Shown: piece by piece, positions 1 through 59,352 of the stretch
How the letters are laid out: each line of letters begins with the position of its first letter
Position numbering within the stretch: position 1 is the stretch's first letter
From: a phage
Reading direction: 5' to 3' (one strand)
Sequence record: PZ564402.1
Length of the DNA: 59,352 nt
Translations under genes and position numbers: made by a program
Notes under the pieces: model-generated
What the model saw: the letters and a program-made list of their open reading frames with translations, nothing else
The model's database searches: none
Told to the model about the DNA's origin: nothing

Positions 1-29
1 TAACCACTCAACCAAATAAGGGGATCACC

Positions 30-578
30 ATGAAACTGAATATCACCGCGCCGGGCCTGTTCTTTAATCGTAGCGGCGACCGCGTCACCGTGGATCAAAT
101 CGTTTTAGAAAATAGCGCCGGGGCCGTCGTGTCATTCCCGGTTAAGGGCCGGATCTGGAAAATGTACCGGGGCGCATATCGTCCGCGTGAGTTTAAGATC
201 TGGACGGCGTCGGGCAAGTTTTACGCGGGCGAACAATCCCGATCGCCGTGGGATATTGTCGGCGAAGTTGTCGCGGACGATGTGCGCCCGGTCTACTGGC
301 AAGATCTGACCGATGACCAGAAAGCGCAAGCCGCCGACAAATATCACAATGGTGAAGGCACGCCGGGCGATTATTTCACCTATACGCCGGATCAATTCAT
401 CGTGATTAATGGTGACGTGTACGATCTGGACGCCGACGCGTCAGTCTATGAGGTCGAAGGGTTAAAAGGTCATGTGCGCATACTGGAAAGCACGAAGGCG
501 GACGGGGGCGCGTTGGCGGTGCAATGCGTCGAAGGTTGGGACGTGGTAAGCGTTTACCGGGTACAGGTGACATCATGA
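30..578 (+). CDS. hypothetical early protein (182 aa)
   Basis: ORF with ATG preceded by AAGGGGA RBS; part of rightward early operon; no recognisable motif. Confidence 0.55.
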   Translation: MKLNITAPGLFFNRSGDRVTVDQIVLENSAGAVVSFPVKGRIWKMYRGAYRPREFKIWTASGKFYAGEQSRSPWDIVGEVVADDVRPVYWQDLTDDQKAQAADKYHNGEGTPGDYFTYTPDQFIVINGDVYDLDADASVYEVEGLKGHVRILESTKADGGALAVQCVEGWDVVSVYRVQVTS

Positions 579-796
579 ATAAAACCGGATTTTCGGGGAA
601 CGCCGCAAGGGCCGCTATAAAATTCACCGCGTGCGGCGCGATCGTGGCGTTTATCGGGGCCGCCGTGTTTTTTGGTGACAACGTCGGGCCGTATAAAGTG
701 TTTTTGTATACCGTCGCTGGGGGCGTATGCGTGCGCCTGATTTGGCCGACTCAGGACGAAGGCGACGCGCTTATAAAACGGGATGACGGGCCGTAA
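575..796 (+). CDS. small hydrophobic/membrane protein (73 aa; start chosen at internal ATG MNKTGF)
   Basis: ATGA overlap with upstream ORF stop; hydrophobic core AIVAFIGAAVFF. Confidence 0.4.
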   Translation: MNKTGFSGNAARAAIKFTACGAIVAFIGAAVFFGDNVGPYKVFLYTVAGGVCVRLIWPTQDEGDALIKRDDGP

Positions 797-830
797 AGGT
801 GACGCGGCCGACGATTAAAGATAAAAGTTA

Positions 831-859
831 TTGACGCACGCCGCGTATATCATTTATAT
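831..859 (+). promoter_or_regulatory. sigma70-like promoter (-35 TTGACG, 17-nt spacer, -10 TTATAT) followed by UUCG-type leader hairpin
   Basis: Near-identical 47-bp copy at 57406-57452; A/T-rich upstream tract; lies in intergenic gap before 922. Confidence 0.6.
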
Positions 860-921
860 TTAAATTCCCTTCGGGGGCCGGGGGCAATGGGGCCGACGGT
901 TATCAAAACAGGTACATTAAA

Positions 922-2076
922 ATGACTCACGATCAAATCGTTGCAATGGTTGGAAAATACAATATCAAGGCCGATCGCGCCGTGTCTTATAACTATGATG
1001 TTTACGGTTCGACGCAAGTCGAGATCCGCGAGGTTGACGGCGGGTTATTAATCTGGCGTGCGTGGTCTTATGAATCCAACTTCGAAAACGTGTTAGAAAG
1101 CGCGCTCGATCATTCCGGCACACTGAAAACCGCCGAAGAAATTGCAGAACAGGAAGCCGCCGCACGCGCTCAAAAGCTCCGCAATGATGCGATTTTCTTT
1201 GAGGTTCACGGATTCGAAGATGATTTCATTTTGAACCTGTCCGACTTTACCCGCGCTGAAATCGAAGCGGAGATCATCGCGATGAATGCAGAATTAAACG
1301 CGGCAAGCGCCGACGCCGACGCGGTTGATCACGTTTTACGCTCAACCAATCCGGCTGGGGAATACGTTTATTTAAAGCGCGGTTACTGGATGTTAGATCT
1401 TGATGACGCGGAGATCCTGAACGCGCGCCCGGATATTCACATGGTTAGTCTTTACGACACGCCGATCGAATATGTGCCGTTTGAACAGGCCCGCAAAGAT
1501 GACCCGGAAAGCGATTTCATCAAACAACTTAAAGCGGGATATGTGACCGCCCCGACCGACTACGTCGATCGCGCGTGCGCCGCCGTTGAGCGTGGAAACG
1601 TTAACGCATCGGGGATCGTGCTGCATACCTTGCGCGACAAAATCGACGGCGAACATTTCGAAATCACGACACGTATTAGCCCGGCTGAATATCAGCTTTA
1701 TCGTGTGCGCGTTGTCGTGTCCTGCTGCATTGATGGCGCGTTTCATAGCGTCATTGAACTGGATCGCGATGTGAGCACGGTTGAGCACGTCCGCGACGTG
1801 GTGCGCGTCGGCTGCATGAAACAATATATCAAGCAAGCCCGCGCGACGTATGCCGCGACCGGGGCCGCCACGCTCAACAATGACAAGACGGCGACACGTA
1901 TCAAGATTAAAACCGTTGCGGGAATGACGTTGATCGCTAAAACCGAAGATGTGATTTTTTCAGATAGCGGCCTGTTTTGCTCCGCGTGGTTAATGCGTCT
2001 TGATTTGCTGGAAAACAAGACATATGCGCAAGCCGTCATGACGTCGCAGATCAAAACAATCGAATTCATCAAATAA
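922..2076 (+). CDS. hypothetical early protein (384 aa)
   Basis: Long ORF downstream of promoter 831-859; no recognisable motif. Confidence 0.6.
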   Translation: MTHDQIVAMVGKYNIKADRAVSYNYDVYGSTQVEIREVDGGLLIWRAWSYESNFENVLESALDHSGTLKTAEEIAEQEAAARAQKLRNDAIFFEVHGFEDDFILNLSDFTRAEIEAEIIAMNAELNAASADADAVDHVLRSTNPAGEYVYLKRGYWMLDLDDAEILNARPDIHMVSLYDTPIEYVPFEQARKDDPESDFIKQLKAGYVTAPTDYVDRACAAVERGNVNASGIVLHTLRDKIDGEHFEITTRISPAEYQLYRVRVVVSCCIDGAFHSVIELDRDVSTVEHVRDVVRVGCMKQYIKQARATYAATGAATLNNDKTATRIKIKTVAGMTLIAKTEDVIFSDSGLFCSAWLMRLDLLENKTYAQAVMTSQIKTIEFIK

Positions 2077-2128
2077 GGATCATCACAATGGATATTATCG
2101 TCATTAAACTGGATCGGGGGTGGTAATT

Positions 2129-2335
2129 ATGGCGGGTTTATGGTTTTTCGTTGTGACGATATGCGGCGCGGTTGGCGCTGATAATATGGCGGCGGATTGT
2201 CATGATTATGTTATTGACGCGGGGATCTCGTTTGACGATTGCCGCGCGTCAGTGGCGGCTTATCCGGGCCGCATTGGCCTGTATTCCGCGCGTTGTGACC
2301 GGGGCGAAGTGGTAGAAGGCGGCAAACATGAATAA
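2129..2335 (+). CDS. small Cys-containing hydrophobic protein (start at ATG 2129 rather than GTG 2120)
   Basis: GGGGGTGG RBS 5 nt upstream of ATG; hydrophobic N-terminus GLWFFVVTICGAVGA. Confidence 0.45.
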   Translation: MAGLWFFVVTICGAVGADNMAADCHDYVIDAGISFDDCRASVAAYPGRIGLYSARCDRGEVVEGGKHE

Positions 2336-2579
2336 AGGCCAATACCGCGCCGCACGTCGCCTTATACGTGATAACGGGATCTATGCGTTGCGATGGATGG
2401 ACGATGACACCGCGCCGATCATGGACGTGTTAGCAAGCCAGCCGGATGACCAGTTAGAGACAAGGGCGGCGATCGTGGCGTACAGCGCCCGCGCCGGGCT
2501 TCCCTGCAATGTGCGTAAAACGGCGTCACTCGACCTTTTAGCGCGGTACAATGACCGCAAGGCGGCCCACAATGGATAA
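2328..2579 (+). CDS. hypothetical protein (83 aa)
   Basis: ORF with start overlapping upstream stop (translational coupling). Confidence 0.45.
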   Translation: MNKGQYRAARRLIRDNGIYALRWMDDDTAPIMDVLASQPDDQLETRAAIVAYSARAGLPCNVRKTASLDLLARYNDRKAAHNG

Positions 2580-2823
2580 GGCGCAACGCTTAACGGCTGC
2601 ACGTATGGCGGCGGATCGGTATGCCGGGATCGCACGGGCAAAAGGTTTTAAACGTCATGCGGATGGCGTGACTTTTATCCGGGCAGATGCGGATCTAACG
2701 TGGGATGACCGGGCGCGCGCTTTCCGTGTGACGCTGTACAAAATGGACGGGGCCGCACGTCTTGCCGTTGCCACTGTACGCGCGAATGCGATGCTTAACG
2801 TGCTGTTAAAATCGTTTATCTGA
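2572..2823 (+). CDS. hypothetical protein (start at internal ATG MDKAQRL)
   Basis: 8-nt overlap with upstream gene; last gene before terminator. Confidence 0.45.
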   Translation: MDKAQRLTAARMAADRYAGIARAKGFKRHADGVTFIRADADLTWDDRARAFRVTLYKMDGAARLAVATVRANAMLNVLLKSFI

Positions 2824-2892
2824 ATCCCGGATTTTCGGGGAACGCCGCACGATCCCTTTTAACCTGTTTTGACATATTCCCCATGTATCAAA

Positions 2893-2919
2893 GGCCGCCT
2901 ATCCGGGCGGCTTTTTTAT
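2893..2919 (+). terminator. rho-independent terminator (GCCGCC stem / GGCGGC, T6 tract)
   Basis: GC stem-loop followed by TTTTTTATT directly after last gene of rightward early operon. Confidence 0.65.
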
Positions 2920-2927
2920 TGCCTTTC

Positions 2928-3126
2928 TGATATACGCGGCGTGCGTTGCGGTGCCGTGTAGCGGGCCTATGGTGTGCCGTGTGCGATGATATACGCGGCG
3001 TGCGTATGGCGGCCCGTCCTGCTTTCTTCCTTCCTGATATACACGACGTGCATCAATGCGGCCTTATGTGTGCGCTATGCCGTATGGCGGCCCGCTATGG
3101 TGCTGCATGATATACGCGGCGTGCGT
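2928..3126. repeat. four direct repeats of 19-bp TGATATACGCGGCGTGCGT (one degenerate) with nested TATGGCGGCCCG sub-repeats
   Basis: Copies at 2928, 2987, 3035 (degenerate), 3108; noncoding; about 240 bp from candidate cos. Confidence 0.7.
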
Positions 3127-3363
3127 TGGTGTGCGGCTGTATATGGCTATCTATTCCCCTTTCTATGGTATCCCCTGCTATATGGTGTGACGGGGCGTTA
3201 TTGTATGCCCTTATTTCGACCGCTACGGGGGGCAGACGGGGCGATCGTGGTGTAAGGTATGCCTACCTATTACGATCTATCTTGCGTGGCGTGGCGGGCG
3301 GCTGAGGAAGAATTACGGTCACGATTTCAAAAAGGTACTTACCCGCCCGTCGGTCAGCCCGGG

Positions 3364-3375
3364 GGTGCGCAGAGC
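3364..3375 (+). other. candidate cohesive-end site (cos) 12-mer GGTGCGCAGAGC
   Basis: Exact match to the 12-nt 5' cohesive end I recall being reported for Salmonella phage Chi; lies in a noncoding interval beside direct repeats. Confidence 0.45.
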
Positions 3376-3605
3376 CGCTTTCTCGGAAAATGGGCCGGAT
3401 CTGCCATAGCCCCGCTTTGCGAAATCAATAACTTAGCCGAAAAATCGAATTTCTCCCGTAGGGAGGCACCGAAACAGGGTGCTGCCCGGGGTGCGGGCGG
3501 AACGGCGCTTTAGCCCCTCAACCGATTGATAGTATTACGGTTATACCCGGTGGGCTGGTGCTGACCAAGTCCACGGCAGCAGGCATCAGACACAAGATAC
3601 AACTC

Positions 3606-3868
3606 GGTTACAGGAAATTCGACTTGTAACCTATCCGTAAATCCTTAATTCTACTACCTTTTATCAACTATTAGTTACAAGTTACAAGAAATAAGGGTAA
3701 ATAGGATAAGAAATAGGGATAAAACGTTGTATATTGTAGATCACATCGTCACACATTATATGTATGTATAGGGTTAGCGGCACTTGTAACCTGTACTCAA
3801 AACATGGTCAAGGCCAGTCGTGACGCGGCTTTCAGGGGTTACAAGACGATCATGCGTTTTTGTAACCT
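3606..3868. promoter_or_regulatory. AT-rich control region with multiple GGTTACAA/TTGTAACC inverted and tandem repeats (operator-like)
   Basis: Inverted pairs 3606-3631 and 3838-3868, tandem GTTACAAGTTACAAG at 3673-3690, further copy at 3784-3791; upstream of HTH gene 3925. Confidence 0.5.
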
Positions 3869-3924
3869 CAACGGTTAACAGCACGTCGAACATACGCGAC
3901 GTGTATCAAACGGGGAAACTAAAA

Positions 3925-4251
3925 ATGGCTAGTGCAGTTGAAAAGTTAAAATGCGGAACGTCAGTGGAACGGGCGTTGAACAAAAGAGCGGCTGATAAAG
4001 TGTGCGACGGGGTTAAAAAGCGTCTCAGAAATGCAATAGTCGCGGAAATCGACGACAAGGGGTACACCAATTCCGAAGTTTGCAGCATGACTTGCGTACC
4101 AAGCAGCCGGGTAAGGGAGTTGAAGGAAAAACAAGGAGACGGATTCCAGCTAGAAACGCTTTTACGCATGGCAATTACGCTTAAATTGGACATTGAAATG
4201 GTCACATTCTGGAATCACGACGTGATCAAAGCGCGCGTAAAAATATCGTGA
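3925..4251 (+). CDS. XRE/Cro-like helix-turn-helix transcriptional regulator (109 aa)
   Basis: HTH-like segment GYTNSEVCSMTCVPSSRVRELKEKQ; GGGGAA RBS; start placed at internal ATG because upstream part of ORF overlaps operator repeats. Confidence 0.55.
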   Translation: MASAVEKLKCGTSVERALNKRAADKVCDGVKKRLRNAIVAEIDDKGYTNSEVCSMTCVPSSRVRELKEKQGDGFQLETLLRMAITLKLDIEMVTFWNHDVIKARVKIS

Positions 4252-4264
4252 TTTCTACTAAAAA

Positions 4265-4293
4265 GTAAGGCCGGATTTCCCGGCCTTTTTTAT
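4265..4293. terminator. bidirectional rho-independent terminator (GGCCGG-ATTTCC-CGGCC flanked by A5 and T6)
   Basis: Perfect hairpin between convergent genes 3925-4251 (+) and 4299-6881 (-). Confidence 0.7.
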
Positions 4294-4298
4294 GTCTG

Positions 4299-6881
4299 TT
4301 AAACTTCGTCATCCCACTCGCCCGGTACAACTTTACCGACGATTTTTTCCACCTCCGCGTTATGCTTTTTCAATGTTTTCTGCGCCCATTCGGAGTTAAG
4401 TTTTCCAGACTCGTCGTACGCACCTTTGACACGCTTTCTGACGTACACGCGACCGGACTTCCCGCCGAATTTCAGTACGCCGCCCGGCTTAAATCCGATC
4501 TCCATAAGCATGTTTTTGAGGCGAGACGTTTTCGGCATTTCCACATCTTCGGTTTCAAGGAAGGCGTCTCGCAACGATGGTACGAAGATGATGTCGCGGT
4601 GGACGCCCGGCGTTGTCCCGTCACGCAGCATTGATACTACCGCACCTTCTACCCCATCGTTTGACGCGTCGGCCATGATGGAAAACGCTTCGGTGTCCTG
4701 CGGTGCATGGCCTTTGTGGTCAAAGTCCTCGCTGATCTCCCATTCGAGGAACCATTTCTTCAATGCAGGGACGTGGTTGTCGATCGCCCGGTACACGTTC
4801 TTGAAGAAGCGCGAGCGTTCCGCCTTCGACCCGTATACCCGCTCCATGTCCAGATGATTTTCGGCCTGCGTGGACACTACCAGATAACGACGCTGGTTTT
4901 CATCGAGTGGCAACGCGTTAAAGTGGTTAGTGAACATCATTTTACTACTGGTGTTCACGACAACCTTTGGCTTGCGGCCTTTCGGTTCCACCTGAAAACG
5001 GTCATTGGTGATATACTCTTTCTGCCGCTCGATGGCGCTGTAGCGGTCGCCCTTGTCGTACACCTCTTCCACGATTTTCAGGATGTCGCCTTCCGCCCAA
5101 TCACTGAAACGGCCGTTCATCACGGAGTTTGAAACGTAGCCCACGTTTTTGCGTCCTAACATGGCTGACATGAGCACGCCTAACGTCGATTTACCGGAAC
5201 CGTGCGCGCCGCGAATCAGTAACGAGTAGTTGATGCGCTTCGTCGGGTGCTGGATAATCCACGCCATCCAGTCCATAACGTATCGGCGTTCCTTGTCATT
5301 CGGGAAAAGCACGACAAAGAAGTCCTTGATGATCTCCACGGCCTTTTTATCGTACGGCGAAAGCTCGTCGGCAGGCTCCGGAATGGAATCCGGGTCGAAA
5401 GAGTTGAGCCACGTCTTCCCGGACTCGTCTATAAAGAATTCCGGGCCATTTACCCCCGGCTTCGGCTTCCACAAGGTTTCTTCCATATCACCGTGCATCG
5501 CCGGGTAGTACATGGCGTCACAAACGATAGGGATCGGCCTGACCAGCGATGCAAAAGTGATAGGTTTAATCGTTTCTTCCTCGAATTTGCACATATTTGC
5601 GTACGCGAAGTCGAAAGCGCCCTTAGAAATGTAAGAACCGGACGATTTATCGATCAAACAGTCATTTTCTTCCGAAAAAACGAATTTTTTCAGCCAAATC
5701 GGCATTTCTTTTGAGCCATAATCGAAGCCTAATTGCTCCTTTTTATCGTTCGCAGTCATCCGGTAGTTCTTGATCCGCAGGTACGCTTCGGCCGCAACTT
5801 GGACGATCGTCTTACGGGTCATGCCGAAAATCTGCTCTTTGCGGAAGGATTCGGCCCATGCGTTCCAGTCTTTCTCGTCAGTACACTCGGCAAACGCCTC
5901 GCGGTACTCGATGGCCTTCTCTTCCTGCTCGGCTTTCTCGATTTCACGAACTTCGGTGATGATCGAGCCTAAAGTTACGAGGCGGGATGCGTTGTGCGCG
6001 AAGCCCTTATCCCACTTGTATTCGAAATCACCATCGTCGAAGTTGTGCGCCTGCATGGCCCACTCGCGGGCAATGGATTTCGCTTCGTCCTGATCCCGGC
6101 AGGAGATTTGCAGCGCGGCCAGCACCTTGATGTAGTTCTCGTAATCCTCCGGATTCGGGTACTTCATGACAAGATCGCGAAGGTCTTCGTACGTGCCGTC
6201 CCATTTCCGGATACCCGCCGTTGCCGCCCAATCCTCTTCGTCCGCCGTTCCGATGGCTTCGTACCCGTTCATCGGGCGCTTGACCATCGTCCAGCCCTGC
6301 TCTTTGGCGTAACGGTCAAACTCCGCCGCGATTTCACGCGCGGTATCGAGGCTGATCTCTTCGAGGTCGAAATCGGCTGCGTTGTTCAGCGGATTCTCGT
6401 CGTCGAGCCAGTAATAATCGCGGTTGGTGTCCGGGTGGATACCGTACGCGACGAACTGCTGGCCGTCGGCGAGGATTTCAACCGCATGGCGCTGGCCGAA
6501 GTCGTCTTCCCATACGCCGGACTTCACTTTCGAGAATGGCGATTCCGTCCGGAACAGAAAGAGTTTCTTTGGTGCCCGTCCGATACGACATGGCGCGCGG
6601 CCAACATTCTCCAGCACCCAATCCGCCATATGCGCCACGGCGTCTTCATCGTAAACGTCGATGTCAACCGCCGGGGTGTATTTGGTCAGAATCCCGATGC
6701 CGTTTTTCGTGTAGCGTTCCGCCCAACGCTGGATCTGCTCCTTATCGTTAATTGTTCTTTCCCAATCCTTACCGATGGGGCGTTTACCCGCGCCCTTCTT
6801 ATCGGCGTCCGGGGCGTAGATAGGTACAACGGTGTACCCATTCCCCCAAAGCGTTTCGCCGTACTCTTGCCAGTAATTCAT
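4299..6881 (-). CDS. bifunctional primase-polymerase / SF3 (D5-like) helicase, 860 aa
   Basis: N-terminal prim-pol motifs (VDIDVYDED, YGIHPD), Walker A GAHGSGKST in C-terminal half; acidic C-terminus WDDEV. Confidence 0.8.
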   Translation of the reverse strand: MNYWQEYGETLWGNGYTVVPIYAPDADKKGAGKRPIGKDWERTINDKEQIQRWAERYTKNGIGILTKYTPAVDIDVYDEDAVAHMADWVLENVGRAPCRIGRAPKKLFLFRTESPFSKVKSGVWEDDFGQRHAVEILADGQQFVAYGIHPDTNRDYYWLDDENPLNNAADFDLEEISLDTAREIAAEFDRYAKEQGWTMVKRPMNGYEAIGTADEEDWAATAGIRKWDGTYEDLRDLVMKYPNPEDYENYIKVLAALQISCRDQDEAKSIAREWAMQAHNFDDGDFEYKWDKGFAHNASRLVTLGSIITEVREIEKAEQEEKAIEYREAFAECTDEKDWNAWAESFRKEQIFGMTRKTIVQVAAEAYLRIKNYRMTANDKKEQLGFDYGSKEMPIWLKKFVFSEENDCLIDKSSGSYISKGAFDFAYANMCKFEEETIKPITFASLVRPIPIVCDAMYYPAMHGDMEETLWKPKPGVNGPEFFIDESGKTWLNSFDPDSIPEPADELSPYDKKAVEIIKDFFVVLFPNDKERRYVMDWMAWIIQHPTKRINYSLLIRGAHGSGKSTLGVLMSAMLGRKNVGYVSNSVMNGRFSDWAEGDILKIVEEVYDKGDRYSAIERQKEYITNDRFQVEPKGRKPKVVVNTSSKMMFTNHFNALPLDENQRRYLVVSTQAENHLDMERVYGSKAERSRFFKNVYRAIDNHVPALKKWFLEWEISEDFDHKGHAPQDTEAFSIMADASNDGVEGAVVSMLRDGTTPGVHRDIIFVPSLRDAFLETEDVEMPKTSRLKNMLMEIGFKPGGVLKFGGKSGRVYVRKRVKGAYDESGKLNSEWAQKTLKKHNAEVEKIVGKVVPGEWDDEV

Positions 6882-7237
6882 TCAAGGATTTCCCCTGTTT
6901 CGCTGTCAGTTTTGATCCAAGAAGGGTTAGTCAGCCAGTGGGGGCGGATTCCGGTAAGCGGTACCGCGCTGCAAACTTTTTCGGCCACTGCGCTCGATAC
7001 GTTATTTTGAGTCGCCCATAAAAGGGTCGAGTAGCTTACTTTCGCGGCCTTCGCTAAGTCCGCCATTCTGGCATTCGGATCGATCTCTAATGCCGCTTGT
7101 GTCATTAGAAATTTGACCTTCATCCGGTCGTCGTTTAAAGCCCATTTCGGAAATCGCATAGCCCAAGCCCTCGCATGTGTGCGTGTTATAGATTTGCGGA
7201 TAGTATATCCGGCCCGTAAATCTGTCAAGCTGGCCAT
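6878..7237 (-). CDS. putative HTH DNA-binding protein (119 aa)
   Basis: ATGA-coupled upstream of primase; HTH-like LAKAAKVSYSTLLWATQNN. Confidence 0.45.
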   Translation of the reverse strand: MASLTDLRAGYTIRKSITRTHARAWAMRFPKWALNDDRMKVKFLMTQAALEIDPNARMADLAKAAKVSYSTLLWATQNNVSSAVAEKVCSAVPLTGIRPHWLTNPSWIKTDSETGEILE

Positions 7238-7316
7238 TTAGTCTGGTACCGCAACCATCTTACGTCCGGAATACAAGGCTTTGAGGTACCCAATCAAAAA
7301 ATTTCGAAAAAAGTGT

Positions 7317-7346
7317 TTGACAGTTATTCGGCGTTTGGGCCATACT
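7317..7346 (+). promoter_or_regulatory. putative sigma70 promoter (-35 TTGACA, 18-nt spacer, -10 CATACT) with upstream A-tracts
   Basis: Consensus -35 in divergent intergenic region upstream of 7399. Confidence 0.4.
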
Positions 7347-7398
7347 TCATCCCGTCAACACGACACGACCTTTTAAACACTTAACGGAGTAGAAAATT

Positions 7399-7818
7399 AT
7401 GTCTGGTATCTTCGAACAACTGCTGGCTGAACAACAAAAAACTAACACCCTGCTGGAAGGCGTTCTGGCAGCATTGAAAGGCGGCGCGGTGAATACCTCC
7501 GCTGACGCTGGTAGCGAAACCACCGAAAAAACCACCACCACCACCAAAGGCGGTGCTAAGGGCGGCGCGAAAGGCGGTGCAGGTAAAACCGAAACTAAAG
7601 CGGCCAAGCCTAAGCACACCAAAGACGAAGTAGTCGCTGCTGTCGTCGCGGTTAAAGACGCGTTCGGCGCGCCGGAAGCCAAGAAAATCACCGCTCACTT
7701 CGGCCTCGCGAGAGTCGCGGAAGCGAAGGAAGAACACTTCGACGAAATCGTTGAAATGTGTGAAGCCAAACTGGCTGAAAAAGATGAAGGCGGTAACGGC
7801 GAAGAAGACGACGTTTAA
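7399..7818 (+). CDS. low-complexity Lys/Gly/Thr-rich protein with acidic C-terminus (139 aa)
   Basis: GGAG RBS; KGGAKGGAKGGAGK repeats; ends EEDDV; followed by hairpin terminator. Confidence 0.6.
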   Translation: MSGIFEQLLAEQQKTNTLLEGVLAALKGGAVNTSADAGSETTEKTTTTTKGGAKGGAKGGAGKTETKAAKPKHTKDEVVAAVVAVKDAFGAPEAKKITAHFGLARVAEAKEEHFDEIVEMCEAKLAEKDEGGNGEEDDV

Positions 7819-7833
7819 TCTTTCGCCCCGCAT

Positions 7834-7858
7834 CGGCTCCCTTCGGGGGGCCGTTTTT
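7834..7858 (+). terminator. putative intrinsic terminator/attenuator (CUUCGG hairpin + T5)
   Basis: GGCTCCCTTCGGGGGGCC followed by GTTTTT immediately after 7818 stop. Confidence 0.45.
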
Positions 7859-7880
7859 CACAACCAACGGAGAGGAAATT

Positions 7881-8210
7881 GTGACCAGCATTACTTTCAC
7901 CAACGTTTCTACTACAGGCGGCGCAGTTCTCGCGCGCACTTGGGCGGAGTTTCGTTTTCAAATCGGTGATCGCGATGTGCTGTTCAGAGTTACTTCCCCT
8001 GTTTCGAAACACGAAGCGCCGCTGCTCGTAACCCACGCATCATCCGGTCTTCGAGTATGCGACGTCTGGTGGGACGACGTGGCGAAGACTCGCTTTAACG
8101 CAGGCCGCAATAATTACAGCGGGGCAGGCGCTAGGGCATTAGTAGCGACGATTGAGCGAGTCGGCCAACACCGATTCCTCAACGCGATAAAGGCGTATCC
8201 GAATGAGTAG
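7881..8210 (+). CDS. hypothetical protein (GTG start, 109 aa)
   Basis: GGAGAGGA RBS 5 nt upstream of GTG. Confidence 0.5.
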   Translation: MTSITFTNVSTTGGAVLARTWAEFRFQIGDRDVLFRVTSPVSKHEAPLLVTHASSGLRVCDVWWDDVAKTRFNAGRNNYSGAGARALVATIERVGQHRFLNAIKAYPNE

Positions 8211-9543
8211 TAAGTCACTGTTAGTCCGCATCATGCGGGAATTCGGCGGTGGCGGCCACTCAATCTTCGCGCCTTCTGCGTCAGCGCGGTGGATAGCATG
8301 TTCCGGGAGCCTGATAGCCGGGCTTTTCGAGCATGACGAAACCATCTACGAGGCGGCGGAAGGCACGGTGGCCCACGGAATCGCCGAACAATGGCTGCGA
8401 ACGGATGTCCGGCCAACCCATTTAATCGGCACTGTCGAGACGATCACGGAAGGCGATGTCAGTCATGACATCCCGATCACGCGGTCAATGCTCGACGCAG
8501 TTCAGGAATACGTGGACTGGTGCCGATTTGAAGAGGGTGAAATGTTCACGGAAATTCGGGTATGGTTCACAGACCTGATGCCGCGAGCAAACCCGGATGA
8601 ACCTGACGAAGAACCGGAAGAGTTTGTCGCTCAGGGCGGAACGGCGGATAACATCATCATCCGTGACCGCACCTTGATCGTGACCGACCTGAAATACGGT
8701 ACTGGTGTTCAGGTTTTCGCGGAAGGGAACCCGCAGGCGCTACTTTACGCGTACGGTGCGTACCGCGCTTTTGCGGATGAATACGAGTTTGACCGTATCA
8801 TCATCCGGATTGCGCAGCCGCGACTCGACCACTTCGATACGTGGGAAATCACGCTTGACGAGTTGTTGGAGTTTGCGGAGTACGCCCGGGAGCGGATTGC
8901 AGCGGCATGGAGCCTTACCGCGCCGCGCCGCGCATCCCTGAAAGGGTGTCGCTTTTGCCGGGCAGCACATAACTGCGCAGCGATAGCGTACATGATGGAA
9001 TGTGCAGTGGGTGGGGATGTGGAATTCCTTGAAGCCGAATTCGGGGAGGAAGAAATGTCAGTATTGCGTGATGCGCTGGCGCAGGAGTATAAATTCCGGC
9101 GTGCGCAGTTCGGAAACCTGACAACCGAGCAGATGGCTAAGATCCTGCCATACCGCAAGGTGGTCGAAAACTGGTTCTCGCGCCTTGACTTCGAACTGGA
9201 ACGCCGCGCAATGAACGGTGAGAAGGTACCGGGTCAAAAGCTGGTTGAGTCGCGGACAAACCGCAAATTCGCCAACGAGAAAGATGCGATCGCGTTGTTC
9301 AAGTTCCTCGACATCGAAGAGGACAAGTACATCGAGCGCAAACTGCGTACTCCGGCGCAGATGGAAGAAGTGCTTAGGGATGAATTGGGCGTGTCCCGGG
9401 CTGGCGCGCCAAACATTATCGCGGGGATCGTTTACAAGCCGGAAGGCAAACCGACACTGGCACCGCTGACCGATAAGCGGCCACCACTGGACGGCAAGTA
9501 TTCCGGGGCGTGGGACGATGAAGATGATGACGACGAAGTGTAA
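8203..9543 (+). CDS. PD-(D/E)XK (RecB/Cas4-like) nuclease, 446 aa
   Basis: Motifs LIVTDLKYG (D/ExK) and QALLYAYG (QxxxY), Cys cluster CRFCRAAHNC; acidic C-terminus WDDEDDDDEV. Confidence 0.65.
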   Translation: MSSKSLLVRIMREFGGGGHSIFAPSASARWIACSGSLIAGLFEHDETIYEAAEGTVAHGIAEQWLRTDVRPTHLIGTVETITEGDVSHDIPITRSMLDAVQEYVDWCRFEEGEMFTEIRVWFTDLMPRANPDEPDEEPEEFVAQGGTADNIIIRDRTLIVTDLKYGTGVQVFAEGNPQALLYAYGAYRAFADEYEFDRIIIRIAQPRLDHFDTWEITLDELLEFAEYARERIAAAWSLTAPRRASLKGCRFCRAAHNCAAIAYMMECAVGGDVEFLEAEFGEEEMSVLRDALAQEYKFRRAQFGNLTTEQMAKILPYRKVVENWFSRLDFELERRAMNGEKVPGQKLVESRTNRKFANEKDAIALFKFLDIEEDKYIERKLRTPAQMEEVLRDELGVSRAGAPNIIAGIVYKPEGKPTLAPLTDKRPPLDGKYSGAWDDEDDDDEV

Positions 9544-9588
9544 ACCCGTAAAACCGTAGAAAGTAAACCCGTAAAACAGTAAACCGAG
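9541..9588 (+). repeat. five tandem degenerate GTAAA(A)CC repeats in leader of SSB gene
   Basis: TAAACCCGTAAAACCGTAGAAAGTAAACCCGTAAAACAGTAAACC directly upstream of RBS GAGGA. Confidence 0.5.
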
Positions 9589-9597
9589 GATATTAAG

Positions 9598-10194
9598 ATG
9601 GCCGAGAAATTAGTCCCTGCGAAGAAAGTCAAGAATGGCGTGCTGTATAAATCTGGTCACATCAAGATTTCTAACGTACGTGCTTCTTACCCGCACCTCG
9701 ATAAGCCGTACGGCGGCGAAGACGGCGGCGAGCCGAAATACTCGCTGACACTTTTGATGCCGAAAGAAAGCCACGGCGAGATCGAGAAAATCATCCGCGA
9801 GCAGATCGAAGTCACCAAGAAGAACCACAAGACAGGCGCGCTTAAAGTGGCTCCGTCCATGTTGTTCATCAAAGACGGCGACACCGATTTCCCGGACAAA
9901 CCGGAATGCGAAGGGATGTGGGTTATCTCAGCGCGCGAAAGCAAACGCCCGGATGTGTATAACATCGAGCGCGAAGAGTTGACTACTTCTTCCGAAATTC
10001 TGGAAGAGATCTACGGTGGTTGTTGGGTGTCTGTCGTCATCCGTCCGTGGTCGCAGGAAAACAAATTCGGCAAACGCGTCAACGCCAACCTGATTTCCGT
10101 TCTCAAACGCAAAGACGACGAGCCGTTCGGTGAAGGTCGCGTTGACACGTCTGATGCGTGGGATGAAGACGAAGATTGGGAAGACGAAGTGTAA
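9598..10194 (+). CDS. ssDNA-binding protein, T7 gp2.5-like (198 aa)
   Basis: N-terminal ASYPHLDKPYGG...YSLTLLMP resembles gp2.5 YAYIAKPDYG...YKVDLTIP; acidic C-terminal tail DAWDEDEDWEDEV. Confidence 0.6.
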   Translation: MAEKLVPAKKVKNGVLYKSGHIKISNVRASYPHLDKPYGGEDGGEPKYSLTLLMPKESHGEIEKIIREQIEVTKKNHKTGALKVAPSMLFIKDGDTDFPDKPECEGMWVISARESKRPDVYNIEREELTTSSEILEEIYGGCWVSVVIRPWSQENKFGKRVNANLISVLKRKDDEPFGEGRVDTSDAWDEDEDWEDEV

Positions 10195-10220
10195 TTCACG
10201 CCCTCGGGCGGTAATTCAAG

Positions 10221-10244
10221 GCCCGCCGTGTGCGGGCTTTTTTC
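10221..10244 (+). terminator. rho-independent terminator (GCCCGC-CGTGT-GCGGGC + T6)
   Basis: Perfect 6-bp stem and T-tract right after SSB gene. Confidence 0.65.
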
Positions 10245-10260
10245 ATATAGGAGCGTTGAC

Positions 10261-12300
10261 GTGACCGATTGCATTAATCTTGACTATGAATCCAGAAGCC
10301 GGGTGAACCTTAAAACGAACGGCTTCGACCGTTATTCGAATGACGAATCGACGAAAGTGCTGATGGGCGCGTGGTCGATCAACGGCGGCGCGGTGCAGCA
10401 CGTAGACCTTCATCGCGGCAAAAAGTTGCCCGGCGAACTGCGTGAAGCGCTGGAAGACCCGGACGTGGAGAAGTGGGCCTTTAACGCTCAGTTCGAACGC
10501 GTGATAACCCGCCGGGTGCTCGGCATTAAGACGCCGTACAAAGCGTGGCGCTGTACGATGGCGATGGCGTATATGCTTGGCTTCGCGGGCGACCTGCTGT
10601 CGGTCGGAACACAATTGGGATTGCCGGAAGACAAACTGAAAGACCCGGAAGGCAAGCGCCTGATCGACCTGTTCAGCAAGCCGCAGCGCGTCACGAAGAA
10701 AAACCCATTTGAGTGGCGCAACGAAGCGACCGACCCGGAAGACTGGTGGCACTTCTGCCGATACAACGTGCGAGACGTTGAAACCGAACTGGCGATTAAA
10801 GCGCGCCTGATGCGGTACCCGATTCTGGACGCCGAGTGGGATATGTACGCGCTGGATCAGTTCATCAACGACACTGGCGTGATGATTGACCGCGAATTCG
10901 CGTACTCGGCGCTGGCACTCGCAGAAGCGCGCAAACCGCAGATTATCGAAGAAATGGCCGACATTACTGGCCTGAATAATCCAAACTCCCCGGCGCAGTT
11001 AACACCGTGGCTCAAAGAGCGCGGCTATCCGTTCAGTGACCTCCGCAGCGACACCGTCAACAAAGTTATCCGTGAAGCCGATGAAAACGGCGTTGACCCG
11101 GACGCGATCCGCGTGCTGCGGATGCGACTGAACAGCGCGAAAAACTCCCTGTCCAAATACCAGACCATGATTGACGCGGCTGGCGAGGATGGCCGTTTTC
11201 GCTTCTCGCTGCAATTTGCCGGGGCGAGTCGTACGAACCGTTGGGCTGGCCGTCGAATCCAGACCCAAAACCTGCCGAGAACGCCGAAGCTGATTGAGGA
11301 CGTGACCGACCTGTCCATCGTCAACAAGATGATCCACCAGCGTGACCTTGATGCGCTGACGCTGTATGTGGGCGAGCCGATGGACGCGCTGGTGGGCTGC
11401 ATCCGCTCCGCCTTCATCCCGACGCCGGGCTACAAGTTTATCGTTGCCGACCTGTCTTCCATCGAATCCGTGGTTATCGGTTGGCTGACGAACTGCAAAT
11501 GGTTCATGGATACGCTGGCGGCCAAGCACGACCTTTACCGTTCATTCGCGGCCCACTGGCTGCACCTGCCGTACGAAGAAACGAAACCGCACCGCTCGAA
11601 AGCCAAACCTGCAACCCTCGGCGCGGGCTATCGCCTCGGCGGCGGCCACATGGATGACAATGGCAAGAAGACCGGGCTGTGGGGTTACGCTGAAAACATG
11701 GGCGTACACATGACGCAGAAAGAGGCAGAAGAGTCGGTACAGGCGTTCCGCGACCTTTGCCCGGAAATCGTTCAGGCATGGTATGGCCTCGAAAACGCGG
11801 TGTTCAAGGTTATCCGCACCCGTCAGGCCGTCGTGTGGGGCTGTCTGATTATCGAATACACAAAACCATTCCTGACCATCCGTCTGCCGTCTGGACGCAA
11901 AATGTATTACTTCCGCCCGCGTCTGGTCGAGCGCCAGATGACGGTTCAGAAGGGGCCGAAGAAAGGCGAGAAGTACACAAAGACCAACTTCCAGTACGAA
12001 GGCAAGGTGGAGGGCAGTGGCACCAAGTGGGGCAAGATCTACAGCCACGGCGGTAAGCTGGTGGAAAACATCGTTCAGGCACTGGCGCGCGACGTGCTCG
12101 CCGAAGGTCTGAAAAAGGCGCACCGCATGGGCTTCCGCATCGTCATGCACATCCACGATGAAATCGTAACCGAAGTGCCAGAAGACAGCCCGCTGACAGT
12201 GGACGACCTGATCTCCTGCATGGTGGCCGAACTGCCGTGGGCCGAAGGTCTACCGCTTGGCGCTGCCGGGTGGGAAGGATATTTCTACCGTAAGGATTAA
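10261..12300 (+). CDS. family A DNA polymerase with 3'-5' exonuclease domain (GTG start)
   Basis: Exo I DxE (LDYESRS), polymerase motifs RRIQTQNLPR, KPATLGAGY, HIHDEIV; AGGAG RBS 7 nt before GTG; ATG at 10228 rejected as it sits in the terminator hairpin. Confidence 0.85.
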   Translation: MTDCINLDYESRSRVNLKTNGFDRYSNDESTKVLMGAWSINGGAVQHVDLHRGKKLPGELREALEDPDVEKWAFNAQFERVITRRVLGIKTPYKAWRCTMAMAYMLGFAGDLLSVGTQLGLPEDKLKDPEGKRLIDLFSKPQRVTKKNPFEWRNEATDPEDWWHFCRYNVRDVETELAIKARLMRYPILDAEWDMYALDQFINDTGVMIDREFAYSALALAEARKPQIIEEMADITGLNNPNSPAQLTPWLKERGYPFSDLRSDTVNKVIREADENGVDPDAIRVLRMRLNSAKNSLSKYQTMIDAAGEDGRFRFSLQFAGASRTNRWAGRRIQTQNLPRTPKLIEDVTDLSIVNKMIHQRDLDALTLYVGEPMDALVGCIRSAFIPTPGYKFIVADLSSIESVVIGWLTNCKWFMDTLAAKHDLYRSFAAHWLHLPYEETKPHRSKAKPATLGAGYRLGGGHMDDNGKKTGLWGYAENMGVHMTQKEAEESVQAFRDLCPEIVQAWYGLENAVFKVIRTRQAVVWGCLIIEYTKPFLTIRLPSGRKMYYFRPRLVERQMTVQKGPKKGEKYTKTNFQYEGKVEGSGTKWGKIYSHGGKLVENIVQALARDVLAEGLKKAHRMGFRIVMHIHDEIVTEVPEDSPLTVDDLISCMVAELPWAEGLPLGAAGWEGYFYRKD

Positions 12301-12301
12301 C

Positions 12302-12589
12302 ATGGCCGAGCCGATAATCAGAGAATCGAAGGTTGAAAAGCGCTGCTGCGAATACGCGCAGGGCCGTGGGTGGTGGGTATCAAAATTCACCTCCCCCGGT
12401 AAAAAAGCCGTCCCGGATCGTGTGCTGATCCGTGGCGGTATTGTGCTTTTTATCGAATTCAAACGCCCCGGCGAAGAACCAACGGCGCAGCAGTATCACC
12501 GCCATAAGGAAATGCGCAAGGCAGGGGCAAACGTGACATGGGTGGACAATTTTGCAGACTTTAAAAACTACATTATCGCCTTTGAGTAG
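12302..12589 (+). CDS. VRR-NUC domain nuclease
   Basis: Small PD-(D/E)XK-type core FIEFKRPGEEPTAQQ; starts 2 nt after polymerase stop. Confidence 0.6.
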   Translation: MAEPIIRESKVEKRCCEYAQGRGWWVSKFTSPGKKAVPDRVLIRGGIVLFIEFKRPGEEPTAQQYHRHKEMRKAGANVTWVDNFADFKNYIIAFE

Positions 12590-14111
12590 AGCGCTCGCGT
12601 ATTGCCTGCGGACGGTTAAACTGAACCGCAGCGACATGCACGACTATCAGGACGAAGGCGTCCAGTTCATCAAAGACCATCCGTACTGCGGCATGTTCGT
12701 AGACCTCGGCTTGGGTAAGACTGTCATGACCGGGACGGCCATGCTAGACCTGATCGCGGACGGCGAAATCAACAAAGTCCTCGTCGTCGCGCCGAAGCGA
12801 GTGGCCCGTACCGGGTGGCCGACGGAATTCGACGAGTGGGGCCATCTGTGCTTCTACAAGATGTCGATTATCGCCGGAAACGCCAAAGAGCGCGCAGCGG
12901 CCGCGAGTAAGGACTGCCATTTTTACACGATCAGCGTCGATAACATCGCGTGGCTGTGCGAGCACTTCAAGACGAAATGGCCGTTCGACGCCGTGGTGCT
13001 GGACGAGTCGAGCATGTTCAAATCCCACACCTCGCAGCGCTTCAAACTGCTGCGCCGGGTGCGGAAGTACATCAAACGGATCGTCGAGTTGACGGCCACG
13101 CCTGCGGCCGAAGGGTACATGGGTATCTTCTCGCAAATTTACCTGCTGGACGAAGGCGAGCGCTTTGGCTCCACCATCGGCGGTTATCAGGACAACTACT
13201 TCACGCAGAACCGCTACAACTTCAAATGGAAACTTCGCCCCGGTGCGGAAGACGAGATTATTCGGAAGATTTCTGATATATGTTTAGTCATGAAAGCGGA
13301 AGACTACCTTGACATGCACGAACCGAATTTCGTTCCTGTCCCGGTCGAGTTAGACGGGGAGACGGCCGAGCGGTACCGCATGATGGAGGAAGAGAGCCTC
13401 GTCGAGATTATGCCGGACGATTTCGATGAACATCTGGATGACCCAATCGTGATCGAAGCGGAGCAGGCCGCGTCTTTGCAGTCGAAGCTATTGCAGATGT
13501 GCTCAGGCTTCATCTACGACACGAAAATCGTTGGCATAACGCAAGACGACAAGGTCATTAAGCAGAAGGACACGTACAGGCTGCACGACCTGAAATTCGA
13601 TGCACTGGAAGAACTGCTGGAAACCACGCTGGCCGATAAAAACGTGCTGATCGCCTATCACTTCAAGCCGACCCTCGAACGACTGAAAGAGCGGTTTAAA
13701 GATCTGGTGGTCATGGATGATGACGGTAAGTGCATCAAGAAGTGGAACGCCGGAAAGATTCGACTGCTGGCCGCGCACCCTCAGTCAGCGGGACACGGTT
13801 TAAACCTCCAGCATGGCGGCCACGTCATCGTCTACATCGACAATCCGTGGTCACTCGAACGCTTCCTGCAATTCAATGGCCGATTGCACCGTCAGGGGCA
13901 GAAGTACCCGGTTACGATCTACCAGTTCAAAGCCATGCTGCGAACACCGAACGGGCTTCTGGCCGAGACGGCGGACGACGTAGTCATACAGGCGCTGGTC
14001 GAAAAGGAAGACGTGCAGGACGCGTTCTTCGAACTGCTCGAACGTATCAAAGGGCGCATCAAACGCCGCAAGAAATCGAAAAATAAAGGGGTATGGGATG
14101 ACGAAGAGTAA
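12552..14111 (+). CDS. SNF2/SF2 family helicase (start uncertain: TTG 12552 or ATG 12636)
   Basis: Q-motif HDYQDEGV, Walker A GLGKT, DExx-like VVLDES, helicase C motifs; C-terminus VWDDEE. Confidence 0.75.
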   Translation: MQTLKTTLSPLSRALAYCLRTVKLNRSDMHDYQDEGVQFIKDHPYCGMFVDLGLGKTVMTGTAMLDLIADGEINKVLVVAPKRVARTGWPTEFDEWGHLCFYKMSIIAGNAKERAAAASKDCHFYTISVDNIAWLCEHFKTKWPFDAVVLDESSMFKSHTSQRFKLLRRVRKYIKRIVELTATPAAEGYMGIFSQIYLLDEGERFGSTIGGYQDNYFTQNRYNFKWKLRPGAEDEIIRKISDICLVMKAEDYLDMHEPNFVPVPVELDGETAERYRMMEEESLVEIMPDDFDEHLDDPIVIEAEQAASLQSKLLQMCSGFIYDTKIVGITQDDKVIKQKDTYRLHDLKFDALEELLETTLADKNVLIAYHFKPTLERLKERFKDLVVMDDDGKCIKKWNAGKIRLLAAHPQSAGHGLNLQHGGHVIVYIDNPWSLERFLQFNGRLHRQGQKYPVTIYQFKAMLRTPNGLLAETADDVVIQALVEKEDVQDAFFELLERIKGRIKRRKKSKNKGVWDDEE

Positions 14112-14667
14112 TGCGCCACTGGCAACCCGGAATCGCCGCTCTAACGCGCCGGACGCCGACACAGAAGCGATGATCTTTCAGGGCTGCAACATCACGCAAC
14201 TGGCAAAACTGTTCCGCATGGAGCGCCGGGACATCACGCCGAAAATCATGGATGTCCCGCCTATCGGCGAGCGTGGCGGGTACCCGATCTACGCGGTTCA
14301 CGAAGTGGCCCCGTACCTCGTTAAGCCGCTGTACGATGTCGAGACGTACCTGCGCCGCATGAATTTCAAGGATCTGCCGAAGGAGTTGTCGAAAGAGTTT
14401 TGGGCCGGGCAGCGTGCAAAGCAGGACTTCGACATCAAAGCTGGCAACCTGTGGGAAACAGAGAAGGTGATCGAGCACTTCGGCGAGGCGGTGAAGGTAC
14501 TGCGCATGTCGATGCTGCTCATTCCCGACACGCTGGCGCGTCAGGCCGGACTCAGCGAGCCGCAACGTCAGGTCATCACGTCATCCATTGACGCCATGCT
14601 GAACGACCTGTCGAGCGCGCTGATCGAGAAGTTCAACGGCGACGAGGTGGACGACGATGAAGTTTAA
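14098..14667 (+). CDS. terminase small subunit, Nu1-like winged-HTH (189 aa)
   Basis: NITQLAKLFRMERRDITPKIMDVPPIGERGGYPIYAVHEV resembles lambda Nu1 N-terminal DNA-binding domain; directly upstream of and overlapping TerL; C-terminus DDDEV. Confidence 0.55.
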   Translation: MTKSNAPLATRNRRSNAPDADTEAMIFQGCNITQLAKLFRMERRDITPKIMDVPPIGERGGYPIYAVHEVAPYLVKPLYDVETYLRRMNFKDLPKELSKEFWAGQRAKQDFDIKAGNLWETEKVIEHFGEAVKVLRMSMLLIPDTLARQAGLSEPQRQVITSSIDAMLNDLSSALIEKFNGDEVDDDEV

Positions 14668-16732
14668 CAGCATCGCGCAGATTATCAGTTCGGTGGCCGA
14701 GCAGTTACGGCCGCCAATGCGTATGACGGTGGCCGATGCGGCCGCCAAGTATCGCTACGTCAACCAACCCGGCGCATACGTCGGGGATTGGCTTAACTCG
14801 ACGACGCCGTACATGGTCGAGCCGATGAACATGATGAACAGCCGGGCATACGACAAGATGGCCTTTGTCGGCCCTGCGCAGTCCGGTAAAACCGATGCGC
14901 TGATCCTGAATAGCATTGTCTATTCAGTGAAAGTTGACCCGATGGATCTGATGGTCTACTGCCCGACGTCAACGGCCGCGCGCGACTTCTCGATGCGACG
15001 TGTAGACCGTCTTCACCGCCATAGCCCGAAGGTGGGCGAAATGCTGATGAAGAACCGCGACGCCGACAACAAATTCGACAAACACTACGTCACAGGCATC
15101 ATCCTGACGTTGAGTTATCCGTCAGTAACCGAACTGGCCGGGCGTCCCGTTGGCCGCATCATCATCACCGACTACGACCGTATTGACGACGACATCGGTG
15201 GCGACGGTAACGCCTTCGACCTCGCATCAAAACGTACGACGACCTTCGGGTCGTTTGCCATGTGTGCAGCCGAGTCATCACCATCGCGCCCGATTAAAGA
15301 CCCAAGCTGGATTAAGCGCACGCCCCACGAAGCCCCGCCGTGTGACGGGATTGTCGGCCTGTACAACCGAGGCGACCGCCGCCGCTGGAAATGGCCGTGT
15401 CCGCATTGCGACCAGTATTTCGAAGGTACCTTCCAGCTTTTGAAGTGGAACACGAAAGACGCCGATGGCAACCCTCTAACCAACCTCGAAAAGTCGGAGA
15501 CAGTGCGCATGGCCTGTCCACACTGCGGCTGCGAAATAGACCCGGTTGATAAGTATGAAATGAACCTGTGGGGGATGTGGGTGCCGGAAGGCTGTCATGT
15601 CAACGAGTTGGGCCAACTGGCCGGGGTACCGATGCGCTCGTCGTTCGCGTCCTTCTGGCTCCGCGGAACGGCGGCCGCATTCATCACATGGCAGAAACTG
15701 GTTCTGAACTACCTCGATGCGATGGATGACTACGAGCGTACGATGTCCGAAGAGTCCTTGAAGAAATTCTGGAACAACGACATGGGCGAACCGTACGTGC
15801 CGAAGGCGATCGAGACGGTACGCGTTCCGGAAGCGCTGAAAGCCCGCGCCGAGAAGTGGCCGGAACAGACGGTGCCGAAGAATGTGCGGTTCTTGGCGGC
15901 CACGGTGGACGTGCAGAAGCATAGCTTTGAAGTGTCGGTGCATGGCGTGGCCCCCGGCTACCCATTCGACACCTACCTGATCGACCGCTTCAACATCACG
16001 AAATCGCGCCGACTCGATGACGATGGCGACCCGAAAATCCTGCACCCGGGCGCGTACCTCGAAGATTGGGATCTCATTGAAACCGAAGTGATGAACAAGA
16101 CGTATCCGCTGTACGATAATTCTGGCCGTTCGCTGCCGATCAAGATGACCGCGTGCGACTCCGGTGGTGAAGCCGGGGTAACGGGCAACGCGTACGAATT
16201 CTTCCGGAAACTGCGGAAGGAAGGGAAAACCGGGCGCTTCTGTCTGGTGAAGGGCGACCCGAAAGCGAACAACCCGCGCACCCGCGTAGCGCTACCGGAC
16301 TCCAACCAGAAAGACAAGAAAGCCATCGCACGCGGCGACGTTCCGGTGCTGATGATTAACTCGAACGTGATGAAAGATAGCCTGAACGGCCGACTGGACG
16401 TCGTGGAGCCGGGCAAAGGCATGTACCACATCCCGAACTGGATGGGCGACGCGGTATTCGCCGAACTGTGTACGGAGACGCGTGACGAGAAAGGCTGGCA
16501 CAACCCATCCCACGCCCGAAACGAAACGTGGGACTTGGCGTATTATTTATTAGGTATTTGCGTCAGTGGCCGCGTGCTCGGGATTGAGCAGATAGATTGG
16601 GATAACCCGCCATCATGGGCGGCCGAGTGGGACGATAACAGCATGGTTATTTTACCGCAGAGCGATGAACCTATTGATGCACCGAAAGATACCGAATACA
16701 GTTTCGAGAAACTCGCAATGGCGTTAGCATAG
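14657..16732 (+). CDS. terminase large subunit (lambda gpA-like)
   Basis: Walker A GPAQSGKT, size 691 aa, position upstream of gpW-like and portal. Confidence 0.9.
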   Translation: MKFNSIAQIISSVAEQLRPPMRMTVADAAAKYRYVNQPGAYVGDWLNSTTPYMVEPMNMMNSRAYDKMAFVGPAQSGKTDALILNSIVYSVKVDPMDLMVYCPTSTAARDFSMRRVDRLHRHSPKVGEMLMKNRDADNKFDKHYVTGIILTLSYPSVTELAGRPVGRIIITDYDRIDDDIGGDGNAFDLASKRTTTFGSFAMCAAESSPSRPIKDPSWIKRTPHEAPPCDGIVGLYNRGDRRRWKWPCPHCDQYFEGTFQLLKWNTKDADGNPLTNLEKSETVRMACPHCGCEIDPVDKYEMNLWGMWVPEGCHVNELGQLAGVPMRSSFASFWLRGTAAAFITWQKLVLNYLDAMDDYERTMSEESLKKFWNNDMGEPYVPKAIETVRVPEALKARAEKWPEQTVPKNVRFLAATVDVQKHSFEVSVHGVAPGYPFDTYLIDRFNITKSRRLDDDGDPKILHPGAYLEDWDLIETEVMNKTYPLYDNSGRSLPIKMTACDSGGEAGVTGNAYEFFRKLRKEGKTGRFCLVKGDPKANNPRTRVALPDSNQKDKKAIARGDVPVLMINSNVMKDSLNGRLDVVEPGKGMYHIPNWMGDAVFAELCTETRDEKGWHNPSHARNETWDLAYYLLGICVSGRVLGIEQIDWDNPPSWAAEWDDNSMVILPQSDEPIDAPKDTEYSFEKLAMALA

Positions 16733-16742
16733 GAGAACCACC

Positions 16743-16997
16743 ATGACACCAGAAGAATGCCGCGCGCAATATCGCCTCATGCTCAAAGAAGCGATGGATG
16801 CGTACCACCAATTAAACCTCGGCGGCTCGGTGCGCGTCGTGGTGGATCAGAACAGTGAACGCGTGGAATATACCGCAGCGAACCGACAAAGCCTATGGGC
16901 CTACATCGTTCGACTGCAAAACGCGATTAATTCGGACAACCCTTGCGCGGCCTTCATGGGCCTACCAAGTTCACCAGCAGGATTCTTATTCCCATGA
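16743..16997 (+). CDS. gpW-like head-tail joining protein
   Basis: Small ORF between TerL and portal; VVDQNSERVEYTAANRQSLWAYIVRLQ resembles lambda gpW core. Confidence 0.45.
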   Translation: MTPEECRAQYRLMLKEAMDAYHQLNLGGSVRVVVDQNSERVEYTAANRQSLWAYIVRLQNAINSDNPCAAFMGLPSSPAGFLFP

Positions 16998-18673
16998 CCG
17001 AGAAAAAGAGAAGCACTACACAACGGGCGAAGAAAGCGGCAAAGACCGCCGACGTCGCTACGTTGGACGCCACGCCGCAGAATCCTTCGGCACTCGGTGG
17101 CGGCTTAGAGGGGGCTGAACGGAACACGCGTGAAATGTTCCGCTGGACGCCTGCCATCATTTCACCAGACCAGCAAATCGCCCAAGACGGTACGCTGGCG
17201 CTTTCGCGTGCGCAGGACATCGTACAGAACGACGGCTACGCATTTGGCGCGGTGGCGATTCACCGTGACAGCGTCGTCGGCTCGCAGTACAAACTCAACT
17301 CGAAACCCAATTCGCTGGTGCTCGGCGCGCCGGAAGGTTGGGCGGATGAATTTCAGGAAGTAGTCGAGGCGCGCTTCAACATGGTGGCCGAGTCTCCTGA
17401 AAACTGGTTCGATGCCCGCCGGATGAACACGCTGACCGGGCTTGTCCGTCTGGCCGTTGGCGGCTTCATCATGACCGGGGAAGTTCTGGCGTCATGCGAG
17501 TGGATGAAGCCGAAGGGAACCCGTATGCAGCGCCGTCCGTTCGGCACTGCGATCCAGATGATTTCGCCGTACCGTCTGTCCAACCCGGACAACATCATGG
17601 ACGACAAGTATCTGCGCTCCGGCGTCAAACTGGATGAAATGGGCGCTCCGATCGGCTACTGGCTGCGTAAAGCGTTCCCGGGCGACCCGACTGACCTCGA
17701 ACAATGGCGATGGGAATACCAGCCCGCTCGCTTCGATTGGGGCCGACGTCGGATGATCCACATCATCGAAGCGCTGCTGCCGGGCCAGACTCGCGGTATC
17801 AGTGAAATGGTCGCAGCGTTGAAGCAGATGAAGATGACCCGAAACTTTCAGGAAGTCACGCTGCAAAACGCCATCGTCAACGCGACCTACGCGGCCGCCA
17901 TCGAATCAGAATTGCCGTCTGACGTGGTCTTCAATCAGATGGGGATGGGACAGACGCCTTTCGGCGACATCCTGAAAACCTACATGGGGAGTCTGGCCGA
18001 GTACATCGCCGGATCGAAAAACATCGCAATCGACGGGGCGAAAATCCCGCACCTGTTCCCCGGTACGAAACTGAAAATGCAGCCCGCAGGAACGCCGGGC
18101 GGAGTCGGAACCGATTATGAAGAATCGTTGCTCAGGAACATCGCCGCATCACTCGGCCTTTCGTACGAGCAGTTCAGCCGCGACTATACGAAAACGAACT
18201 ACTCTTCTGCCCGCGCTTCGATGGCTGAAACGTGGAAGTACATGGAAAGCCGTAAAAAGCTGGTAGCCGACCGTTTCGCGTCGATGATTTATACGTTGTG
18301 GTTGGAAGAAGAGGTTAACGCTGGTAATGTTCCACTGCCGCCGGGCTTCACTTGGCGCGACTTCTACGACCCGATGAAACGTGACGCGCTTTGCAACGCA
18401 GAATGGATCGGCGCGAGTCGCGGTCAGATCGACGAGAAGAAAGAAACCGAAGCCGCTATCCTTCGCATCAAGAATGGCCTGTCAACGTACGAAGCAGAAA
18501 TCGCCCGCCTCGGTGGGGACTTCCGCGAAGTATTCAAACAGCGCGCCCGCGAAGAAGGCATCATCAAAGATTTGGGCCTTGATTTCTCCGGCAAGATGGT
18601 CGAAGGGACGGAGGCAAGCGGTTCAACTGGCAGCACTGGCTCGGACAACAACGAAGAGGATACGAAGGAATGA
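16994..18673 (+). CDS. portal protein (lambda gpB-like)
   Basis: About 560 aa, located between TerL and prohead protease; start at ATG 16994 overlapping gpW-like stop. Confidence 0.8.
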   Translation: MTEKKRSTTQRAKKAAKTADVATLDATPQNPSALGGGLEGAERNTREMFRWTPAIISPDQQIAQDGTLALSRAQDIVQNDGYAFGAVAIHRDSVVGSQYKLNSKPNSLVLGAPEGWADEFQEVVEARFNMVAESPENWFDARRMNTLTGLVRLAVGGFIMTGEVLASCEWMKPKGTRMQRRPFGTAIQMISPYRLSNPDNIMDDKYLRSGVKLDEMGAPIGYWLRKAFPGDPTDLEQWRWEYQPARFDWGRRRMIHIIEALLPGQTRGISEMVAALKQMKMTRNFQEVTLQNAIVNATYAAAIESELPSDVVFNQMGMGQTPFGDILKTYMGSLAEYIAGSKNIAIDGAKIPHLFPGTKLKMQPAGTPGGVGTDYEESLLRNIAASLGLSYEQFSRDYTKTNYSSARASMAETWKYMESRKKLVADRFASMIYTLWLEEEVNAGNVPLPPGFTWRDFYDPMKRDALCNAEWIGASRGQIDEKKETEAAILRIKNGLSTYEAEIARLGGDFREVFKQRAREEGIIKDLGLDFSGKMVEGTEASGSTGSTGSDNNEEDTKE

Positions 18674-19986
18674 GCAACCACGTAAGAGCGAGCGTCTCAA
18701 TGGCGCTCAGTCGAATGAACGGCCAGCCGATCGCCATTCGCGAGAATGACCCGACGCTGCTGACCAACATGCAGCAAATGATGTCCTGTGATGATGAAGA
18801 CTTTCAGGAGCGCGCTGAACAGCAGATGCGCGAAAACTTGTGTGCAGCGTACGGCGTTGGCCGACCGTCTGCGGACAAGCCTTTCGCCTTCTCCAACGGC
18901 CTCGCTATCATCCCGATTCACGGCACCCTGATTAACCGCTATGGCGGGTATTACTACGGCTACGTGACGGGCTACAATTTTATCCGCAGTCAGCGTAATG
19001 CAGCGCTGGCCGACCCGGATGTAGAGGCGATTATCTACGACGTCAACTCGAACGGCGGGGAAGCAGCAGGTTGTTTCGAGTTGTCTCAGGAAATGTTTGA
19101 TACACGCGGCGAGAAACCTTCGCTGGCGGTTGTCGATTCAAACTGCTATTCTGCGGCATATGCGTTGGCAAGCGCAGCGGATAAAATCGTTGTAACGCCG
19201 TCCGGCGGTGCCGGAAGCATCGGGGTTATCGCCCTCCACATCGACATGTCGAAGATGCTGGCGGACATCGGTATCACCGTGAATATCATTAAGTCCGGGG
19301 AGCACAAAGCCGACGGCAACCCGTACGAACCAATGAGCGATGAAGTACGAGCAGACTGGCAAGCGAGCGTGGATTCAATGCGCACCGACTTCGTCAATCT
19401 TGTCGCTCAAAACAGGGATTTAGATCCGAAAGTGGTGCGCGACACCGAAGCGATGTGCTATAACGCTGGTGAAGCGCTGTCAATCGGTCTAATTGACGCG
19501 GTATCAACGCCTTCGAAGGCTGTTACCGAATTCCTCAACGGGCCGTCCGATAACAGCCCGGATCACTCAGGAGCGAACGCAATGAGCTTTACGCAAGAAG
19601 AAATGGACGCAGCCCGCGCAGAGGCGGCGACCAACGAACGAACCCGCATCGCCGGGATCATGGGCTGCGATGCAGCGGCTAACCGCACTAAACTGGCAAA
19701 CCATATCGCCTTCAACACCAACATGTCCGTTGAAGACGCGACTGCAATGCTGACCAATTCCGCCGAAGAACCGAAAGCCGCTGTTACGACTACCGTCGTT
19801 GACGCTGCTGCGCCGGGTAAAACCGGAACCGAAGCGAAGGGTGACAGCCCGTTCGATTCAGTGATGGCAAGCGCGGAACATCCTAACGCTGGTGCCGATG
19901 CAGGCAACGAGCAGGAAGGCGCGAAAGAAACGGCTGGCCTGATGGCGGCAATGACCGCTGTCGCTGGCAACAACATGGCTAAGTAA
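18670..19986 (+). CDS. S49-family prohead protease with C-terminal scaffold-like region (lambda gpC/Nu3-like)
   Basis: S49/SppA-like motif NSNGGEAAG; Ala/Glu-rich C-terminal region; position before decoration and capsid genes. Confidence 0.75.
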   Translation: MSNHVRASVSMALSRMNGQPIAIRENDPTLLTNMQQMMSCDDEDFQERAEQQMRENLCAAYGVGRPSADKPFAFSNGLAIIPIHGTLINRYGGYYYGYVTGYNFIRSQRNAALADPDVEAIIYDVNSNGGEAAGCFELSQEMFDTRGEKPSLAVVDSNCYSAAYALASAADKIVVTPSGGAGSIGVIALHIDMSKMLADIGITVNIIKSGEHKADGNPYEPMSDEVRADWQASVDSMRTDFVNLVAQNRDLDPKVVRDTEAMCYNAGEALSIGLIDAVSTPSKAVTEFLNGPSDNSPDHSGANAMSFTQEEMDAARAEAATNERTRIAGIMGCDAAANRTKLANHIAFNTNMSVEDATAMLTNSAEEPKAAVTTTVVDAAAPGKTGTEAKGDSPFDSVMASAEHPNAGADAGNEQEGAKETAGLMAAMTAVAGNNMAK

Positions 19987-20000
19987 TAGGGGATCTTCGG

Positions 20001-20420
20001 ATGAATCTTTTGACTATGATGGCCGCCTCCAGCCTGCCTAACTATCTGGCTGGAAACGGCGACCTCGGCTCTTGGGAGCCAACCCAAATCTTCGCAGGTG
20101 AAGCGGATATTGTGACCGAAGGCGGTGCCGCTGGCGCTGACATCGAGATCTATCAGGTTATCGCGAAGAACGCCGCTGGCGCTATGGTGCCACATGACCC
20201 GACCGCGACCACTGGCACGTCTCCGGACGAAGTACCAGCACCGCAGTCTGTGGCTATCGGTATCGCAGCGCAGCCCGCGAAGTCCGGCCAGAACGTGCCG
20301 TACTACATCGGTGGTGTATTCAACCACGCTGCCCTCGGTTGGCACGCGTCGCTTGATACGCTGGCAAAACGTCAGGCGGTCTTCGACCGTACTAACATCC
20401 ACATCGGCAATCTGTACTAA
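20001..20420 (+). CDS. head decoration protein (gpD-like), putative
   Basis: 139-aa ORF immediately upstream of major capsid gene; Gly/Ala-rich. Confidence 0.5.
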   Translation: MNLLTMMAASSLPNYLAGNGDLGSWEPTQIFAGEADIVTEGGAAGADIEIYQVIAKNAAGAMVPHDPTATTGTSPDEVPAPQSVAIGIAAQPAKSGQNVPYYIGGVFNHAALGWHASLDTLAKRQAVFDRTNIHIGNLY

Positions 20421-20432
20421 GGAGCAGCGCAA

Positions 20433-21497
20433 ATGGCTGGACTTTACACTACTTACCAACTGCTCGAAGTACAGCGCAAGCTGAAAACGCTGCCTGCGTT
20501 CTTCCTGCAATGGTTCCCGCGCCAGATTAACTTTCAGGAAGACATGATTGCCTTCGATAAAGTTATTCAGGACGTAACCCGCGTTGCGCCGTTCGTTGCA
20601 CCTAACGTACAGGGCCGCGTGATCAAAGAAAGCGGCTACAACACGAAGACTTTTAAACCAGCCTACGTGAAGCCGAAACACGTCATCGACCCTAACATGA
20701 TCATCCCGCGTCAGCCGGGTGAAGCGTTGGGTACGGGTACCCTGTCTATCGCGCAGCGCCGCGACCGTGTCATCGCATATCTGCTGATGAAACACCGCGC
20801 CATGCACGAAAATACGTGGGAATGGATGGCGGCGCAGGCTGCGCAGTATGGTTACGTTGACGTTCAGGGTCAGGACTACCCGCTGGTGCGTGTAGACTTC
20901 GGCCGTGATGCAGCGCTGACCATGACGACCGACTGGACTGCGGCTGGTGTCACCCTGATGGACATGATTGCTGACCTGCGTGACGGTCAACGTCTGGTGT
21001 CCGATAAGTCCATGTCCGGCACCGTTATCCGCGACTACATCTTCGGCGGCGACGCTTGGGATCAGTTCGTCAAGGTCGGCGGTAAAGAACTGTGGGGCAA
21101 AGATGGCCTGATGGACTCGACTATCCGTGGTTCTGAAACCAACGTTACCCGCCTGTGGGATGACGTGGAAGGCGTTCAGTACATGGGCGAACTGGTAGGG
21201 GCTAACGGTGCTGGCCGTATGCGTATTTGGGTGAACACTCAGAAATACCGCGACCAGAACGACCAAGAACAGTTCCTGATGAAGCAGAAAGCGGTAATGG
21301 GTATTTCCTCGGCGATCGAGGGCGTACGTTGCTTCGGTGCTATTCTGGATAAAGGTGCTGGCTATCAGGCGCTTGATTACTTCCCGAAAATGTGGGATCA
21401 GGAAGACCCGAGTGTGGAATACCTGATGTCTCAGGGCGCACCACTGATGGTTCCGGCAGACCCGAACGCGTCGTTCCTGCTGACCGTGATGTCCTAA
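20433..21497 (+). CDS. major capsid protein (lambda gpE-like)
   Basis: AAGGAG RBS; motifs YTTYQLL, YVKPKH, SQGAPLMVPADPNASF match conserved gpE segments. Confidence 0.9.
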   Translation: MAGLYTTYQLLEVQRKLKTLPAFFLQWFPRQINFQEDMIAFDKVIQDVTRVAPFVAPNVQGRVIKESGYNTKTFKPAYVKPKHVIDPNMIIPRQPGEALGTGTLSIAQRRDRVIAYLLMKHRAMHENTWEWMAAQAAQYGYVDVQGQDYPLVRVDFGRDAALTMTTDWTAAGVTLMDMIADLRDGQRLVSDKSMSGTVIRDYIFGGDAWDQFVKVGGKELWGKDGLMDSTIRGSETNVTRLWDDVEGVQYMGELVGANGAGRMRIWVNTQKYRDQNDQEQFLMKQKAVMGISSAIEGVRCFGAILDKGAGYQALDYFPKMWDQEDPSVEYLMSQGAPLMVPADPNASFLLTVMS

Positions 21498-21558
21498 TAA
21501 CCCGTAAATCAAACCATACGATCCGCCTTACCGGGCGGGTCGCTTTGAGGAAAGAGCC

Positions 21559-21852
21559 ATGCCAAAACGTAAAGTTCTCCAGACCGTCATCGTTTACCGC
21601 GACGGCGCGCGTATCAAGCCTTCCATCGGCGAGATCTTCGATTTCAAACAGGCCGAACTGGACAGCATCAACAAAATCAACCCGGACGCCATTGGCCGCC
21701 CGGTGATGGAAGTTGACGTGGAAAATCAGGCAGCGCAGGAAGCCGCAGCGCAGCAGGCGAAAGCTGAAACGTCCAAAAAAGACGAGAAGGCCGACGGTGC
21801 TAAGAAAAACGCCAAAGACGATAAAAAGTCTGGCGCGGAAGACGAAGTCTAA
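21559..21852 (+). CDS. hypothetical head-associated protein, Lys/Ala-rich with acidic C-terminus
   Basis: ORF between capsid and adaptor genes; ends AEDEV. Confidence 0.5.
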   Translation: MPKRKVLQTVIVYRDGARIKPSIGEIFDFKQAELDSINKINPDAIGRPVMEVDVENQAAQEAAAQQAKAETSKKDEKADGAKKNAKDDKKSGAEDEV

Positions 21853-21854
21853 TT

Positions 21855-22220
21855 ATGGCTTCTAACTTCGCAGCAATTAAAGCGAAGGCTCGCAGGGACG
21901 TACACGCGTCCCTGTCAGTACCTGCTCGCTACGAGAATTATTCGCAGGATGTCATCGTCGAAGACCTAAGCGTCCGCTGGCACAACAAAATCGCTATCAT
22001 GGGCGATCTTGAAAACGGCGGCTACGCGAACATCGTCGAGGGCATCGAGCGAATCATTTTCACGCGTGAAGAACTGGCAGTCAAAGGCGTGGTGCTGTCC
22101 GAAGGGGATAGCATCATAATGACGGCCGAGGGATACGAGAACGCCCGTCTGGTTCTCAAAACGCAAGAACCCATCGTCGGGCCAGTGGAAGTCGTCTGGC
22201 AGGTGGCGAGGGCCGACTGA
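21855..22220 (+). CDS. head-tail adaptor (gpFII-like), putative
   Basis: Size and position as in lambda FII. Confidence 0.4.
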   Translation: MASNFAAIKAKARRDVHASLSVPARYENYSQDVIVEDLSVRWHNKIAIMGDLENGGYANIVEGIERIIFTREELAVKGVVLSEGDSIIMTAEGYENARLVLKTQEPIVGPVEVVWQVARAD

Positions 22221-22846
22221 TGCCTGTTAACGTGTTAGCGATTGGCTCCAATGAGTTGAAGGAGTATCTGGAACAGGTACCGGAAATCGCTAACAACTCG
22301 ATCCGCATGGCGATTAATAGCGTGGCTGCTGGCAAGGGCATGACCCTTATCAAGAAGTCGATGACCGACGAGATCGCCTTTCCATCGGGCTACCTCAACG
22401 CAGACCGCCTAAAGCTAACTAAGCGCGCCACTCAGACCAACCTCGAAGCCGTTATTACCGGGCGTAAACGCGCCACCAGCCTCGCCCGTTTCGTTACTGG
22501 CGGGGCAATGGTCGCTAACAGCAAACGGGGTGGCGGCGTACAAGTCCGCGTGAAGAAGGGCAAGACGACCTACCTGAAAAACGCGTTTCTGGTGCGCCTG
22601 AACAAAGGGGCCAGTCTTACCGAGGACAACTATAACATCGGTCTGGCCGTACGGCTTTCCGCCGGGGAATCCTTATCCAACAAACGCTCGCAGCACAAGT
22701 CATGGCTCGTACCGGGCCGCGTCGCATTGCTGTACGGGCCGTCGGTGGATCAGGTCTTCGCGGAAGTGTCCGAGACGGTCGCACCGAAGATAGGTGACAT
22801 GGTAGCGGCAGAATTCCACCGTAATTTCGCGAGGCTGTCTAAATGA
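22220..22846 (+). CDS. tail completion protein (gpZ-like), putative
   Basis: Synteny only. Confidence 0.35.
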   Translation: MPVNVLAIGSNELKEYLEQVPEIANNSIRMAINSVAAGKGMTLIKKSMTDEIAFPSGYLNADRLKLTKRATQTNLEAVITGRKRATSLARFVTGGAMVANSKRGGGVQVRVKKGKTTYLKNAFLVRLNKGASLTEDNYNIGLAVRLSAGESLSNKRSQHKSWLVPGRVALLYGPSVDQVFAEVSETVAPKIGDMVAAEFHRNFARLSK

Positions 22847-23346
22847 GTCAAAGGCTTGACATTCTTAAAGCATTGACAGCGCACCTTGAACAGATCACCA
22901 TTGCAAACGGATACGCTTATGACCTGAAAGGTAAAGTGTATCGCGGGCGCGACCGATTCGGGGCGGACTTCACGTCTCGCCTCCCTATCGTGTCAATCCT
23001 CGAAGCGAAGGCTACGGACTACGGTAGCTTTGCCAACGAGGAACAGACCGTACGCATGGACGATTGGGTGCTGCTGGTACAGGGGTGGGTCAAAGACGAC
23101 CCGCGAAACCCGACCGACCCGGCGTACGAACTGCTGGCCGAGGTGGAAAAAAGACTGGCTATGCTGGTGGCGAAGGACGAGCAGGGGCAACCGATGTACC
23201 CCGCCCTCTACCGCTTGGGTGGGAAGATTGCTAAACTCACACTCGCGCAGCCCGTTGTCAGACCACCAGAAGACGGCTTGTCCGATACGGCGTTTTTCTT
23301 CCTACCTGTTAGGGTAGGACTCAAAGTGGACATTAGGAATCCTTAA
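22843..23346 (+). CDS. tail terminator protein (gpU-like), putative
   Basis: Synteny only. Confidence 0.35.
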   Translation: MSQRLDILKALTAHLEQITIANGYAYDLKGKVYRGRDRFGADFTSRLPIVSILEAKATDYGSFANEEQTVRMDDWVLLVQGWVKDDPRNPTDPAYELLAEVEKRLAMLVAKDEQGQPMYPALYRLGGKIAKLTLAQPVVRPPEDGLSDTAFFFLPVRVGLKVDIRNP

Positions 23347-23359
23347 CAGGAGAAACAGA

Positions 23360-24505
23360 ATGAACGATAACTACCAGAATAACTATGTGGTAGGTCGCGG
23401 AACGGTCTACTTTGACCGATTCCAAGACGGCACTAACCGTAAGACTGGTGAAATGTATTTCGGTAACACGCCGGAATTCACCATCAATACCGATTCCGAA
23501 ACGCTGGATCACTACTCTTCCGATCACGGTATGCGCGTGATGGATGCGTCCGTGCTGCTGGAAGCGTCTCAGGGCGGCACCTTCACCTGTGACAACATCA
23601 ACGCGGATAACCTCGCGCTGTGGTTCCTCGGCGAAGTATCGAACACCACTCAGACGCAGCAGACCGACGCGAAAGAAGTGTTCAACCCGATTATGCGTGG
23701 TCGTTACTACCAACTCGGTACCACCGACGATAACCCGACGGGTGTTCGTGGCGTGACTAACTTCCAGATGGTCAAGGCGGATGCGTCCATCGCGATTTCC
23801 GTGGGTAGCGGCGACATCACTTCCATCGTCGGTGCCACTGTCGTTAACCCGGCGGGCAACTACGAAATCGATCTGGAAGCGGGCCGCATCTACATCGAGC
23901 CAGATTCTACCGACCTGTCCGGTAACGTTCAGATCGCCGTCCAGTACGACGTCGATGCGCAGAAACGTACGCTGGTCATCGGCAAGTCCAACATGGTGTA
24001 TGGCGCGCTGCGCATGATCTCCGACAACCCGGTAGGTCTGAACAAGAACTACTACTTCCCGAAAGTGTCTATCGCGCCAGACGGCGACTACGCACTGAAA
24101 GGCGACGACTGGCAGGTCATGTCCTTCACCTTCAAGGCCATGCAGCTTAACAACATCACGCAGCGCGTCTATATCGACATCGTCGAAGCAGCCGCAGCGG
24201 TTGACCCGACCGCGCAGCGTACCATTGAAATCACGCCTGCATCGACTACGGCCACCACTGGCGGCGCGGGTGTCGTTTGTACCGTGACTGTCCGTGACGG
24301 CACTGGCACGGCGGTACAGGGCGACGCGGTGACGTTCACCACTGTGGCCGGGGCCACTGTCACGCCGAACAGCGCGACGACCGGGGCTACCGGGACGGCG
24401 ACCACTACGGTCAATCGCACCGCAGCGGGTACCGCTACTGTTACCGCGACGCTGGCAAACGGCAAAGCGGCCACTACGGGAACCATTACCTTCTCGGCTC
24501 CGTAA
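23360..24505 (+). CDS. major tail protein with C-terminal Ig-like domain
   Basis: AGGAGA RBS; Thr/Ala/Gly-rich C-terminus TVTVRDGTGTAVQGDAVTFTT typical of Big-type Ig domains; strong terminator follows. Confidence 0.65.
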   Translation: MNDNYQNNYVVGRGTVYFDRFQDGTNRKTGEMYFGNTPEFTINTDSETLDHYSSDHGMRVMDASVLLEASQGGTFTCDNINADNLALWFLGEVSNTTQTQQTDAKEVFNPIMRGRYYQLGTTDDNPTGVRGVTNFQMVKADASIAISVGSGDITSIVGATVVNPAGNYEIDLEAGRIYIEPDSTDLSGNVQIAVQYDVDAQKRTLVIGKSNMVYGALRMISDNPVGLNKNYYFPKVSIAPDGDYALKGDDWQVMSFTFKAMQLNNITQRVYIDIVEAAAAVDPTAQRTIEITPASTTATTGGAGVVCTVTVRDGTGTAVQGDAVTFTTVAGATVTPNSATTGATGTATTTVNRTAAGTATVTATLANGKAATTGTITFSAP

Positions 24506-24523
24506 TACATGCCAAACTGATAA

Positions 24524-24549
24524 AGCGCCTTCGGGCGCTTTTCTTTTAT
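24524..24549 (+). terminator. rho-independent terminator (GCGCC-TTCG-GGCGC + T-rich tract)
   Basis: UUCG tetraloop hairpin then TTTTCTTTTAT after major tail gene. Confidence 0.6.
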
Positions 24550-24601
24550 CTGCAAGTATGTGCTACATTAACGACGGATTAGCGCAAAGGAGATCCGTCA
24601 A

Positions 24602-25063
24602 ATGTCACTATCAGATTACACACCAGAAATCGAAGAAATCACCATCCCTGCCAGACGTGGTAAAAAGGCTGGCTCGTTTAACGTCCGTGGGCTTTCCTTC
24701 CACGACATTTCCAAAATCATCCGCGTTCACTATCATGACCTTGATGGCCTGTTCGACCTGTACCAGAAGACCGCCGGGGAAGACCTGACGGCCATTGCTA
24801 CCGGGCGTTTCGCCGTGTCGCTGGTATCAGATGCGCCGGGGCTGGTGGCCCACGTCATCGCGCTGGCCGCTGACGAAGAAGCCGAACTGGAAAAGGTTCA
24901 GACGCTTCCCCTGCTGGTGCAATTCGACGCCTTGAAGAAGATTGCCGGACTGACGTTCTCGGACGTTGAAGAAGTAAAAAAGATGTTCGCTCAGGTAATG
25001 GAGCAGATCGGCAAGATGAAGGGCGAAGAGGCGGTGTCGAAACCCGGTCAAAGCGCGAAATAG
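24602..25063 (+). CDS. tail assembly chaperone (lambda gpG-like)
   Basis: Position immediately upstream of tape measure gene; contains slippery heptamer. Confidence 0.65.
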   Translation: MSLSDYTPEIEEITIPARRGKKAGSFNVRGLSFHDISKIIRVHYHDLDGLFDLYQKTAGEDLTAIATGRFAVSLVSDAPGLVAHVIALAADEEAELEKVQTLPLLVQFDALKKIAGLTFSDVEEVKKMFAQVMEQIGKMKGEEAVSKPGQSAK

Positions 25064-25305
25064 TTCTCGACTTCCACAATAACCTTCGTGCCACGGTGTC
25101 CTTCCTCATGTCCGAGGGACACCCGGCCGCCCGGCATTACCCGTTAGGATATTTGTGGTCAGAAACGAAAATCGCGAAGCGCCGGGTAAACGCGGGTTAT
25201 GTCACCCAAAGTTTACTGATGCAGTCCTGTATCGGCGCTGTACTCAACGGCAAGAAAGGCGGGAAAGAGTATAAAAAACTAATCAAGGAATTATCAGATG
25301 GCTAA
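24602..25305 (+). CDS. tail assembly chaperone frameshift fusion product (gpGT-like; -1 shift at 24976-24982)
   Basis: Downstream ORF 25096-25305 lies in -1 frame, is open back to 24970 and ends overlapping tape measure start. Confidence 0.55.
24976..24982 (+). other. programmed -1 ribosomal frameshift slippery heptamer A_AAA_AAG
   Basis: X_XXY_YYZ in chaperone frame; the -1 frame is open from 24970 to 25305. Confidence 0.6.
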
Positions 25306-28300
25306 CAGCAAAGACGTCGAGCTACGAATCCGGGCGAGGGACTACAGCCAAAAGCCCTTAAAGGCTGTGACCAGCGCTATCGAACAGATGGCAAAGGCGC
25401 AGGACGAACAGCGTAAAGCAGCCGAGCGCGGTGAAGTCTCGACGCGTGATCTGGAAGCCGCATACAAAAAGCTGGAAAGTGCCGGGAGCCAACTGCTCAA
25501 ACTCAACTCGCTGATCGAGGTGTTCAAACGGCAGAATCAGGCTATGACGGAGGCGACGGCCAAGACCGAAGGACTCCGCCAGAAACAGGCCGATCTCCAG
25601 AAGACCTACGATTCCACCGAGAAGGTTACGCAGAAACAGGAACGGGCGCTGGCCCGGGTTACACGTCAGGTCGAAGCCGCAACCCGCGCGGAAGCGAATC
25701 AGGCCGAGCGTGTCAATCGGGCAACCCGCGACCTCGAACGATACGGGATCGAGACGTCGAAAGTTGGGGCGGCCCAAGCGGGTATCGTCACCAGCGTCGC
25801 GCAGGTCAACCGTGTCCTCGAACGTCAGGACGAAATCATTTCAACGTCTGCCGCTGCGGCCGCACAAGCGAAGGTCATTCGCGGATTGCAGCAGCAGGCG
25901 GATCAGGCGATGGCAACGGCGCGCGGGTACCAAACCCTCGGCCGCGTGGTGCAGCAGGCAACCGGACAACTCGGGCCGCTTGGCACGCAGATCCAGACCA
26001 TCGTCAGCCCGGCAGAAGCGGCGCGCCGCACGCTGTCCGGACTTGAGAATCAGGTACACGGCGTTACCGCAGAACTGGCTCGCAATAGCAAGGAAGTGGA
26101 AAACGTCGCTCAAAAAGTAAGAATGCTCAACGAGGCGAATAAAACCGTCTCGGCGCTGGCGCAGCAAATCGACCTGTACCGTCAGCAGGTGGCAACCCTT
26201 CGGAACGCCCGCACTGAATACCAACAAGCGCGACAAGACGTCATCAAGTTAGCACAGCAGATGCGCACCGCGACAACTGATACGGGTGCTTTAGGTATTC
26301 AGATGCAGGCCGCCCAACAACGGCTTTCCGCAGCCGCGACGGCCATGCGAAACACGGCCACGGCCGCCCGGTCTACCCAAGCGGCATTACGTGCTGCGCA
26401 GGTGGACACGCGTAACCTGTCCGATGCGGAAGCCCGGCTGATCTCCACCAGCCAACAATCGGCCGCAGCACTTAACACGCTGTCCACCGCGACCAACCGT
26501 AACAGCCAAGCGGCGCGCGACGGGTCGAAAGCGTGGTCACTGTTCCGCGACGAGGGCCGTACCACGCTGTCCTTCCTGCAACGTATTCGCGGTGAAGTGC
26601 TGGCGCTGACGACCACGTATGTCGGTTTTCAGGGGGCTATCAATCTGGCGGGAGGCGCGATCGACGCGTACAAGAACCGTCAGCAGGCGATGGTCAAAAT
26701 TGCGAACGTGGTGGGTAACAGCCAAGCGGCCATTAACAAAGAGTGGGAATACATGGTCGGTCTGGCGAATACGCTCGGGATCGACATCACCACCCTGTCA
26801 CAGTCGTACACGAAATTCGCCGTATCCGCGAAGGCGGTCGGCCTGTCATTGCAGGACTCAAAGTTCATCTTCGAAAGCGTAGCGAAAGCGGGCCGTGTAT
26901 TCCACCTGTCACAAGATGACATGGAAGGCGTATTCCGCGCGCTGGAACAGATGTTGTCGAAGGGTCAGGTGTATGCGGAAGAACTGCGCGGCCAATTGGG
27001 TGAACGTCTCCCGGCGGCCTTCGCGCTGTTCGCAAAAGGCATGGACATGACCACCGCCGAACTGATGAAGGCGATGGAAAACGGGGAAGTCACTGGCGAG
27101 GCGGTTATCAACTTCGCCCGCGAGCAGGCCAAAGCGATTGACGCTCAACTCGCCACGGCGCAGAAAGGTGTCGATGCGATGGAAGCGCGCGCCCGCAACG
27201 CCATGAACGCATTTCAACTGGCATTGGCCGACGCAGGCTTTATCGAAGCGTACGTGCAGATGCTTAACAAGATCACCGACTTCCTGAACAGCGAGGATGG
27301 TCGGGCGGCCGCCGTTAAACTCGGCGAGGCGTTCGGCACGTTGGCCGACGCTGTGACGTGGTGCATCGAGAACGTGGACACGCTGATCACCGCGTTAAGC
27401 GTTCTGGCCGGGCTGAAAGTGGTGCAGTTCATCGGCGGCATGATTTCGGGACTTAAAAACCTGCTGCCGCTGTTCAGCACGCTCGGTAAAATCGGCGATG
27501 GCATTATAACGATGCTGGAAGGTGTCGCGGCCAGAATGATTGCGGCACAAGGGGCCGTAGGGCTTCTCGGCATCGCGTTGAAAGGGCTGACCCGGTTAAT
27601 CCCGATTGTCGGGTGGGCGCTGCTGGCGTACGACATCGGTGCCATCATGTACGACCAGTCGCAGACCTTCCGCGAGGCGGTCAACGCGATCATCCGGGAC
27701 TTCAAGAACCTCGGGAATCAACTGGCAGCCGTCGTCGAGTCCATCCCGGCGCTGCTGTACGATCTGGCGGTATCGGTGCTGCGCCCTATTACCACGATGT
27801 TCGCCGACACCACGCAGGCGATTATTAAGTGGATCGCGGATGTTCTGAAACTGATCCCGGGCGTTGGTCAAGGGCTGTCCGAGTGGGCCATGTCCATCGG
27901 CGACGACCTGACGAAAGAGCAGCGTGGCTTCCTCGAATCGACTGGCCGCATTTGGGACGACGTCAATAAACAGTGGGTGAAACTGAACGACGAAATGGTC
28001 GCGAAGAACGCCGATGCGACTGACAAGATTCGCGGGCAGGTCAACCAACTGGCCGCCGACATGGCCGCTATCACGAAGGGCGAAGGATTCCAGTTCACCC
28101 AAGACCCGGGAACAGGCGTCACGAAGCGCAGCCGCGAGATCGCGGGCCTGACGAAAGAGTTAGGCAAGATGGAAGAGGCGGCCAAAAAAGCGGACGTCGC
28201 GTCGCGTAAAGCCGAGCAGCGGAAGAACCTGTCCGGCCGCCTCGCCATCATTGACGAGGAATTTGCGCCGCAGTACGCCCGCGCTAAGTCGATCGGCGGC

Positions 28301-29593
28301 TCGGAGGGTGATGCCCTTACCAAACGTCTTGACGCCGTTGTGGCCGCGCGCAAGAAGGCAGAAACGACCCTCTTCAACTCGCAGCAACGTACGACGGGTG
28401 GTATCAAGAAACAGGAAAACGCATTACAGGCGCTGATCAACAAGTACAACGAGTTGAATGCCGCCGTCGGTGTGAAGGAAGTTAAGATTGACCCTAATGC
28501 CACGTTTGACGACCGTCTGGCCGCTAAACTGGCCGCCGTCAATACGCAGTACGATCAGCTGATCGCCAAGTCGAAGAAACTCGGGACTGGCGGGCAGAAT
28601 CTGGCCGGGCAGTTCGAAGACCTGCGCAAACGCAATCTGGAATACGCGACCACGCAGGCCAAACTCGAAGAACTGAAACGCATTGAGGATCAGTTAAACT
28701 CGCAGCAGGAGACGAAGAAAAACCTGCTGGACGAAATCAATGCCAAACGGCAGGCCGGGGTTATCTCTGAAAACGAAGCCGTCGCGCAGACGGTAGCCTT
28801 GTATCAGAACATGAATACGGGCATCGCGTCGTCGGCCGAGCAGCTTGACGCCTTCGCGCAGAAGATTAAAGACACGATGTCGCCGGAAGAATTCAGCCGC
28901 ATCATGGCTCAGATTGCATCCGTCAAAGCCGGGCTGGTGGACGTCACAGGCACCTTCACGACGATGGACACGACTGTCGTTCAGGGCGTGCTGGACGGAA
29001 TGAGCACGGCGCTGTCATCCATCGTTGATGAAATGGCGTTGGTGGTGGCCGGGTCACAAAGCATTGGCGATGCGTTCTCGAATCTTGGCGTGGCCGTGGC
29101 ACGGTTCTTCGCGGACTTCTTGCAGAAGATCGCAATGGCAATCTTGCAGCAGATGGCGCTCAACGCGTTGGCCTCTATGGGGGGTGGCATCGGTTCGGCG
29201 GCCGTTGCATTAGGCGGCACCGTGGCGAAACATAACGGCGGCACCGTCGGCAGTAAGACAACTGGCGGCACGCAGATGAAGGGCGGGATCAGCCCGGCCA
29301 TGTTCGCGAATGCCCCGCGCTTCCATGATGGCGGACTGCCGGGCTTGCGTTCTGACGAGGTTCCGACCATTCTGCAAAAAGGCGAACAGGTGCTGTCGAA
29401 GGATGACCCGAATAACGTGCTTAACCAGTCGCGCGGCGGCGGCCAGACGGCGCAGTCGCCACAAGGTCTTCGCTTCGTGCTGGTGGATGACAGGTCGAAA
29501 GTGCCGGAAGCCATGAACACGCCGGAAGGAGAAAAGGCGGTGATGCAGATTCTTCAACGCAACGTACCGACGTTGAAAAACTTAGTGGGATAA
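25298..29593 (+). CDS. tail tape measure protein (1431 aa)
   Basis: Very long Ala/Gln-rich alpha-helical ORF after chaperone pair; AAGGA RBS. Confidence 0.9.
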   Translation: MANSKDVELRIRARDYSQKPLKAVTSAIEQMAKAQDEQRKAAERGEVSTRDLEAAYKKLESAGSQLLKLNSLIEVFKRQNQAMTEATAKTEGLRQKQADLQKTYDSTEKVTQKQERALARVTRQVEAATRAEANQAERVNRATRDLERYGIETSKVGAAQAGIVTSVAQVNRVLERQDEIISTSAAAAAQAKVIRGLQQQADQAMATARGYQTLGRVVQQATGQLGPLGTQIQTIVSPAEAARRTLSGLENQVHGVTAELARNSKEVENVAQKVRMLNEANKTVSALAQQIDLYRQQVATLRNARTEYQQARQDVIKLAQQMRTATTDTGALGIQMQAAQQRLSAAATAMRNTATAARSTQAALRAAQVDTRNLSDAEARLISTSQQSAAALNTLSTATNRNSQAARDGSKAWSLFRDEGRTTLSFLQRIRGEVLALTTTYVGFQGAINLAGGAIDAYKNRQQAMVKIANVVGNSQAAINKEWEYMVGLANTLGIDITTLSQSYTKFAVSAKAVGLSLQDSKFIFESVAKAGRVFHLSQDDMEGVFRALEQMLSKGQVYAEELRGQLGERLPAAFALFAKGMDMTTAELMKAMENGEVTGEAVINFAREQAKAIDAQLATAQKGVDAMEARARNAMNAFQLALADAGFIEAYVQMLNKITDFLNSEDGRAAAVKLGEAFGTLADAVTWCIENVDTLITALSVLAGLKVVQFIGGMISGLKNLLPLFSTLGKIGDGIITMLEGVAARMIAAQGAVGLLGIALKGLTRLIPIVGWALLAYDIGAIMYDQSQTFREAVNAIIRDFKNLGNQLAAVVESIPALLYDLAVSVLRPITTMFADTTQAIIKWIADVLKLIPGVGQGLSEWAMSIGDDLTKEQRGFLESTGRIWDDVNKQWVKLNDEMVAKNADATDKIRGQVNQLAADMAAITKGEGFQFTQDPGTGVTKRSREIAGLTKELGKMEEAAKKADVASRKAEQRKNLSGRLAIIDEEFAPQYARAKSIGGSEGDALTKRLDAVVAARKKAETTLFNSQQRTTGGIKKQENALQALINKYNELNAAVGVKEVKIDPNATFDDRLAAKLAAVNTQYDQLIAKSKKLGTGGQNLAGQFEDLRKRNLEYATTQAKLEELKRIEDQLNSQQETKKNLLDEINAKRQAGVISENEAVAQTVALYQNMNTGIASSAEQLDAFAQKIKDTMSPEEFSRIMAQIASVKAGLVDVTGTFTTMDTTVVQGVLDGMSTALSSIVDEMALVVAGSQSIGDAFSNLGVAVARFFADFLQKIAMAILQQMALNALASMGGGIGSAAVALGGTVAKHNGGTVGSKTTGGTQMKGGISPAMFANAPRFHDGGLPGLRSDEVPTILQKGEQVLSKDDPNNVLNQSRGGGQTAQSPQGLRFVLVDDRSKVPEAMNTPEGEKAVMQILQRNVPTLKNLVG

Positions 29594-29598
29594 TAACA

Positions 29599-31287
29599 AT
29601 GGCTTTGAGCGGACTGCGCCCCGCGCGCGAACAGTTTAACCAAGCAATCTACGACGCCCTTAACGGGGCGTACCAGCTTTACGTTCAGGACGTCTTCGGT
29701 CAGGCTGCGGCCAACCAGACGTACTACATGGCGAAGTGGATGAAGTTGAAGGCCGGGTCTTATACGGCGGTCATGTATGTCGATGACTCCGGCACCCTGT
29801 CTATCGATCATGCCGTCGTCGCGACTGCGGCCATCGGCACCAATCCGAACAGCGGGGAGTTTACGATCTCCGCCGACGGCGTGTACCGCTTTGACTGCAT
29901 CTACTCCAACGTCCCGGCCGACACCCCGGCGTACATGGCATTCCAGCTAATCCTTGACGGCCAGACCGTCGAGGTTAGCCGGGCCAACGACTTTATCGCG
30001 GACATCGTGCCGATCCCGGATAAGGCATTGGGGCCGAAGCCGCCATACTCCGACGACGTCCGCCTGACGTACCCGGTGTTCCTGCCGCTGCCGAACTGGA
30101 AAGACGGCGTCACCGAGCGCATCGAGTGGCAAACTGACGTCATGATTTCCGAGTCCGGCGCAGAACAGCGACGCCCGATCCGCCTGCACCCTCGCCGCTC
30201 ATTCGAAGCGACGTTCCTGCGTTGGGAAGAAAAGCGTACGCTGCTCGATACGACCATCGCGGGCGTCGGCCAGTCTCCGTTACTCCTGCCTTTGTGGCAC
30301 GACATGACAGCCACGGAAAACGATGCGCCAGCCGGGTCGGTGGACATCTTCGGCCAGTTCCGGGTGAAAGACTTCAACGTGGGTGACGTGGTCATGTTCA
30401 ACCGTGGCACGACGTGGGACTATGAGACGAACATCATCGCCGGGCTGGACATTGACGCCGGGCATATGACGCTGACGTTTGGCCTCCAGTCGGACACGCC
30501 GCGAGGCACGCGCCTGTATCCGGTTCGCGTTGCGCAGATCCGGGAGGCGATGAACGGCCAGCAGATGACCGATAGCGTGTCACAGACCCAAGTCCGGTTC
30601 TTCTGCACCGAGAACTATGACCTGACGCCATCGTGGTCAGACTTCCCTGTCTACACCCGTACCGGGCTGCACATCTTCGTCCTGCCGGAAGATTGGGGAT
30701 CGTCCAATGAAATCACGTCTGACCGCCTGACCTACAATTTCGATAACCAGTCCGGCCCGGTGGTCATTGTTGACCCGGGCGGCCAGAACTACGGCACCGT
30801 GAAGAAGTCGTACACCATTAACGGCCGCACAGCGGATCGGCAGTTCCGGCAGATCCTGTTCGCGCTCCGTGGCCGCACCAAGACTTTCCACCTGCCGCTC
30901 GATACGAATGACTTCATTCTGTCCCGCGACATCAACCCGGCCGACGGCGCGCTCGTAGTCCGGCGCTGCGGTTATACTCAGTACATCAGCGGGACGCAGG
31001 AAACGAAAAGTGACATCATGGTCGAACTGTACGACGGCACCAGAATCCCGACCACCATCATTTCGAGTCGTATCGTTGGGGATGAAGAGTGGCTATTCCT
31101 GTCACAGTCCATCCCGGCGACGTCCAGAAACGACGTCCGGCGCATCGGATATATCCCCGTAGCGCGATTAGATGTTGACGGAATCGAAATAAAACGGTTG
31201 ACTGACTCGGCGGGCGTAAGTCAAGTTTCTCTGACCTTCAAGTTTTTCGACGATCGGAGGATTGCAACGCCCTTACCATTATCATAA
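29599..31287 (+). CDS. minor tail / tail-tip protein (562 aa)
   Basis: Position between tape measure and J-like gene. Confidence 0.45.
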   Translation: MALSGLRPAREQFNQAIYDALNGAYQLYVQDVFGQAAANQTYYMAKWMKLKAGSYTAVMYVDDSGTLSIDHAVVATAAIGTNPNSGEFTISADGVYRFDCIYSNVPADTPAYMAFQLILDGQTVEVSRANDFIADIVPIPDKALGPKPPYSDDVRLTYPVFLPLPNWKDGVTERIEWQTDVMISESGAEQRRPIRLHPRRSFEATFLRWEEKRTLLDTTIAGVGQSPLLLPLWHDMTATENDAPAGSVDIFGQFRVKDFNVGDVVMFNRGTTWDYETNIIAGLDIDAGHMTLTFGLQSDTPRGTRLYPVRVAQIREAMNGQQMTDSVSQTQVRFFCTENYDLTPSWSDFPVYTRTGLHIFVLPEDWGSSNEITSDRLTYNFDNQSGPVVIVDPGGQNYGTVKKSYTINGRTADRQFRQILFALRGRTKTFHLPLDTNDFILSRDINPADGALVVRRCGYTQYISGTQETKSDIMVELYDGTRIPTTIISSRIVGDEEWLFLSQSIPATSRNDVRRIGYIPVARLDVDGIEIKRLTDSAGVSQVSLTFKFFDDRRIATPLPLS

Positions 31288-31296
31288 GAGGGCATT

Positions 31297-32115
31297 ATGT
31301 CTTACAACATTATCGAGACGTCCAACGACAACGGCAGGCCCGTATTTATGTACGAGTTTCGCCTGCTGGATAAATACTGGCGTTATACCTCCGCAGACGC
31401 TAAAGTAAGTGCGCTGGGGAGCATTTGGGAACCGATGGGAGTGTCCGACGACGGGATTAAACAAACGGGCGAGGCTAAGACGGATGCGCTAAATCTGACG
31501 CTGCCAAACTCGAATCCCGTCGTCGGCCTCTTCATCGGGACTCCCCCCGGCTCCCCCGTAACCCTGACTATCCGACGGATGCACCTTGACGATAACGACC
31601 CGGTGGTCTGTTATGTCGGCACCGTCGATAGCATCAATCAGGGCGAAAACCCTACCGTAGCAACTGTCACCTGTTCAACCCTGTCGGCCACGATGGACAG
31701 AAATGGTCTGCGCCTGTCGTGGAGCCGTGGTTGTCCGCACGCGCTGTATGACGGCCAATGCCGCGTTAACAAAGAAGCCTTCCGCGTGGATGCCACGATC
31801 CTTACCGTTGGCGCGGGTACCGTTACGGCTGCTGCATACGCCACACGGCCAGATGGGTATTTCGCAGGCGGCTTCATCGAGTGGATAGATCCGGTGTACG
31901 GCGTGGAACGTCGCGGCATCGAAACCCATACCGGGAATACCATTACCATCTTTGGTACCGTAGACGGCTTGGCCGGGGGCTACATCCTCAAGACTTACCC
32001 GGGATGCCCGCGCACCAGTACGGCCTGTGATACCATCTTCAACAATCTGGCGAACTTCGGCGGTATCCCGTCGCTGCCAGACCGTTCCCCGTTCGACGGC
32101 AACCCAATCTTTTAA
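31297..32115 (+). CDS. minor tail protein, Cys-rich (possible gpL-like Fe-S tail tip protein)
   Basis: Four Cys in two pairs (CPHALYDGQC, CPRTSTAC); synteny. Confidence 0.4.
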   Translation: MSYNIIETSNDNGRPVFMYEFRLLDKYWRYTSADAKVSALGSIWEPMGVSDDGIKQTGEAKTDALNLTLPNSNPVVGLFIGTPPGSPVTLTIRRMHLDDNDPVVCYVGTVDSINQGENPTVATVTCSTLSATMDRNGLRLSWSRGCPHALYDGQCRVNKEAFRVDATILTVGAGTVTAAAYATRPDGYFAGGFIEWIDPVYGVERRGIETHTGNTITIFGTVDGLAGGYILKTYPGCPRTSTACDTIFNNLANFGGIPSLPDRSPFDGNPIF

Positions 32116-32126
32116 GGAGAATCGCT

Positions 32127-32357
32127 ATGTGGTGGGCGTTAGCAATGCTGGTGGCCTCGGTGCTGATCAACGCGGCCCTCGCGCCGAAGCCTGCATCGGC
32201 AAAACCAGCAACAATTCAAGATTTCGACATCCCGCAGGTGAAGGAAGGCACGCCGCAGTCGGTGGTATTCGGCGAGGTGTGGACAGCCGACTGGCAGGTA
32301 TTGGGCTTCGGTAACTTCCGAACCAAAGCAGTTAAAGCGAAACAGGCGAAAAAATAA
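32127..32357 (+). CDS. small tail assembly protein with N-terminal hydrophobic segment
   Basis: WWALAMLVASVLINAALA hydrophobic helix; synteny with lambda I/K region. Confidence 0.35.
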   Translation: MWWALAMLVASVLINAALAPKPASAKPATIQDFDIPQVKEGTPQSVVFGEVWTADWQVLGFGNFRTKAVKAKQAKK

Positions 32358-32596
32358 TGAGCAGACACGACGAGCCGCAGGATCAGCCGCGCATCTTTAT
32401 GCGCCATGCCCGGAAACTCGGGTATTGCAAAAACGGGTCGGAGCGCTTGGCCGAGCGCTTCGGTATCACCTTCGAACAATTCCTACGGGAAGGCTACCCG
32501 GTAGCGGAAGCCATGAAGTCCGCAAACCCGCTGCTGCGTAAAGCCGCAGCCGTGGCCCAACAAGAATGGGACGAGGCGCACGCACATGGGAAGTAA
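32357..32596 (+). CDS. hypothetical tail-region protein (79 aa)
   Basis: ORF coupled between flanking tail genes. Confidence 0.35.
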   Translation: MSRHDEPQDQPRIFMRHARKLGYCKNGSERLAERFGITFEQFLREGYPVAEAMKSANPLLRKAAAVAQQEWDEAHAHGK

Positions 32597-35500
32597 AGCC
32601 AAGAAGATTACGGTTGGGTACAAATACTACATGGGCCTGTTTATGGGCCTTTTCCGTGGCCCGGTGAATGAGATTGTCGAGATCCGCGTGGGCGACCGCA
32701 CCGCGTGGACAGGCTCAATCACTGGCAACACAACCATCCAGATCAACCGCGAAGACTTGTTCGGCGGCACGAAGGCGGAAGGGGGCATTGATGGCCCGCT
32801 CGAAGTTTATATGGGCGCGCCGACGCAGACCGTCAGCCAGAAGTTAAAGAACATGCTCGGCGGCCGCCAGCCGGAATTCCGTGGTGTCGTTACCGCGTAT
32901 TTCGACGGCCTGATCTGCGCCATGAACCCTTACCCGAAGCAGTGGAAATTCAAGGCCCGCCGCTCTACGGCCGGGTGGACAGGAGGCGTCTGGTATCCGG
33001 AAAAATGTCTGGTCAAGATGCAGGGGTACGACGGTCAGGGCAATCAGCACGAAATCCATGCCATGAACCCTGCGCACATCCTGTATGAATGCCAGTCGAA
33101 CTACGAGTGGGGCCGTGGCCTGTCACGCACGCTTATCGACGACACGACGTTCCGCCTCGCGGCCGACACCCTGTTTAACGAGAACTTCGGCCTTTGCATC
33201 CGATGGAACCGTCAGGACACGCTCGAATCGTTCATGCAGCTTATCCTCGACCACATCGGCGGCGCGATGTACGTCAGCAAAGTGACGGGCAAACTGTCCC
33301 TGCGGTTGATCCGGAAGGACTACGACTTCGACACGCTGCCGATCTTCGACACGGATTCCGGGCTGCTGTCCATTCAGGAAGCGACCAACGCGTCTCCGGC
33401 CAATCTGGTTAACGAAGTAGTCGTGACTTACCACAACCCGATTATGGACGAAGACCAGCAGGTGCGTAGCCACAACCTCGCGCAGATCCAGAATCAGGGC
33501 TGTCTGAACAGCAACACGATTGAATACCTCGGCATCCCTACCGGGAAACTGGCGATGCAGGTGGCACAGCGTGACTTGCGCGCCGCGTCTACCAACGTCC
33601 GCCGTTTCACCGTGATCTGTGACCGCCGGGCATGGAACGTGCAGCCGGGCGACGTGCTGAAAGTGCGTGACCCGAAACAGCGCGGCCTGACCGAAGTTGT
33701 TATCCGCGTCGGTACCGTTGAAGATGGCACGCTGCCGGACGGCAAGATCAAGATTGTCGCGCTGCAAGACCAGTTCGCCTTCCAGTTAAACACGTTCAAC
33801 CAAGTCGAGCCGCCATCCGGATACGAGCCTGACCTGACTCCCGCGATTGCCCGCCGTATCGTGTACGAAATGCCGTACGTGGATCTGGTGCAGCAGCTAC
33901 CGGACGGCGAACTGAACGCCGTTGGCCCGAACGATGCGTTCATCAACTCGCAGGCCGAGAAGCCGACTGACATGTCCGCCGCGTATGACATGGGTATCAT
34001 GGCCGAAGGTGAATCGGGCTTCGACATCCGTGGCAACGGTGACTTCGGTGCGTTCGGATCGCTGGCCGCCGACATCGACTACCTGTCAACGCAAATCATC
34101 CTGTCCGAAATGACCGACATGTGGGACGACGTTCAGCCGGGCTTCGTGGCGCGCATCGCCAAGCCTGTTCTTGACGGCCAACGCACGCAGATGGAAATCG
34201 CCGAAGAGTTTGTCCGCATCGACGCCATCAATGGCAACGTGATTACCGTGGCGCGCGGTGTACTCGATACCATCCCATTCCGCCACCAGAAAAGCGAAAT
34301 GCTTTGGGTGACGACGTACGACGGCGGTACCGACTGGCAGAAATACGCGGGCAACGAGTCCATCGACATCAAGATTCTGCCGTGGACATTGGGCGGTGGC
34401 CGCTTCCCGATTGAAGATGCGCCGATTGATCATCTGGACATGGACTTCCGCCAGATCCGCCCATACCCGCCGGGCAACGTGCAGCACTATCTCGCTTCGA
34501 CGTCAACGCTGCAACGCTGGTATGTCCCGTCCGCGCTTACCTACACGGCCAACGCCGGGGAAACGCCTGACACGTACACCCTGACTTGGGCGCACCGCGA
34601 CCGTATCCTGCAAGCGGATAAGCCTGTGCCGCACACCGACGGCGACATCGGGCCAGAACCGGGTACCACGTACACCATCCGCGTCTACAATCAGGAAGGG
34701 ACGTTGGTTCGCACCGAGTCCGGTATCAACGGCACGTCGTGGAATTGGCCGTACGCAACCGCAGCGGCGGACATGAATGTCGAAGCCAGCCTGTTCGACC
34801 CGGTGCTCGCGACGCTCCGCCTGACGTCTGTCCGCAGCGGCCGCGAAAGTTGGGAATACTACGAAATGAAGGTCAGCGTTTATAAGAAGCCTCCGCAGTT
34901 CGTGTATAACGCCAGCCTGATGCAGTTCGCCGCGCAGCCGTACAACGCCGCCAGTGATCCTAACCCGCCAACGCCACCGATGGACGGCCCGTATGTTTCG
35001 TCCCTGATGCAGTTTGCCGCGCAGCCAGATGGTAGCGATGACTTCGGCCCGGCGGAAAGCATGAATGGCCCGAACGTGGCGCTACTGCCGCACCAAGTCA
35101 CGCAGACGTCGTCAATCATTACGCCGCTCGATACGCTGCTGTATGAAACGCCGTACATCCAGTTATCCCGCGACGGCCGTGACCTAAATACATCGAAAGT
35201 CAGCGCGTACGTGGCGCGTTCGTCCGACCGTACCGTCGATTCGTACACCCTGTTCACCAAGCACGAAACGGACGCGAACTACACGTCGGCCGGGACTCAG
35301 CCGTGGACACCGTGGGGCATGTCAACCGTCGGCCTCGGCTTCTTCACGGACGAAGTGACCATCGACCCAACGTCCGATAAAGACGGCGTTCCGGTAGCTC
35401 CCGCGAAGGTTGGTGATCTGCTGCTTATCGATCAGGAATTGGTGTCCATTACCGCCATCAACGGCCGCACGTATAAGATTGGTCGTGGCGTAGCAGATAC

Positions 35501-36476
35501 CATCCCGGCGCAGCACTACAGCAGCCGTCCTGTCTGGCTGATCTCCGTGGGCTTCGGCTACTCCGACATGGCATTCGGCGACAACGAAAAAGCGATGGTC
35601 ATCATCCGCCCGGATACCTACGGCACCGACATTCCGTTGAGCAAGCTGTACCCGCTCCAATTGCAGATGCAGTACCGTCCGAAACGTCCATACCCGCCGG
35701 GCCTGATGATGATTGGCGGCCAACCGTTCTTCAATACCGCGAGCGGACTGGCTGACGATTTCAACCCGTACGACAACCTGAAAGCGAAGGACGTGGTATG
35801 CACATACGCACACCGCAACCGTGTATCGCAATCCACCACGGCGCGCGACCACTTCGCCGTCGGCATCACCCCGGAACCGGGCGTGAAGTACCGCGTGCGC
35901 ATTGGTTATGCGTACTGGTCGCAGTCAGGTAGCGGCTTCTCGCTGCTGTCTCAGTTCGAAACGGAAGACGCTGGCTTCATTATGCGTGCCGCCGACCTCG
36001 AACGTTGGGGCCGTCAGGCGGGCTATGCGCAGGACGCTGGTGGCTATTCCACGTTAAACGTGACCGTCAACGCGATTCGTGATGGAATGCTGAACTGGCA
36101 GGGATATACGATGACCGTGCGCGTGCCGTCCTTCCCCCTTCCTCCGGGACAGAAACCGGGTGGTGGCGATGGGCCGTGGAACCCGCCGGGCGGTGGCAAT
36201 ACTGGCGGTACTACTCCGCCGACGGAGCCGCCGGATCGTCCAGACCCGAGCGAGCCGGGTACCACTGACCCATCCGAGCCGACGAAGCCGGACGAGCCGG
36301 AAGAACCGCAGCCGCCAGTCGATCCGGAAGACCCGGATACTGACCCGCCGGAACCGCCGGAACCGCCCGTTGACCCGACCAACGTACCGGGCTGGTCATT
36401 GAGTTGGGATCACGGTTGGGCGATGACACTGCCAGATTTCCGATATGTTCCACCAGCAGACGAGGAACCTGAATAA
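32586..36476 (+). CDS. tail tip / host specificity protein (lambda gpJ-like), 1296 aa
   Basis: N-terminus KITVGYKYYMGLF and overall size typical of gpJ family; C-terminal Pro/Glu/Asp-rich low-complexity segment. Confidence 0.8.
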   Translation: MGSKAKKITVGYKYYMGLFMGLFRGPVNEIVEIRVGDRTAWTGSITGNTTIQINREDLFGGTKAEGGIDGPLEVYMGAPTQTVSQKLKNMLGGRQPEFRGVVTAYFDGLICAMNPYPKQWKFKARRSTAGWTGGVWYPEKCLVKMQGYDGQGNQHEIHAMNPAHILYECQSNYEWGRGLSRTLIDDTTFRLAADTLFNENFGLCIRWNRQDTLESFMQLILDHIGGAMYVSKVTGKLSLRLIRKDYDFDTLPIFDTDSGLLSIQEATNASPANLVNEVVVTYHNPIMDEDQQVRSHNLAQIQNQGCLNSNTIEYLGIPTGKLAMQVAQRDLRAASTNVRRFTVICDRRAWNVQPGDVLKVRDPKQRGLTEVVIRVGTVEDGTLPDGKIKIVALQDQFAFQLNTFNQVEPPSGYEPDLTPAIARRIVYEMPYVDLVQQLPDGELNAVGPNDAFINSQAEKPTDMSAAYDMGIMAEGESGFDIRGNGDFGAFGSLAADIDYLSTQIILSEMTDMWDDVQPGFVARIAKPVLDGQRTQMEIAEEFVRIDAINGNVITVARGVLDTIPFRHQKSEMLWVTTYDGGTDWQKYAGNESIDIKILPWTLGGGRFPIEDAPIDHLDMDFRQIRPYPPGNVQHYLASTSTLQRWYVPSALTYTANAGETPDTYTLTWAHRDRILQADKPVPHTDGDIGPEPGTTYTIRVYNQEGTLVRTESGINGTSWNWPYATAAADMNVEASLFDPVLATLRLTSVRSGRESWEYYEMKVSVYKKPPQFVYNASLMQFAAQPYNAASDPNPPTPPMDGPYVSSLMQFAAQPDGSDDFGPAESMNGPNVALLPHQVTQTSSIITPLDTLLYETPYIQLSRDGRDLNTSKVSAYVARSSDRTVDSYTLFTKHETDANYTSAGTQPWTPWGMSTVGLGFFTDEVTIDPTSDKDGVPVAPAKVGDLLLIDQELVSITAINGRTYKIGRGVADTIPAQHYSSRPVWLISVGFGYSDMAFGDNEKAMVIIRPDTYGTDIPLSKLYPLQLQMQYRPKRPYPPGLMMIGGQPFFNTASGLADDFNPYDNLKAKDVVCTYAHRNRVSQSTTARDHFAVGITPEPGVKYRVRIGYAYWSQSGSGFSLLSQFETEDAGFIMRAADLERWGRQAGYAQDAGGYSTLNVTVNAIRDGMLNWQGYTMTVRVPSFPLPPGQKPGGGDGPWNPPGGGNTGGTTPPTEPPDRPDPSEPGTTDPSEPTKPDEPEEPQPPVDPEDPDTDPPEPPEPPVDPTNVPGWSLSWDHGWAMTLPDFRYVPPADEEPE

Positions 36477-37216
36477 TGCCGAAAAAGACAGCCCCGAATC
36501 AGGGGCTACCCTACGGGTGGATTCGCGGGGAAGACTATTGGGGCGGCCCGATGTCCGACTCGCAGATCTTCCTCGACACCACGCTATTCCTGACACTGGA
36601 ATCGCTGACCTTCTCCGCTCCGCCGCCGGACGTGGTGGACGGGGCCACCTACGTCGTCGCGGCTAACCCGACGGGTGCGTGGGCCGGACATGAAGGCGAT
36701 GTGGCCGTGTACGTGGAAAAGGTCTGGACGTTTTACAAGCCTCGCTACGGATGGCGCGCTCGCGTCCGTTCGTACGAGAAATTCTTGTGGTTTAACGGCA
36801 CGACGTGGCTTGACGAGGCGACCGGGGAAGACCCGGTCAACCCTGACCCCGACCCAAGCGTTAAGCCGAAATGGTACGACATCGGGGTGACGGTGTCGGA
36901 CAGCATGTACGCGAATGAACCTGTCGTGCATCTGCCGATCCTTGACCCGATGTACCTGCCTGCCAATATGGTCGGCTCACAGTTTGACATGGCCGACGGC
37001 GCAAGCCCGGCCTATTACCAATTCCGCGTGCAGCGCAACGGCCAGAACGTCGCAACGATGACCGTGGAAATCGGAAACTTCAACGCATCGTTTACCACTG
37101 CCGGGGGCAACCCGATTTCCTTCGCCGCCGGGGATCGCATGACGGTTCGCGCGCAGCAGGAAGCCGTCGCCGGGATGAAAAACTTTGGCTTCGTAATTCG
37201 CATGGGACTGGTCTAA
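36476..37216 (+). CDS. hypothetical tail protein (246 aa)
   Basis: ORF coupled to J-like stop. Confidence 0.45.
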   Translation: MPKKTAPNQGLPYGWIRGEDYWGGPMSDSQIFLDTTLFLTLESLTFSAPPPDVVDGATYVVAANPTGAWAGHEGDVAVYVEKVWTFYKPRYGWRARVRSYEKFLWFNGTTWLDEATGEDPVNPDPDPSVKPKWYDIGVTVSDSMYANEPVVHLPILDPMYLPANMVGSQFDMADGASPAYYQFRVQRNGQNVATMTVEIGNFNASFTTAGGNPISFAAGDRMTVRAQQEAVAGMKNFGFVIRMGLV

Positions 37217-37225
37217 GGGGATCAC

Positions 37226-38233
37226 ATGGCAAGTTATTTTGATGGATATGAGCAGTTCCGTTCGACGGACACGTCTAACCCGGGAACCTTTATGCGGCTC
37301 GCCGGGTACACGGTTCGAGGCGCGATTTCGGCGGGTCTTGGCCGCCTCCCGGCGAGCATCGGACTGTACACGCTGAACAGCGCCTACGAGCGCGACTGGA
37401 CGTGGGGTGGCGACACCCTCACCATCGGCTTTGCGTGCAAGCAGCAGGAGCGTGGCGCGCTATTTGGGCTAAAGGTCGGTGACGCCACTGGCCGCGATGT
37501 TCCGCATGTCGTTGTCTACACTGACCCGGTGTCGGCGCTCGTCACCATCCAGACCGGGCCAGACCAGTCGGAAGTCGGGTATGTCACGCCGATCCCGACA
37601 CGCTGGTACTACTACGAAGTCGTGATGAACCGCGCCACGAAGGTTATCGAGGTGTTCGTTAACGGGAAGTCCGACGTGGCGTTCACGCTGCCGGACGTCC
37701 TCGCGGCGTCGGCCGTTGTGCGCATGGTCTTCAACCCGTTCGACATGCTCCCGGCGTTCCCTGCCGATGCGAACTACAAGGAAGACACGAAAGTATTCGA
37801 CGACATGTATGCGCAGGACGGCGGCCGTTTAGGGGCCATCCAGATTAGCGGACGACTGCCGGACGGCGACCGTGACACCGAATGGGGTGTGGCCGGGCCT
37901 AACCCGACGGCCGCACATAACCAGATGGTCGGCCGACTGCCGCCAGACATGGCAAATCGGTTTATCTATACTGGCACGAATGACCGCCATGACTCGTTTA
38001 TCTCGTCGGCGAAGTTACCGGATAACGGGGCTATTCTGGCGCAGGGACTGATCGCATTAGTCCGGAAGGCCACGGCCGACCCGGTGTCGATTATCGCGAA
38101 CATTGACAGCCACACTGTTACCCTGTCGAATATCGGCCGTAATTGGGAATATCGTTACGCGCAATTCACCACAAGCGGTTATGATCGAGCCGCCATTGAA
38201 GCCGCCGAATTCGGTGTGCGTTCAGTAATTTAA
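37226..38233 (+). CDS. tail-associated paralog 1 (335 aa)
   Basis: Shares N-terminal F-DGY-EQ and RWYYYEVVMNRATKVIEVFVNG motif with three following genes. Confidence 0.6.
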   Translation: MASYFDGYEQFRSTDTSNPGTFMRLAGYTVRGAISAGLGRLPASIGLYTLNSAYERDWTWGGDTLTIGFACKQQERGALFGLKVGDATGRDVPHVVVYTDPVSALVTIQTGPDQSEVGYVTPIPTRWYYYEVVMNRATKVIEVFVNGKSDVAFTLPDVLAASAVVRMVFNPFDMLPAFPADANYKEDTKVFDDMYAQDGGRLGAIQISGRLPDGDRDTEWGVAGPNPTAAHNQMVGRLPPDMANRFIYTGTNDRHDSFISSAKLPDNGAILAQGLIALVRKATADPVSIIANIDSHTVTLSNIGRNWEYRYAQFTTSGYDRAAIEAAEFGVRSVI

Positions 38234-38243
38234 AGGGGTTACT

Positions 38244-39206
38244 ATGCTGAAATTTATGGACGGTTTTGACCAGCTACGCGGCTGGTCTGACGTTACTGAT
38301 GGGCTGACCAAATGCGGGTACACCGTGTCTGGCACGCCCACACTGGAGGAAGGGCGTGTGGCTACGCAGATGGCGGTATCGCTGCCGGACACGGCCAGCC
38401 TGAAACGCGTGTTCACCTCCGGGGCCACGAAGGTCGTGTTTGGCTTTGCCTTCCGCGCTATCGGGAAACGCCACACCCTCGTCACCATCAAAGATGTTGC
38501 GACGGTTACGTGGGACGAGACTAACGGGAAGATCACGGCCGCTGGCGGTACCGGAACAGCGGTGCTGCTGCTGGACTTGTGGTACTACATCGAAGTGGTT
38601 CTGGACAAGACTACCAGCACGATCGAGGTGTACGTGAACAACGGGCCGGACATCACCGCGCCATCGCCGTCGAGCGCTAACCCGGTCACTAACTATGAAG
38701 TCACATGGGCGGGCGTTGCCACGGCGCAGTACCTTCTCGACGACATCCAGTTCATCGACAACCAGCCGGGTAAGTATACCGGGCGCATCGGGCCTATCCA
38801 GATCACCAGCCGCTTGCCGATGGTGGACGTGGACAAAGAATGGTCGCCGTCATCCGGCAATGATCACTACCCGCTCGTCTACAATCAGCCGCCCGTCGAA
38901 GGGTCGTACATCCAGTCGAACACGTCCGGCGCGACCGACACGTTTCTATCAAACACCGTCATCCCTGATACGCAAAACATTCTGGCCGTCGGCATGACCG
39001 TGCTGAACAAAAAGTCAGACGTGGACAACCGTCAGTTAGGCATGGTCATCGGCCAAAAAGGCGACACGCAAAAAGAAGTTATCGACGCGGCGCTATCCAC
39101 GACTGAAAAGTATAGTTATGCTGTGTTCGAGACGAACGCGGCCGGGCAAGACTGGAATGACGAACGACTCAGCGAAGCGCCGTTCGGCGTCATCGTAAGA
39201 CCATAA
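38244..39206 (+). CDS. tail-associated paralog 2 (320 aa)
   Basis: MLKFMDGFDQ and LWYYIEVVLDKTTSTIEVYVNN shared motifs. Confidence 0.6.
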   Translation: MLKFMDGFDQLRGWSDVTDGLTKCGYTVSGTPTLEEGRVATQMAVSLPDTASLKRVFTSGATKVVFGFAFRAIGKRHTLVTIKDVATVTWDETNGKITAAGGTGTAVLLLDLWYYIEVVLDKTTSTIEVYVNNGPDITAPSPSSANPVTNYEVTWAGVATAQYLLDDIQFIDNQPGKYTGRIGPIQITSRLPMVDVDKEWSPSSGNDHYPLVYNQPPVEGSYIQSNTSGATDTFLSNTVIPDTQNILAVGMTVLNKKSDVDNRQLGMVIGQKGDTQKEVIDAALSTTEKYSYAVFETNAAGQDWNDERLSEAPFGVIVRP

Positions 39207-39219
39207 GGAGCATACCGAA

Positions 39220-40239
39220 ATGTTTAAATTCTGTGACGGGTACGACCACTATGCCGAAATCGGCGCGAAGGGTACGGCCCTACAAAGTTATCTGGAAGCC
39301 GCCGGGTACGTGGTGCGTAATGCCAGCGATTCCACGTTTTCCGTTGTCGAGGGCCGCCGGACAGGTGCGCGTGCGCTGAAATTCACCGTGGCCGCCAGTT
39401 CATCTGTCAACGCCTCACTGTCATGGGGATTCACCACGACGGCCTCGTCAGTCGTCTTCGGATTTGCCATGAAAGCCGGGCTGTCCCGTATGCGTATCGC
39501 GCGCATCGAGAACATCGTGGACATCGAGTGGGACACCACGACCGGGAAAATCCGCGTAGGCGAGCAGTTAGGCGTCAACCCGCTGATCCTGAACGCATGG
39601 TATTACTTTGAAATCGAGATCGATAAGACGGCCAATACCGTCAAGATCTACGCGAATAACGAATTGCAGTTAACCGTTACGCCATCGAGTGCGCCGACCA
39701 CCACGTACACAATCGTTTGGGGGCAGACGGGTACCGCGCCGAATGCGGGCGAACAGACACTGGACGATTTCTACGTTATCGATGGTTCTGGTAGCCGCAA
39801 CAACGCGCGCCTGACTCCGGTCGAAGTGACCAGTCGTATGCCAACGGCCGACGTTTCTACGCAGTGGGAAGTCGTGAACGCCTCATCTGCCACGCCGCAC
39901 TATCAGATCGTGTCACAGCTTTCCCCGGGCGGCGAGTCGAAGCCATACCTGCAATCGAACACCGCAGGAGCGACCGATATGTACCGTTCGAACGTGACGC
40001 TGCCGAACAATAACCAGATCTTCGCCGTATCTGTTATCGCGTACGCCCGTAAAGGCGACCTTGATGACCGTAAACTCGGTCTGGTAGTCAACACGGAAGG
40101 CGGAACGCCGACTGAAATTCAGGTGCCGCTGACCGAGTCGTACAAGTATTATCAGGCATCGTTCGAGCAAGCGCCGGGCGGAAGTGACTGGAACCAGAAC
40201 AACGTCGAATCTTTGCAATTCGGCATCATCACTCGATAA
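39220..40239 (+). CDS. tail-associated paralog 3 (339 aa)
   Basis: MFKFCDGYDH and AWYYFEIEIDKTANTVKIYANN shared motifs. Confidence 0.6.
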   Translation: MFKFCDGYDHYAEIGAKGTALQSYLEAAGYVVRNASDSTFSVVEGRRTGARALKFTVAASSSVNASLSWGFTTTASSVVFGFAMKAGLSRMRIARIENIVDIEWDTTTGKIRVGEQLGVNPLILNAWYYFEIEIDKTANTVKIYANNELQLTVTPSSAPTTTYTIVWGQTGTAPNAGEQTLDDFYVIDGSGSRNNARLTPVEVTSRMPTADVSTQWEVVNASSATPHYQIVSQLSPGGESKPYLQSNTAGATDMYRSNVTLPNNNQIFAVSVIAYARKGDLDDRKLGLVVNTEGGTPTEIQVPLTESYKYYQASFEQAPGGSDWNQNNVESLQFGIITR

Positions 40240-40253
40240 GGGAGGGATTCACT

Positions 40254-41480
40254 ATGCCTGTAGTTTGGCACTGCGGTTTTAATGGGATCATCAATAACAC
40301 GATGAGTCAGGGTCAGTCGAACCTGTTTATCAACACAAACGATACCGTGGCGGGGGGCCATGCCCTCTCCAGCGACAATTTAATCAACAACGTCTTCGGG
40401 CGCGGCAACGGCCTCCAAAATGGCGGCTTTCTCCCTCTGATCACTTACTACGGATGTAAATGGACGACAAACGGGGCGTACGGGTCGTCTTATGTTTTTG
40501 GTCGTGTTAAGCCGTCTTTCTTTGATAACTCCGTGCCATGCCTAAGCACCGAGCTATACCAACCTGCTACCACTTCCGACTGGTGGGTGGGATGGCAGTT
40601 CCGTATCGATTTGTGCTGGCCTTCGGCGGAACGCCTGACGACGTCGTGGCGCATGGGCTTCCGTATTGGCCGAGCAACACACCCCACACGCGATATTGGT
40701 TATCAAGTCTATATCTGCCCGGCAGGTATTAACGGTGCAGAAGGCCGAGACTTATATCGTATCCCGATCACTGCGGGTCAGGACGAGAAGTATATGGAGG
40801 TGGAATGGTTGGCGGATACCAAGACCCTTAACATCTATCTGAACGACGAACTTGTCTCGACCCGCACCAACTACACCGCCTACGATATGTCGTACGGCCT
40901 TATTTTGGTGTGCGAACATTTCGTTGGCTCTACCACTAGCTCCACACCGTTCTTCGGTTTTGAACTGCGGGACATGTATGTCCAGAAAATTGTTTCAGAT
41001 GCAGATCAACGCCTCGGGTCTTCGACAAAAGTATATGCGTTCAATCCCGTTAATGACGATGTTGTACAGTTCTCTCGGCCAGACGCATATTCGTCAAACG
41101 CCGCCGTCGCGGTAACGCCGATCTCTTCCGGGGGTATCACCCCGACGCCGTCGCAATCTACTGCAATTCTCGGGGCGGACGTGGTCGGACAGCAAGACCT
41201 GTATAACATTGACATTTCCAAAGTCAGCACACGTCTGGCGTCGATTGAAGCGGTTAACGTCCGGACGATGGCCCGAAATCCGTTGCTTGGAAATAGACAA
41301 TCTGCCGCGATCGCCAAGTCCGGGGCCGCTCAAACCCAAAGCGAGAACACATCGACGCTCGAACAAGGCGGCCTGTGGCGTTTCAACACGTTGCAGATGG
41401 TGTCTGACCCGGCGGATGGCTCGCGCTGGAACCTTACAAAACTGGCCGGGCTTAAAGTCGGTACCAAATTCGTCGCGTAA
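40254..41480 (+). CDS. tail-associated paralog 4, divergent (408 aa)
   Basis: YMEVEWLADTKTLNIYLNDE resembles shared beta-strand motif; same orientation and spacing. Confidence 0.5.
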   Translation: MPVVWHCGFNGIINNTMSQGQSNLFINTNDTVAGGHALSSDNLINNVFGRGNGLQNGGFLPLITYYGCKWTTNGAYGSSYVFGRVKPSFFDNSVPCLSTELYQPATTSDWWVGWQFRIDLCWPSAERLTTSWRMGFRIGRATHPTRDIGYQVYICPAGINGAEGRDLYRIPITAGQDEKYMEVEWLADTKTLNIYLNDELVSTRTNYTAYDMSYGLILVCEHFVGSTTSSTPFFGFELRDMYVQKIVSDADQRLGSSTKVYAFNPVNDDVVQFSRPDAYSSNAAVAVTPISSGGITPTPSQSTAILGADVVGQQDLYNIDISKVSTRLASIEAVNVRTMARNPLLGNRQSAAIAKSGAAQTQSENTSTLEQGGLWRFNTLQMVSDPADGSRWNLTKLAGLKVGTKFVA

Positions 41481-41489
41481 GGGGGCCAT

Positions 41490-43619
41490 GTGGCGGATGA
41501 AGACGTAGGTATCAGCGCGGCCAAACTGGTCGGCGAAGCCTTGCAGTGGAATGGCGAGAAGCCCAAACTCACATACCTGTCTAAGTGTGTGGGTGAAGCG
41601 TTAGCCATTTCCGCATTGAACATGGACGCGGCGAAAAACTTCGGGGAGGTTTTGCAGTGGGACGGTAAATTGCCGTCCATCTTCCGCGCGGCCGAATTGG
41701 TCGGCGAAGTGCTGGCGATTCAGAAGATGGAGATCCGCGCATCGTCAATGATTTGCGAAGCGCTGGTCAAAGAGCCGCAATTTATGGCGGCCGAAATGAT
41801 CTGCGAGGCTATCGGTCAGGCGGCCACGGAACGGCCACCGCTTTACGCAGATGCGGTTTATCAGTACGTCACGCAGCACGATGTCGTACCGCCGTTGTCA
41901 GATGTCATTTCGACGGAACGCCTGTACTCGCTGTGGAATTACGCCATTGTCCAGCGGCCGATCGATGCCCCGATTTCCTACAACATCGTGAAGCAGGCGG
42001 TGACGCTGTCCGTTCTGGCGTCGCCTATCGTGACTATTTCGTACGACAAGGTGAAGACCGCGTGGTCGTATGCCGTGGTGTCCGCGACGCTCGGTGACTT
42101 CCCGCTGCCGGATGAAATGTGGTCGAAGATCAGCACGAAACAGGCGTGGAATCTGGTATTGCAGTCGATCGACATCCCGTACGTCCCGACGTCTGGTGTG
42201 TTCGTTCGCCATGAATCGACGCTGGTGGTTCAGGCCCGTCCGCTGCCGATGTACACGACGCCTGCGTCCGTGAAGTCGAACGTAGTTCTGGCCGCGCAGA
42301 AGCGCCCGGTTGAACGACTCCCGCGCTCAAGGACTCGCGTGGCGCAGGCATTATCGCAGGCCGTTACCGCGTTGCCGATCCCGATGCCCCGGTCAAACGT
42401 GTTCGCCGCGCAGACGCTGTCACAGGCGGTCATCCCGGCGGACTTCGTTGACCCGACTGTCGGCGTCGAGCACGCGGCCGCAGTGACGTCGTACGCTGTT
42501 TGCGAGTATCAGGTGTCGCTTCCTATCAGTTACACTCGTGCGAAGTCCCTGACGCCGCTGGTGCTGCAATTTAGCGATAACCAACGAGCCATCCCGCTGT
42601 CCACGATGCGCACCAAACATGTTTCGTCTCAGTTCTTGGTCAAGTCTGACTTGCTCCCGGTGCTGTCTCGGACGCGCGTTAAACAGGTGCGCACGTACGC
42701 GGTGCAGGAGTCGGCCTACACGCCGCCGATTAACCTGCTGGTGTGGTCACGCGCCGATGCCGTTCGTACGTCGGTGGTGCAGCAGGCCACGGACTACCCT
42801 GACCCGGGCATCCCTACAACGTCGGCTATCGTCGGCGCGGCCACGGCGTATCACGTCATGAAAGCGCTGGACTACGAAGACCCGAACGACATGTGGGAAG
42901 CGAGCAAGGTTCAGATGGTGCCGCAGTTCTTAGAGAAGGTGCTGAAAGCCCAACCGCTGCGGCTCCCGATCTCGTACGCACCGTTGGCGCAATTCGTTGA
43001 ACTGGTCACGCGGTATCAGTACATGCCGCCGCCGGGCGAAGTGGCCGAGTCCGGTATCCACGTTCGTCAGGTGATGCAGCCAGTGGCGTTCCGTGCGACC
43101 TATCCTGACCCGACTGTCCCGGCGTCCTTCCTGACTGTCAATCAGGTGCTGGAGCACATCGCGATCCCGGCCGACTATCCGGATGTCCATCTGCCGACGT
43201 CGGACGCGATTGTAAATCAGGTATTAGAACACGTTGCGCAGATTGACGATTTCCCTGATCCCGGTACCATGTTCCGGCCGCTTATTGTCAGCCAGATCAT
43301 CCAGCAGGCGGCACAGGACGCGTCTTACCCGGATTGGAGCACACTGCATAAACCCATCGCGGTGCAGCAGGTGATTCAGCATGTATCAATGACAGCGGAG
43401 TACCCTGACAAGGACATCCCGCAATCATTTGCAGAAGTGTCTCAAGTTTTACAACACTATGCCGATATAGCTAATTACCCAGACAAAGATGCTCCCCAAT
43501 CCACGCTACGAGTCCGTCAGGTACTTGAGCAGGTAATGATGCGCGACAAGTCGATGTACGAAATGCCGCAGCCACCACGGAAACATCGGGTGCAAATCAC
43601 TTGCCGCTTTGTGTACTGA
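41490..43619 (+). CDS. highly repetitive fibre-like protein (GTG start, 709 aa)
   Basis: AAGGGGG RBS; about 25-30 degenerate 22-24-aa repeats (e.g. YPDxxxPxSxxxVxQVLxH); last structural gene before lysis cassette. Confidence 0.6.
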   Translation: MADEDVGISAAKLVGEALQWNGEKPKLTYLSKCVGEALAISALNMDAAKNFGEVLQWDGKLPSIFRAAELVGEVLAIQKMEIRASSMICEALVKEPQFMAAEMICEAIGQAATERPPLYADAVYQYVTQHDVVPPLSDVISTERLYSLWNYAIVQRPIDAPISYNIVKQAVTLSVLASPIVTISYDKVKTAWSYAVVSATLGDFPLPDEMWSKISTKQAWNLVLQSIDIPYVPTSGVFVRHESTLVVQARPLPMYTTPASVKSNVVLAAQKRPVERLPRSRTRVAQALSQAVTALPIPMPRSNVFAAQTLSQAVIPADFVDPTVGVEHAAAVTSYAVCEYQVSLPISYTRAKSLTPLVLQFSDNQRAIPLSTMRTKHVSSQFLVKSDLLPVLSRTRVKQVRTYAVQESAYTPPINLLVWSRADAVRTSVVQQATDYPDPGIPTTSAIVGAATAYHVMKALDYEDPNDMWEASKVQMVPQFLEKVLKAQPLRLPISYAPLAQFVELVTRYQYMPPPGEVAESGIHVRQVMQPVAFRATYPDPTVPASFLTVNQVLEHIAIPADYPDVHLPTSDAIVNQVLEHVAQIDDFPDPGTMFRPLIVSQIIQQAAQDASYPDWSTLHKPIAVQQVIQHVSMTAEYPDKDIPQSFAEVSQVLQHYADIANYPDKDAPQSTLRVRQVLEQVMMRDKSMYEMPQPPRKHRVQITCRFVY

Positions 43620-43640
43620 TTAATGACGGGTTAATATTCT

Positions 43641-43668
43641 TAGCGGGCTTGTCCCGCTAATTTTTTAT
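43641..43668 (+). terminator. rho-independent terminator (TAGCGGG-CTTGT-CCCGCTA + T6)
   Basis: Perfect 7-bp stem and T-tract after fibre-like gene. Confidence 0.65.
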
Positions 43669-43683
43669 GTGAGGAAGCACCCA

Positions 43684-44022
43684 ATGAGCGAAATGGAACG
43701 GGAACGGCCGGGGGATAACTCCGGCGGCATCAAGTTAGACCTGTCTGTCAATCTCCCCACGATTCTGACGATGGCTTCGATGCTGGTGGCGGCGGTACTG
43801 TACGTCAACAACCGCTTCGCCGACCTGTCAAATCAGAACACGCAGACGGACACCCGGCTGACCAACGTCGAGAAACGTCAGGACTCCACTGACGCGGCGT
43901 TCACGGTTCTCCGGGCCGAAACCGTCTCGCAAAACTCCGCCCTTCGTTCAGACCTTCGCGCCGACATGCGCGACCTGAAACAAAGCGTGGATGCCCTATC
44001 TTCCCAAATGATGAGGAAATAA
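43684..44022 (+). CDS. putative holin (single TMD)
   Basis: GAGGAAG RBS; one hydrophobic helix LPTILTMASMLVAAVLYV; immediately upstream of endolysin. Confidence 0.5.
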   Translation: MSEMERERPGDNSGGIKLDLSVNLPTILTMASMLVAAVLYVNNRFADLSNQNTQTDTRLTNVEKRQDSTDAAFTVLRAETVSQNSALRSDLRADMRDLKQSVDALSSQMMRK

Positions 44023-44025
44023 CCG

Positions 44026-44739
44026 ATGGCTAAACAGAAGCCGCGTGGGATTCGCAATAACAACCCCGGCAACATCGAATGGGGGTCGCCGTGGCAAGGG
44101 CTGATCCCGCGTAGCGAGGCGACGGACAGCCGCTTCGCACAGTTCAAAGACCCGGCATCTGGCATCCGCGCCATTGCCGTCACCCTGACCACCTACTACG
44201 ACAAGCGCAAAGCGAACGACGGCAGCAAAATCGACTCGGTGCGCGAAGTGATCGAGCGGTGGGCACCTGCCGTCGAGAACAACGTATCCGCCTACGCTAA
44301 ACAGGTGGCCGCCGTTCTGGCCGTTGACCCGAATAGCGAAACGCTGAACCTCCACGACTACGACACCATGCGCGGTCTGGTGGAAGGCATCATCCGCCAC
44401 GAAAACGGGAACCCGGAAGCGTTCGGCCTGACGCCGTACAGCAACGCGAATACGTGGTACTCGGACGAAGTGATCGAGGAAGGTCTGCGCCGGGCGGGTA
44501 TCGTTAAGGCGGCCAAGCCTGTTAACCGTACCACCGTGGCCGCGACAAGCGTGGCAGGACTCGGCGCGGCGCAACTGGTTGACATGGTACAGCCCGTCAA
44601 GGCTGCGATGGACAGCGCCCACGGCGATATTTCTTCCGGTGATTGGGTACGCATCGCATTCGGCGCGGCCACAATCGCGATTGGCCTGTACATGGGATGG
44701 GTCGCGTACCGGAAGCATCGGGCCGGGGCGGCTGCATGA
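44026..44739 (+). CDS. endolysin with C-terminal transmembrane anchor
   Basis: N-terminal IRNNNPGNIEW motif typical of peptidoglycan hydrolases; C-terminal hydrophobic helix VRIAFGAATIAIGLYMGWVAY; resembles the unusual Chi-like (Enc34-type) endolysin architecture as I recall it. Confidence 0.6.
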   Translation: MAKQKPRGIRNNNPGNIEWGSPWQGLIPRSEATDSRFAQFKDPASGIRAIAVTLTTYYDKRKANDGSKIDSVREVIERWAPAVENNVSAYAKQVAAVLAVDPNSETLNLHDYDTMRGLVEGIIRHENGNPEAFGLTPYSNANTWYSDEVIEEGLRRAGIVKAAKPVNRTTVAATSVAGLGAAQLVDMVQPVKAAMDSAHGDISSGDWVRIAFGAATIAIGLYMGWVAYRKHRAGAAA

Positions 44740-44990
44740 CAGGGCTATTCGCCCGGATCAAGACGGGCGTCCTTGCGGCGCTCGTTTTCGTTGTAGCCCT
44801 CTTCGGCGTCTGGCGGGCAGGACGCGCGAAGGGCAAACAGGATCAGATTAATAACCAGAACTACGACACGTTGCGGGAACAGGCAAACGCGGATAAAAAT
44901 GTGGCCGAGGTGCATAATGAAATCAATAAACTCCCTGCTGGTGGCGCTAACGATCTGCTTCGCCGTAAGTGGATGCGTCGAAAGGATTAA
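44736..44990 (+). CDS. i-spanin (Rz-like), N-terminal TMD
   Basis: ATGA overlap with endolysin stop; TMD GVLAALVFVVALFGVW then charged periplasmic domain. Confidence 0.5.
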   Translation: MTGLFARIKTGVLAALVFVVALFGVWRAGRAKGKQDQINNQNYDTLREQANADKNVAEVHNEINKLPAGGANDLLRRKWMRRKD

Positions 44991-45120
44991 CCCTGCGCCG
45001 TCTTTCTGTTCTGTCGCGCGCGCCATCTACATCGGCGAGGAAGACGTGCTGACAGATGAAACCGCACGGCAGATCGCCACCCACGATGAAATCGGCGAAC
45101 GGCTATGCGGCTGGAAATAG
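44917..45120 (+). CDS. o-spanin (Rz1-like) lipoprotein, overlapping i-spanin in a different frame
   Basis: Lipoprotein signal MKSINSLLVALTICFAVSGC with lipobox-like AVSGC; starts inside the i-spanin gene. Confidence 0.55.
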   Translation: MKSINSLLVALTICFAVSGCVERINPAPSFCSVARAIYIGEEDVLTDETARQIATHDEIGERLCGWK

Positions 45121-45582
45121 TTAAATGGTCGGGTGGGTAATAACCACCGTACGTTCACCCTCGATTGTCTGGTGGTACCGCAGCGAGGACACCAGATGAT
45201 CGAGGCTATTGAAGACCGGGATATTCAGCCTCTTCGCCTCTTCCACCTCCGCGCGGGTACCTGAACTACGCATCGCATCTTCACCAATCAGCAGAACAGC
45301 GTCACAGCGGCGCATCAATTCCATCGTGCATTCCAGCCAGTATTCGTCCGGGGTCTCGCCTTCGGTCTTGTGCTCGAAGTTGGCCGTGTTCAGGTGCGGC
45401 GTGACCGGGAACATCTTATGGACGTAGAGTTGATCGACAACCGACACGGCCGTCTCTTCGGCTTTCAGGATGTTGACCGTCGTCGGAACGGTGCAGCCCG
45501 AACCGATGATGTACGGGCGGTACGGCCCGGCCAGATAGATCATGACGGGCTTGGCCGCCGGGTTACACATATTCACGTTCAT
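45121..45582 (-). CDS. nucleoside 2-deoxyribosyltransferase-superfamily protein (Ndt/Rcl-like)
   Basis: N-terminal IYLAGPY motif characteristic of this fold; last gene of leftward early operon. Confidence 0.45.
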   Translation of the reverse strand: MNVNMCNPAAKPVMIYLAGPYRPYIIGSGCTVPTTVNILKAEETAVSVVDQLYVHKMFPVTPHLNTANFEHKTEGETPDEYWLECTMELMRRCDAVLLIGEDAMRSSGTRAEVEEAKRLNIPVFNSLDHLVSSLRYHQTIEGERTVVITHPTI

Positions 45583-45863
45583 ATTAAGCCTCGGTTATAT
45601 TCGTCCACGTATTTTTCATTTTCAGGAGATCGGTCTACCTGATTAATCTCGCTGAACTCGCAGGAAATAATATCCCCGCTAGGCAGGCGCACCCGCCAAA
45701 AAATATCCTCTTCACGCGGCCCGGTGCGTTCCCATTCGAGCACGGTTCCGTAGTATTTATGCCCGTTGAATCGGTCAGTGAAATGCACGGAGTCGCCTTT
45801 AATCGGCCAGCCCGGTTTTATCTTGGCACGGTATTTCCGTTTTATAGCCTCAACGTCGATCAT
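45579..45863 (-). CDS. hypothetical early protein (94 aa)
   Basis: ORF coupled to neighbours on minus strand. Confidence 0.45.
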   Translation of the reverse strand: MIDVEAIKRKYRAKIKPGWPIKGDSVHFTDRFNGHKYYGTVLEWERTGPREEDIFWRVRLPSGDIISCEFSEINQVDRSPENEKYVDEYNRGLI

Positions 45864-45938
45864 ACTTCATCATCCTCCAAGTCTTCGTCAAAAAGGTCGG
45901 ACTGGCCGCCGGAAAAGCTGACGACAAGCGGCGCTTTG

Positions 45939-46652
45939 TTAGTTGGCATCGGTTGAGTCCTCGCATAATGGTATGAAGTCCTTCGGGCCGTCGCCTGAAC
46001 CGGGGAAGCGCCGGAAGACCATTTCGTCTTCGATGGTCAGTTTATCCTTGCTGTTCCCGCGACGATAGAAGTCGGCCATGCCGCTGCCGTACGTGCGGTC
46101 AATCCCGGCACCATACGGATCTTGCGGGCAAAGTTCCAGCGCCAGCACTTCTCGCCAGTCCGGCCGATCGATACGGCAGACCGTACGATAGTTGTTCGAC
46201 ACCCGGCAGTATCCCGAGGCAATCAGCGTTTCCACCAACCGGGCCTGTTCCTTGCCACGCATCGTTTTCGCGCGCTTGACGTCCTCTTTCCTTGCCCGGG
46301 CGAAATACTCCCGCGAGAATCGGCTACCGACGTTCTCCGCGAAGATGCGCAGGTCTTTGATGACCATGCCCCATTTCCGGCGGCTACCCTCGTCCACGTA
46401 GCGGATGGCTCCGGCGTAGCGAAGCAGCATGGCGTCGGTCAGGCGGGCATTCTTCGGGTCTTTGGCTTTCCACCAGCCGTACACTTCCACCATGCGGGCC
46501 ATCGCCTTGTCGCTATACCACAACTCGGCGTGGCTGGTGGGCGAGTATTCCGGGTAAGACTTTGCGCCGCCGTCAAACGCCCGGTAGCAGTACCAGATCC
46601 CGCCGCTGTACTGGAAGTGCGGTATCTTGTGAAGTTCTTTCATCGTAGCCAT
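45939..46652 (-). CDS. hypothetical early protein (start at internal ATG MATMKEL)
   Basis: GAGGA RBS before ATG 46652; ATGA-type overlap with upstream gene. Confidence 0.5.
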   Translation of the reverse strand: MATMKELHKIPHFQYSGGIWYCYRAFDGGAKSYPEYSPTSHAELWYSDKAMARMVEVYGWWKAKDPKNARLTDAMLLRYAGAIRYVDEGSRRKWGMVIKDLRIFAENVGSRFSREYFARARKEDVKRAKTMRGKEQARLVETLIASGYCRVSNNYRTVCRIDRPDWREVLALELCPQDPYGAGIDRTYGSGMADFYRRGNSKDKLTIEDEMVFRRFPGSGDGPKDFIPLCEDSTDAN

Positions 46653-46653
46653 G

Positions 46654-47106
46654 TCAGTCCTCGGCCAGTTCAGGGTTAATGGTAAACCGCAGTCCGTACT
46701 TAAAGTCGTTTTTGGACAGCAGGCTGATGATTTCATCCGAGTTTTCTATCTTGATGCCCTTCTCGGCGAGCGCTTCCCTCGGCGGGAGCCACGGATCGAT
46801 AGTCAACTGGCGGTATACCGGGGTCATGTGGATCGGCGACCCATCGCGAACACTGTACGGCAGCGGGTATGGTCGGCCAGAACGAGGGTGGATACGTCGC
46901 GGCCCGGGCGAACGGGTAATGCCGTAGAACGATGCCATAACGTCGGTCAGCCCTTTGCCGTACATCGAGCGCACCACCTCTTCGTCGCCTTTCAGCAGGC
47001 GTTTGACGATGTGCCGGACGAACGGGTACAGATCCCACTTCGCGCGTTGGCGGATGACCGAAGCCTGTCGGCGGGCCTCCTGCTGGAATAATGATCCGCG
47101 TTTCAT
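46654..47106 (-). CDS. hypothetical early protein (150 aa)
   Basis: Coupled ORF. Confidence 0.45.
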   Translation of the reverse strand: MKRGSLFQQEARRQASVIRQRAKWDLYPFVRHIVKRLLKGDEEVVRSMYGKGLTDVMASFYGITRSPGPRRIHPRSGRPYPLPYSVRDGSPIHMTPVYRQLTIDPWLPPREALAEKGIKIENSDEIISLLSKNDFKYGLRFTINPELAED

Positions 47107-47450
47107 TTTTTGTACTTATCCTCTTCGTTGAAATTACGGACAGGCACGCCGTCCCAAATGCGTACGATGCCCGGGTGCGCCTCGCGCCACGATCCAAGCA
47201 GGTGATCAGCCCACTCCTTCAAATCTTCGCTGTATGCGGACAGCAGTCGGTCTTCAATGGACTGGCGTTCCGCTGCGGACAGCGGCCCGACCTGATGGAT
47301 GATGTCAAACCAGATCTCGTCGTGGACACCGTTGACGGCCACCAGATAGCCCTTCGCTTCCAGTTCTGCGATGACGGCGTGGGTGCGGTCGGCTTTCATG
47401 CGCATGTAGTTCATGCTGCGGCCCTCCCCCATAAGATTTGCAGGGAGCAC
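47103..47450 (-). CDS. hypothetical early protein (115 aa)
   Basis: Coupled ORF. Confidence 0.45.
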   Translation of the reverse strand: MLPANLMGEGRSMNYMRMKADRTHAVIAELEAKGYLVAVNGVHDEIWFDIIHQVGPLSAAERQSIEDRLLSAYSEDLKEWADHLLGSWREAHPGIVRIWDGVPVRNFNEEDKYKK

Positions 47451-47692
47451 GGCGGCTCGTCCGGATCGGAGTAGATTTCGAACCCGGCGTCCTTAATCCA
47501 GCCGATCAGCATGGCTCGGGACTTATCGGACAGCGGATGGTCGTTGTGTAACAGCGCGACCGTAGTGGTGGTCAGCCCGGCCGATGCGGCCCGGCGGATA
47601 AGACGCTCTACCTCGTCACGTACTTCAATCGCTTCGGCGGTGTGGTGGTCGGTAGCAGCTTTATACATTTCATCGGCAGTGATAGTCAGCAT
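47411..47692 (-). CDS. hypothetical early protein (93 aa)
   Basis: First ORF downstream of promoter 47736-47765. Confidence 0.45.
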   Translation of the reverse strand: MLTITADEMYKAATDHHTAEAIEVRDEVERLIRRAASAGLTTTTVALLHNDHPLSDKSRAMLIGWIKDAGFEIYSDPDEPPCSLQILWGRAAA

Positions 47693-47735
47693 GTTGCCCC
47701 CTAAAGTAAAAATCCCCGTTGTTGCCTTCGGGGAT

Positions 47736-47765
47736 AATATAGGTTATACACGCGACGTATGTCAA
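47736..47765 (-). promoter_or_regulatory. early promoter, conserved family (-35 TTGACA, spacer with TACGTCGCGTGTA, -10 TATATT)
   Basis: One of four near-identical minus-strand modules (47.7, 50.2, 53.5, 56.8 kb), each intergenic. Confidence 0.6.
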
Positions 47766-47772
47766 ACAGTTT

Positions 47773-48285
47773 CTAAGACTTTCTTTTCCGGGCGTGCTCC
47801 AGTCGATCACCGTGGCCCTTCTCGACCATGAAATCGCGGGTCTGTTTGTGCAGGTCGGCGATCGTCTCCTTCGTTTTCCGCCAGCGCGCCACTATCCCTT
47901 CGCGCACTTCCCGGTCGCGGAACAGGACGGCCAAGTCCGTCGCGGTGATTTCGTACCCGGCGCACGCGGCCAGCACGCCTTCCTTGAATTCGTAGAACAG
48001 GTGCTGGATCTCCCGGAATTCAGCCTCGGTTACGACCTCGATGTTGACGGTTTTCCCTTCACCGATGTCGTCCTCGGTAAACAGGCACCCGGCTTCGCCC
48101 ACGGCCCGGCCATCGTCCTTCCGGTAGCGCGAGTTGCCGATGATGATCTGCGTCGGCGTGGTGCGCTCTACGCGGCGTTTCACGGCGAACGTTACTTCCG
48201 GGCTGTACCCGATGCGGATGCTGTTACGCTCCAGCGCCATGTCACCCGTTTCGAGGTGTCCAAATCTCAATTTTTTATCGGCCAT
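47773..48285 (-). CDS. hypothetical early protein (170 aa)
   Basis: ORF. Confidence 0.45.
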   Translation of the reverse strand: MADKKLRFGHLETGDMALERNSIRIGYSPEVTFAVKRRVERTTPTQIIIGNSRYRKDDGRAVGEAGCLFTEDDIGEGKTVNIEVVTEAEFREIQHLFYEFKEGVLAACAGYEITATDLAVLFRDREVREGIVARWRKTKETIADLHKQTRDFMVEKGHGDRLEHARKRKS

Positions 48286-48521
48286 TCTTCATATTCTCCC
48301 TTCGGTAATTCGTCAGTCACGTCGCGCGCGGCCCATTGCAGGAACGCTTCGCGGGTACAACTTGGATAGTGTCGGCCAAAGCCTACGACCGGGCCGTCGT
48401 ACTGGATGTGCGTGGCCCCGATGTACAGGATGGTGCGGTCGTTCACCAGTCCGTTTCGGTTCTGCGGCCGTTTTCCGCGATACGTGCGGCCCGCTTTCAG
48501 TTCTAATTCGCTATCGGCCAT
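48267..48521 (-). CDS. hypothetical early protein (84 aa)
   Basis: ORF. Confidence 0.4.
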   Translation of the reverse strand: MADSELELKAGRTYRGKRPQNRNGLVNDRTILYIGATHIQYDGPVVGFGRHYPSCTREAFLQWAARDVTDELPKGEYEEWPIKN

Positions 48522-48726
48522 CGCTGTCCACCTCGACTTCGAATGTGCGCGGAACGGTCATGGTCAGCACGTCATTCTCGGTGAACGGTGACAGCGGTTC
48601 GTCGCCCGGCTGGAAGCGCAGCGTGACGCTGCCGACGTTGTGATACGTGATATAGCGAAGGCGGAACTGCTCGCCAAAGATGGTCGCGAGTACGCCCGGC
48701 TTAACGTCTCCTGCGGCAATTTTCAT
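48511..48726 (-). CDS. hypothetical early protein (71 aa)
   Basis: ORF. Confidence 0.4.
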   Translation of the reverse strand: MKIAAGDVKPGVLATIFGEQFRLRYITYHNVGSVTLRFQPGDEPLSPFTENDVLTMTVPRTFEVEVDSDGR

Positions 48727-49016
48727 GGTAAAAGTCCTTCTGGCAAATTATCTATGTGGATAACAGTCGGGGTGTAGCCTTCCTTTATGATGCGACCTAC
48801 CCATTCAAACTCCGGCGTTTTTTGCAGATAAATCACACGCTGTTCGTCGCGCAATGACAGCGGACACGGCCACTCGCCCATGTTCCCCCGTATGATGTTC
48901 GCACCATAATGCTCCGCGATTGCGATCTGCCCCTTCGGCTCAATCTCTGGCGCGCCTTCGCCATAAACGATCACGATGTCATACACGGTCATAGTCTCCA
49001 GTCTAACGGCTCCCAT
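48723..49016 (-). CDS. hypothetical early protein (97 aa)
   Basis: ORF. Confidence 0.4.
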   Translation of the reverse strand: MGAVRLETMTVYDIVIVYGEGAPEIEPKGQIAIAEHYGANIIRGNMGEWPCPLSLRDEQRVIYLQKTPEFEWVGRIIKEGYTPTVIHIDNLPEGLLP

Positions 49017-49183
49017 TGGCCGTCTCGTTTGATGTAGCAGCCGCTTAACGGGCTGTATTTGGTGGGTAGTTCGGTCTGGACGCTGACGTCGTTACACCCG
49101 ATCGCCGCGCCCACACGGCCAATGACAAACAGCACACCGCAGATAATCAATACAAACAGCGTTAGCGCAGCGATCTTCTTCAT
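48989..49183 (-). CDS. small secreted protein / putative lipoprotein (64 aa)
   Basis: AAAGGGG RBS; N-terminal signal-like MKKIAALTLFVLIICGVLFVIG with Cys residues. Confidence 0.45.
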   Translation of the reverse strand: MKKIAALTLFVLIICGVLFVIGRVGAAIGCNDVSVQTELPTKYSPLSGCYIKRDGQWEPLDWRL

Positions 49184-49193
49184 GGTGGCCCCT

Positions 49194-50168
49194 TTATTCC
49201 TTCGGTGGATTTGATTGGTGGCGATTTAGCCAGATGACAATTCCGGCAGTATAATTGATCACGCCGAGCAACTCCCTAACCCTTTGGTCATGTGTTGGCA
49301 GGTTGACACCCTCGACGACCTTTTTGCATACCTGATACACCAAGCCGAGCGGGCTATTGATCAGGTCAGAAATGGCGTTCATCGGCTGCTGGCTGAACGG
49401 CAGGTCATTCGCGTGGCGCTCGCGTCCTTTACCATACGCGGCTTGTGTCAGCGCATCATGTAGCACTTTGACTAATTCGGAATAATCGTTGCTGTCTTTG
49501 ACGTTCCGGAATTCGTACTGCCATGACCTGGCGGCCGACGGTGCAACGGCTTCCGGCGCGACGAGGGCTTCATCAAGCGGCCATCCCTGCGCGAAGGCGA
49601 ACATGATGTAATTCATCGCGTCTATGTACTGATTCTCTTCGAGACAGCGGCGGATGGCGTCGGAACATTGCTTTGGCCAGTCCGGCTGCATCCATCCCAA
49701 TTCCAGTCCCGGGTTTTTGCGCTCGAACTGAATCAGACGATCCAGCATGTATCCGAAGACCTGTTCGCAGATTTCCGCCGTGGGTTGGCTCAACGCTGGC
49801 CGCTCCAGATGGAATACCGTGACAGTCGGGTCTGTCTTGCCTTTCGGCAGTTTCAGGTATTTCTGTTCGGTATCGAGCAGCGACTGAATCAGGCCAAGAA
49901 CGTGCTCCTTCATGATCAATGGCGTGGCGTATCCGGCTTGGTCTAACCCTAACTGCGCCAGCACGGCCTTGCGGAAATCCTCGGCGTCGTACTGATCCTT
50001 GCTTTTCGGCGAGGATTGCAGGTCATTGATAATCTTCACTGCGTGGTCGCGCATATCGCCGTCGTCCTCGTAGTCAAAACTGTCCATGTTCAGCGCGTTG
50101 AGGATGGCTTCTTCAAACTTCTCGCTGCTGGTCTTTCTCAGACCGCGTTCTTTCTTCACGTCTACCAT
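49194..50168 (-). CDS. hypothetical early protein (324 aa)
   Basis: First ORF downstream of promoter 50208-50236. Confidence 0.5.
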   Translation of the reverse strand: MVDVKKERGLRKTSSEKFEEAILNALNMDSFDYEDDGDMRDHAVKIINDLQSSPKSKDQYDAEDFRKAVLAQLGLDQAGYATPLIMKEHVLGLIQSLLDTEQKYLKLPKGKTDPTVTVFHLERPALSQPTAEICEQVFGYMLDRLIQFERKNPGLELGWMQPDWPKQCSDAIRRCLEENQYIDAMNYIMFAFAQGWPLDEALVAPEAVAPSAARSWQYEFRNVKDSNDYSELVKVLHDALTQAAYGKGRERHANDLPFSQQPMNAISDLINSPLGLVYQVCKKVVEGVNLPTHDQRVRELLGVINYTAGIVIWLNRHQSNPPKE

Positions 50169-50207
50169 AATAAAAAACTCCCGTTGGTGGATTAACCTTC
50201 GGGAGTA

Positions 50208-50236
50208 ATATTAATTACACATGTCGCGTATGTCAA
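50208..50236 (-). promoter_or_regulatory. early promoter, conserved family (-35 TTGACA, -10 TAATAT) followed by leader hairpin + U-tract
   Basis: Conserved module; hairpin CTCCCG...CGGGAG then T6 before RBS. Confidence 0.6.
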
Positions 50237-50245
50237 ACGCTTTCT

Positions 50246-50932
50246 TTAAATCTCGTCCCACATCTTGATCCAGCGGTTCCGGATCTTGGCCGATACGTTA
50301 GCCAGTGGTGCGCCGATTTCCAGTAGCGTTTCACGGTCGATATACTCGTTGGGGTGAATGCGGTCAGTCGCCGGGTCGAAGATGTGGATGGCCGCGCCGA
50401 ACCCGGCCGACGTGATTTCGCTGCTGCCTTCCTTCGGCCGGAACCAGACTGGCGGTTCGAACCCGATGCGCCCTTTGATGAAGATGGTGCGCGTGGCGAT
50501 GGTGTCCGGCCACCAGCTTTCCGACGTCGCGGACTTGGTCAGCCAGATGGTGCCTGCGCCTTTGGCCCGCTCCTCGTCGGCCTTGCGCATGATGTGGGTC
50601 ATCCCTGTCAGGTGTTCTTTCCCGGCGCGCTTCTGGCTGTATGGCGGGTTAGCGTAGGCCCAAACGCGGGTGTTCGAGTCGAACCCGTCGCTGGCGTGGA
50701 TCTCGGCCAGACGCTTCGCCCAATCCTGCCGCAGCGCGTTATCTTCGGCCGTAAAGAAACGCTGGCATTTGGCGTTCTGGCCGTCGGTGAACAGGTCAAG
50801 CACGATTGGCCCGTACAGCTTGTTAATCGCTTGGAACAGCCATTCCGGCGTACGCCATTGGTCGCCGATCAACTTCGGTTCGTGCTCGTCCATGCCTTTC
50901 AGCGCGTTCAGCGCATCAACGTACTGGCTCAT
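50246..50932 (-). CDS. dam: DNA N6-adenine methyltransferase (phage Dam type)
   Basis: Catalytic NPPY motif (AYANPPYSQ) and N-terminal WRTPEWLF typical of phage Dam MTases. Confidence 0.7.
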   Translation of the reverse strand: MSQYVDALNALKGMDEHEPKLIGDQWRTPEWLFQAINKLYGPIVLDLFTDGQNAKCQRFFTAEDNALRQDWAKRLAEIHASDGFDSNTRVWAYANPPYSQKRAGKEHLTGMTHIMRKADEERAKGAGTIWLTKSATSESWWPDTIATRTIFIKGRIGFEPPVWFRPKEGSSEITSAGFGAAIHIFDPATDRIHPNEYIDRETLLEIGAPLANVSAKIRNRWIKMWDEI

Positions 50933-52032
50933 TAAAACGTCTCTCCTTTCAGCAGGTCATCGGCCTCGACGTAGAAGGCTTCGTATTTGTCGGGTGACAT
51001 CGTGTACAGCGGCTGGCCGCCCGTATATTTATGGGTCAGGTCGGTGTACGTGGATGCGCTCATGTCGAGTTGAATACGGTTCGCCATGTCCTTGACCATT
51101 TGCAACGTGACTGACTTCGGTTGTGGTGACAGCAGCAGGTTATCGCACATCGCATGGATGTACGTGACGATCGGTGCTGGCAGGCCCGCCACCAGATTCG
51201 CGTTCAGGCGGTAATGCGGCGTGTCAAGGTACTCGGCGGCATGGTCAGGGTACGCCCGGAAGCCGGACAGGATCACCATGCGGGCCGTGGTCAGGTCGAT
51301 GGCCGCCAGTTCTTCCCACGCAGCGCGGACGGACGCGGACTTCCGGGTGTAGCGTACGTCATTCTGCATCGACTTGATCGTGGCGCGCAGCTTAGTCGTT
51401 TCCCGGTCGTGCTCGGTGTTATCTTCGGCGTGACGGCGGTGGGCCTCGGATAACTGGATTTGCAGACTGGTGACAGCGCTTTCCGCCGTATCGAGACTGC
51501 GGGTCTTGGTATCCAGCGCTTCGCGTAGTGCGGCCAGTTCGCCCGGCGTGATGTTGGCGAGGCGCAGCGGTTCGAAGTCTTTCAGCGTCAGCGGGCCTTT
51601 GCTGGTCATCTGCTCGGTCAGGCGCTGTATGTCCTGCATGGCGAGGCTTCCGGCCAGATCGATGCTGGTGGTGCCTGCAATCTTTGCGTATTTAGCGCTG
51701 GCACGTACCGTTTCGAGGATGGTGCTCAGGATCTGCTGGCACTGCTCGCGCTCCCACTCGGTCACTTCTGCGGCCGTTGGCGTAACCGCCGATGGGCGTT
51801 TAACTCGCGTCCAGTGAATGCGGATTTCCCGGGGCATTGCGTCGCCGTCCACCTCGACTTCATCGACTGACTGGATGTTCGCTTCCGGCGTTCCGCAGTT
51901 ATCGCGAAGGTATTTATGCGCCACGCACAGGATATGATTTGGGGATATGCCGCCTTCCTGCTCGATAGCCATGACGAGGATGTCTTTCAGGCTTTTATCG
52001 TCGGTGATGTATGTGACTTTTTGTTCGCTCAT
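50932..52032 (-). CDS. hypothetical early protein (366 aa)
   Basis: ORF. Confidence 0.5.
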   Translation of the reverse strand: MSEQKVTYITDDKSLKDILVMAIEQEGGISPNHILCVAHKYLRDNCGTPEANIQSVDEVEVDGDAMPREIRIHWTRVKRPSAVTPTAAEVTEWEREQCQQILSTILETVRASAKYAKIAGTTSIDLAGSLAMQDIQRLTEQMTSKGPLTLKDFEPLRLANITPGELAALREALDTKTRSLDTAESAVTSLQIQLSEAHRRHAEDNTEHDRETTKLRATIKSMQNDVRYTRKSASVRAAWEELAAIDLTTARMVILSGFRAYPDHAAEYLDTPHYRLNANLVAGLPAPIVTYIHAMCDNLLLSPQPKSVTLQMVKDMANRIQLDMSASTYTDLTHKYTGGQPLYTMSPDKYEAFYVEADDLLKGETF

Positions 52033-52703
52033 TTGGATGCCTTTAAAATGTTAGAGAATTCAACGATGTTGACAAGGTTATGCTGACGTCCGCTGTTCGA
52101 TCTGGCCCGGCTGGCCGTCTCCATTACCCGGGGATTCATTTCAACGCGCGGCGTGCGCCCGGTACCGTATTGATCCATGCTGCTCATGCGGTCAACGCAG
52201 ATGCTGTACATCTGGCTGGCCGTCATCCAGTTACCCATCGTATTGATGAAAAATTCCATCGCCTGCAATGCGTCGAGCGCGTAGACCATCGTGGCCGCGT
52301 TGTCCGTGTACAGCACGTACGCGCCGACGGACTGCACGACCTTATCAACGCCGCTCATGTACTCGGCGATCCACTCCGGCGGCACTGGAGGAACCGCACG
52401 ACGTTCACCGCTCGCAGGGGTACCGTACGGATAGGCGAAGGCCGGGCTGGCCGAAACGCGACGTCCGGTAGGCGTGGTCGTCACCGTTGCTTTCGGCTCG
52501 TCTTTAGGCAGATTCTGGAGGCAGGCCGGGCCGCCTTGCCAGCGCTTCCAGACCGTTTTCTTCGGCTCGTCGGACTCCGGCGCGGTGCATGGTGGTGGGT
52601 CGATGTCATTCGCGTCCCATGTCTTCTGACAGTCCCGGCAATAGAATTGGTCACTATGCTGCACGACTGATAAGTGGCTTCCGCCAGTGGCTTCGATTCT
52701 CAT
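52029..52703 (-). CDS. hypothetical early protein (start at internal ATG MRIEATGG)
   Basis: GAAGGGGAAG RBS; ATGA overlap with upstream gene stop. Confidence 0.5.
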   Translation of the reverse strand: MRIEATGGSHLSVVQHSDQFYCRDCQKTWDANDIDPPPCTAPESDEPKKTVWKRWQGGPACLQNLPKDEPKATVTTTPTGRRVSASPAFAYPYGTPASGERRAVPPVPPEWIAEYMSGVDKVVQSVGAYVLYTDNAATMVYALDALQAMEFFINTMGNWMTASQMYSICVDRMSSMDQYGTGRTPRVEMNPRVMETASRARSNSGRQHNLVNIVEFSNILKASK

Positions 52704-53446
52704 ATCTCTACTTCCCCTTCGGTTAAAATGCGAAACGCGCCGCCGCCGACTTTCCAGCCCTGCCACACGTCGGCCAGAAGCGCCGCCCGGTACTTCCGGC
52801 GGAACACGTTGTAAATCATGTCCCAATTCTCACTCGGCAGGTCAGACGCGATACCACCGCTCTCCCACGCCCAATCACGCGGCGACTGCGTCAGCCATTT
52901 CAGCGGAGGACGGGGGTAGGTGTACGGATTCGCCAGACCGCAGGCCACCAGCCCGCGTTTAATCCATGCACGTTGCCACCATAAATCGTGAACCGTCTTC
53001 CCGGCGATGAATTCTTCGTCCAGCATCGCGCACAGGATCGTCATGGCGGCCTTTTCTGCGTTCATGGGTACGCCAATGTCGTCCCAATCTTCCAGCGCGG
53101 CCCTGACGCCGTCAGCGCTGCCGTCGTCGTTGCTGGTGGATGAACGGTCATGCAGGATGACGTCGAACACCATGAACGGGAACACGACCTGTTCGCCGTT
53201 CCGCGTGTATTTCGGGTTAGGCTCGCTGAACATAGCCGAGTACAGACGGCGGATGTGGTCTTCGAGATCCGGGACAAACCCGGTAAGTGGTGCGCCGTCG
53301 TCAGCGTTGACCATTTCGAGGTCGGTGCCGTTGGTGCGGATCAGGCAGCGTGGCCCGTATGGCAGGGGGAAAACGTACAGCACTTCTTTCCCGATCAACG
53401 CTTGGTTGAAAGGCACGAATTTCATTACGTGGGTCTTCATCGGCAT
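52700..53446 (-). CDS. hypothetical early protein (248 aa)
   Basis: AAAGGAG RBS; first gene after promoter 53470-53498. Confidence 0.55.
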   Translation of the reverse strand: MPMKTHVMKFVPFNQALIGKEVLYVFPLPYGPRCLIRTNGTDLEMVNADDGAPLTGFVPDLEDHIRRLYSAMFSEPNPKYTRNGEQVVFPFMVFDVILHDRSSTSNDDGSADGVRAALEDWDDIGVPMNAEKAAMTILCAMLDEEFIAGKTVHDLWWQRAWIKRGLVACGLANPYTYPRPPLKWLTQSPRDWAWESGGIASDLPSENWDMIYNVFRRKYRAALLADVWQGWKVGGGAFRILTEGEVEI

Positions 53447-53469
53447 GACTCCTTTGTTATGGTACGGGA

Positions 53470-53498
53470 ATATTAGTCGTACACGCGACGTACGTCAA
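53470..53498 (-). promoter_or_regulatory. early promoter, conserved family (-35 TTGACG, -10 TAATAT)
   Basis: Conserved spacer TACGTCGCGTGTACGAC; intergenic. Confidence 0.6.
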
Positions 53499-53635
53499 TA
53501 ACTTTATTCGAGGCAAAAGAAAGCCCGCGTAAAGGGATTGCGGGCTTTTGGAAGGTGGCATCCGAAGATTACCACTGGCTTAAAGCGGACAACGCAGGAG
53601 CCGATAAGGAAGCACTATGCCGAGTCCGCAGTTAA

Positions 53636-53935
53636 TCATATGTCGGGGTTACTGTAAATAAGATTCCAGTATTTGTACTCCTTCAAGTCCAGTTCAACGA
53701 CACAAGGGTCATCCAGCGCGCTCAGACAGGTGCCATAGTCCTCGACAAAGACGCAGGAGGACTCCGGATGATGCAGCAGGCGCACCCGGCGGTAGTTCAG
53801 GTGCCATTCCGGGCTGAACACATGGTTCTCCGGCTGGCGTATCAGCATGATCTGGCCTGTCGTTCTGACCTGCCAGTATTGGTCTACTTGGGGCGTGGCA
53901 TAGGCTCCCATATTGTTACTCCTTTTTGTCCGCAC
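53636..53935 (-). CDS. hypothetical early protein (99 aa)
   Basis: ORF. Confidence 0.4.
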   Translation of the reverse strand: MRTKRSNNMGAYATPQVDQYWQVRTTGQIMLIRQPENHVFSPEWHLNYRRVRLLHHPESSCVFVEDYGTCLSALDDPCVVELDLKEYKYWNLIYSNPDI

Positions 53936-54149
53936 TATCCCGGTAAACGCGGGTGCCCATCTTCCCGTAGATCTGGTCTTGCAGCGTAAAACGGATGGAC
54001 AGGCGGATGTTAAGCCGATAGCCCATGCGACGCAGATAGCCGAGATCCTGCGGCTTCACGCCCTCGATAAAGAACGACTCGCCGTCCTTCATTCCGAGCA
54101 GAAGTTTTTCGTGAGTTTCACGCACGCTTTTGTCGGTAGTCGCGGCCAT
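53916..54149 (-). CDS. hypothetical early protein (77 aa)
   Basis: ORF. Confidence 0.4.
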   Translation of the reverse strand: MAATTDKSVRETHEKLLLGMKDGESFFIEGVKPQDLGYLRRMGYRLNIRLSIRFTLQDQIYGKMGTRVYRDSADKKE

Positions 54150-54151
54150 TG

Positions 54152-55225
54152 TTAAACCTCGTCGTCGTCTTCGTCGTTCAGCGTTCCGGTGTACTCAACA
54201 ACCTGCCCGGCCTCGTCCAGCACGCTGATCACCGCACGCAGGGACTTATCGAGTTGGAACAGGTTCGCCATCATGGTCAGGAACTGGCCGCCATCGGTGC
54301 CGTAACGTTCGAGCGTGGCGTCGTAGTTCGCATCGACGTCGGCCTCGCCGATATGGATACCGGACAGGATGGCTTTGTCGGACAGGCGGAAGTACACGGT
54401 GTCGATGCCCGGGCATTGCGTATCGACTTCGAGATCCAGTGCGCGGACAGTCCAGTGGCGGGACAGCAGGTCAACCACCGCCTCGTCTTTGAAGATGTCC
54501 GTGTCCTTCATCTTAACGTCGTCACCATCGTCGTGTTTCAGGTGGATAAACGCATCGCCCTTGATGCCGTCCTGCTGGCCGAGAACCGCGCGCTGCATTA
54601 ACTGGCGCAGCTCATACTCGCTCGGCAGGAGGTGTTCGACGGGCCATGTGCCGAGCGCGGTACGGATCAGCGCGCTGCACTCTTCTGCCGTCTTCGCGCT
54701 CGACGTGAACACGTACACGAACGGGGCGGACAGGATGACGTTGACGCGGGACGGGCGGATAGGCGCGTATTTCAGCATTTCCGCTTCCACGTCGTCCTTC
54801 ATCTGCGCCCAATCCTTGCGGTTCGGCTCCCAACCCTCGATCTCTTTCTCCCGCAACGCGGCCATGCGCTTCACGACTTCATTTCGTACGCTGACGCCGG
54901 GCAACACACGTTCGCGCTTTTCGATCTGGAAGACGATGGCGTTTGTCCCGGGGATGGCGAGCGCAAACTTGCTGTCAACCTCTTCGCCGTACGCTGCAAA
55001 GCCCATTGTCTTGTAAGACGCCTCCGGCGGATCTGACACTTCATGCTTTTCGAGTGCATCGCTTAACGCTCCTTTAGCGAAAGACGTCACCGCCTCTTCG
55101 TCAACGTTCGGCAGATTCAGGATCAGGCGGTGCAGCGGCTTGACCTTCTCGTTACCGTCGTTGGCCGCGTCGTACAGCGCGCCGAGGTGCAAGATAATGG
55201 CTTTCTCATAACCCTTGATTTTCAT
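54152..55225 (-). CDS. RdgC-like recombination-associated protein with acidic C-terminal tail
   Basis: Segments VLPGVSVRNEVVKRMAALREKE and AEECSALIRTALGTWPVEHLLP resemble E. coli RdgC as I recall it; ends NDEDDDEV. Confidence 0.5.
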   Translation of the reverse strand: MKIKGYEKAIILHLGALYDAANDGNEKVKPLHRLILNLPNVDEEAVTSFAKGALSDALEKHEVSDPPEASYKTMGFAAYGEEVDSKFALAIPGTNAIVFQIEKRERVLPGVSVRNEVVKRMAALREKEIEGWEPNRKDWAQMKDDVEAEMLKYAPIRPSRVNVILSAPFVYVFTSSAKTAEECSALIRTALGTWPVEHLLPSEYELRQLMQRAVLGQQDGIKGDAFIHLKHDDGDDVKMKDTDIFKDEAVVDLLSRHWTVRALDLEVDTQCPGIDTVYFRLSDKAILSGIHIGEADVDANYDATLERYGTDGGQFLTMMANLFQLDKSLRAVISVLDEAGQVVEYTGTLNDEDDDEV

Positions 55226-55568
55226 GCTCTATGGCTCCTACGTTAATTAAATTGGCTGGTGCTCCGTGGTACATGGATTGCGCTGCATGGAACATCGCGG
55301 CGCGTAGTGCTTCTTTGGCCGCCCGAAGGCCCGCCATTGATTCAGCGTACTGGTCGCTGACCGTGTTATACGCCGCCTCGTCGTTGTCCAGCGTGGCGAG
55401 GTCGAGCATTTTGGTACTATGGGCCTGCACGTCGTCTTCCATGTCCTTGAAAAACGTCTCAAGGGCAGACAGTTTGCAGGTGATTTGGTCTAACCGGACT
55501 TTGCGCAGTTCTTGGTACTGCACGCGAACGAATTCAATGCCTTCCACCAGCCACCTCCACGACGACAT
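55206..55568 (-). CDS. hypothetical early protein (120 aa)
   Basis: ORF. Confidence 0.4.
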   Translation of the reverse strand: MSSWRWLVEGIEFVRVQYQELRKVRLDQITCKLSALETFFKDMEDDVQAHSTKMLDLATLDNDEAAYNTVSDQYAESMAGLRAAKEALRAAMFHAAQSMYHGAPANLINVGAIEHENQGL

Positions 55569-55869
55569 TCTGCACTTCCGGGCATGGCATATTCGTCATG
55601 GCCCAATCCAGAAACTTCACGATGTACATGCGCATGGCCGCACATTCGTCCGCGCCACGGGCCTTGCCGTGCTTCGCGATGGCCGGGTCGCCGGACTGAT
55701 AGAAGGTCACGCGGTGATTCGTGGCAGACGACACCTTGATCCCGGTGTGCGTGGCGTGGATGGTCACGCTGTAGATCCGCTCGATAGCGCGGAACGCCGG
55801 GACGACGTCGATGCGGCCTTTCGGGTGCATGGCGTTGTTCACCATCAACGCGGTATTAGTCGGCTGCAT
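55534..55869 (-). CDS. hypothetical early protein (111 aa)
   Basis: ORF. Confidence 0.4.
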   Translation of the reverse strand: MQPTNTALMVNNAMHPKGRIDVVPAFRAIERIYSVTIHATHTGIKVSSATNHRVTFYQSGDPAIAKHGKARGADECAAMRMYIVKFLDWAMTNMPCPEVQNVVVEVAGGRH

Positions 55870-56296
55870 TCAGCGGTTCCTCTTTCAGACGGTAGGTGAT
55901 GGTGTCCTGGCGAGTCGCGTCGATTTCCAGTTCAGGCATCTGCCCGGTGATCAGGCGGGACGGCGTCAGCACGGCGGTGCGCAGGCCGTTCTCGAACATG
56001 ATGTTGGCCGCCGTGACCAGCGAAATGCTTTCGATATGGTCTTGGGTCTGGTCGAGGCGGCGCTGTAGCAGTTCTACCTTCTCGGCGTTCTCGTCCGGAA
56101 GGTCGAAGGCGGCACGCAGCCCGGCGATCAATGCGATGGCGTCCGCGCGGGTCAGGGGGGTGGCGATCTCGGTGTCACCGTTGTCCTTCTCGATGTAGAT
56201 CTCGCCCTCTTTTTGGCCGGGCTTCTTATAGATAAAGGCCGTACGGGCAATGTCGCGTACCGGACTCAGTTCAATAGGGTGGTGCGTTGTTTTCAT
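55856..56296 (-). CDS. hypothetical early protein (146 aa)
   Basis: ORF. Confidence 0.45.
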   Translation of the reverse strand: MKTTHHPIELSPVRDIARTAFIYKKPGQKEGEIYIEKDNGDTEIATPLTRADAIALIAGLRAAFDLPDENAEKVELLQRRLDQTQDHIESISLVTAANIMFENGLRTAVLTPSRLITGQMPELEIDATRQDTITYRLKEEPLNAAD

Positions 56297-56367
56297 CGGT
56301 GTGCGTCCTATAGGGTGTCAGGTCAAAAGGGTGGTACGCCATTTTTCAGGCGTGCCGTCCTACGTTT

Positions 56368-56739
56368 TTAAACTTCGTCGTCGTCCGCGACGTCGGTGGC
56401 CGTACAGGTTACGACGGCCTGAATGAACATGCGGCCAGACGGGTAAGTCACCAGCGCGGACTCCATGCTGAACCGTTGGCCGTGGTGCTTCATGGCATTC
56501 CGGATGGAGGAATTTAGGCTGGCCCGCATCTTCGCTTTGAGGGCATTGGCCTCGTCCTGTACCTGCGAAAGCGTACGGTCAAGCGGGAGTTCTTGGGACA
56601 GGGTGTACACGCCACCGACTTCCAGCGCAATGAGGTTCCCCACGACGCTGTACACGCGCACGCGTGACGGCAGTTCAACATCCGGCTCGGTCGTCATCAT
56701 TGCGCCAGTCAGTTCGGCCGGGCTTAGTTCTTTGCTCAT
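56368..56739 (-). CDS. hypothetical early protein with acidic C-terminus (123 aa)
   Basis: GGAG RBS; first gene after promoter 56782-56810; ends DVADDDEV. Confidence 0.5.
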   Translation of the reverse strand: MSKELSPAELTGAMMTTEPDVELPSRVRVYSVVGNLIALEVGGVYTLSQELPLDRTLSQVQDEANALKAKMRASLNSSIRNAMKHHGQRFSMESALVTYPSGRMFIQAVVTCTATDVADDDEV

Positions 56740-56781
56740 TGGGATGGCTCCAGTTGGTTCGTTAAATGTTACGTTCGGAGA

Positions 56782-56810
56782 ACAATAGTTCTACACGCGA
56801 CGTATGTCAA
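56782..56810 (-). promoter_or_regulatory. early promoter, conserved family (-35 TTGACA, -10 TATTGT)
   Basis: Conserved spacer TACGTCGCGTGTAGAAC; drives leftward early operon. Confidence 0.55.
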
Positions 56811-56871
56811 TTCATTTCATCCGGCAATTATGATGACCGGGCGAAACTCCAGTTTAGTTTCTGTCGGCGAG

Positions 56872-57100
56872 GTTTCCGAAGTAAGACCCGGCGTCGCGGG
56901 GCCGAGCGGGGGCAGGCTGACTTTTTCGAGTAAGCCCGGAACGCCAACCCTTCCGTCGGCCAGCTTTTTCAAGTAAGCCGGACAGCCGGGTGAAATTGGC
57001 CCGACGCTGGTGGATAAAAACCGCAACCGGGTAGGTTTTTGAAGTAAGGACTGGCGCAGTCGTTCAAAAATTTTGGGCAGGCTAGGTTTTTCAAGTAAGC
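56872..57100. repeat. five iteron-like direct repeats, consensus (G)GTTTTTCAAGTAAGCCCGG
   Basis: Copies near 56872, 56921, 56964, 57033, 57083 in the 600-bp noncoding gap between divergent early promoters. Confidence 0.65.
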
Positions 57101-57405
57101 CCGTCGGAAATTTTTGTAGAGAATGTCAGGCCCGGCGCGGCCCGGCGTCATGGTGTGCAGCCGTTTTTGGTGGGATTTTGTACAAATCGTTATAAATCAA
57201 TGACTTAACCTATGCGCCGATCGACCTGTTTTGGCCCGGTTATCGTGGATTTTTCGTATAGAATTCAAGGGTTTAGGACGTGGCGCCGCGTGCCGTTTGG
57301 CGGTGTGCCGGGGCGGGGGCCGTGGGGCGCGGCGGTGCAATGCGGCCCGGCGTGGCGGTCGGTGGCGCTTTTATGTGCGGTTACTCAAATAATATGAAAA
57401 AAGAT

Positions 57406-57434
57406 TTGACGCACGCCGCGTATATCAATTACAT
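57406..57434 (+). promoter_or_regulatory. sigma70-like promoter (-35 TTGACG, 17-nt spacer, -10 TTACAT) with UUCG leader hairpin
   Basis: 47-bp near-identical copy of promoter at 831; upstream A-tract. Confidence 0.6.
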
Positions 57435-57499
57435 TTGAATTCCCTTCGGGGGACGGGGCAAAAAGTCCCGGCGATAAACCAACTTAATGAGGTGTCACG

Positions 57500-57757
57500 A
57501 TGGAAAAGGTATATAACGCGATCAAGGGTCAAACGTTGCAACATTGGTTAACGATTGCCATCAAGCGCGACGAAAACGGCGGCGCTACGGTCGAACTACG
57601 CAGCACGATCCACGTTAACAAGGTTAGCCCGGTGTCGTTTTCATGGGGTAAGGAATATAGCGACGCGGATATTCTGAATGATGCCGATTTATTACGCGTC
57701 ATTTATCAGAAGTATGGACACGAAATTTTCACCGCTGATTTTACACGTAACATTTAA
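57500..57757 (+). CDS. hypothetical early protein (85 aa)
   Basis: First ORF after promoter 57406. Confidence 0.5.
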   Translation: MEKVYNAIKGQTLQHWLTIAIKRDENGGATVELRSTIHVNKVSPVSFSWGKEYSDADILNDADLLRVIYQKYGHEIFTADFTRNI

Positions 57758-57775
57758 TTTAATAAGGGGATAACT

Positions 57776-58315
57776 ATGCAAACTATTAACACTAAATATC
57801 ACAACGGGAAAATCGTTGCGACTTCTTGGAATGGCTGGACGCGTTCAGAATATGACGCGGCGTTATCCAGTGAGCAAAACCACCGCGCCGCCGCTGAAAA
57901 GCTAATCATTAAACTGAATAAAGGCCGCTCGATGGAATGGGGGATCGTGAATAGTGCGCCATCCGTGCCGGGCGTGCGTGGTAAGGATAACGGCTGGACG
58001 TTTATTATTGGTTATGTGCCAGAAGTCGCGCCCGCGCATATGTCAATCACTGTTAAGTTCTGCCCGGCAACAAATAAAGGCCCGGCATACATGCGCGCTT
58101 ATTCGTGGTTAGTGCCGCGCGGGATCAAGGTTAACTATTCGCCACGCGTCGCCGACGGGTCAGATATTCAGGCAAACGCACGTTATGCGGCGGGCATCAT
58201 GTTAGACCGCATTAATGAGATATGCCGCGAAGGTGGCGATCTCTTAGGCTGGAAAATTGCGGACTACGTGCAATTGTACGACGGCGATCGCCTGTTCACT
58301 CTGAAATCTAATTAA
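57776..58315 (+). CDS. hypothetical early protein (179 aa)
   Basis: AAGGGGA RBS. Confidence 0.5.
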   Translation: MQTINTKYHNGKIVATSWNGWTRSEYDAALSSEQNHRAAAEKLIIKLNKGRSMEWGIVNSAPSVPGVRGKDNGWTFIIGYVPEVAPAHMSITVKFCPATNKGPAYMRAYSWLVPRGIKVNYSPRVADGSDIQANARYAAGIMLDRINEICREGGDLLGWKIADYVQLYDGDRLFTLKSN

Positions 58316-58329
58316 TCCGGGGGCGCGTC

Positions 58330-58530
58330 ATGTTAATGGCTATTATCTTGATCGGTTATTCAATAATTGCGGCTGTTATATATCGTGACGCGCGGGCGGT
58401 GTGGCGTCGCTGTAAGGTTGAGCGCCGTTATTCTTTCGGGCGTAAAACGTTTTATTTACGCGAGCGTAAAACAGGCCGCTTGATCGGCTGTTCAAATAAT
58501 TTTTTCACTATCCTGTTACAAGGGGCTTAA
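58330..58530 (+). CDS. small membrane protein (66 aa)
   Basis: N-terminal TMD MLMAIILIGYSIIAAVIY. Confidence 0.4.
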   Translation: MLMAIILIGYSIIAAVIYRDARAVWRRCKVERRYSFGRKTFYLRERKTGRLIGCSNNFFTILLQGA

Positions 58531-58532
58531 TC

Positions 58533-59156
58533 ATGCGTACTATTTCACTTTATACTTTTAACGAACTGTCCGACGTCGCGAAAGCAAAAGCGATCGAAAA
58601 TTACCGCCAATATAAGAGCGGCGATCAATTCGACTTTTCTGAATATAAAGAAAGCCTTCGTGAATTTTGTGATGATCTATGCGTCGAGGTGCGCGACTGG
58701 TCTTATGGTTTAGGGGGTTGCGATGTAAGCTATGAAATTAATCATAGTTCAGATGTGGAAGATTTATCCGGCGTGCGTGCGTACAAGTGGATTATTAATA
58801 ATGTTACGGCGTTTAATACGCGTCGCCGCGTTTATCGTGAATACCGTGAAGTCAATAACCACGGTTTTAAACAAAAGGCGTCCTTCGTTAAATGGGTTAG
58901 CGGGGTGTTCAACGCGTCCGACGATTGCCCGTATACAGGCGTTTGCTGTGACGAATCATTATTGAAGCCTTTCCGTGACTTCCTGAAAAAGCCAGATGAC
59001 CGCACGATCGCGGAACTGATACGCGAAGCGATAGACGGGTATTGTTCGGATATGCTCGACGAACTGGAAAGCCGCGAAAGCGACGAATATTTACGGGATG
59101 ATCTGGAAAACGGCGACACGCCTGAATTTTTTGAAAACGGCGCTATTTATAACTAA
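58533..59156 (+). CDS. hypothetical early protein (207 aa)
   Basis: ORF coupled to upstream gene. Confidence 0.5.
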   Translation: MRTISLYTFNELSDVAKAKAIENYRQYKSGDQFDFSEYKESLREFCDDLCVEVRDWSYGLGGCDVSYEINHSSDVEDLSGVRAYKWIINNVTAFNTRRRVYREYREVNNHGFKQKASFVKWVSGVFNASDDCPYTGVCCDESLLKPFRDFLKKPDDRTIAELIREAIDGYCSDMLDELESRESDEYLRDDLENGDTPEFFENGAIYN

Positions 59157-59167
59157 CCGGGGGATCT

Positions 59168-59352
59168 ATGGGTCATATGTATGGCGTTATCTTGTCAAAT
59201 GGTACGCATTGCGACACGTCAACCACGGAAAAGGGCGCGAAAAATTACGCCACGCGCCACGGTTACAAGGAAGTAAGCCGCCGCCTGAATTGCGGCTATA
59301 GCGTCGAAATCGTAGCACATCGCGCCGGGTCGAAATGGATCGCCGGGCCTGC
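59168..59352 (+). CDS. hypothetical protein, truncated by window end (would terminate at position 18 if the sequence is circular)
   Basis: ATG at 59168 with GGGGGA RBS; frame stays open to the window end and continues in frame into positions 1-18 (TAA). Confidence 0.35.
   Translation, partial: MGHMYGVILSNGTHCDTSTTEKGAKNYATRHGYKEVSRRLNCGYSVEIVAHRAGSKWIAGP

Follow-up and report, generated by a model that had tools for sequence, protein, structure and literature searches.

Leftward non-structural genes of a Chi-like siphovirus: four operons, a probable replication and recombination core and a few variable spots

Introduction

The block of genes 41-62 of phage Chi has already been catalogued, and its "function unknown" label dates from 2013-2015; the parts that merit attention are its conserved iterons and a network of C-terminal tails. 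Phages T-even, T7-like and of the BASEL coliphage collection have accessory ("moron" or anti-defence) hot spots, and in T7 gp4 has an acidic tail similar to that of gp2.5, ending in Phe. Such acidic tails on the SSB of T7 and of Enc34 mediate polymerase and helicase contacts (PMC5686142, PMC10359462).

The window analysed here (PZ564402.1, 59,352 nt) is the complete genome of a flagellum-dependent Chi-like siphovirus (Chivirus, Casjensviridae), and its interval 45121-56739 is the leftward non-structural arm, for which a gene-for-gene correspondence to Chi gp41-62 was established. A total of 129 phage records match the interval, 91 of them spanning at least 80% of it at ~90-96% identity. Compared with Chi (KM458633 / NC_025442), iEPS5, SPN19 and Escherichia phage ECO103 4-12-1, the genes have the same order and strand and the promoters lie at the same places, at 93-96% nucleotide identity and with most proteins 70-100% identical. 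The phage differs from the Chi block in a rare cassette (g14), in the long 324-aa form of g12, and in having g22 with a deleted NinC-like gene instead of intact gp42. We consider it probable (about 0.6) that the arm is mostly a conserved core for replication and recombination, interrupted by a few variable spots.

Gene content and conservation

The bounds given in the original prediction proved exact: the last gene stops at 45121, and the first has its start codon at 56739, the end from which the genes are numbered g1-g23. Instead of the "about 25" genes expected, we count 23, all on the minus strand, plus one 29-codon gene remnant. Their tight coupling is borne out by a coding share of 96.7% and by 15 of 22 junctions that overlap or lie at most 4 nt apart, many as ATGA overlaps. 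The description of the products as small suits the median of 123 aa but not the seven that reach 224-366 aa. Besides the promoter gaps there are two others, g1/g2 with a conserved hairpin and g21/g22 with the remnant. Purifying selection is evident in all testable genes (20-21), whose dN/dS against three relatives is 0.00-0.27, and they are therefore real genes.

The region had also been called ORFan-rich, which does not hold: 22 of the 23 proteins fall in existing PHROG families, 20 genes occur in all seven Chiviruses compared, and twelve (g1-g9, the Dam gene, the C-terminal domain of g12, and g21) are syntenic over four genera, their order being kept in the three other genera. About half of the genes are family-core, with conserved order and 21-75% amino-acid identity. 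Only three products had been named beforehand (Dam, RdgC-like and Ndt-like), and the Pfam functional families agree, although Ndt stays sub-threshold; Pfam adds DUF7609 in g1. Neither of two structure predictions led to a match that could be used, and 18 of the 23 proteins have no assignable fold or family.

Promoters and terminators

Four sigma-70-like promoters lie in intergenic gaps and delimit four operons, as had been predicted from the four blocks. The promoters and hairpins are:

56782..56810, minus strand: promoter P(g1), TTGACA-17-TATTGT, spacer with ACGTCGCGT
56328..56361, unstranded: conserved g1/g2 hairpin, with folding energies of -16 kcal/mol (mRNA strand) and -21.6 kcal/mol (plus strand)
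53512..53548, minus strand: intrinsic terminator closing operon 1, GCCCGC...GCGGGC then a U-run, -14.8 kcal/mol
53470..53498, minus strand: promoter P(g8), TTGACG-17-TAATAT, ACGTCGCGT in the spacer
50208..50236, minus strand: promoter P(g12), TTGACA-17-TAATAT
50171..50206, minus strand: terminator-like hairpin, CTCCCG...CGGGAG-U6, starting 2 nt past the -10 box of P(g12)
47736..47765, minus strand: promoter P(g18), TTGACA-18-TATATT, 11 of 12 consensus positions, ACGTCGCGT in the spacer
47707..47735, minus strand: terminator-like hairpin, CCCCG...CGGGG then a U-run, immediately past the -10 box of P(g18)

Three of the four promoters share the 19-mer TTGACATACGTCGCGTGTA (3 occurrences against 0.03 expected), and the promoter motif has 7 matches against 0.38 expected, every one at non-structural clusters; the divergent rightward cluster of small genes is headed by the same promoter class. 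In Enc34, PibeRecoleta and Soft the g1 orthologues are preceded by the P(g1) architecture too, and these three phages also carry the hairpin at 50171..50206 (-14.6 kcal/mol, z = -3.8). The hairpin at 47707..47735 is likewise conserved across genera, as are the promoter and the leader hairpin. The g1/g2 hairpin, kept in three other genera, is a possible attenuator or bidirectional terminator.

Host RNA polymerase would transcribe the region from these four promoters of one class (TTGACA, a spacer with palindrome-like ACG-N4-CGT, TAnnnT). Because the promoters are strong, host-type and of one class that recurs at the rightward cluster, early or middle transcription by the host enzyme is plausible, the word "early" being taken from promoter type alone. 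The spacer element probably serves a phage regulator as its operator, or it could alternatively be a promoter element. Each operon would be insulated by a terminator from the one upstream. For operons 3 and 4 the predicted terminator overlaps the next transcription start and should therefore halt read-through transcripts only.

Operon 1 and the acidic C-terminal tails

The seven genes of operon 1 are:

56368..56739, minus strand: g1, 123 aa, DUF7609, Chi gp62, acidic C-terminus ...DDDEV
55856..56296, minus strand: g2, 146 aa, Chi gp61, PHROG 7942, 39-42% identity in three other genera
55534..55869, minus strand: g3, 111 aa, Chi gp60, PHROG 7734, 40-51% identity across genera
55206..55568, minus strand: g4, 120 aa, Chi gp59, PHROG 7965, 31-39% identity across genera
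54152..55225, minus strand: g5, 357 aa, RdgC-like DNA-binding protein, Chi gp58, ...DEDDDEV tail
53916..54149, minus strand: g6, 77 aa, basic, Chi gp57, PHROG 7200, always after the RdgC gene
53636..53911, minus strand: g7, 91 aa, Chi gp56, PHROG 7587 match from residue 9 of a longer ORF, 47-55% identity across genera

DUF7609 is present family-wide, and within the g1 family DDEV is conserved while the preceding linker varies. The assignment of g5 rests on a Pfam RdgC match over residues 51-330 (67.7 bits, cut-off 25, 1.4e-18), and the protein is 58-65% identical across genera. It shares with bacterial RdgC (PDB 2owl, 2owy) this Pfam match and a PDB sequence match (2owy, 1e-7), but unlike it carries an extra acidic ~20-residue DDEV tail and shares its conserved operon with six small proteins. 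Of these, g6 has homologues directly 3′ of RdgC in Pseudomonas phage SS2019XI and Achromobacter phage phiAxp-2 and is also found in unrelated Proteus and Escherichia phages. For g2, Pfam gave only a weak HTH_PafC match (0.009, under the cut-off), and for g3 the Pfam search gave none.

It is the tail that links this operon to the replication proteins. Of 74 Chi proteins, 9 end in the pattern [DE][DE][DE]V where 0.02 would be expected (binomial P about 1e-21), and 9 of the pattern's 14 occurrences in the whole proteome are at a C-terminus. A ...DDEV tail is common to g1, g5, the phage primase, the Gp2.5-type SSB, the exonuclease and the small terminase. Enc34 keeps it on the same orthologues, while in Pseudomonas and Achromobacter phages the last residue changes to L in several proteins simultaneously; the g5 tail reads DDEV, DDDL or DGEL in relatives. 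As in T7, several DNA-transaction proteins of one phage, the SSB included, end in acidic residues and a hydrophobic last one. Unlike T7, at least nine proteins are tailed here, among them the RdgC-like protein, the DUF7609 protein, TerS and a NinC-like enzyme, and the last residue is V (L in distant genera) as opposed to F. The tail shared by g1 and g5 therefore points to DNA-transaction roles, and by analogy with T7 both most likely dock on the same hub as the primase, SSB, exonuclease and small terminase. Because the small terminase and gp18 have the tail as well, the docking partner could be something other than the polymerase. We infer that g1 and g5 would act in replication, recombination or concatemer handling and not against host immunity, and operon 1 and g8 together are family-wide core genes, grouped around a putative ring-type RdgC-like DNA-binding protein.

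This operon also holds the gene, g3 or g4, that some records label "integrase". On that label the block could be a lysogeny or integration module and Chi-like phages temperate: several records call a gene in it "viral integrase family 4", and one paper points to turbid plaques and to an integrase, given as gp59 or SPN19 gp14 (PMC6631126). We regard this as very improbable, since the gene in question encodes only 111-120 aa, in which Pfam finds neither an integrase nor a recombinase domain, since nothing resembling a repressor or an attachment site was seen, and since Chi is described as lytic in its genome paper (PMC4342425).

Operon 2 and the orphan methyltransferase

Operon 2 has four genes:

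52700..53446, minus strand: g8, 248 aa, family-core, Chi gp55, 47-51% identity across genera
52029..52703, minus strand: g9, 224 aa, Chi gp54, PHROG 8641, ATGA overlap with g8
50932..52032, minus strand: g10, 366 aa, Chi gp53, PHROG 8386
50246..50932, minus strand: g11, 228 aa, orphan N6-adenine DNA methyltransferase, Chi gp52, Pfam Dam PF05869

Only five clusters of g8 were found among 5.8 billion proteins, all on ~60 kb contigs; in the alignment the family ends in ...EEDVEI and this phage in ...EGEVEI. Identity of g9 falls to 21-35% in Redjacvirus and Enchivirus. Outside the genus only the C-terminal ~42% of g10 is conserved, and its dN/dS (0.24-0.27) is the highest of the region. The Dam match of g11 reaches 104 bits against a cut-off of 28 (6.7e-30), with NPPY at residues 95-98 and 62-75% identity across genera, and the putative enzyme closing the operon would modify phage DNA. 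It may be noted that the "PAPS reductase" label of g11 in RefSeq records is a PHROG artefact.

Operons 3 and 4 and the variable spots

The remaining genes belong to operons 3 (g12-g17) and 4 (g18-g23):

49194..50168, minus strand: g12, 324 aa, Chi gp51, variable N-terminal region and conserved helical C-terminal domain with invariant GKGRERHAND
48989..49183, minus strand: g13, 64 aa, Chi gp50, predicted single N-terminal transmembrane or signal segment, PHROG 9067
48723..48992, minus strand: g14, 89 aa, rare accessory cassette, exact 267-bp insertion
48511..48726, minus strand: g15, 71 aa, Chi gp49, PHROG 8705, genus-core
48267..48521, minus strand: g16, 84 aa, variable, Chi gp48
47773..48285, minus strand: g17, 170 aa, Chi gp47, PHROG 9072
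47411..47692, minus strand: g18, 93 aa, Chi gp46, PHROG 3012, 44% identity in Enc34
47103..47414, minus strand: g19, 103 aa, Chi gp45, PHROG 9301 match from residue 13 of a GTG ORF
46654..47106, minus strand: g20, 150 aa, basic, Chi gp44, PHROG 8264, 29-35% identity in two other genera
45939..46652, minus strand: g21, 237 aa, basic, family-core, Chi gp43, PHROG 8098 match from residue 29 of a longer ORF
45860..45949, minus strand: NinC-like PAPS-reductase gene remnant, 29 codons, Chi gp42, in-frame internal deletion
45579..45863, minus strand: g22, 94 aa, variable
45121..45582, minus strand: g23, 153 aa, Ndt-superfamily, Chi gp41, DUF7768, PHROG 355

Within the genus g12 is 70-98% identical and occurs in 272-aa and 324-aa forms, its N-terminal region varying greatly in length and sequence among relatives. 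The AF2 model is confident at residues 220-320 only, and a PDB fold search with it found no match. The top 19-aa hydropathy window of g13 is 2.95, and the protein is 52-55% identical in two other genera. Identity of g21 in three other genera is 38-46%. The match of g23 to DUF7768 (34.2 bits against a cut-off of 26) passes, as opposed to Nuc_deoxyrib_tr (19.9 against 28.8), and its motif SSGTRAE keeps a Glu. Public records and PHROG 9072 label g17 a thymidylate synthase complementing protein, but it has neither a Pfam Thy1 match nor an RHR motif.

Three hot spots swap genes between near-identical phages: g14-g16, g22 with the NinC remnant, and the g19/g18 junction. The g14 gene has no PHROG or Pfam match, is absent from the seven Chiviruses compared, and recurs in three other records and, at 52% identity, in one Serratia phage; of about 130 related records, 4 have it. 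Its insertion preserves ATGA coupling at both sides. The g14 family comprises only six clusters among 1.84 billion representatives, and the Walker A motif intact in its relatives is degenerate in this phage. A gene of 252-295 aa replaces g16 in SPN19, BP12C and 118970_sal1, and STP-3 has an additional 91-aa gene at the g19/g18 junction. The remnant reads MPTNKAPLVVSFSGGQS followed by DLFDEDLEDDEV, corresponding to residues 1-17 and the final 12 residues of Chi gp42, which when intact matches Pfam PAPS_reduct. Among the seven Chiviruses g22 is present in two (iEPS5 and SPN19), and it is 54-62% identical in Enc34 and PibeRecoleta. Relatives carry other genes at these spots, for example those for a PAPS-reductase, a zinc-finger protein of DUF3268 and a weakly Toprim-like protein. 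Operons 3 and 4 encode small proteins that are less conserved, together with a predicted membrane-anchored 64-aa protein and a putative Ndt-like enzyme, and at the three spots cassettes are exchanged with translational coupling retained.

These spots resemble those of T-even, T7-like and BASEL coliphages in being short loci between conserved genes that hold differing small genes, but differ in that variable behaviour is confined to about 1.2 kb of 11.6 kb and no occupant matches a known inhibitor. They allow a mixed arrangement, to which we give somewhat less than an even chance, whereby the core serves DNA metabolism and the cassettes (g14, g15-g16, g22 with NinC, the STP-3 extra gene), the N-terminal domain of g12, and g13 serve host interaction, counter-defence or superinfection exclusion. 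The precise and rare g14 insertion, the alternative occupants, the signal or transmembrane segment of g13 and the variable g12 N-terminal region speak for such roles; on the other hand, no anti-defence fold or family is recognised in any of these proteins, only six clusters make up the g14 family, and neutral gene flux could also account for the variability.

The anti-defence question

The original prediction went further and took the whole region as an early host-takeover or anti-defence store, in which most small proteins would inhibit immunity or host functions. The strong host-type promoters, the 18 products with no known function, the three hot spots, the orphan Dam and the variable g12 N-terminal region are consistent with it, as is the report that 6 of 8 defence systems tested left a Chivirus unaffected (PMC12671086). 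Yet EcoRI restricts a published Chivirus 10^5-10^6-fold and AbiK 10-100-fold (PMC12671086), that is, full and partial sensitivity. The genome relies instead on passive restriction-site avoidance, which is extreme (no GGWCC and two CCWGG sites, where over 100 of each would be expected). No gene of the 23 matches a known anti-defence family, and for the ten largest unassigned proteins PADLOC and NCBIfam searches gave no match. The sole match to the PHROG category "moron, auxiliary metabolic gene and host takeover" among the 23 is a secondary one of Dam, to the family mislabelled PAPS reductase. Adding the purifying selection throughout, the replisome-type tail on g1 and g5, and the fact that the twelve syntenic genes hold their order over genera infecting different hosts, we find a region-wide reservoir unlikely. 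Individual genes may still have anti-defence functions, the credible candidates being only the three hot spots and the orphan Dam, within what we read as mostly a conserved replication and recombination core. Some counter-defence genes are themselves conserved, and conservation is hence compatible with anti-defence roles.

Identity and layout of the genome

Region 45121-56739 matched 129 phage records by megablast, 91 of which cover at least 80% of it at roughly 90-96% identity. The full-length matches come almost entirely from Chi-like phages of Salmonella and Escherichia (genus Chivirus, Casjensviridae), the top match being Escherichia phage ECO103 4-12-1 at 95.9%. Short contigs (OR84xxxx, OR85xxxx) deposited as 'Staphylococcus', 'Listeria' or 'Enterococcus' phage also share 93-100% identity with this Chi-like region, which is most likely due to cross-contamination or to assembly from mixed lysates, and not to true hosts in these genera. 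Since the Chi cohesive-end sequence GGTGCGCAGAGC is found at 3364-3375, the window is a complete cos-phage genome in circular permutation, its first base not being the physical end. Rfam and tRNA scans of the entire window gave no matches. Going by annotated relatives, the order of the modules is as follows.

First: primase and regulators
Second: rightward replication module (exonuclease, Gp2.5-type SSB, polymerase, helicase)
Third: terminase, virion and lysis genes, ending near 45120
Fourth: 45121-56739, the leftward cluster under study
Fifth: 56740-57500, divergent control region
Last: rightward small-gene cluster

The leftward cluster corresponds to Chi genes 41-62, a gene block that is already known and adds little as such.

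Gene content and conservation

The boundaries given in the original prediction, 45121 and 56739, are exact. Its count of about 25 small genes was off, as the block holds 23 minus-strand genes (g1-g23, numbered leftward from 56739) and a 29-codon remnant, and the word 'small' is apt in part: the proteins are 64-366 aa long (median 123 aa), and seven genes encode at least 224 aa. Coding sequence makes up 96.7% of the region, and of the 22 junctions 15 overlap or are 4 nt or less apart. dN/dS lies at 0.00-0.27 for all 20-21 genes with an orthologue in BP12C, STP-3 or ER24; these are real genes under constraint.

The block was also expected to be rich in ORFans, and it is not: 20 of the 23 proteins are found in all seven Chiviruses compared at 70-100% identity (99-100% for g1), and 22 of 23 fall in existing PHROGs families, nearly all labelled 'unknown function'. 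In the genera Redjacvirus, Enchivirus and Yonseivirus, g1-g9, Dam (g11), the C-terminal domain of g12 and g21 are collinear at 21-75% identity; g13-g20, g22 and g23 are patchy there. The RdgC gene (g5), with g6 immediately 3′ of it, is present also in the Pseudomonas and Achromobacter members, and DUF7609 (g1) is present family-wide. Most of the region is a conserved core, which is probably DNA-transaction machinery.

Acidic C-terminal tails and the iteron array

The most novel leads are a network of proteins sharing one C-terminal tail and an iteron array upstream of the DUF7609 gene. Both g1 and g5 end in ...DDDEV. The motif [DE][DE][DE]V occurs 14 times in the Chi proteome, 9 of these being C-terminal, so that 9 of 74 Chi proteins carry it as their terminus against 0.02 expected (P about 1e-21). 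The bearers in Chi are the primase, gp4, the exonuclease, the Gp2.5-type SSB, TerS, gp18, the NinC-like gp42, RdgC and DUF7609, and in the window the tail genes end at the following positions.

4299, 7818, 9543, 10194, 14667, 21852: tail genes outside the region
54152, minus strand: g5 (RdgC-like)
56368, minus strand: g1 (DUF7609)
45860, minus strand: remnant of the gp42 counterpart

Looser tails are seen on Dam (WDEI) and g8 (EVEI here, EEDVEI in the family consensus). The tail is retained by the corresponding orthologues of phage Enc34, and within the g1 family DDEV is kept in 12 of 14 sequences, the linker before it varying in length and sequence. In the Pseudomonas phage SS2019XI, DDL or DDDL ends RdgC, a ParB-like protein and the g6/g7-like protein; in the Achromobacter phage phiAxp-2, DDEL, DGEL or DEEL ends four adjacent proteins. 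One shared, co-evolving receptor would be expected to make the last residue change jointly in several proteins in this way. It is known that the acidic tails of T7 gp2.5 and Enc34 SSB contact other replisome proteins, and that the T7 gp2.5 tail competes with ssDNA (PMC5686142, PMC10359462). Because the tail is shared, switches jointly and has this precedent in the T7 and Enc34 SSBs, we read g1 and g5 as putative clients of a replication/recombination hub. As TerS and gp18 are also tailed, the hub may not be the polymerase. The shared tail, a testable feature of Casjensviridae, is what links the RdgC-like and DUF7609 proteins to those of the replisome and of packaging.

The iteron CTTACTTGAAAAA is present in 4-5 direct copies, read with the g1 operon, at 56865-57107, i.e. 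50-330 nt upstream of the predicted promoter of that operon. An array of the exact 13-mer CTTACTTGAAAAA is found at the equivalent place in Chi, PibeRecoleta, Enc34, Soft and SS2019XI, and phiAxp-2 has a different repeat there. The CTTACTTGAAAAA array is possibly a replication origin or a regulator array. The DUF7609 gene always adjoins the array, directly downstream, and for this reason its product could be an iteron-binding organiser of the phage origin.

With a probability of roughly 0.4 for the two parts jointly, we propose that Casjensviridae use a C-terminal docking code on at least nine proteins and that DUF7609 is an organiser binding the origin iterons. The code would consist of an acidic run and a single hydrophobic last residue, in the variants ...DDEV for the enterobacterial genera, ...DDDL for the Pseudomonas member and ...D(D/G)EL for the Achromobacter member. 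The primase, SSB, exonuclease, TerS, gp4, gp18, the NinC-like enzyme, g5 and g1 would all bind one co-evolving receptor, and g1, while bound to the origin iterons, would recruit the replisome via its tail.

Promoters, terminators and a putative operator

The predicted division of the region into four promoter-delimited blocks is borne out by four sigma-70-like promoters in intergenic gaps on the coding strand, each named here by the first gene of its operon. These and the other control elements located by motif scan and hairpin folding are listed below.

56810, minus strand: promoter P(g1)
53498, minus strand: promoter P(g8)
50236, minus strand: promoter P(g12)
47765, minus strand: promoter P(g18)
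53512-53548, minus strand: terminator after g7 (hairpin folding)
831-846, plus strand: motif TTGACryACGyCGCGT outside the region (motif scan)
3894-3909, minus strand: same motif outside the region (motif scan)
57406-57421, plus strand: same motif outside the region, divergent rightward promoter (motif scan)
57413-57428, minus strand: same motif outside the region (motif scan)

The 19-mer TTGACATACGTCGCGTGTA is common to three of the four promoters (3 copies against 0.03 expected by chance), and a looser version of it has 7 copies against 0.38 expected, every one at non-structural clusters. Among the copies of TTGACryACGyCGCGT outside the region, two head rightward small-gene clusters, and one lies near the cos-proximal HTH gene with no obvious gene downstream. 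The pattern TTGACA-yACG-N4-CGT...TAnnnT precedes the orthologues of g1, g8, g12 and g18 in Enc34, PibeRecoleta and Soft, where the surrounding DNA has diverged, and its conserved spacer half-palindrome (ACG-N4-CGT) looks like an operator. A second testable feature of Casjensviridae is this conserved system of promoter/operator and iterons. Consensus-like sigma-70 promoters are present, and it is from promoter type that we infer the region to be transcribed early. Literature searches returned no transcriptome, essentiality or anti-defence study of any Chi-like phage beyond PMC12671086.

Two hairpins kept across genera, CTCCCG...CGGGAG-U6 (50171-50206) and CCCCG...CGGGG-U5 (47707-47735), start 0-2 nt past the -10 boxes of P(g12) and P(g18), respectively. 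As a transcription start about 7 nt past the -10 box would fall inside the 5′ arm, these hairpins would stop read-through from the upstream operon only. A further conserved hairpin lies between g1 and g2 (56328-56361). Its pairing is better on the plus strand, with 13 contiguous pairs followed by a T-run (-21.6 kcal/mol, compared with -16 kcal/mol for the mRNA strand). The hairpin may be a bidirectional terminator, or an antisense transcript may end there.

Protein assignments

That named functions are limited to RdgC, Dam and an Ndt-like protein, the last below cut-off, agrees with Pfam, which beyond these gives DUF7768 (g23, above threshold) and DUF7609 (g1). When all 23 proteins were concatenated and searched against PDB sequences, RdgC was the sole match, and PADLOC and NCBIfam gave no matches for the ten largest unknown proteins. 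The g5 protein belongs to RdgC (PF04381) at 67.7 bits against a cut-off of 25, the match spanning residues 51-330 and profile positions 19-292 of 298, with PDB 2owy at 1e-7. In bacteria, RdgC dimerises into a ring, binds DNA non-specifically and keeps RecA in check (PMC11077077). Dam (g11, PF05869) scored 104.4 bits against 28.1 and has a catalytic-type NPPY at residues 95-98. The g23 protein reached 19.9 bits against Ndt (PF05014), below the gathering score of 28.8, and passed DUF7768 at 34.2 against 26; it is therefore a relative within the Ndt superfamily and not a demonstrated Ndt. At residues 106-112 it has SSGTRAE, which, by resemblance to the S/D-x-G-x-x-x-E context of the catalytic glutamate, may be the equivalent of the Ndt nucleophile.

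Several labels in public records were found to lack Pfam support. For g17 as ThyX (PF02511, 'thymidylate synthase complementing protein') there is no Pfam match at E ≤ 0.1 and no RHR motif, and the label comes solely from PHROG 9072. 'Phosphoadenosine phosphosulfate reductase' for Dam, carried as 'PAPS reductase' in RefSeq, originates in a mixed PHROG. None of the 23 proteins has an integrase/recombinase Pfam match, which contradicts PMC6631126. The labels 'RecT', 'holin' (on the NinC-like gene), and 'tail fiber', 'tape measure' and 'pre-neck appendage' on small unknown proteins likewise have no Pfam support. The present analysis corrects the misannotations ThyX, PAPS reductase for Dam, integrase, holin and tail fibre. 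Mislabels have been propagated in the public records of iEPS5, SPN19, Chi, ER24, STP-3, BP12C and 118970_sal1.

Among the remaining proteins, g13 has a single transmembrane or signal segment. Homologues of the g8 protein form only five clusters in a set of 5.8 billion proteins; we dropped the idea of a degenerate ligase-type nucleotidyltransferase as unsupported, the family alignment having no K-x-D-G motif. In g12 the N-terminal region is highly variable and the C-terminal GKGRERHAND is invariant. Its AF2 model (39-sequence alignment) has a mean pLDDT of 54 and is confident for the C-terminal four-helix domain only, and for neither g12 nor g1 did structure prediction yield a fold that could be assigned. 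A Foldseek search of the g12 model against the PDB returned nothing at E < 1, and given this result a MazG-like C-terminal domain has no support.

Restriction sites, accessory genes and counter-defence

Searches of Pfam and PHROGs v4 with all 23 proteins found no match to anti-restriction, anti-CRISPR or host-shutoff families. The sole match in the PHROG 'host takeover' category is that of Dam to the mislabelled PAPS-reductase PHROG. The Chivirus LuPh5 was restricted 10^5-10^6-fold by EcoRI and 10-100-fold by AbiK, six other systems being without effect (PMC12671086), and GAATTC is not avoided in the window (23 sites). GATC is not depleted either (296 sites against 224-351 expected), a count compatible with the predicted GATC methylation by Dam. 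Other type II sites for which tens to hundreds would be expected are avoided (GCCGGC 0, GGGCCC 0, GGCGCC 1, CCGCGG 1, CTGCAG 0). GGWCC is absent against 100-163 expected, AGCT occurs 45 times against 132-224, and CCWGG twice against 128-163, both sites (49527, 55906) lying within the region. Such extreme site avoidance fits passive evasion together with Dam methylation, and not a broad protein-based anti-restriction arsenal.

Gene content that differs between near-identical genomes while the flanks are conserved was found at 48267-48992, 45579-45949 and the g19/g18 junction only; the remaining ~10.4 kb of the region does not behave as accessory. At the first of these, g14 (48723-48992, minus strand) is an exact 267-bp cassette known in just three other records, plus a 52% relative. 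The insertion point is exactly behind codon 2 of the ancestral g15, and both junctions preserve ATGA coupling. Its family consists of six clusters of ~100-aa proteins, in which the Walker A (GPQGCGKT) is intact in the relatives and degenerate in g14; a PPR-repeat match among the relatives was spurious. SPN19, BP12C and sal1 have a gene of 252-295 aa in place of g16 and, at the g15 position, a protein of 71-79 aa that matches g15 over 96% of its length. At 45579-45949 relatives have either g22 or an intact 300-aa NinC-like PAPS reductase. The remnant (45860-45949, minus strand) is an in-frame internal deletion of Chi gp42 that leaves the first 17 and last 12 codons. Both the PP-loop start and the DDEV tail survive in it, and g22 starts in overlap with the stop of the remnant. 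STP-3 has an additional gene at the g19/g18 junction.

A reservoir of anti-defence functions extending over the whole region is therefore not borne out, what speaks for it being the promoter type, Dam and the accessory hot spots of ~1.2 kb, and the original prediction is confirmed in part. Counter-defence roles are possible for the hot-spot genes, the N-terminal domain of g12 or other uncharacterised genes, all as candidates only. The BASEL and Durham coliphage panels, a frequent choice for work on defence systems, lack Chi-like phages (PMC12671086). The accessory-like ~10% of the block is the first place to seek counter-defence or host-range genes.

Follow-up and report, generated by a model that had tools for sequence, protein, structure and literature searches.

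A nucleoside 2-deoxyribosyltransferase-fold protein with nucleotide-type residues at the end of the leftward gene block of a Chi-like phage

The locus and its surroundings

The window analysed here is the whole stretch of phage DNA in record PZ564402.1, 59,352 bp in length, and is essentially a complete Chi-like siphophage genome. A megablast search with its positions 44000-47000 matched 109 phage records, the best of which was Salmonella phage SPN19 (96.6% identity, 100% query cover), classified as Casjensviridae, Chivirus. Our subject is a gene for which the initial annotation had proposed a nucleoside 2-deoxyribosyltransferase (NDT)-like product on the strength of an IYLAGPY signature. An open reading frame with exactly the limits given there was found, on the minus strand, which had not been named before, and the signature occupies residues 15-21 of its translation. 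The features of the locus are as follows.

45121..45582, minus strand: NDT-like coding sequence of 153 aa with an ATG start, DUF7768/DUF4406 branch of the NDT superfamily
45579..45592, minus strand: translation start region read from the sequence, with GAGG at 45592-45589, a 6-nt spacer and ATG at 45582-45580
45579-45863, minus strand: 94-aa ORF, PHROG 18367 of unknown function, no Pfam or PADLOC match
45860-45949, minus strand: relic of a PP-loop gene, 29 codons, MPTNKAPLVVSFSGGQSDLFDEDLEDDEV and stop, left by an in-frame internal deletion; the same relic is present in SPN19
47736..47765, minus strand: candidate sigma-70 promoter, TTGACA, 18 nt, TATATT, from a pattern scan (11/12 consensus matches)

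The NDT-like gene is real and conserved in Chi-like Salmonella phages. Pairwise dN/dS values among Chivirus alleles from six Chi-like phages lie between 0.14 and 0.46, which indicates purifying selection, and a tblastn search recovered the gene in 216 phage records. Beyond Chivirus, the hosts of its Casjensviridae carriers are Klebsiella, Proteus, Providencia, Hafnia and Pectobacterium, and 9NA-like phages carry it as well. The homologues of Yonseivirus Soft and Enchivirus Enc34 lie at the end of the leftward operon or directly beside it and face the lysis genes, so that the position is syntenic in three Casjensviridae genera despite a protein identity of only 41-47%. The protein of Klebsiella phage Soft is annotated as 242 aa (record L089, 2495-3223) and exceeds that of Chivirus by about 90 residues, and since the homologous part is N-terminal, Soft carries an uncharacterised C-terminal extension. 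A separate observation concerns Salmonella phage 118970_sal1 (record L092, about 400-460), in which one extra nucleotide within a run of A, GGTCAAACATC versus GGTCAACATC, frameshifts the gene and leads to an annotated product truncated to 108 aa; a sequencing error in the homopolymer is likely, or else a natural pseudogene confined to this record.

The stop codon of the NDT-like gene (45121-45123, minus strand) abuts, with zero spacer, the stop codon of a convergent Rz1-like lysis ORF (45118-45120, plus strand), which makes it the 3′-terminal gene of the leftward block. The gene had been placed at the end of an early operon, and its terminal position is borne out by the abutting stops, while its early character is deduced from gene content and a promoter pattern match. 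At the convergent junction, a pattern scan detected no terminator-like site and RNA folding is unremarkable (z = -0.18); with the stops abutting and a terminator-like hairpin absent, early and late transcripts must either run into each other or terminate within genes. The candidate sigma-70 promoter lies in a gap of 80 bp upstream of the six final leftward genes, the NDT-like gene included, and its sequence is identical in SPN19, Chi and one more Chivirus. This pattern match and the RdgC-like and Dam gene content would fit early transcription of the leftward block by the host RNA polymerase; a literature search on Chivirus transcription yielded nothing specific.

Among the leftward ORFs scanned, which encode an RdgC-like protein and a Dam-type methylase, Pfam recognised no nucleotide- or DNA-metabolism enzyme besides the methylase, and no pathway can therefore be reconstructed from the window. 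None of the eight leftward ORFs nearest to the NDT-like gene (45579-50168) has a Pfam domain, the first Pfam match upstream being the methylase itself at 50246-50932. Five of the six nearest leftward ORFs match only PHROGs of unknown function and the sixth is named ‘ThyX’ by its PHROG. A primase of the Prim-Pol/D5 type is the product of another leftward ORF, set apart at 4299-6881. Two public labels in this region merit correction. The gene at 50246-50932 (minus strand) is annotated ‘phosphoadenosine phosphosulfate reductase / NinC’ in many Chi-like records; its product is a Dam-type N6-adenine DNA methyltransferase (PF05869, E 6.7e-30; PHROG 111), and the PAPS-reductase label looks like a propagated annotation error. 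The 170-aa protein at 47773-48285 (minus strand) is annotated ‘thymidylate synthase complementing protein’ (RefSeq, PHROG 9072), a functional name left unsupported by the lack of any match to Pfam ThyX (PF02511) at E<=0.01.

Immediately upstream of the NDT-like gene, the arrangement varies among relatives. Its ATG overlaps the TGA stop (45581-45579) of the 94-aa ORF, an ATGA overlap that suggests translational coupling of the two. This ORF lies exactly between the stop of the PP-loop relic and the NDT-like start, with an ATGA overlap on each side, and is unrelated to the PP-loop gene. In Chi, ER24, BP12C and another Chivirus, the place directly upstream is instead taken by a 304-aa PP-loop ‘PAPS reductase-like’ gene (PF01507) with the same ATGA overlap; ER24, which is without the 94-aa ORF, thus shows the same kind of overlap with a different upstream gene. 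In the relic of the window, the N-terminal SFSGGQS motif runs straight on into the final 12 codons of the PP-loop gene. Among Chiviruses, the interval from a 150-aa gene to the NDT-like gene is a hot spot of mosaicism. Both arrangements keep the NDT-like gene complete and conserved, and it is therefore not obligately linked to the PP-loop gene. An obligate functional link to the upstream PAPS-reductase-like gene was accordingly rejected, the PP-loop gene being deleted in the window.

Family membership and fold

The best family assignment of the protein is Pfam DUF7768 (PF24963), matched at 34.2 bits against a gathering cutoff of 26 (E 3.3e-8) over residues 20-124 and profile positions 8-96 of 98; the close relatives found in the homologue search all carry the same precomputed DUF7768 match. 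PHROG 355, ‘nucleoside 2-deoxyribosyltransferase’, also matches (E 1.4e-31). The classical NDT model PF05014 (Nuc_deoxyrib_tr) scores 19.9 bits (E 8.3e-4), below its cutoff of 28.8, and DUF4406 (PF14359) scores 19.0 bits, below its cutoff of 22. The latter matches 48 of 50 scanned relatives at E<=1e-3 and is a sister family, not the best assignment for the window protein. All sub-threshold Pfam matches were to related NDT-like families (Nuc_deoxyrib_tr, DUF4406 and DUF1937), an NCBIfam scan returned nothing relevant, and a PDB search with the single sequence gave chance matches only. The protein therefore belongs to an uncharacterised DUF7768/DUF4406/DUF1937 branch outside the classical NDT family. 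Membership itself says nothing on activity, as none of the three domains has an assigned function; in literature searches DUF7768 and DUF1937 did not turn up at all, DUF4406 was mentioned only in passing, and no biochemically characterised member of the branch came to light.

The branch is large. A word-indexed homologue search returned Chi-like proteins at 86-97% identity, together with some 20 relatives from metagenomes at 36-46%, and a profile built from relatives finds 18,680 representatives of clusters at 50% identity at E<=1e-3, with 6,626 at 1e-10 and 672 at 1e-30. The family profile also matches PDB entry 1t1j (6.9e-5), the structure of P. aeruginosa PA1492 of DUF1937 (PF09152). An AlphaFold2 model built on the alignment of relatives has a mean pLDDT of 80.7 and a pTM of 0.77, and its top Foldseek matches in the PDB are NDTs, DNPH1 and MilB; among viral models (BFVD) it retrieves many phage proteins named NDT, DUF7768 or DUF4406. 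A TIR fold with a catalytic Glu in the TIR position was not the best structural match, the similarity to NDTs being stronger. The Ndt/Rcl fold of the initial annotation is thus upheld by DUF7768, PHROG 355, the 1t1j profile match and the Foldseek ranking, and the profile searches that might have pointed to a different fold brought up only NDT-like families.

Compared with the DUF7768/DUF4406/DUF1937 families, Chivirus proteins carry lineage-specific loop insertions at residues 24-28, 53-55 and 70-73 and a 20-residue C-terminal extension, which is modelled with low confidence. The first insertion forms the loop directly after the AGPYR motif, where the AlphaFold2 model predicts a small hairpin; as the insertions lie in the substrate loop, specificity may not be that of other family members.

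The gene already bears the name ‘nucleoside 2-deoxyribosyltransferase’ in RefSeq and in several GenBank records, so its NDT-fold annotation is in the public record. This name is right on the fold and probably wrong on the substrate class: with PF05014 below its cutoff and two NDT-defining Asp residues missing, ‘nucleotide N-glycosidase-like’ is the better reading.

Residues of the predicted active site

The conserved residues of the protein fall into four motifs, listed below in chain order.

45517..45540, minus strand: beta-1 motif I15-Y-L-A-G-P-Y-R22, in which Y16 is the predicted catalytic-triad Tyr and R22 is Tyr+6
45385..45399, minus strand: P62-H-L-N-T66 motif after strand beta-2, in which H63 aligns with DNPH1 H56
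45301..45327, minus strand: helix T86-M-E-L-M-R-R-C-D94, with T86 at the general-acid Asp/Asn position
45247..45267, minus strand: S106-S-G-T-R-A-E112, in which E112 is the predicted covalent nucleophile and S106 is Glu-6

Conservation was read from an alignment of 173 sequences comprising the window protein, the homologue-search hits except for six near-identical Chi-like proteins and one truncated protein, and the top 150 profile representatives. G19 and P62 are kept in all 173, N37, A41, S106, G108 and E112 in 172, Y16 in 171, A18 in 170, D94 in 169, H63 in 167, R92 in 164, C93 in 161, R22 in 153, E88 in 152 and N65 in 141. E88 and R92-C93-D94 are family-specific conserved residues. Position 86 is Thr in 126 of the 173 and Asp in 40. 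These Asp-type relatives are indistinguishable from the Thr type at all other conserved positions, and a carboxylate at position 86 therefore seems dispensable or replaceable in the DUF7768/DUF4406/DUF1937 branch.

Correspondence with other proteins of the superfamily was read from low-identity profile alignments: three independent ones, the HMMER profile alignments to 1t1j and to 2a0k and an hhalign alignment to DNPH1, gave one consistent register, although the last is weak alone against a single DNPH1 sequence (E 0.05, not significant). The human DNPH1 and L. leichmannii NDT (LlNDT) query sequences agree with their PDB chains except at engineered mutations and construct termini. In the hhalign register, Chi Y16 corresponds to DNPH1 Y24, R22 to R30, T86 to D80, D94 to D88, S106 to S98, E112 to E104 and, with the same weak E value of 0.05 against a single sequence, H63 to H56. 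The 2a0k alignment places E112 on the nucleophile Glu of TbPDT, S106 on the Asp at Glu-6 and T86 on the triad Asn. An hhalign comparison of the family with the single LlNDT sequence gave a spurious 12-column match and was discarded.

The functions of these positions are known in the superfamily. DNPH1 E104 and LlNDT E98 are the covalent nucleophile, and D80 and D72, respectively, the general acid (PMC10603095, PMC10483697, PMC7308715). The superfamily Tyr orients the nucleophile, and Tyr there, as against Phe, selects for 2′-deoxy sugars (PMC10603095, PMC7308715). The 5′-phosphate is bound by DNPH1 S98 and MilB S97, while MilB R23, the counterpart of DNPH1 R30, binds phosphate and substrate (PMC10603095, PMC10483697, PMC7308715); DNPH1 H56 stabilises the leaving base (PMC10603095). 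The DNPH1 catalytic triad is defined as Tyr, Asp and Glu (PMC10603095, PMC10483697). The Asp or Asn that holds the 5′-OH in transferases is missing from NDT-type hydrolases and from the phage enzyme DmtZ (PMC12884076).

Set against this background, the Tyr and the Glu nucleophile of classical NDTs (LlNDT Y7 and E98) are present as Y16 and E112, whereas the general-acid Asp/Asn eight residues before the beta-3 Asp (LlNDT D72, DNPH1 D80, the Asn of TbPDT) is replaced by Thr86. The DNPH1 triad of Y24, D80 and E104 is thus incomplete, with its Tyr and Glu kept and Thr86 in the Asp position, where 1t1j has Asp. Likewise, the Glu-6 Asp of classical NDTs (LlNDT D92), which TbPDT has in the aligned column, is Ser106 in the Chi protein, and the Ser at Glu-6 and Arg at Tyr+6 of DNPH1 and MilB are found in aligned columns as S106 and R22. 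The same two positions are altered in the LlNDT variant 4hx9, which differs from wild type by F13R, E91Q, D92G, V93T and N123S, F13R falling at Tyr+6 and D92G at Glu-6. We take 4hx9 to be an engineered phosphodeoxyribosyltransferase, that is, a phosphate-accepting LlNDT. The NDT-like protein is thus, as predicted from these alignments, a combination of the nucleophile pair, two determinants of 5′-phosphate and 2′-deoxy recognition and a Thr in the place of the general acid. E88 is a candidate replacement for the missing acid. With Thr86 at its position, the chemistry might be weak or of another kind, or the leaving group might not have to be protonated.

The closest match in probable mode of action is therefore offered by DNPH1/Rcl and MilB, which are (deoxy)nucleoside 5′-monophosphate N-glycosidases and have in common with the Chi protein the fold, the Tyr and the nucleophilic Glu, as well as a Ser at Glu-6 and an Arg at Tyr+6. 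In the weak hhalign alignment, the His after strand beta-2 falls on DNPH1 H56, the base-contacting residue for which MilB has E62. Differences remain, however: there is no detectable pairwise sequence similarity to DNPH1 or MilB, Asp80 of DNPH1 is Thr86 in the Chi protein, a counterpart of the helix carrying Ser128′ of the second subunit was not identified, and eukaryotic DNPH1 is a dedicated 5hmdUMP sanitiser. Classical NDTs (PF05014; LlNDT 1f8x, TbPDT 2a0k, BpNDT 6evs) also have the NDT alpha/beta fold in common with the Chi protein, but differ by the changes from 5′-OH-binding Asp to Ser and from general-acid Asp/Asn to Thr, and by the Pfam score below cutoff.

Genomic company and probable activity

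The genes around relatives elsewhere are those of replication modules. All four long metagenomic contigs with relatives are phage genomes, and in each the relative is part of the replication module, its neighbour being a gene for a DNA methylase, primase, RusA, PolA or helicase. When the four ORFs on each side were clustered by BLAST at 75 IMG/VR viral loci, no neighbour family was present at more than six, and those six are near-duplicates. In a Pfam scan of 135 immediate neighbours, no family occurred in more than three; among them were replication proteins (PolA and helicase three times each, a primase and an SSB), DNA methylases (four) and, once each, a dNMP kinase, a dATP/dGTP diphosphohydrolase and ThyX. 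No extra Pfam domain recurs in 50 longer relatives, and fusion to a dATP/dGTP diphosphohydrolase domain was seen only in a few distant structural matches from BFVD. The lack of a recurrent neighbour, fusion or PADLOC match argues for a protein that works by itself, in the company of genes for replication and nucleotide metabolism.

On balance, we favour a stand-alone NDT-superfamily enzyme that acts on dNMPs through a deoxyribosyl-phosphate linked to Glu112, as a hydrolase or a transferase, and edits the dNMP pool. The conserved residues point to a nucleotide and not a nucleoside as the substrate, the 5′-phosphate being something we infer from them, and the protein probably removes the base from deoxynucleotides rather than swapping bases on nucleosides. 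In such a mechanism Glu112, oriented by Tyr16, would attack C1′ of a 2′-deoxyribonucleotide whose 5′-phosphate is held by Ser106 and Arg22. The attack would expel the base, with His63 stabilising it as it leaves and Thr86 standing in for the usual general-acid Asp, and would form a covalent 2-deoxyribosyl-5-phosphate-enzyme ester on Glu112. This ester could be resolved by water, giving an N-glycosidase, or by another base, giving phosphodeoxyribosyl transfer. Besides the residues, the favoured reading draws on the precedent of DmtZ, a phage NDT-like enzyme with a dNMP as its substrate, on the place of relatives in replication and nucleotide-metabolism modules and on the synteny across three Casjensviridae genera. 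Expressed from the last gene of the leftward replication/early block, with its translation presumably coupled to that of the upstream neighbour, the enzyme would likely serve dNMP-pool editing in phage DNA replication, in which one particular (deoxy)nucleotide may be removed or converted.

The public name implies instead a classical nucleoside 2′-deoxyribosyltransferase (EC 2.4.2.6), which would swap bases between free deoxynucleosides for salvage. The fold and the Tyr and Glu pair are as expected of such an enzyme, but we consider it unlikely given the PF05014 score of 19.9 against a cutoff of 28.8 and the residues themselves: an invariant Ser at Glu-6 and not the Asp that holds the 5′-OH in LlNDT (D92) and TbPDT, an Arg at Tyr+6 where LlNDT has Phe, and a Thr for the general-acid Asp/Asn. 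According to a preprint, moreover, several phage proteins annotated as NDTs showed no transglycosylation. The initial annotation had also allowed for a contribution to DNA modification, besides the remodelling of nucleotide pools and the degradation of nucleotide-based immune signals. A precedent exists in DmtZ of Z-genome phages, an NDT-like phage enzyme that hydrolyses dAMP and transfers dRP (PMC12884076), and by analogy the Chi protein might transfer dRP from a canonical dNMP to a non-canonical base, so that a modified dNTP enters phage DNA. Compared by description, the two are alike in being phage-encoded, in missing the 5′-OH-binding Asp/Asn and, as regards relatives of the Chi gene, in lying among nucleotide-metabolism genes. 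The PP-loop ‘PAPS reductase-like’ gene (PF01507) directly upstream in Chi, ER24, BP12C and others, with its overlap of the NDT-like start, and the frequency of DNA methylases next to relatives, would also suit this route. DmtZ, however, has retained an Asn in its triad and occurs in PurZ0 clusters, where it is linked with DutZ or fused to it, whereas neither partner accompanies the Chi gene in the leftward ORFs and viral loci scanned. Only a 29-codon relic of the PP-loop gene is left in the window and in SPN19 while the NDT-like gene stays intact under purifying selection, Pfam detected no base-biosynthesis genes in the leftward ORFs scanned, and no partner gene is conserved across the 75 viral loci; we therefore hold this route to be very unlikely. 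To our knowledge, hypermodified bases have not been reported in Chi DNA.

It is equally hard to credit a role in counter-defence, in which the protein would destroy or sequester a nucleotide-derived immune signal or an NAD-related molecule by way of an NDT/TIR-like fold. The similarity to TIR domains that might commend it is weaker than that to NDTs, and the invariant Tyr16 disfavours ribose substrates in the NDT superfamily. No PADLOC model matches the protein, and the gene sits in replication modules, not with recognisable anti-defence genes, and has no conserved neighbours. The 75 viral loci, the 135 neighbours and PADLOC thus lend no specific support to the degradation of immune signals, and a literature search linking phage NDT-like proteins to anti-defence found nothing specific. 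A more speculative extension of the favoured dNMP-editing activity, improbable on present evidence, is that DUF7768/DUF4406 proteins are the phage counterpart of the DNPH1 sanitiser, a dNMP N-glycosidase of the Thr type by which one unwanted deoxynucleotide is destroyed during replication. If so, candidate targets would be dUMP or dIMP arising from host deaminase defences, or methylated dNMPs from degraded host DNA, and the phage DNA would be protected from misincorporation or from nucleotide-targeting immunity.

For the window, the outcome is a tidier annotation, in which the gene is real and its public name probably too specific. To the existing fold assignment we add an uncharacterised branch, residues of the nucleotide type, a missing canonical acid residue and the absence of a conserved partner gene. 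The family, with about 18,700 representatives at 50% identity, is found throughout phage replication modules, and in its active site phosphate-binding features like those of DNPH1 go together with a missing canonical acid. With a phage as easily grown as Chi on Salmonella, one enzymological study would give thousands of phage genes a function, and characterising the family could reveal a new way in which phages edit the nucleotide pool.

Follow-up and report, generated by a model that had tools for sequence, protein, structure and literature searches.

Six sigma70-type promoters share a conserved spacer

The window, i.e., the whole stretch of 59,352 nucleotides that was analysed (PZ564402.1), represents a Chivirus genome in circularly permuted form. 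Six sigma70-type promoters with the common sequence TTGACR-YACGYCGCGTRT were found in it, each located upstream of a gene block and pointing into this block. All six modules, four on the minus strand and two on the plus strand, lay where a preceding sequence-only reading had placed them. The promoters, each with its dyad (described below), and two adjoining hairpins are as follows:

831-860, plus strand: promoter P831, TTGACG-18-TATATT, dyad at 834-850 (GCACG CCG CGTAT), directed into genes 922-2823
57406-57435, plus strand: promoter P57406, TTGACG-18-TACATT, dyad at 57409-57425, directed into genes 57500-59301 and, across the window junction, 30-796
56782-56810, minus strand: promoter P56810, TTGACA-17-TATTGT, dyad at 56791-56807 (ATACG TCG CGTGT), genes 56739 down to 53636
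53469-53498, minus strand: promoter P53498, TTGACG-17/18-TAATAT, dyad at 53479-53495, genes 53446 down to 50246
50207-50236, minus strand: promoter P50236, TTGACA-17/18-TAATAT/AATATT, dyad at 50217-50233 with the central triplet inverted (ATACG CGA CATGT)
47736-47765, minus strand: promoter P47765, TTGACA-18-TATATT, dyad at 47746-47762, genes 47692 down to 45121
47707-47735, minus strand: terminator-like hairpin with U-run, -11 kcal/mol, beginning directly after the -10 box of P47765
50171-50206, minus strand: terminator-like hairpin with U-run, -14.2 kcal/mol, beginning directly after the -10 box of P50236

The six promoters matched the sigma70 hexamers at 9-11 of 12 positions with a spacing of 17-18 bp, and all of them were situated between ORFs. 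Their -35 box was an exact TTGACR and their -10 box matched the consensus at 4-5 of 6 positions, which together with the spacing suggests that these promoters need no activator. Promoter-like matches overall were not more frequent in the window than in shuffled sequences (13 vs. 9.7 and 4 vs. 7.4). Among these matches, an exact TTGACR -35 box was present in the six modules and in two further promoters, at 7228 on the minus strand and at 7317 on the plus strand, which served as controls:

7200-7346: control promoters P7228 (minus strand) and P7317 (plus strand), TTGACA box, no dyad

The tracts upstream of the six promoters were A-rich and varied from one promoter to another. A sigma28-type reading of AAAGTT...GCCGCGTA at P831 and P53498 was rejected, as this tract is variable among the six promoters and resembles a generic A-rich UP-like tract.

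The spacer is a dyad in a fixed register to the -35 box

The conserved spacer consists of a dyad of roughly 13-17 bp, AYACG-N3-CGTRT. Measured from the first T of the -35 box, the dyad is centred at 12 bp (about -25) and spans positions 4/6 to 18/20. It thus overlaps core promoter elements, its left half sharing bases with the end of TTGACA. The 50.2 kb module reads TTGACATACGCGACATGTGT and departs from the motif string given in the sequence-only reading. With its inverted central triplet and its right half CATGT, this module conforms to the motif only when the latter is treated as a dyad.

The 18-mer TTGACRYACGYCGCGTRT with up to two mismatches was found 8 times in the window vs. 0.10 expected, and the exact spacer 12-mer YACGYCGYGTRT 10 times vs. 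0.22 expected, a number reached in 0 of 100 shuffles; promoters of one genome are non-independent samples. All ten copies of the 12-mer lie in gaps between ORFs, five of them in promoters of the family, the sixth promoter (P50236) carrying a variant site. The loose dyad pattern AYACGNNNCGTRT with up to one mismatch was by itself not enriched in the window (12 vs. 8.4 expected). The significance of the site is based on its specific sequence, its fixed register and the comparison between genera, not on the loose pattern. An RNA-level function of the dyad was rejected, since an Rfam scan of the window gave 0 matches and the dyad as RNA folds at just -1.1 kcal/mol.

The strictly fixed register relative to the -35 box would also be consistent with a factor that these promoters require for firing, either an activator or a remodeller of the MerR type; sites of the MerR family are located at about -25, as is the centre of the dyad. 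We regard such a role as highly improbable, because the spacers are 17-18 bp and not 19-20 bp in length, because the -35 and -10 boxes are as good as described above and because some copies of the dyad are not accompanied by any promoter boxes.

The dyad is conserved in eight genera of Casjensviridae

A dyad with an identical centre was found in eight genera of Casjensviridae whose intergenic DNA cannot be aligned. The fraction of complementary pairs peaked at centre 12.0 in every genome tested and amounted to 0.60-0.82 in seven genera, the imperfect dyad of Chi giving 0.60, and to 0.49 in Saba. The observed symmetry was reached by 0 of 5000 shuffles per genus, and by 3 of 5000 in Saba. The half-sites were the following:

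Chi: AYACG-N3-CGTRT
Seifer: ACACG-N3-CGTGTGCA
PSTCR9: AYACG-N3-CGTATG
XAP3: ACACN-N3-NGTRT
JC01: ACAC-N5-GTGT
A18P4: GACACC-N7-GGTGTC
phiAxp-2: GACTT-N9-AAGTC, with the -35 box altered to TTGACT
Saba: GACTACC..GGGGTC

The sequence of the half-sites is genus-specific, with symmetry and register retained, and a compensatory change from A6:T18 to T6:A18 is among the differences. Across the genera the half-sites are constrained and the central bases vary freely. In five other Chivirus genomes, changes within the dyad were confined to the degenerate Y/R positions or to the centre, and the P47765 module was at least 99% identical in 90 records. Searches of IMG/VR yielded just 4 and 14 loci, most of which were cut at cos. 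A simple scan revealed no comparable promoter family in Itty13, a Pseudomonas phage outside Casjensviridae, or in the Pectobacterium phage MA12. The presence of this design in at least eight genera, with hosts from Salmonella to Achromobacter, indicates that it probably dates back far in the family and belongs to its core features.

The control promoters behaved differently. No dyad symmetry was detected at P7228 and P7317 (fraction 0.29, reached by 2623 of 5000 shuffles), and their spacers were unlike each other among Chi, JC01, PSTCR9 and XAP3, i.e., not conserved across genera. This free drift of the control spacers speaks against the explanation that no factor is involved at all, the similarity of the six promoters then being due to a recent duplication of a promoter cassette or to an intrinsic property of the spacer DNA (alternating purine-pyrimidine, Z-DNA-prone, supercoil-sensitive). 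P831 and P57406 are indeed alike over 77 nt, and the spacers of Chi, Seifer and JC01 are rich in alternating CA, CG and TG steps. Apart from this, however, the six promoters have flanks unrelated to each other, and the dyad persists in the eight genera despite their non-aligning intergenic DNA. Moreover, the spacers of phiAxp-2 and Saba are symmetric without being alternating, so that the Z-DNA reading fails, and the RNA fold of the dyad is weak. We therefore consider an explanation without a binding factor very unlikely.

The same half-sites bear on the origin of the binding factor. A host transcription factor or nucleoid protein might bind the dyad, by which the phage would sense the state of the host. 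The phages that infect enterobacteria (Chi, Seifer, JC01, XAP3, and PSTCR9) have the ACAC..GTGT core in common, and the phage factor is so far a candidate only. However, Achromobacter, Aeromonas and Proteus phages carry other half-sites (GACTT..AAGTC, GACACC..GGTGTC, and GACTACC..GGGGTC, respectively), in which changes on one arm are compensated on the other. This pattern is more in line with a co-evolving phage protein, and we know of no enterobacterial factor with this dyad site. A host factor thus appears unlikely and, on the present sequence comparison, a phage-encoded factor is favoured.

Copies of the dyad outside promoters and near cos

The count of six given in the sequence-only reading holds for the promoters; five additional copies of the site without a usable -10 box were found at one end of the genome, near cos, and are listed here together with a degenerate site and the cos sequence:

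2869-2891: degenerate site TTGACATATTCCCCATGTATCAA, just before a terminator (2889-2917)
2928-3126: array of four sites without promoter boxes, cores at 2932-2944, 2991-3003, 3039-3051, and 3112-3124
3364-3375, plus strand: cohesive-end sequence of cos, GGTGCGCAGAGC
3892-3904: perfect dyad ATACGCGACGTGT, 21 bp upstream of the HTH_37 gene

The array sits after the terminator, 240-430 bp to the left of cos, and three of its four sites are identical at 19 of 19 positions to the spacer of P831 and P57406. The non-promoter copies keep positions 4-22 and lack the TTG of the -35 box and any -10 box; no recognisable -10 box was found on either strand at the dyad 3892-3904. Equivalent arrays are present in PSTCR9, XAP3 and JC01 and a variant in Seifer, all at about 240-490 bp from cos, the orientation of the units varying between genera. 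With regard to an iteron-type arrangement, the spacings within the array were 59, 48 and 73 bp and no AT-rich block adjoined it; an AT-rich block was located across cos at 3640-3760.

The location of these three- or four-site arrays a few hundred bp from cos in Chi, PSTCR9, XAP3 and JC01, the identity of the array units to the rightward promoter spacers and the presence of a gene for the small terminase subunit in the window (14098-14667) would be consistent with recognition of the sites by the packaging machinery, i.e., by this subunit or another cos-associated protein, whose late binding would link packaging with early shut-off. Nevertheless, terminase sites of the lambda type are asymmetric and near the nick, and cos recognition is more plausibly attributed to a separate conserved box (AAAAGGTACTT) 34 bp from cos and to the TTGTAAC repeats that lie across cos from it. 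A packaging protein as the binding factor is accordingly judged to be quite unlikely.

The sequence-only reading had proposed a phage or host factor that binds the spacer and coordinates early transcription. At the level of sequence this proposal is supported by the dyad, its register, the half-site changes, the non-promoter copies and the two dyad-free promoters.

Candidate binding proteins

Two genes for putative DNA-binding proteins were considered:

6881-7159, minus strand: Xre-like HTH protein of 93 aa (phrog_7401, counterpart of Chi gene 3), co-transcribed with primase
3925-4251, plus strand: HTH_37/Xre-type gene in a variable cassette

The Xre-like product of 6881-7159 may be named as the leading and most widespread candidate for operator binding, though a weak one. 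A confident HTH model was obtained for it (pLDDT 92), the nearest folds being regulators of the Xre/Cro type, with weak similarity (Foldseek E 0.056 or worse) and no Pfam match above threshold. The protein family occurs in 142 phage records, JC01 included. A counterpart was not detected in the relatives from Aeromonas, Achromobacter and Proteus that retain the dyad, which may reflect divergence or incomplete sampling. It counts against the candidate that the Seifer protein is 97% identical (tblastn), yet Seifer and the window do not agree in the outer operator bases. Autoregulation of the Xre-like gene was rejected, as its promoter P7228 carries no dyad conserved across genera.

The HTH_37 gene has a perfect site upstream; despite this it was rejected as a universal factor, since it is present in just 21 phage records. 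SeF2 lacks both the gene and its upstream site, and the Seifer copy has a half-site only. Pfam scans of 30 early or neighbouring ORFs revealed no further credible DNA-binding domain.

A putative operator for early shut-off

The presence of an equivalent dyad at the same position in related genera suggests that a phage repressor most likely docks there. On this comparative ground we consider it probable, albeit far from certain, that a dimeric repressor encoded by the phage uses the dyads as operators and silences the early arm as a whole. Before such a protein builds up, the near-consensus promoters would be fully active on host RNA polymerase, resulting in a pulse of early expression. The dimeric DNA-binding protein, possibly the 6881-7159 product made together with primase from a dyad-free promoter, would then bind the dyad and, by occupying the -35 and spacer DNA, compete with sigma70. 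The six early units of the right arm (about 45.1-59.3 kb plus 0-2.9 kb) would thereby be silenced jointly.

The same protein would also fill the four-site array that follows the rightward operon and precedes cos, and its occupancy there might block transcription into cos or serve as a reservoir. An extension of the repressor model, which we regard as doubtful, is that one phage protein has two jobs, shutting off the early promoters and, on the array, marking or insulating the genome end, which would couple cos function to the end of early transcription; a fixed linkage of the operator to the -35 hexamer would let both co-evolve (TTGACA/..TGT vs. TTGACT/..AGT). The cos-side genome end is probably packaged last and injected first.

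Comparison with known regulatory systems

Small dimeric repressors such as Cro and CI of lambda (at OR and OL) and Arc and Mnt of P22 bind dyads that overlap the -35 and -10 boxes of early promoters and exclude RNA polymerase. The dyad described here likewise overlaps the core of early promoters. However, the phage of the window has been described as lytic, and a single type of site recurs in one exact register at six promoters scattered over its genome. Tandem clusters like OR1-3 and a divergent repressor gene are missing, and bases of the -35 box form part of the half-site.

In the case of the "stoperators" of mycobacteriophages L5/L1 and the conserved inverted repeats of phiC31, one repressor binds many copies in the early region, in promoters as well as outside of them. 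The L5/L1 phages are temperate, and their 13-bp sites are asymmetric and orientation-dependent inside transcription units. The multiple operators of L1 are mentioned in PMC1934351. The Chivirus sites also occur in many copies, some of them in promoters and some not, but they are symmetric and their non-promoter copies are clustered at one genome end, which sets them apart from stoperators.

In the broad-host-range plasmids RK2 (KorA/KorB) and R388, whose repressors form global networks, many promoters contain identical palindromic operators, so that expression bursts on entry into a naive cell and is then shut down. KorB has non-promoter sites as well, and KorA sits over the -10 box. The operator-like dyads of the window are likewise embedded in many promoters and present at non-promoter sites. 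Here, however, the replicon is a phage and not a plasmid, the operator position differs, and the resemblance is one without demonstrated homology.

Finally, the small Xre-type regulators nearest to the 6881-7159 model include the C proteins C.BclI and C.AhdI (weak, E 0.06-0.3). C-boxes are GACT..AGTC dyads at the -35 box, and GACTT..AAGTC of phiAxp-2 resembles them; the dyad spacing differs, however, and a restriction-modification context is lacking.

Significance for Chi-like phages

In the searched literature on Chi-like phages (Casjensviridae), the examined genome papers included, neither transcript data nor a description of these promoters or of timing regulators was found, and temporal gene control of these phages appears to be undescribed so far. 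The analysis provides a testable map that comprises six putatively co-regulated early units, a defined predicted operator, a short list of candidate regulators and, at the genome end, a conserved array that lacks annotation. The fixed register, the conservation throughout the family and the array beside cos add to its interest, and the promoter-operator pairs together with their genus-specific partners could serve as orthogonal repressible promoters.

Genome Identity and Gene Layout

The window shares 93–95% identity across long stretches with over 100 Chi-like phages of Salmonella and Escherichia, members of the genus Chivirus, family Casjensviridae. The sequence is circularly permuted, and the published 12-base cohesive end, GGTGCGCAGAGC (PMC4342425, PMC5374247), lies at position 3364. 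The genes are arranged as follows.

First rightward of cos: HTH gene, followed by the minus-strand genes for primase and a small regulator
~7.2–7.35 kb: divergent promoter pair, after the primase and regulator genes
Beyond this pair to ~45 kb, plus strand: replication, packaging, virion and lysis genes
56.7 to 45.1 kb: leftward block of the right arm, small genes
57.5 to 2.8 kb, over the window junction: rightward block of the right arm, likewise small genes

The proteins of the left-end module (3925–7159; HTH_37, primase, Xre-like regulator) are 76–97% identical to those of Klebsiella phage Seifer, whereas the early-arm proteins with a Seifer match reach only ~37–72%, a difference that points to recent mosaic exchange of the module between these phages of different genera.

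Six Promoters Share a Spacer Motif

All six promoter modules claimed by the sequence-only reading were present in the window (numbered by the first T of the −35 box):

831 and 57406, plus strand
47765, 50236, 53498 and 56810, minus strand

The string they were said to share held as a family motif but not for the 50.2 kb module, which reads TTGACATACGCGACATGTGT. Scanning the window for the 18-mer with at most two mismatches gave 8 matches (0.10 expected), and the exact spacer 12-mer YACGYCGYGTRT gave 10 (0.22 expected). All six promoters combine an exact TTGACR at −35 with a −10 box matching at 4–5 of 6 positions, A-rich tracts upstream and spacers of 17–18 bp. Among the promoter-like matches of their regions, exact TTGACR was found in these modules and in 7228 (−) and 7317 (+). 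Each of the six is directed into a gene block downstream, and jointly they serve the whole right arm.

Several features adjoin the promoters. Downstream of each rightward promoter, a CCCTTCGGGG(G) tetraloop hairpin (861–905 and 57436–57480, +) lies at the predicted transcript 5′ end. GC hairpins with a U-run at 47707–47735 (−, −11 kcal/mol) and 50171–50206 (−, −14.2 kcal/mol) begin 1–4 nt past the −10 box, so that the expected start site falls inside the 5′ arm; read-through from an upstream operon would terminate there, and transcripts begun at the promoter would lack the complete hairpin. The same layout occurs in the comparison phage loci L006 (near 3141), L008 (near 5775 and 2846) and L009 (near 15806 and 16403). 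The divergent promoters 56810 and 57406 are separated by a non-coding gap of ~600 bp (56820–57400) holding two copies of AGGTTTTTSAAGTAAG and a very GC-rich run (57290–57370); equivalent pairs are also gap-separated in Seifer (~640 bp) and Cronobacter phage JC01 (~550 bp). This gap could be an origin or control region. Motif near-matches within coding sequence (49434–49446, 52144–52155) are kept in close relatives, which may reflect coding constraint.

The Spacer Contains a Dyad at a Fixed Register in Eight Genera

Read as a dyad, AYACG-N3-CGTRT, the spacer fits all six promoters, its centre lying at position 12 when the first T of the −35 hexamer is counted as 1; the 50.2 kb site differs in having an inverted central triplet. 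The dyad was checked in relatives that share no alignable intergenic DNA with the window.

Table. The −35 box and spacer in related phages
Klebsiella phage Seifer (Yonseivirus): TTGACACACG-nnn-CGTGTGCA
Providencia phage PSTCR9 (Redjacvirus): TTGACAYACG-nnn-CGTATG
XAP3 (Zhonglingvirus): TTGACACACN-nnn-NGTRT
Cronobacter phage JC01 (Jacunavirus): TTGACACAC-N5-GTGTRT
Aeromonas phage A18P4 (Sharonstreetvirus): TTGACACC-N7-GGTGTC
Achromobacter phage phiAxp-2 (Fengtaivirus): TTGACTT-N9-AAGTC
Proteus phage Saba (Cenphatecvirus): TTGACTACC..GGGGTC

Complementary pairing was maximal at centre 12.0 in 8/8 genera (fraction of pairs 0.60–0.82 in seven, 0.49 in Saba), and 0–3 of 5000 spacer shuffles attained the observed symmetry. 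As promoters of one genome are non-independent samples, the argument rests on recurrence in eight genera with differing sequences. The half-sites are genus-specific and the central bases variable; a −35 box of TTGACT in place of TTGACA goes with a switch of its partner base on the opposite arm (A6:T18 to T6:A18). In five other Chivirus genomes, changes within the dyad are confined to the degenerate Y/R positions or the centre. Across 90 records the 47765 module keeps at least 99% identity, and it remains alignable to Klebsiella phages. In A18P4 (L010, near 5943 and 10756–10787), opposite-direction promoters carry another, longer palindrome, TTGACGATAAG..CTTATGATCAA; this genus may thus have two types of operator.

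The divergent control promoters 7228 (−) and 7317 (+) also have a TTGACA box and 17–18 bp spacing. They lack the dyad (symmetry 0.29) and their spacers vary freely among Chi, JC01, PSTCR9 and XAP3; at the sequence level, therefore, spacer conservation is not general to promoters in the Chi-like phages compared. Simple promoter duplication as the source of the shared spacer is contradicted by the cross-genus data or folding, as are a Z-DNA-prone spacer and an RNA-structure function of the dyad.

Dyad Copies Occur Outside Promoters, Beside cos

Further sites lie around cos:

2869–2891: degenerate dyad
2932–3124: three copies of ACGCACGCCGCGTATATCA and one variant, past the rightward-operon terminator, 240–430 bp left of cos
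3892–3904: perfect dyad directly before the HTH_37 gene

The ACGCACGCCGCGTATATCA copies share 19-nt identity with the 831 and 57406 spacers, and the array retains promoter-module positions 4–22 without the −35 TTG or any −10 box. Arrays of 3 or 4 genus-specific sites occupy the equivalent place in PSTCR9, XAP3 and JC01, about 240–490 bp from cos; that of Seifer is a variant, with TTGCACTC units matching its own rightward promoters. Among 98 records holding the region, those sampled leave it unannotated, save one with two hypothetical proteins. The array could block transcription into cos, act as a protein reservoir or provide a packaging link; it could also be bound by the small terminase subunit or another cos protein. 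Nearby, the box AAAAGGTACTT (3330–3340) stands 34 bp to the left of the cos end; it is kept in Chi, Seifer, PSTCR9, XAP3 and JC01 and is likely a cos recognition element. The DNA right of cos (3590–3870) holds an AT-rich block together with TTGTAAC(C)/GGTTACAA repeats; in JC01 the equivalent place is occupied by GTGTGTC/ACACAC repeats.

A Putative Operator and Its Candidate Protein

The dyad is short, its half-sites are constrained and co-vary by genus around a free centre, and copies of it exist independently of promoters; this combination is characteristic of an operator bound by a dimeric DNA-binding protein. Binding of the dyad by a host factor is less likely, since the half-sites vary with the phage genus. 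The dyad takes in the −35 box at its end and one half of the spacer length. Repression by sigma70 exclusion is the simplest putative mode of action, because the dyad overlaps promoters already equipped with favourable −35, −10 and upstream elements; a MerR-like mode is at odds with the spacer length. The predicted outcome is a pulse of early expression across the six units, which would then be silenced together as a protein on the dyad shuts out sigma70.

The HTH_37 product was rejected as the general factor because its gene, which adjoins the 3892 site, is a variable cassette with only 21 records to its name. The 6881–7159 product (93 aa, phrog_7401; Chi gene 3 by annotation) is encoded in 142 records, among them phages of Klebsiella, Providencia, Yersinia and Cronobacter, and in XAP3. 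Its predicted structure is a helix-turn-helix (pLDDT 92, confident) with Xre/Cro-type regulators as closest folds, at weak scores; sequence searches gave only marginal HTH matches. In its putative recognition helix, Y-x-T-L-L-W is kept in genera with ACG..CGT cores, whereas JC01, whose operator lacks that CG, has Y-H-T-A-L-K; this contrast, one of very few, is consistent with the assignment. No recognisable DNA-binding domain was found in the other early ORFs searched. Against the candidate count the lack of a detected homologue in the Aeromonas, Achromobacter and Proteus phages compared, and the nearly identical Seifer counterpart (97%, tblastn), although the outer operator bases of Seifer differ. 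The product is a possible, rather doubtful candidate for the operator-binding protein.

The Chi-like genome papers and the wider literature searched made no mention of these promoters, of the dyad or of the array. The system is of like kind to the known repressor-operator regulons of lambda-type phages, L5, phiC31 and plasmid RK2. Judged from the genomes compared, what is new is the register strictly fixed and shared with the −35 box, the family-wide conservation and the array beside cos, in a predicted, previously undescribed repressor-operator instance within a family regarded as lytic.

Follow-up and report, generated by a model that had tools for sequence, protein, structure and literature searches.

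A conserved early-region gene of Chi-like phages predicted to encode a small inner-membrane protein with a disulfide-braced periplasmic mini-domain

Small phage membrane proteins form a large and mostly unannotated class, and each of the few characterized cases (Imm, Sp, gp15, RI, Llp, and Cor) has brought to light an envelope mechanism of its own. T5 Llp and phi80 Cor are true outer-membrane lipoproteins, which carry canonical lipoboxes and act on FhuA. Exclusion proteins of the Imm/gp15 kind are, to our knowledge, lineage-restricted. On the host side, the PhoQ inhibitor MgrB adopts an N-in/C-out topology, and its periplasmic cysteines are required for PhoQ inhibition.

Here, we analyze a 64-codon open reading frame (ORF) at 48989..49183 of a phage sequence record (PZ564402.1), the entire 59,352 nucleotides of which are referred to as the window. 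A preliminary description had proposed a lipoprotein-like superinfection-exclusion factor at this position. With moderate confidence, we instead regard the product as a small bitopic inner-membrane protein with a disulfide-braced periplasmic mini-domain, acting as an accessory periplasmic binder. Judged by architecture, HK97 gp15 and E. coli MgrB appear to be its nearest analogues.

The gene and its neighborhood

The window is a Chivirus genome, and its positions 48700-49250 are 100% identical to Salmonella phage vB_Sty_BCPSty_002. Of the 103 phage records that match the surrounding region (48400-50300), 97 do so at 95% identity or more; almost all belong to Chi-like phages (Casjensviridae, Chivirus). 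The ORF is the orthologue of chi_015 (NC_021315), gene 50 (NC_025442), and YSD1_47c, and its product is named “hypothetical protein” in every record except that of phage Siskin, where it is a “putative membrane protein”. Of the 34 genes that lie rightward of the lysis genes in Chi, no more than three have putative functions (Hendrix et al, PMC4342425); the ORF is among those left unassigned.

The boundaries given in the preliminary description match exactly a minus-strand frame of 64 codons plus stop, which starts with ATG and encodes MKKIAALTLFVLIICGVLFVIGRVGAAIGCNDVSVQTELPTKYSPLSGCYIKRDGQWEPLDWRL. Its ATG lies 10 nt past the stop of the upstream gene, and at its other end, its TGA and the start codon of the following gene share nucleotides (ATGA). 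The protein matches phrog_9067 over its full length (E = 3.8e-46), followed by phrog_26710 (8e-07) and phrog_27356 (1e-04), and is at least 99% identical across 92 phage records. Codon comparison yields dN/dS values of 0.21 with BP12C and 0.19 with an orthologue at 63% identity. The Shine-Dalgarno (SD)-like site (Table 1), the tight packing, the phrog_9067 match, the conservation in 92 records, and the dN/dS of about 0.2 thus establish a real, conserved gene rather than a chance ORF. In Salmonella phage 37 (NC_029045, locus L022, 301..495), a one-base deletion directly after the Cys30 codon cuts the orthologue to 45 residues while the DNA downstream of the frameshift is otherwise intact; this would be a natural knockout in a viable phage, or else an error of sequencing. 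Barring the latter, this frameshift suggests that the gene is dispensable.

The ORF sits in a long minus-strand array, which runs from ~57.1 kb down to ~44.7 kb and whose products include an exonuclease, a DNA methylase, a ThyX-annotated protein, and a nucleoside deoxyribosyltransferase. The position of the ORF in Chi-like phages is between the methylase gene and the ThyX-like one, and the order methylase, large hypothetical protein, ORF, ThyX-like gene is also kept in the Casjensviridae phage XAP3. The small protein of this Xanthomonas phage (OQ756160, locus L024, 2926..3123) is identical in amino acid sequence to that of Salmonella phage SAP012 (P0002); such identity is surprising for Xanthomonas citri versus Salmonella, and the recorded host or provenance may deserve a check.

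Several neighbors merit mention in their own right. The 228-residue protein encoded upstream matches the DNA methyltransferase family phrog_111 (E = 1e-69). Many records call it an N-6-adenine methyltransferase; in several RefSeq records it is named phosphoadenosine phosphosulfate reductase, probably a propagated mis-annotation. The 324-residue protein whose gene precedes the ORF has no Pfam or NCBIfam match. Its C-terminal half is conserved (…GKGRERHAND-PF-QPM…), with 35% identity to a 474-residue XAP3 protein, and in Casjensviridae, though not in the other phage families, its gene always stands ahead of that for the small membrane protein. The 89-codon gene whose ATG overlaps the TGA of the ORF is an insertion found in only four phage records, three identical and one at 52% identity (Serratia phage Smarc5). 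It has no match in PHROG, Pfam, or NCBIfam and is absent from Chi and most relatives, where chi_014 directly follows chi_015.

A candidate sigma-70-like promoter is located in the 78-nt gap upstream of the 324-codon gene, one gene before the ORF. Other gaps of the array hold similar consensus matches, and together these sites fit transcription of the array by the host RNA polymerase. The promoter is followed by a hairpin (CTCCCG...CGGGAG) with a T-run just before the ATG of the 324-codon gene; the 3' arm of this hairpin also provides a GGGAG ribosome-binding site, so that the element could regulate translation or be a terminator or attenuator. A literature search on Chi transcription, exclusion, or this gene returned nothing relevant, and no transcript data. 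Judged from context, expression from an early operon is plausible. Of the earlier proposal of an envelope protein in the early operon, a small, probably envelope-targeted protein encoded among early/middle-type genes is supported.

Table 1. Coordinates of the gene, its predicted elements, and neighboring features in the window
Feature	Position	Strand	Basis
CDS, 64 aa + TGA, phrog_9067 member	48989..49183	-	ORF call, profile match, orthologues
Predicted periplasmic mini-domain, codons 30-64: helix end plus strands 41-44, 48-53, and 56-59	48992..49096	-	alignment, AF2
Cys49 codon TGC, invariant, always 19 residues past Cys30	49037..49039	-	alignment
Cys30 codon TGT, invariant in the family; putative disulfide partner of Cys49	49094..49096	-	alignment
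19-residue apolar core of predicted TM anchor, codons 4-22	49118..49174	-	sequence; AF2 helix 2-37
SD-like AAGGGG, 5 nt before the ATG; overlaps TAA of upstream 324-aa gene	49189..49194	-	sequence
Sigma-70-like promoter TTGACA-17-TAATAT, candidate for the ORF's transcription unit	50208..50236	-	consensus match only
Promoter followed by hairpin and T-run	50170..50236	-	
89-aa gene	48723..48992	-	
324-aa gene (phrog_8209)	49194..50168	-	
228-aa DNA methyltransferase	50246..50932	-	phrog_111 match
Lysis cassette	43669..45120	+	
Single-TM 117-aa protein	43669..44022	+	
Endolysin	44026..44739	+	phrog_873
i-spanin	~44736..44990	+	
o-spanin, overlapping the i-spanin gene	44917..45120	+	

Family, fold, and predicted topology

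A HMMER scan of 1.84 billion representative proteins returned 29 matches at E ≤ 1e-3. We set aside three long ones that match in several partial pieces (P0007, P0018, P0026), and the others span 45-84 residues. None of the 22 proteins found by a profile word-search carries a functional name. Relatives occur in three unrelated families of virulent phages, Casjensviridae, Straboviridae, and Autographiviridae, and the hosts of these phages comprise Enterobacterales, Acinetobacter, and Xanthomonas. The homologues are always placed among early/middle replication genes: between regA and gene 43A in the T4-like Acinetobacter phages Acj61 and ZZ1 (two genera), among early genes upstream of the primase/helicase in Pradovirus Titan-X, between helicase and DNA polymerase in Xanthomonas phage DMF5-T1, and next to genes for UvrD-like or DnaB-like helicases and for endonuclease VII in metagenomic phage contigs.

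Bacterial and archaeal genomes were covered by a motif-based scan of one genome for each of 185,579 species, which yielded no genuine copy; the one match is spurious and lies antisense to a tRNA-modification gene. As the full alignment has no stretch conserved enough for locus finding, a trimmed alignment was used for a locus search, which returned Chi-like viral contigs only, besides this spurious bacterial match. As far as the motif pattern reaches, the gene belongs to virulent phages and is no prophage moron.

We aligned 27 members, the most distant of which have 27% identity; C30, C49, and W57 are present in all of them, and conservation is at least 90% at G48 and P59. The consensus reads C-x-DV-x-x-QT-x-x-PTKYS-x-x-SGCYV-x-x-x-G-x-W-x-P-x-x-x-WR, and the mini-domain of the ORF protein shares its conserved residues K42, Y43, S44, S47, G48, Y50, W57, and P59. 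The spacing of the two cysteines is 19 in all 31 sequences compared. The ORF protein fits the family pattern throughout, with a hydrophobic anchor, a cysteine pair 19 apart (C-x18-C), G-C-[YWFLM], and W-x-P. We infer from the invariance of the cysteines that Cys30 and Cys49 form a disulfide bond.

AlphaFold2 run on the family alignment predicts a helix from residue 2 to 37 followed by the three strands given in Table 1 (mean pLDDT 93.3, pTM 0.66). Independently predicted BFVD models of the ZZ1, Titan-X, and Acj9 proteins superpose with TM scores of 0.64-0.76, and a 52%-identical entry superposes at 0.89. Foldseek against BFVD retrieves only uncharacterized phage proteins of like architecture (including those of the Acinetobacter phages ZZ1 and Acj9, of Titan-X, and of the phages Cronobacter JC01, Salmonella 9NA, and Proteus Saba). 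In the PDB, Foldseek finds no match with E below 2.8, and a sequence profile search has no meaningful match; the best results of these PDB searches are a designed repeat protein and fragments at E > 2.

Profile libraries place the protein among families lacking a functional annotation. No Pfam or NCBIfam model and no relevant PADLOC model matches the ORF protein or any of the 27 aligned members. All 27 match phrog_9067, 26 match phrog_26710, and 19 match phrog_27356; these and the other PHROGs matched by several members (18961, 8041, 37489, 29445) are all annotated as “unknown function”. By profile matching, the ORF protein belongs only to its own uncharacterized PHROG cluster. A likeness of the segment C-x-DV-x-x-QTG-x-PTKYS to excisionase/MerR-type helix-turn-helix (HTH) proteins was considered and dropped, as no member has an HTH Pfam match and the AlphaFold2 model places strands where the recognition helix would be.

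The N-terminus consists of MKK, with the basic residues K2 and K3, and an uninterrupted apolar run of 19 residues from I4 to G22. The hydrophobic N-terminus with cysteines of the preliminary description is accurate; the cysteines are located at positions 15, 30, and 49. Apart from R23, the hydrophobic stretch continues to residue 28. The summed dG of the apolar run on the Hessa scale is -4.1 kcal/mol, and the median apolar run ahead of the cysteine pair is likewise 19 residues among 31 family members. Hydrophobic regions of cleaved signal peptides are typically 7-15 residues long, and the length of the run points to a transmembrane (TM) segment rather than a cleaved signal. The protein is most likely an N-in/C-out signal-anchor protein, because it combines a basic N-terminus, an apolar stretch of TM length, a polar/charged linker, and invariant cysteines that need an oxidizing compartment. 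The K/R counts flanking the anchor are balanced family-wide (42 versus 41), so that support for an N-in orientation comes chiefly from the Chi-like subgroup and the cysteine pair.

The same N-terminus might instead be a signal peptide. Two AXA-like sites at residues 24-27 (VGA|A and GAA|I) offer small residues at -3 and -1 behind the basic N-terminus, and cleavage by signal peptidase I at these sites is possible. A cut after Ala26 or Ala27 would release a soluble, disulfide-bonded periplasmic peptide of ~37 residues, which by analogy to T4 Spackle could act, e.g., against a muralytic or other periplasmic target. Both the cleavage and such a Spackle-like role appear rather improbable, as the apolar stretch of 19-25 residues exceeds typical cleaved h-regions, the AXA-like motif is unconserved in the family, AlphaFold2 predicts a single continuous helix through the putative site, and neither sequence nor fold matches any PDB chain.

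Lipidation and candidate roles

The preliminary description called the protein lipoprotein-like. An early lipoprotein acylated at Cys15 or Cys30 could block a receptor or entry channel (the flagellum or AcrABZ-TolC), as T5 Llp and phi80 Cor block FhuA. A basic N-terminus with a hydrophobic stretch behind it and an early-type array with a sigma-70-like promoter would suit such a protein, and residues 27-30 (A-I-G-C) fit a relaxed lipobox. We applied a lipoprotein rule requiring Lys/Arg within the first seven residues and Cys at position 15-35, combined with the lipobox patterns [LVI][ASTVI][GAS]C or the PS51257 core {DERK}(6)-[LIVMFWSTAG](2)-[LIVMFYSTAGCQ]-[AGS]-C; the G+LPP pattern was also run. 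K2 and K3 provide the charged n-region of PS51257, but the ORF protein matches neither the PS51257 core nor the G+LPP pattern nor the DOLOP lipobox. As a positive control, a PS51257-type scan of 2,208 start sites (at least 40 codons) in the window recovers the o-spanin (MKSINSLLVALTICFAVSGC, with its lipobox AVSGC) and not the ORF.

Neither cysteine has the conservation of an acylation site. Cys15 stands in the context L-I-I-C with Ile at -1, and is itself replaced by Leu in BP12C and by Phe in P0003, P0006, and P0008. Ahead of Cys30, R23 falls within the six positions that PS51257 wants uncharged. Further, four Chi-like orthologues (P0003, P0006, P0008, and P0011; AIRC, VIRC) have Arg at -1 of Cys30, and distant members have T, E, D, K, Q, or M there, mostly preceded by a charged linker; in most of the family, a charged or polar residue occupies this position. 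At the conserved cysteine, a DOLOP lipobox occurs in only one of 30 sequences. Because Cys30 is invariant together with Cys49 at the fixed spacing of 19, it follows the pattern of a structural disulfide rather than of an acylation site. A PS51257-type lipobox is found at an extra upstream cysteine in four of 31 members (P0013, P0019, P0030, and Titan-X), among which the Titan-X relative has a canonical LAGC and the BFVD label “Lipoprotein”. Some relatives might accordingly be lipid-anchored, which would be neither a family trait nor applicable to the Chi protein.

The distribution of the family bears on the blocking function as well. No superinfection-exclusion PHROG or PADLOC model matches, and members are carried by Salmonella, Acinetobacter, and Xanthomonas phages that use different receptors. 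That three unrelated phage families, which differ in their entry routes, carry such proteins speaks against a block of one particular receptor or channel but leaves room for exclusion at the inner membrane. On the pattern tests with their in-genome o-spanin control and on family conservation, we reject the lipoprotein identity and consider a lipoprotein blocker very unlikely indeed; the label “lipoprotein” should not be propagated for this ORF.

In the bitopic binder that we favor, the MKK N-terminus would stay cytoplasmic and residues ~4-28 would form an uncleaved signal-anchor across the inner membrane. The final ~35 residues would lie on the periplasmic face, where the helix would extend to residue 37 and lead into a three-stranded β-sheet pinned to it by the Cys30-Cys49 disulfide. 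The predicted ectodomain is tiny, membrane-proximal, and rich in aromatic residues (Y43, Y50, W57, and W62), which is why we propose that it binds an inner-membrane component: contact with the periplasmic face of such a component of host or phage would alter envelope behavior in the infected cell. For a domain so small and so near the membrane, only periplasmic loops or domains of inner-membrane proteins would be reachable.

What this binding might serve can be stated with less confidence. As the family is common to phages with unrelated entry machineries and hosts, a conserved host target, or a generic action on the membrane, is the simplest assumption. By analogy to MgrB or SPO1 gp56, the protein may, tentatively, modulate a conserved host inner-membrane protein during host takeover. 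The broader idea, that a family of disulfide-stapled single-pass mini-proteins binds one conserved inner-membrane or periplasmic host component before late gene expression in virulent phages as unlike as Chi-like siphoviruses, T4-like Acinetobacter myoviruses, and T7-like podoviruses, is speculative and somewhat doubtful; the component would be, e.g., a sensor kinase, a part of the divisome/elongasome, or a transport complex. Of the remaining weight, exclusion would take more than lysis timing, with the rest left to other roles.

Superinfection exclusion at the inner membrane would not need lipidation: by analogy to T4 Imm and HK97 gp15, the anchored ectodomain could keep incoming phage DNA or the tape-measure channel from passing the cytoplasmic membrane. 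The size and single-pass architecture resemble gp15 (62 residues), the early/middle location in virulent phages recalls T4 imm adjoining gene 43, and the gene looks accessory or dispensable. On the other hand, hhalign shows no relationship with Imm or gp15 (probability < 1%), and the breadth of the family across Casjensviridae, Straboviridae, and Autographiviridae is unlike the known lineage-restricted exclusion proteins. We consider this role unlikely, though less so than those that require cleavage or lipidation.

The lysis cassette on the other strand looks complete (single-TM protein, endolysin, i-spanin, and o-spanin), and a holin function of the ORF itself was rejected on these grounds. 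The 117-residue single-TM protein is called “Rz-like spanin” in PHROG/RefSeq and may be the holin; no gene is annotated as such, and the o-spanin has a canonical lipobox. At the end of the transglycosylase-like endolysin, basic residues come after a hydrophobic segment (WVRIAFGAATIAIGLYMGWVAYRKHR), suggesting a C-terminal membrane anchor, which is unusual compared to N-terminal SAR endolysins.

A lysis-timing factor is a separate matter, as its periplasmic domain could bind that of a single-TM holin-like protein in the manner in which the T4 antiholin RI binds the holin T. The predicted topology, an N-terminal anchor with a small periplasmic domain, is like that of RI; T4 rI is located away from the lysis genes, as is the ORF; and the candidate holin of Chi has one TM helix and a C-terminal tail of ~70 residues. 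Against this, the ORF lies ~4.3 kb from a lysis cassette already complete in appearance, on the opposite strand and among replication genes, the family occurs in phages with other holin types, and the ORF protein has no PDB match. Lysis timing is thus improbable as one of the roles open to a periplasmic binder, and slightly more so when set up as an explanation of its own.

If the protein binds a conserved envelope component, it would represent a new, broadly used mechanism of host-envelope takeover or exclusion without a characterized homologue. The family offers a compact, confidently modeled fold with three invariant residues, and the small size of the protein would make it easy to express, to mutagenize, and to screen for partners. 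Its carriers include ~100 Chi-like Salmonella phages that are therapeutic candidates, besides unrelated virulent phages. Should the protein exclude phages or rewire the host envelope, it would be relevant to the design of phage cocktails; if not, it is an ordinary hypothetical membrane protein.

Comparison with described membrane proteins

By profile, the actual family of the ORF protein is that of PHROGs 9067, 26710, and 27356, for which neither function nor structure has been described; no PHROG with an annotated function, exclusion and lipoprotein families included, is matched by the ORF protein or the 27 aligned members. T4 Imm, HK97 gp15, and E. coli MgrB were taken from public records and compared by direct profile comparison (hhalign), according to which none of the three is related to the ORF protein. 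The likenesses are those of size, architecture, and gene context.

T5 Llp and phi80 Cor share with the ORF protein that they are small phage envelope proteins made before lysis, but the ORF protein fails the lipobox rules. T4 Imm (83 residues) is closer in context, as a small membrane protein encoded by a virulent phage among early replication genes, next to gene 43. In contrast to the ORF protein, it has two hydrophobic segments and no cysteine pair, and the hhalign probability is 0.2%. HK97 gp15 corresponds in length (62 residues) and, as far as the predicted architecture of the ORF protein goes, in its single N-terminal TM helix and ~35-residue tail and as an accessory inner-membrane protein. 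However, its tail lacks cysteines and looks helical, the hhalign probability is 0.7%, and gp15 is a prophage-expressed moron between tail genes, whereas the ORF is an early-region gene of virulent phages.

The host protein MgrB (47 residues), an inhibitor of the kinase PhoQ, differs from the ORF protein in the spacing of its cysteines (11 versus 19) and in being no phage gene. In hhalign, it aligns with the family over the first six columns only (probability 16%), and Pfam MgrB (PF13998) matches none of the 27 members. Yet, in line with what is predicted for the ORF protein, it begins with M/V-K-K, has a single TM helix, and carries two cysteines and a C-terminal Trp in a short periplasmic tail, which in MgrB measures ~20 residues. 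Thus, as far as an analogy of architecture can indicate, MgrB is the best available model for a small disulfide-bearing bitopic regulator of an inner-membrane protein.
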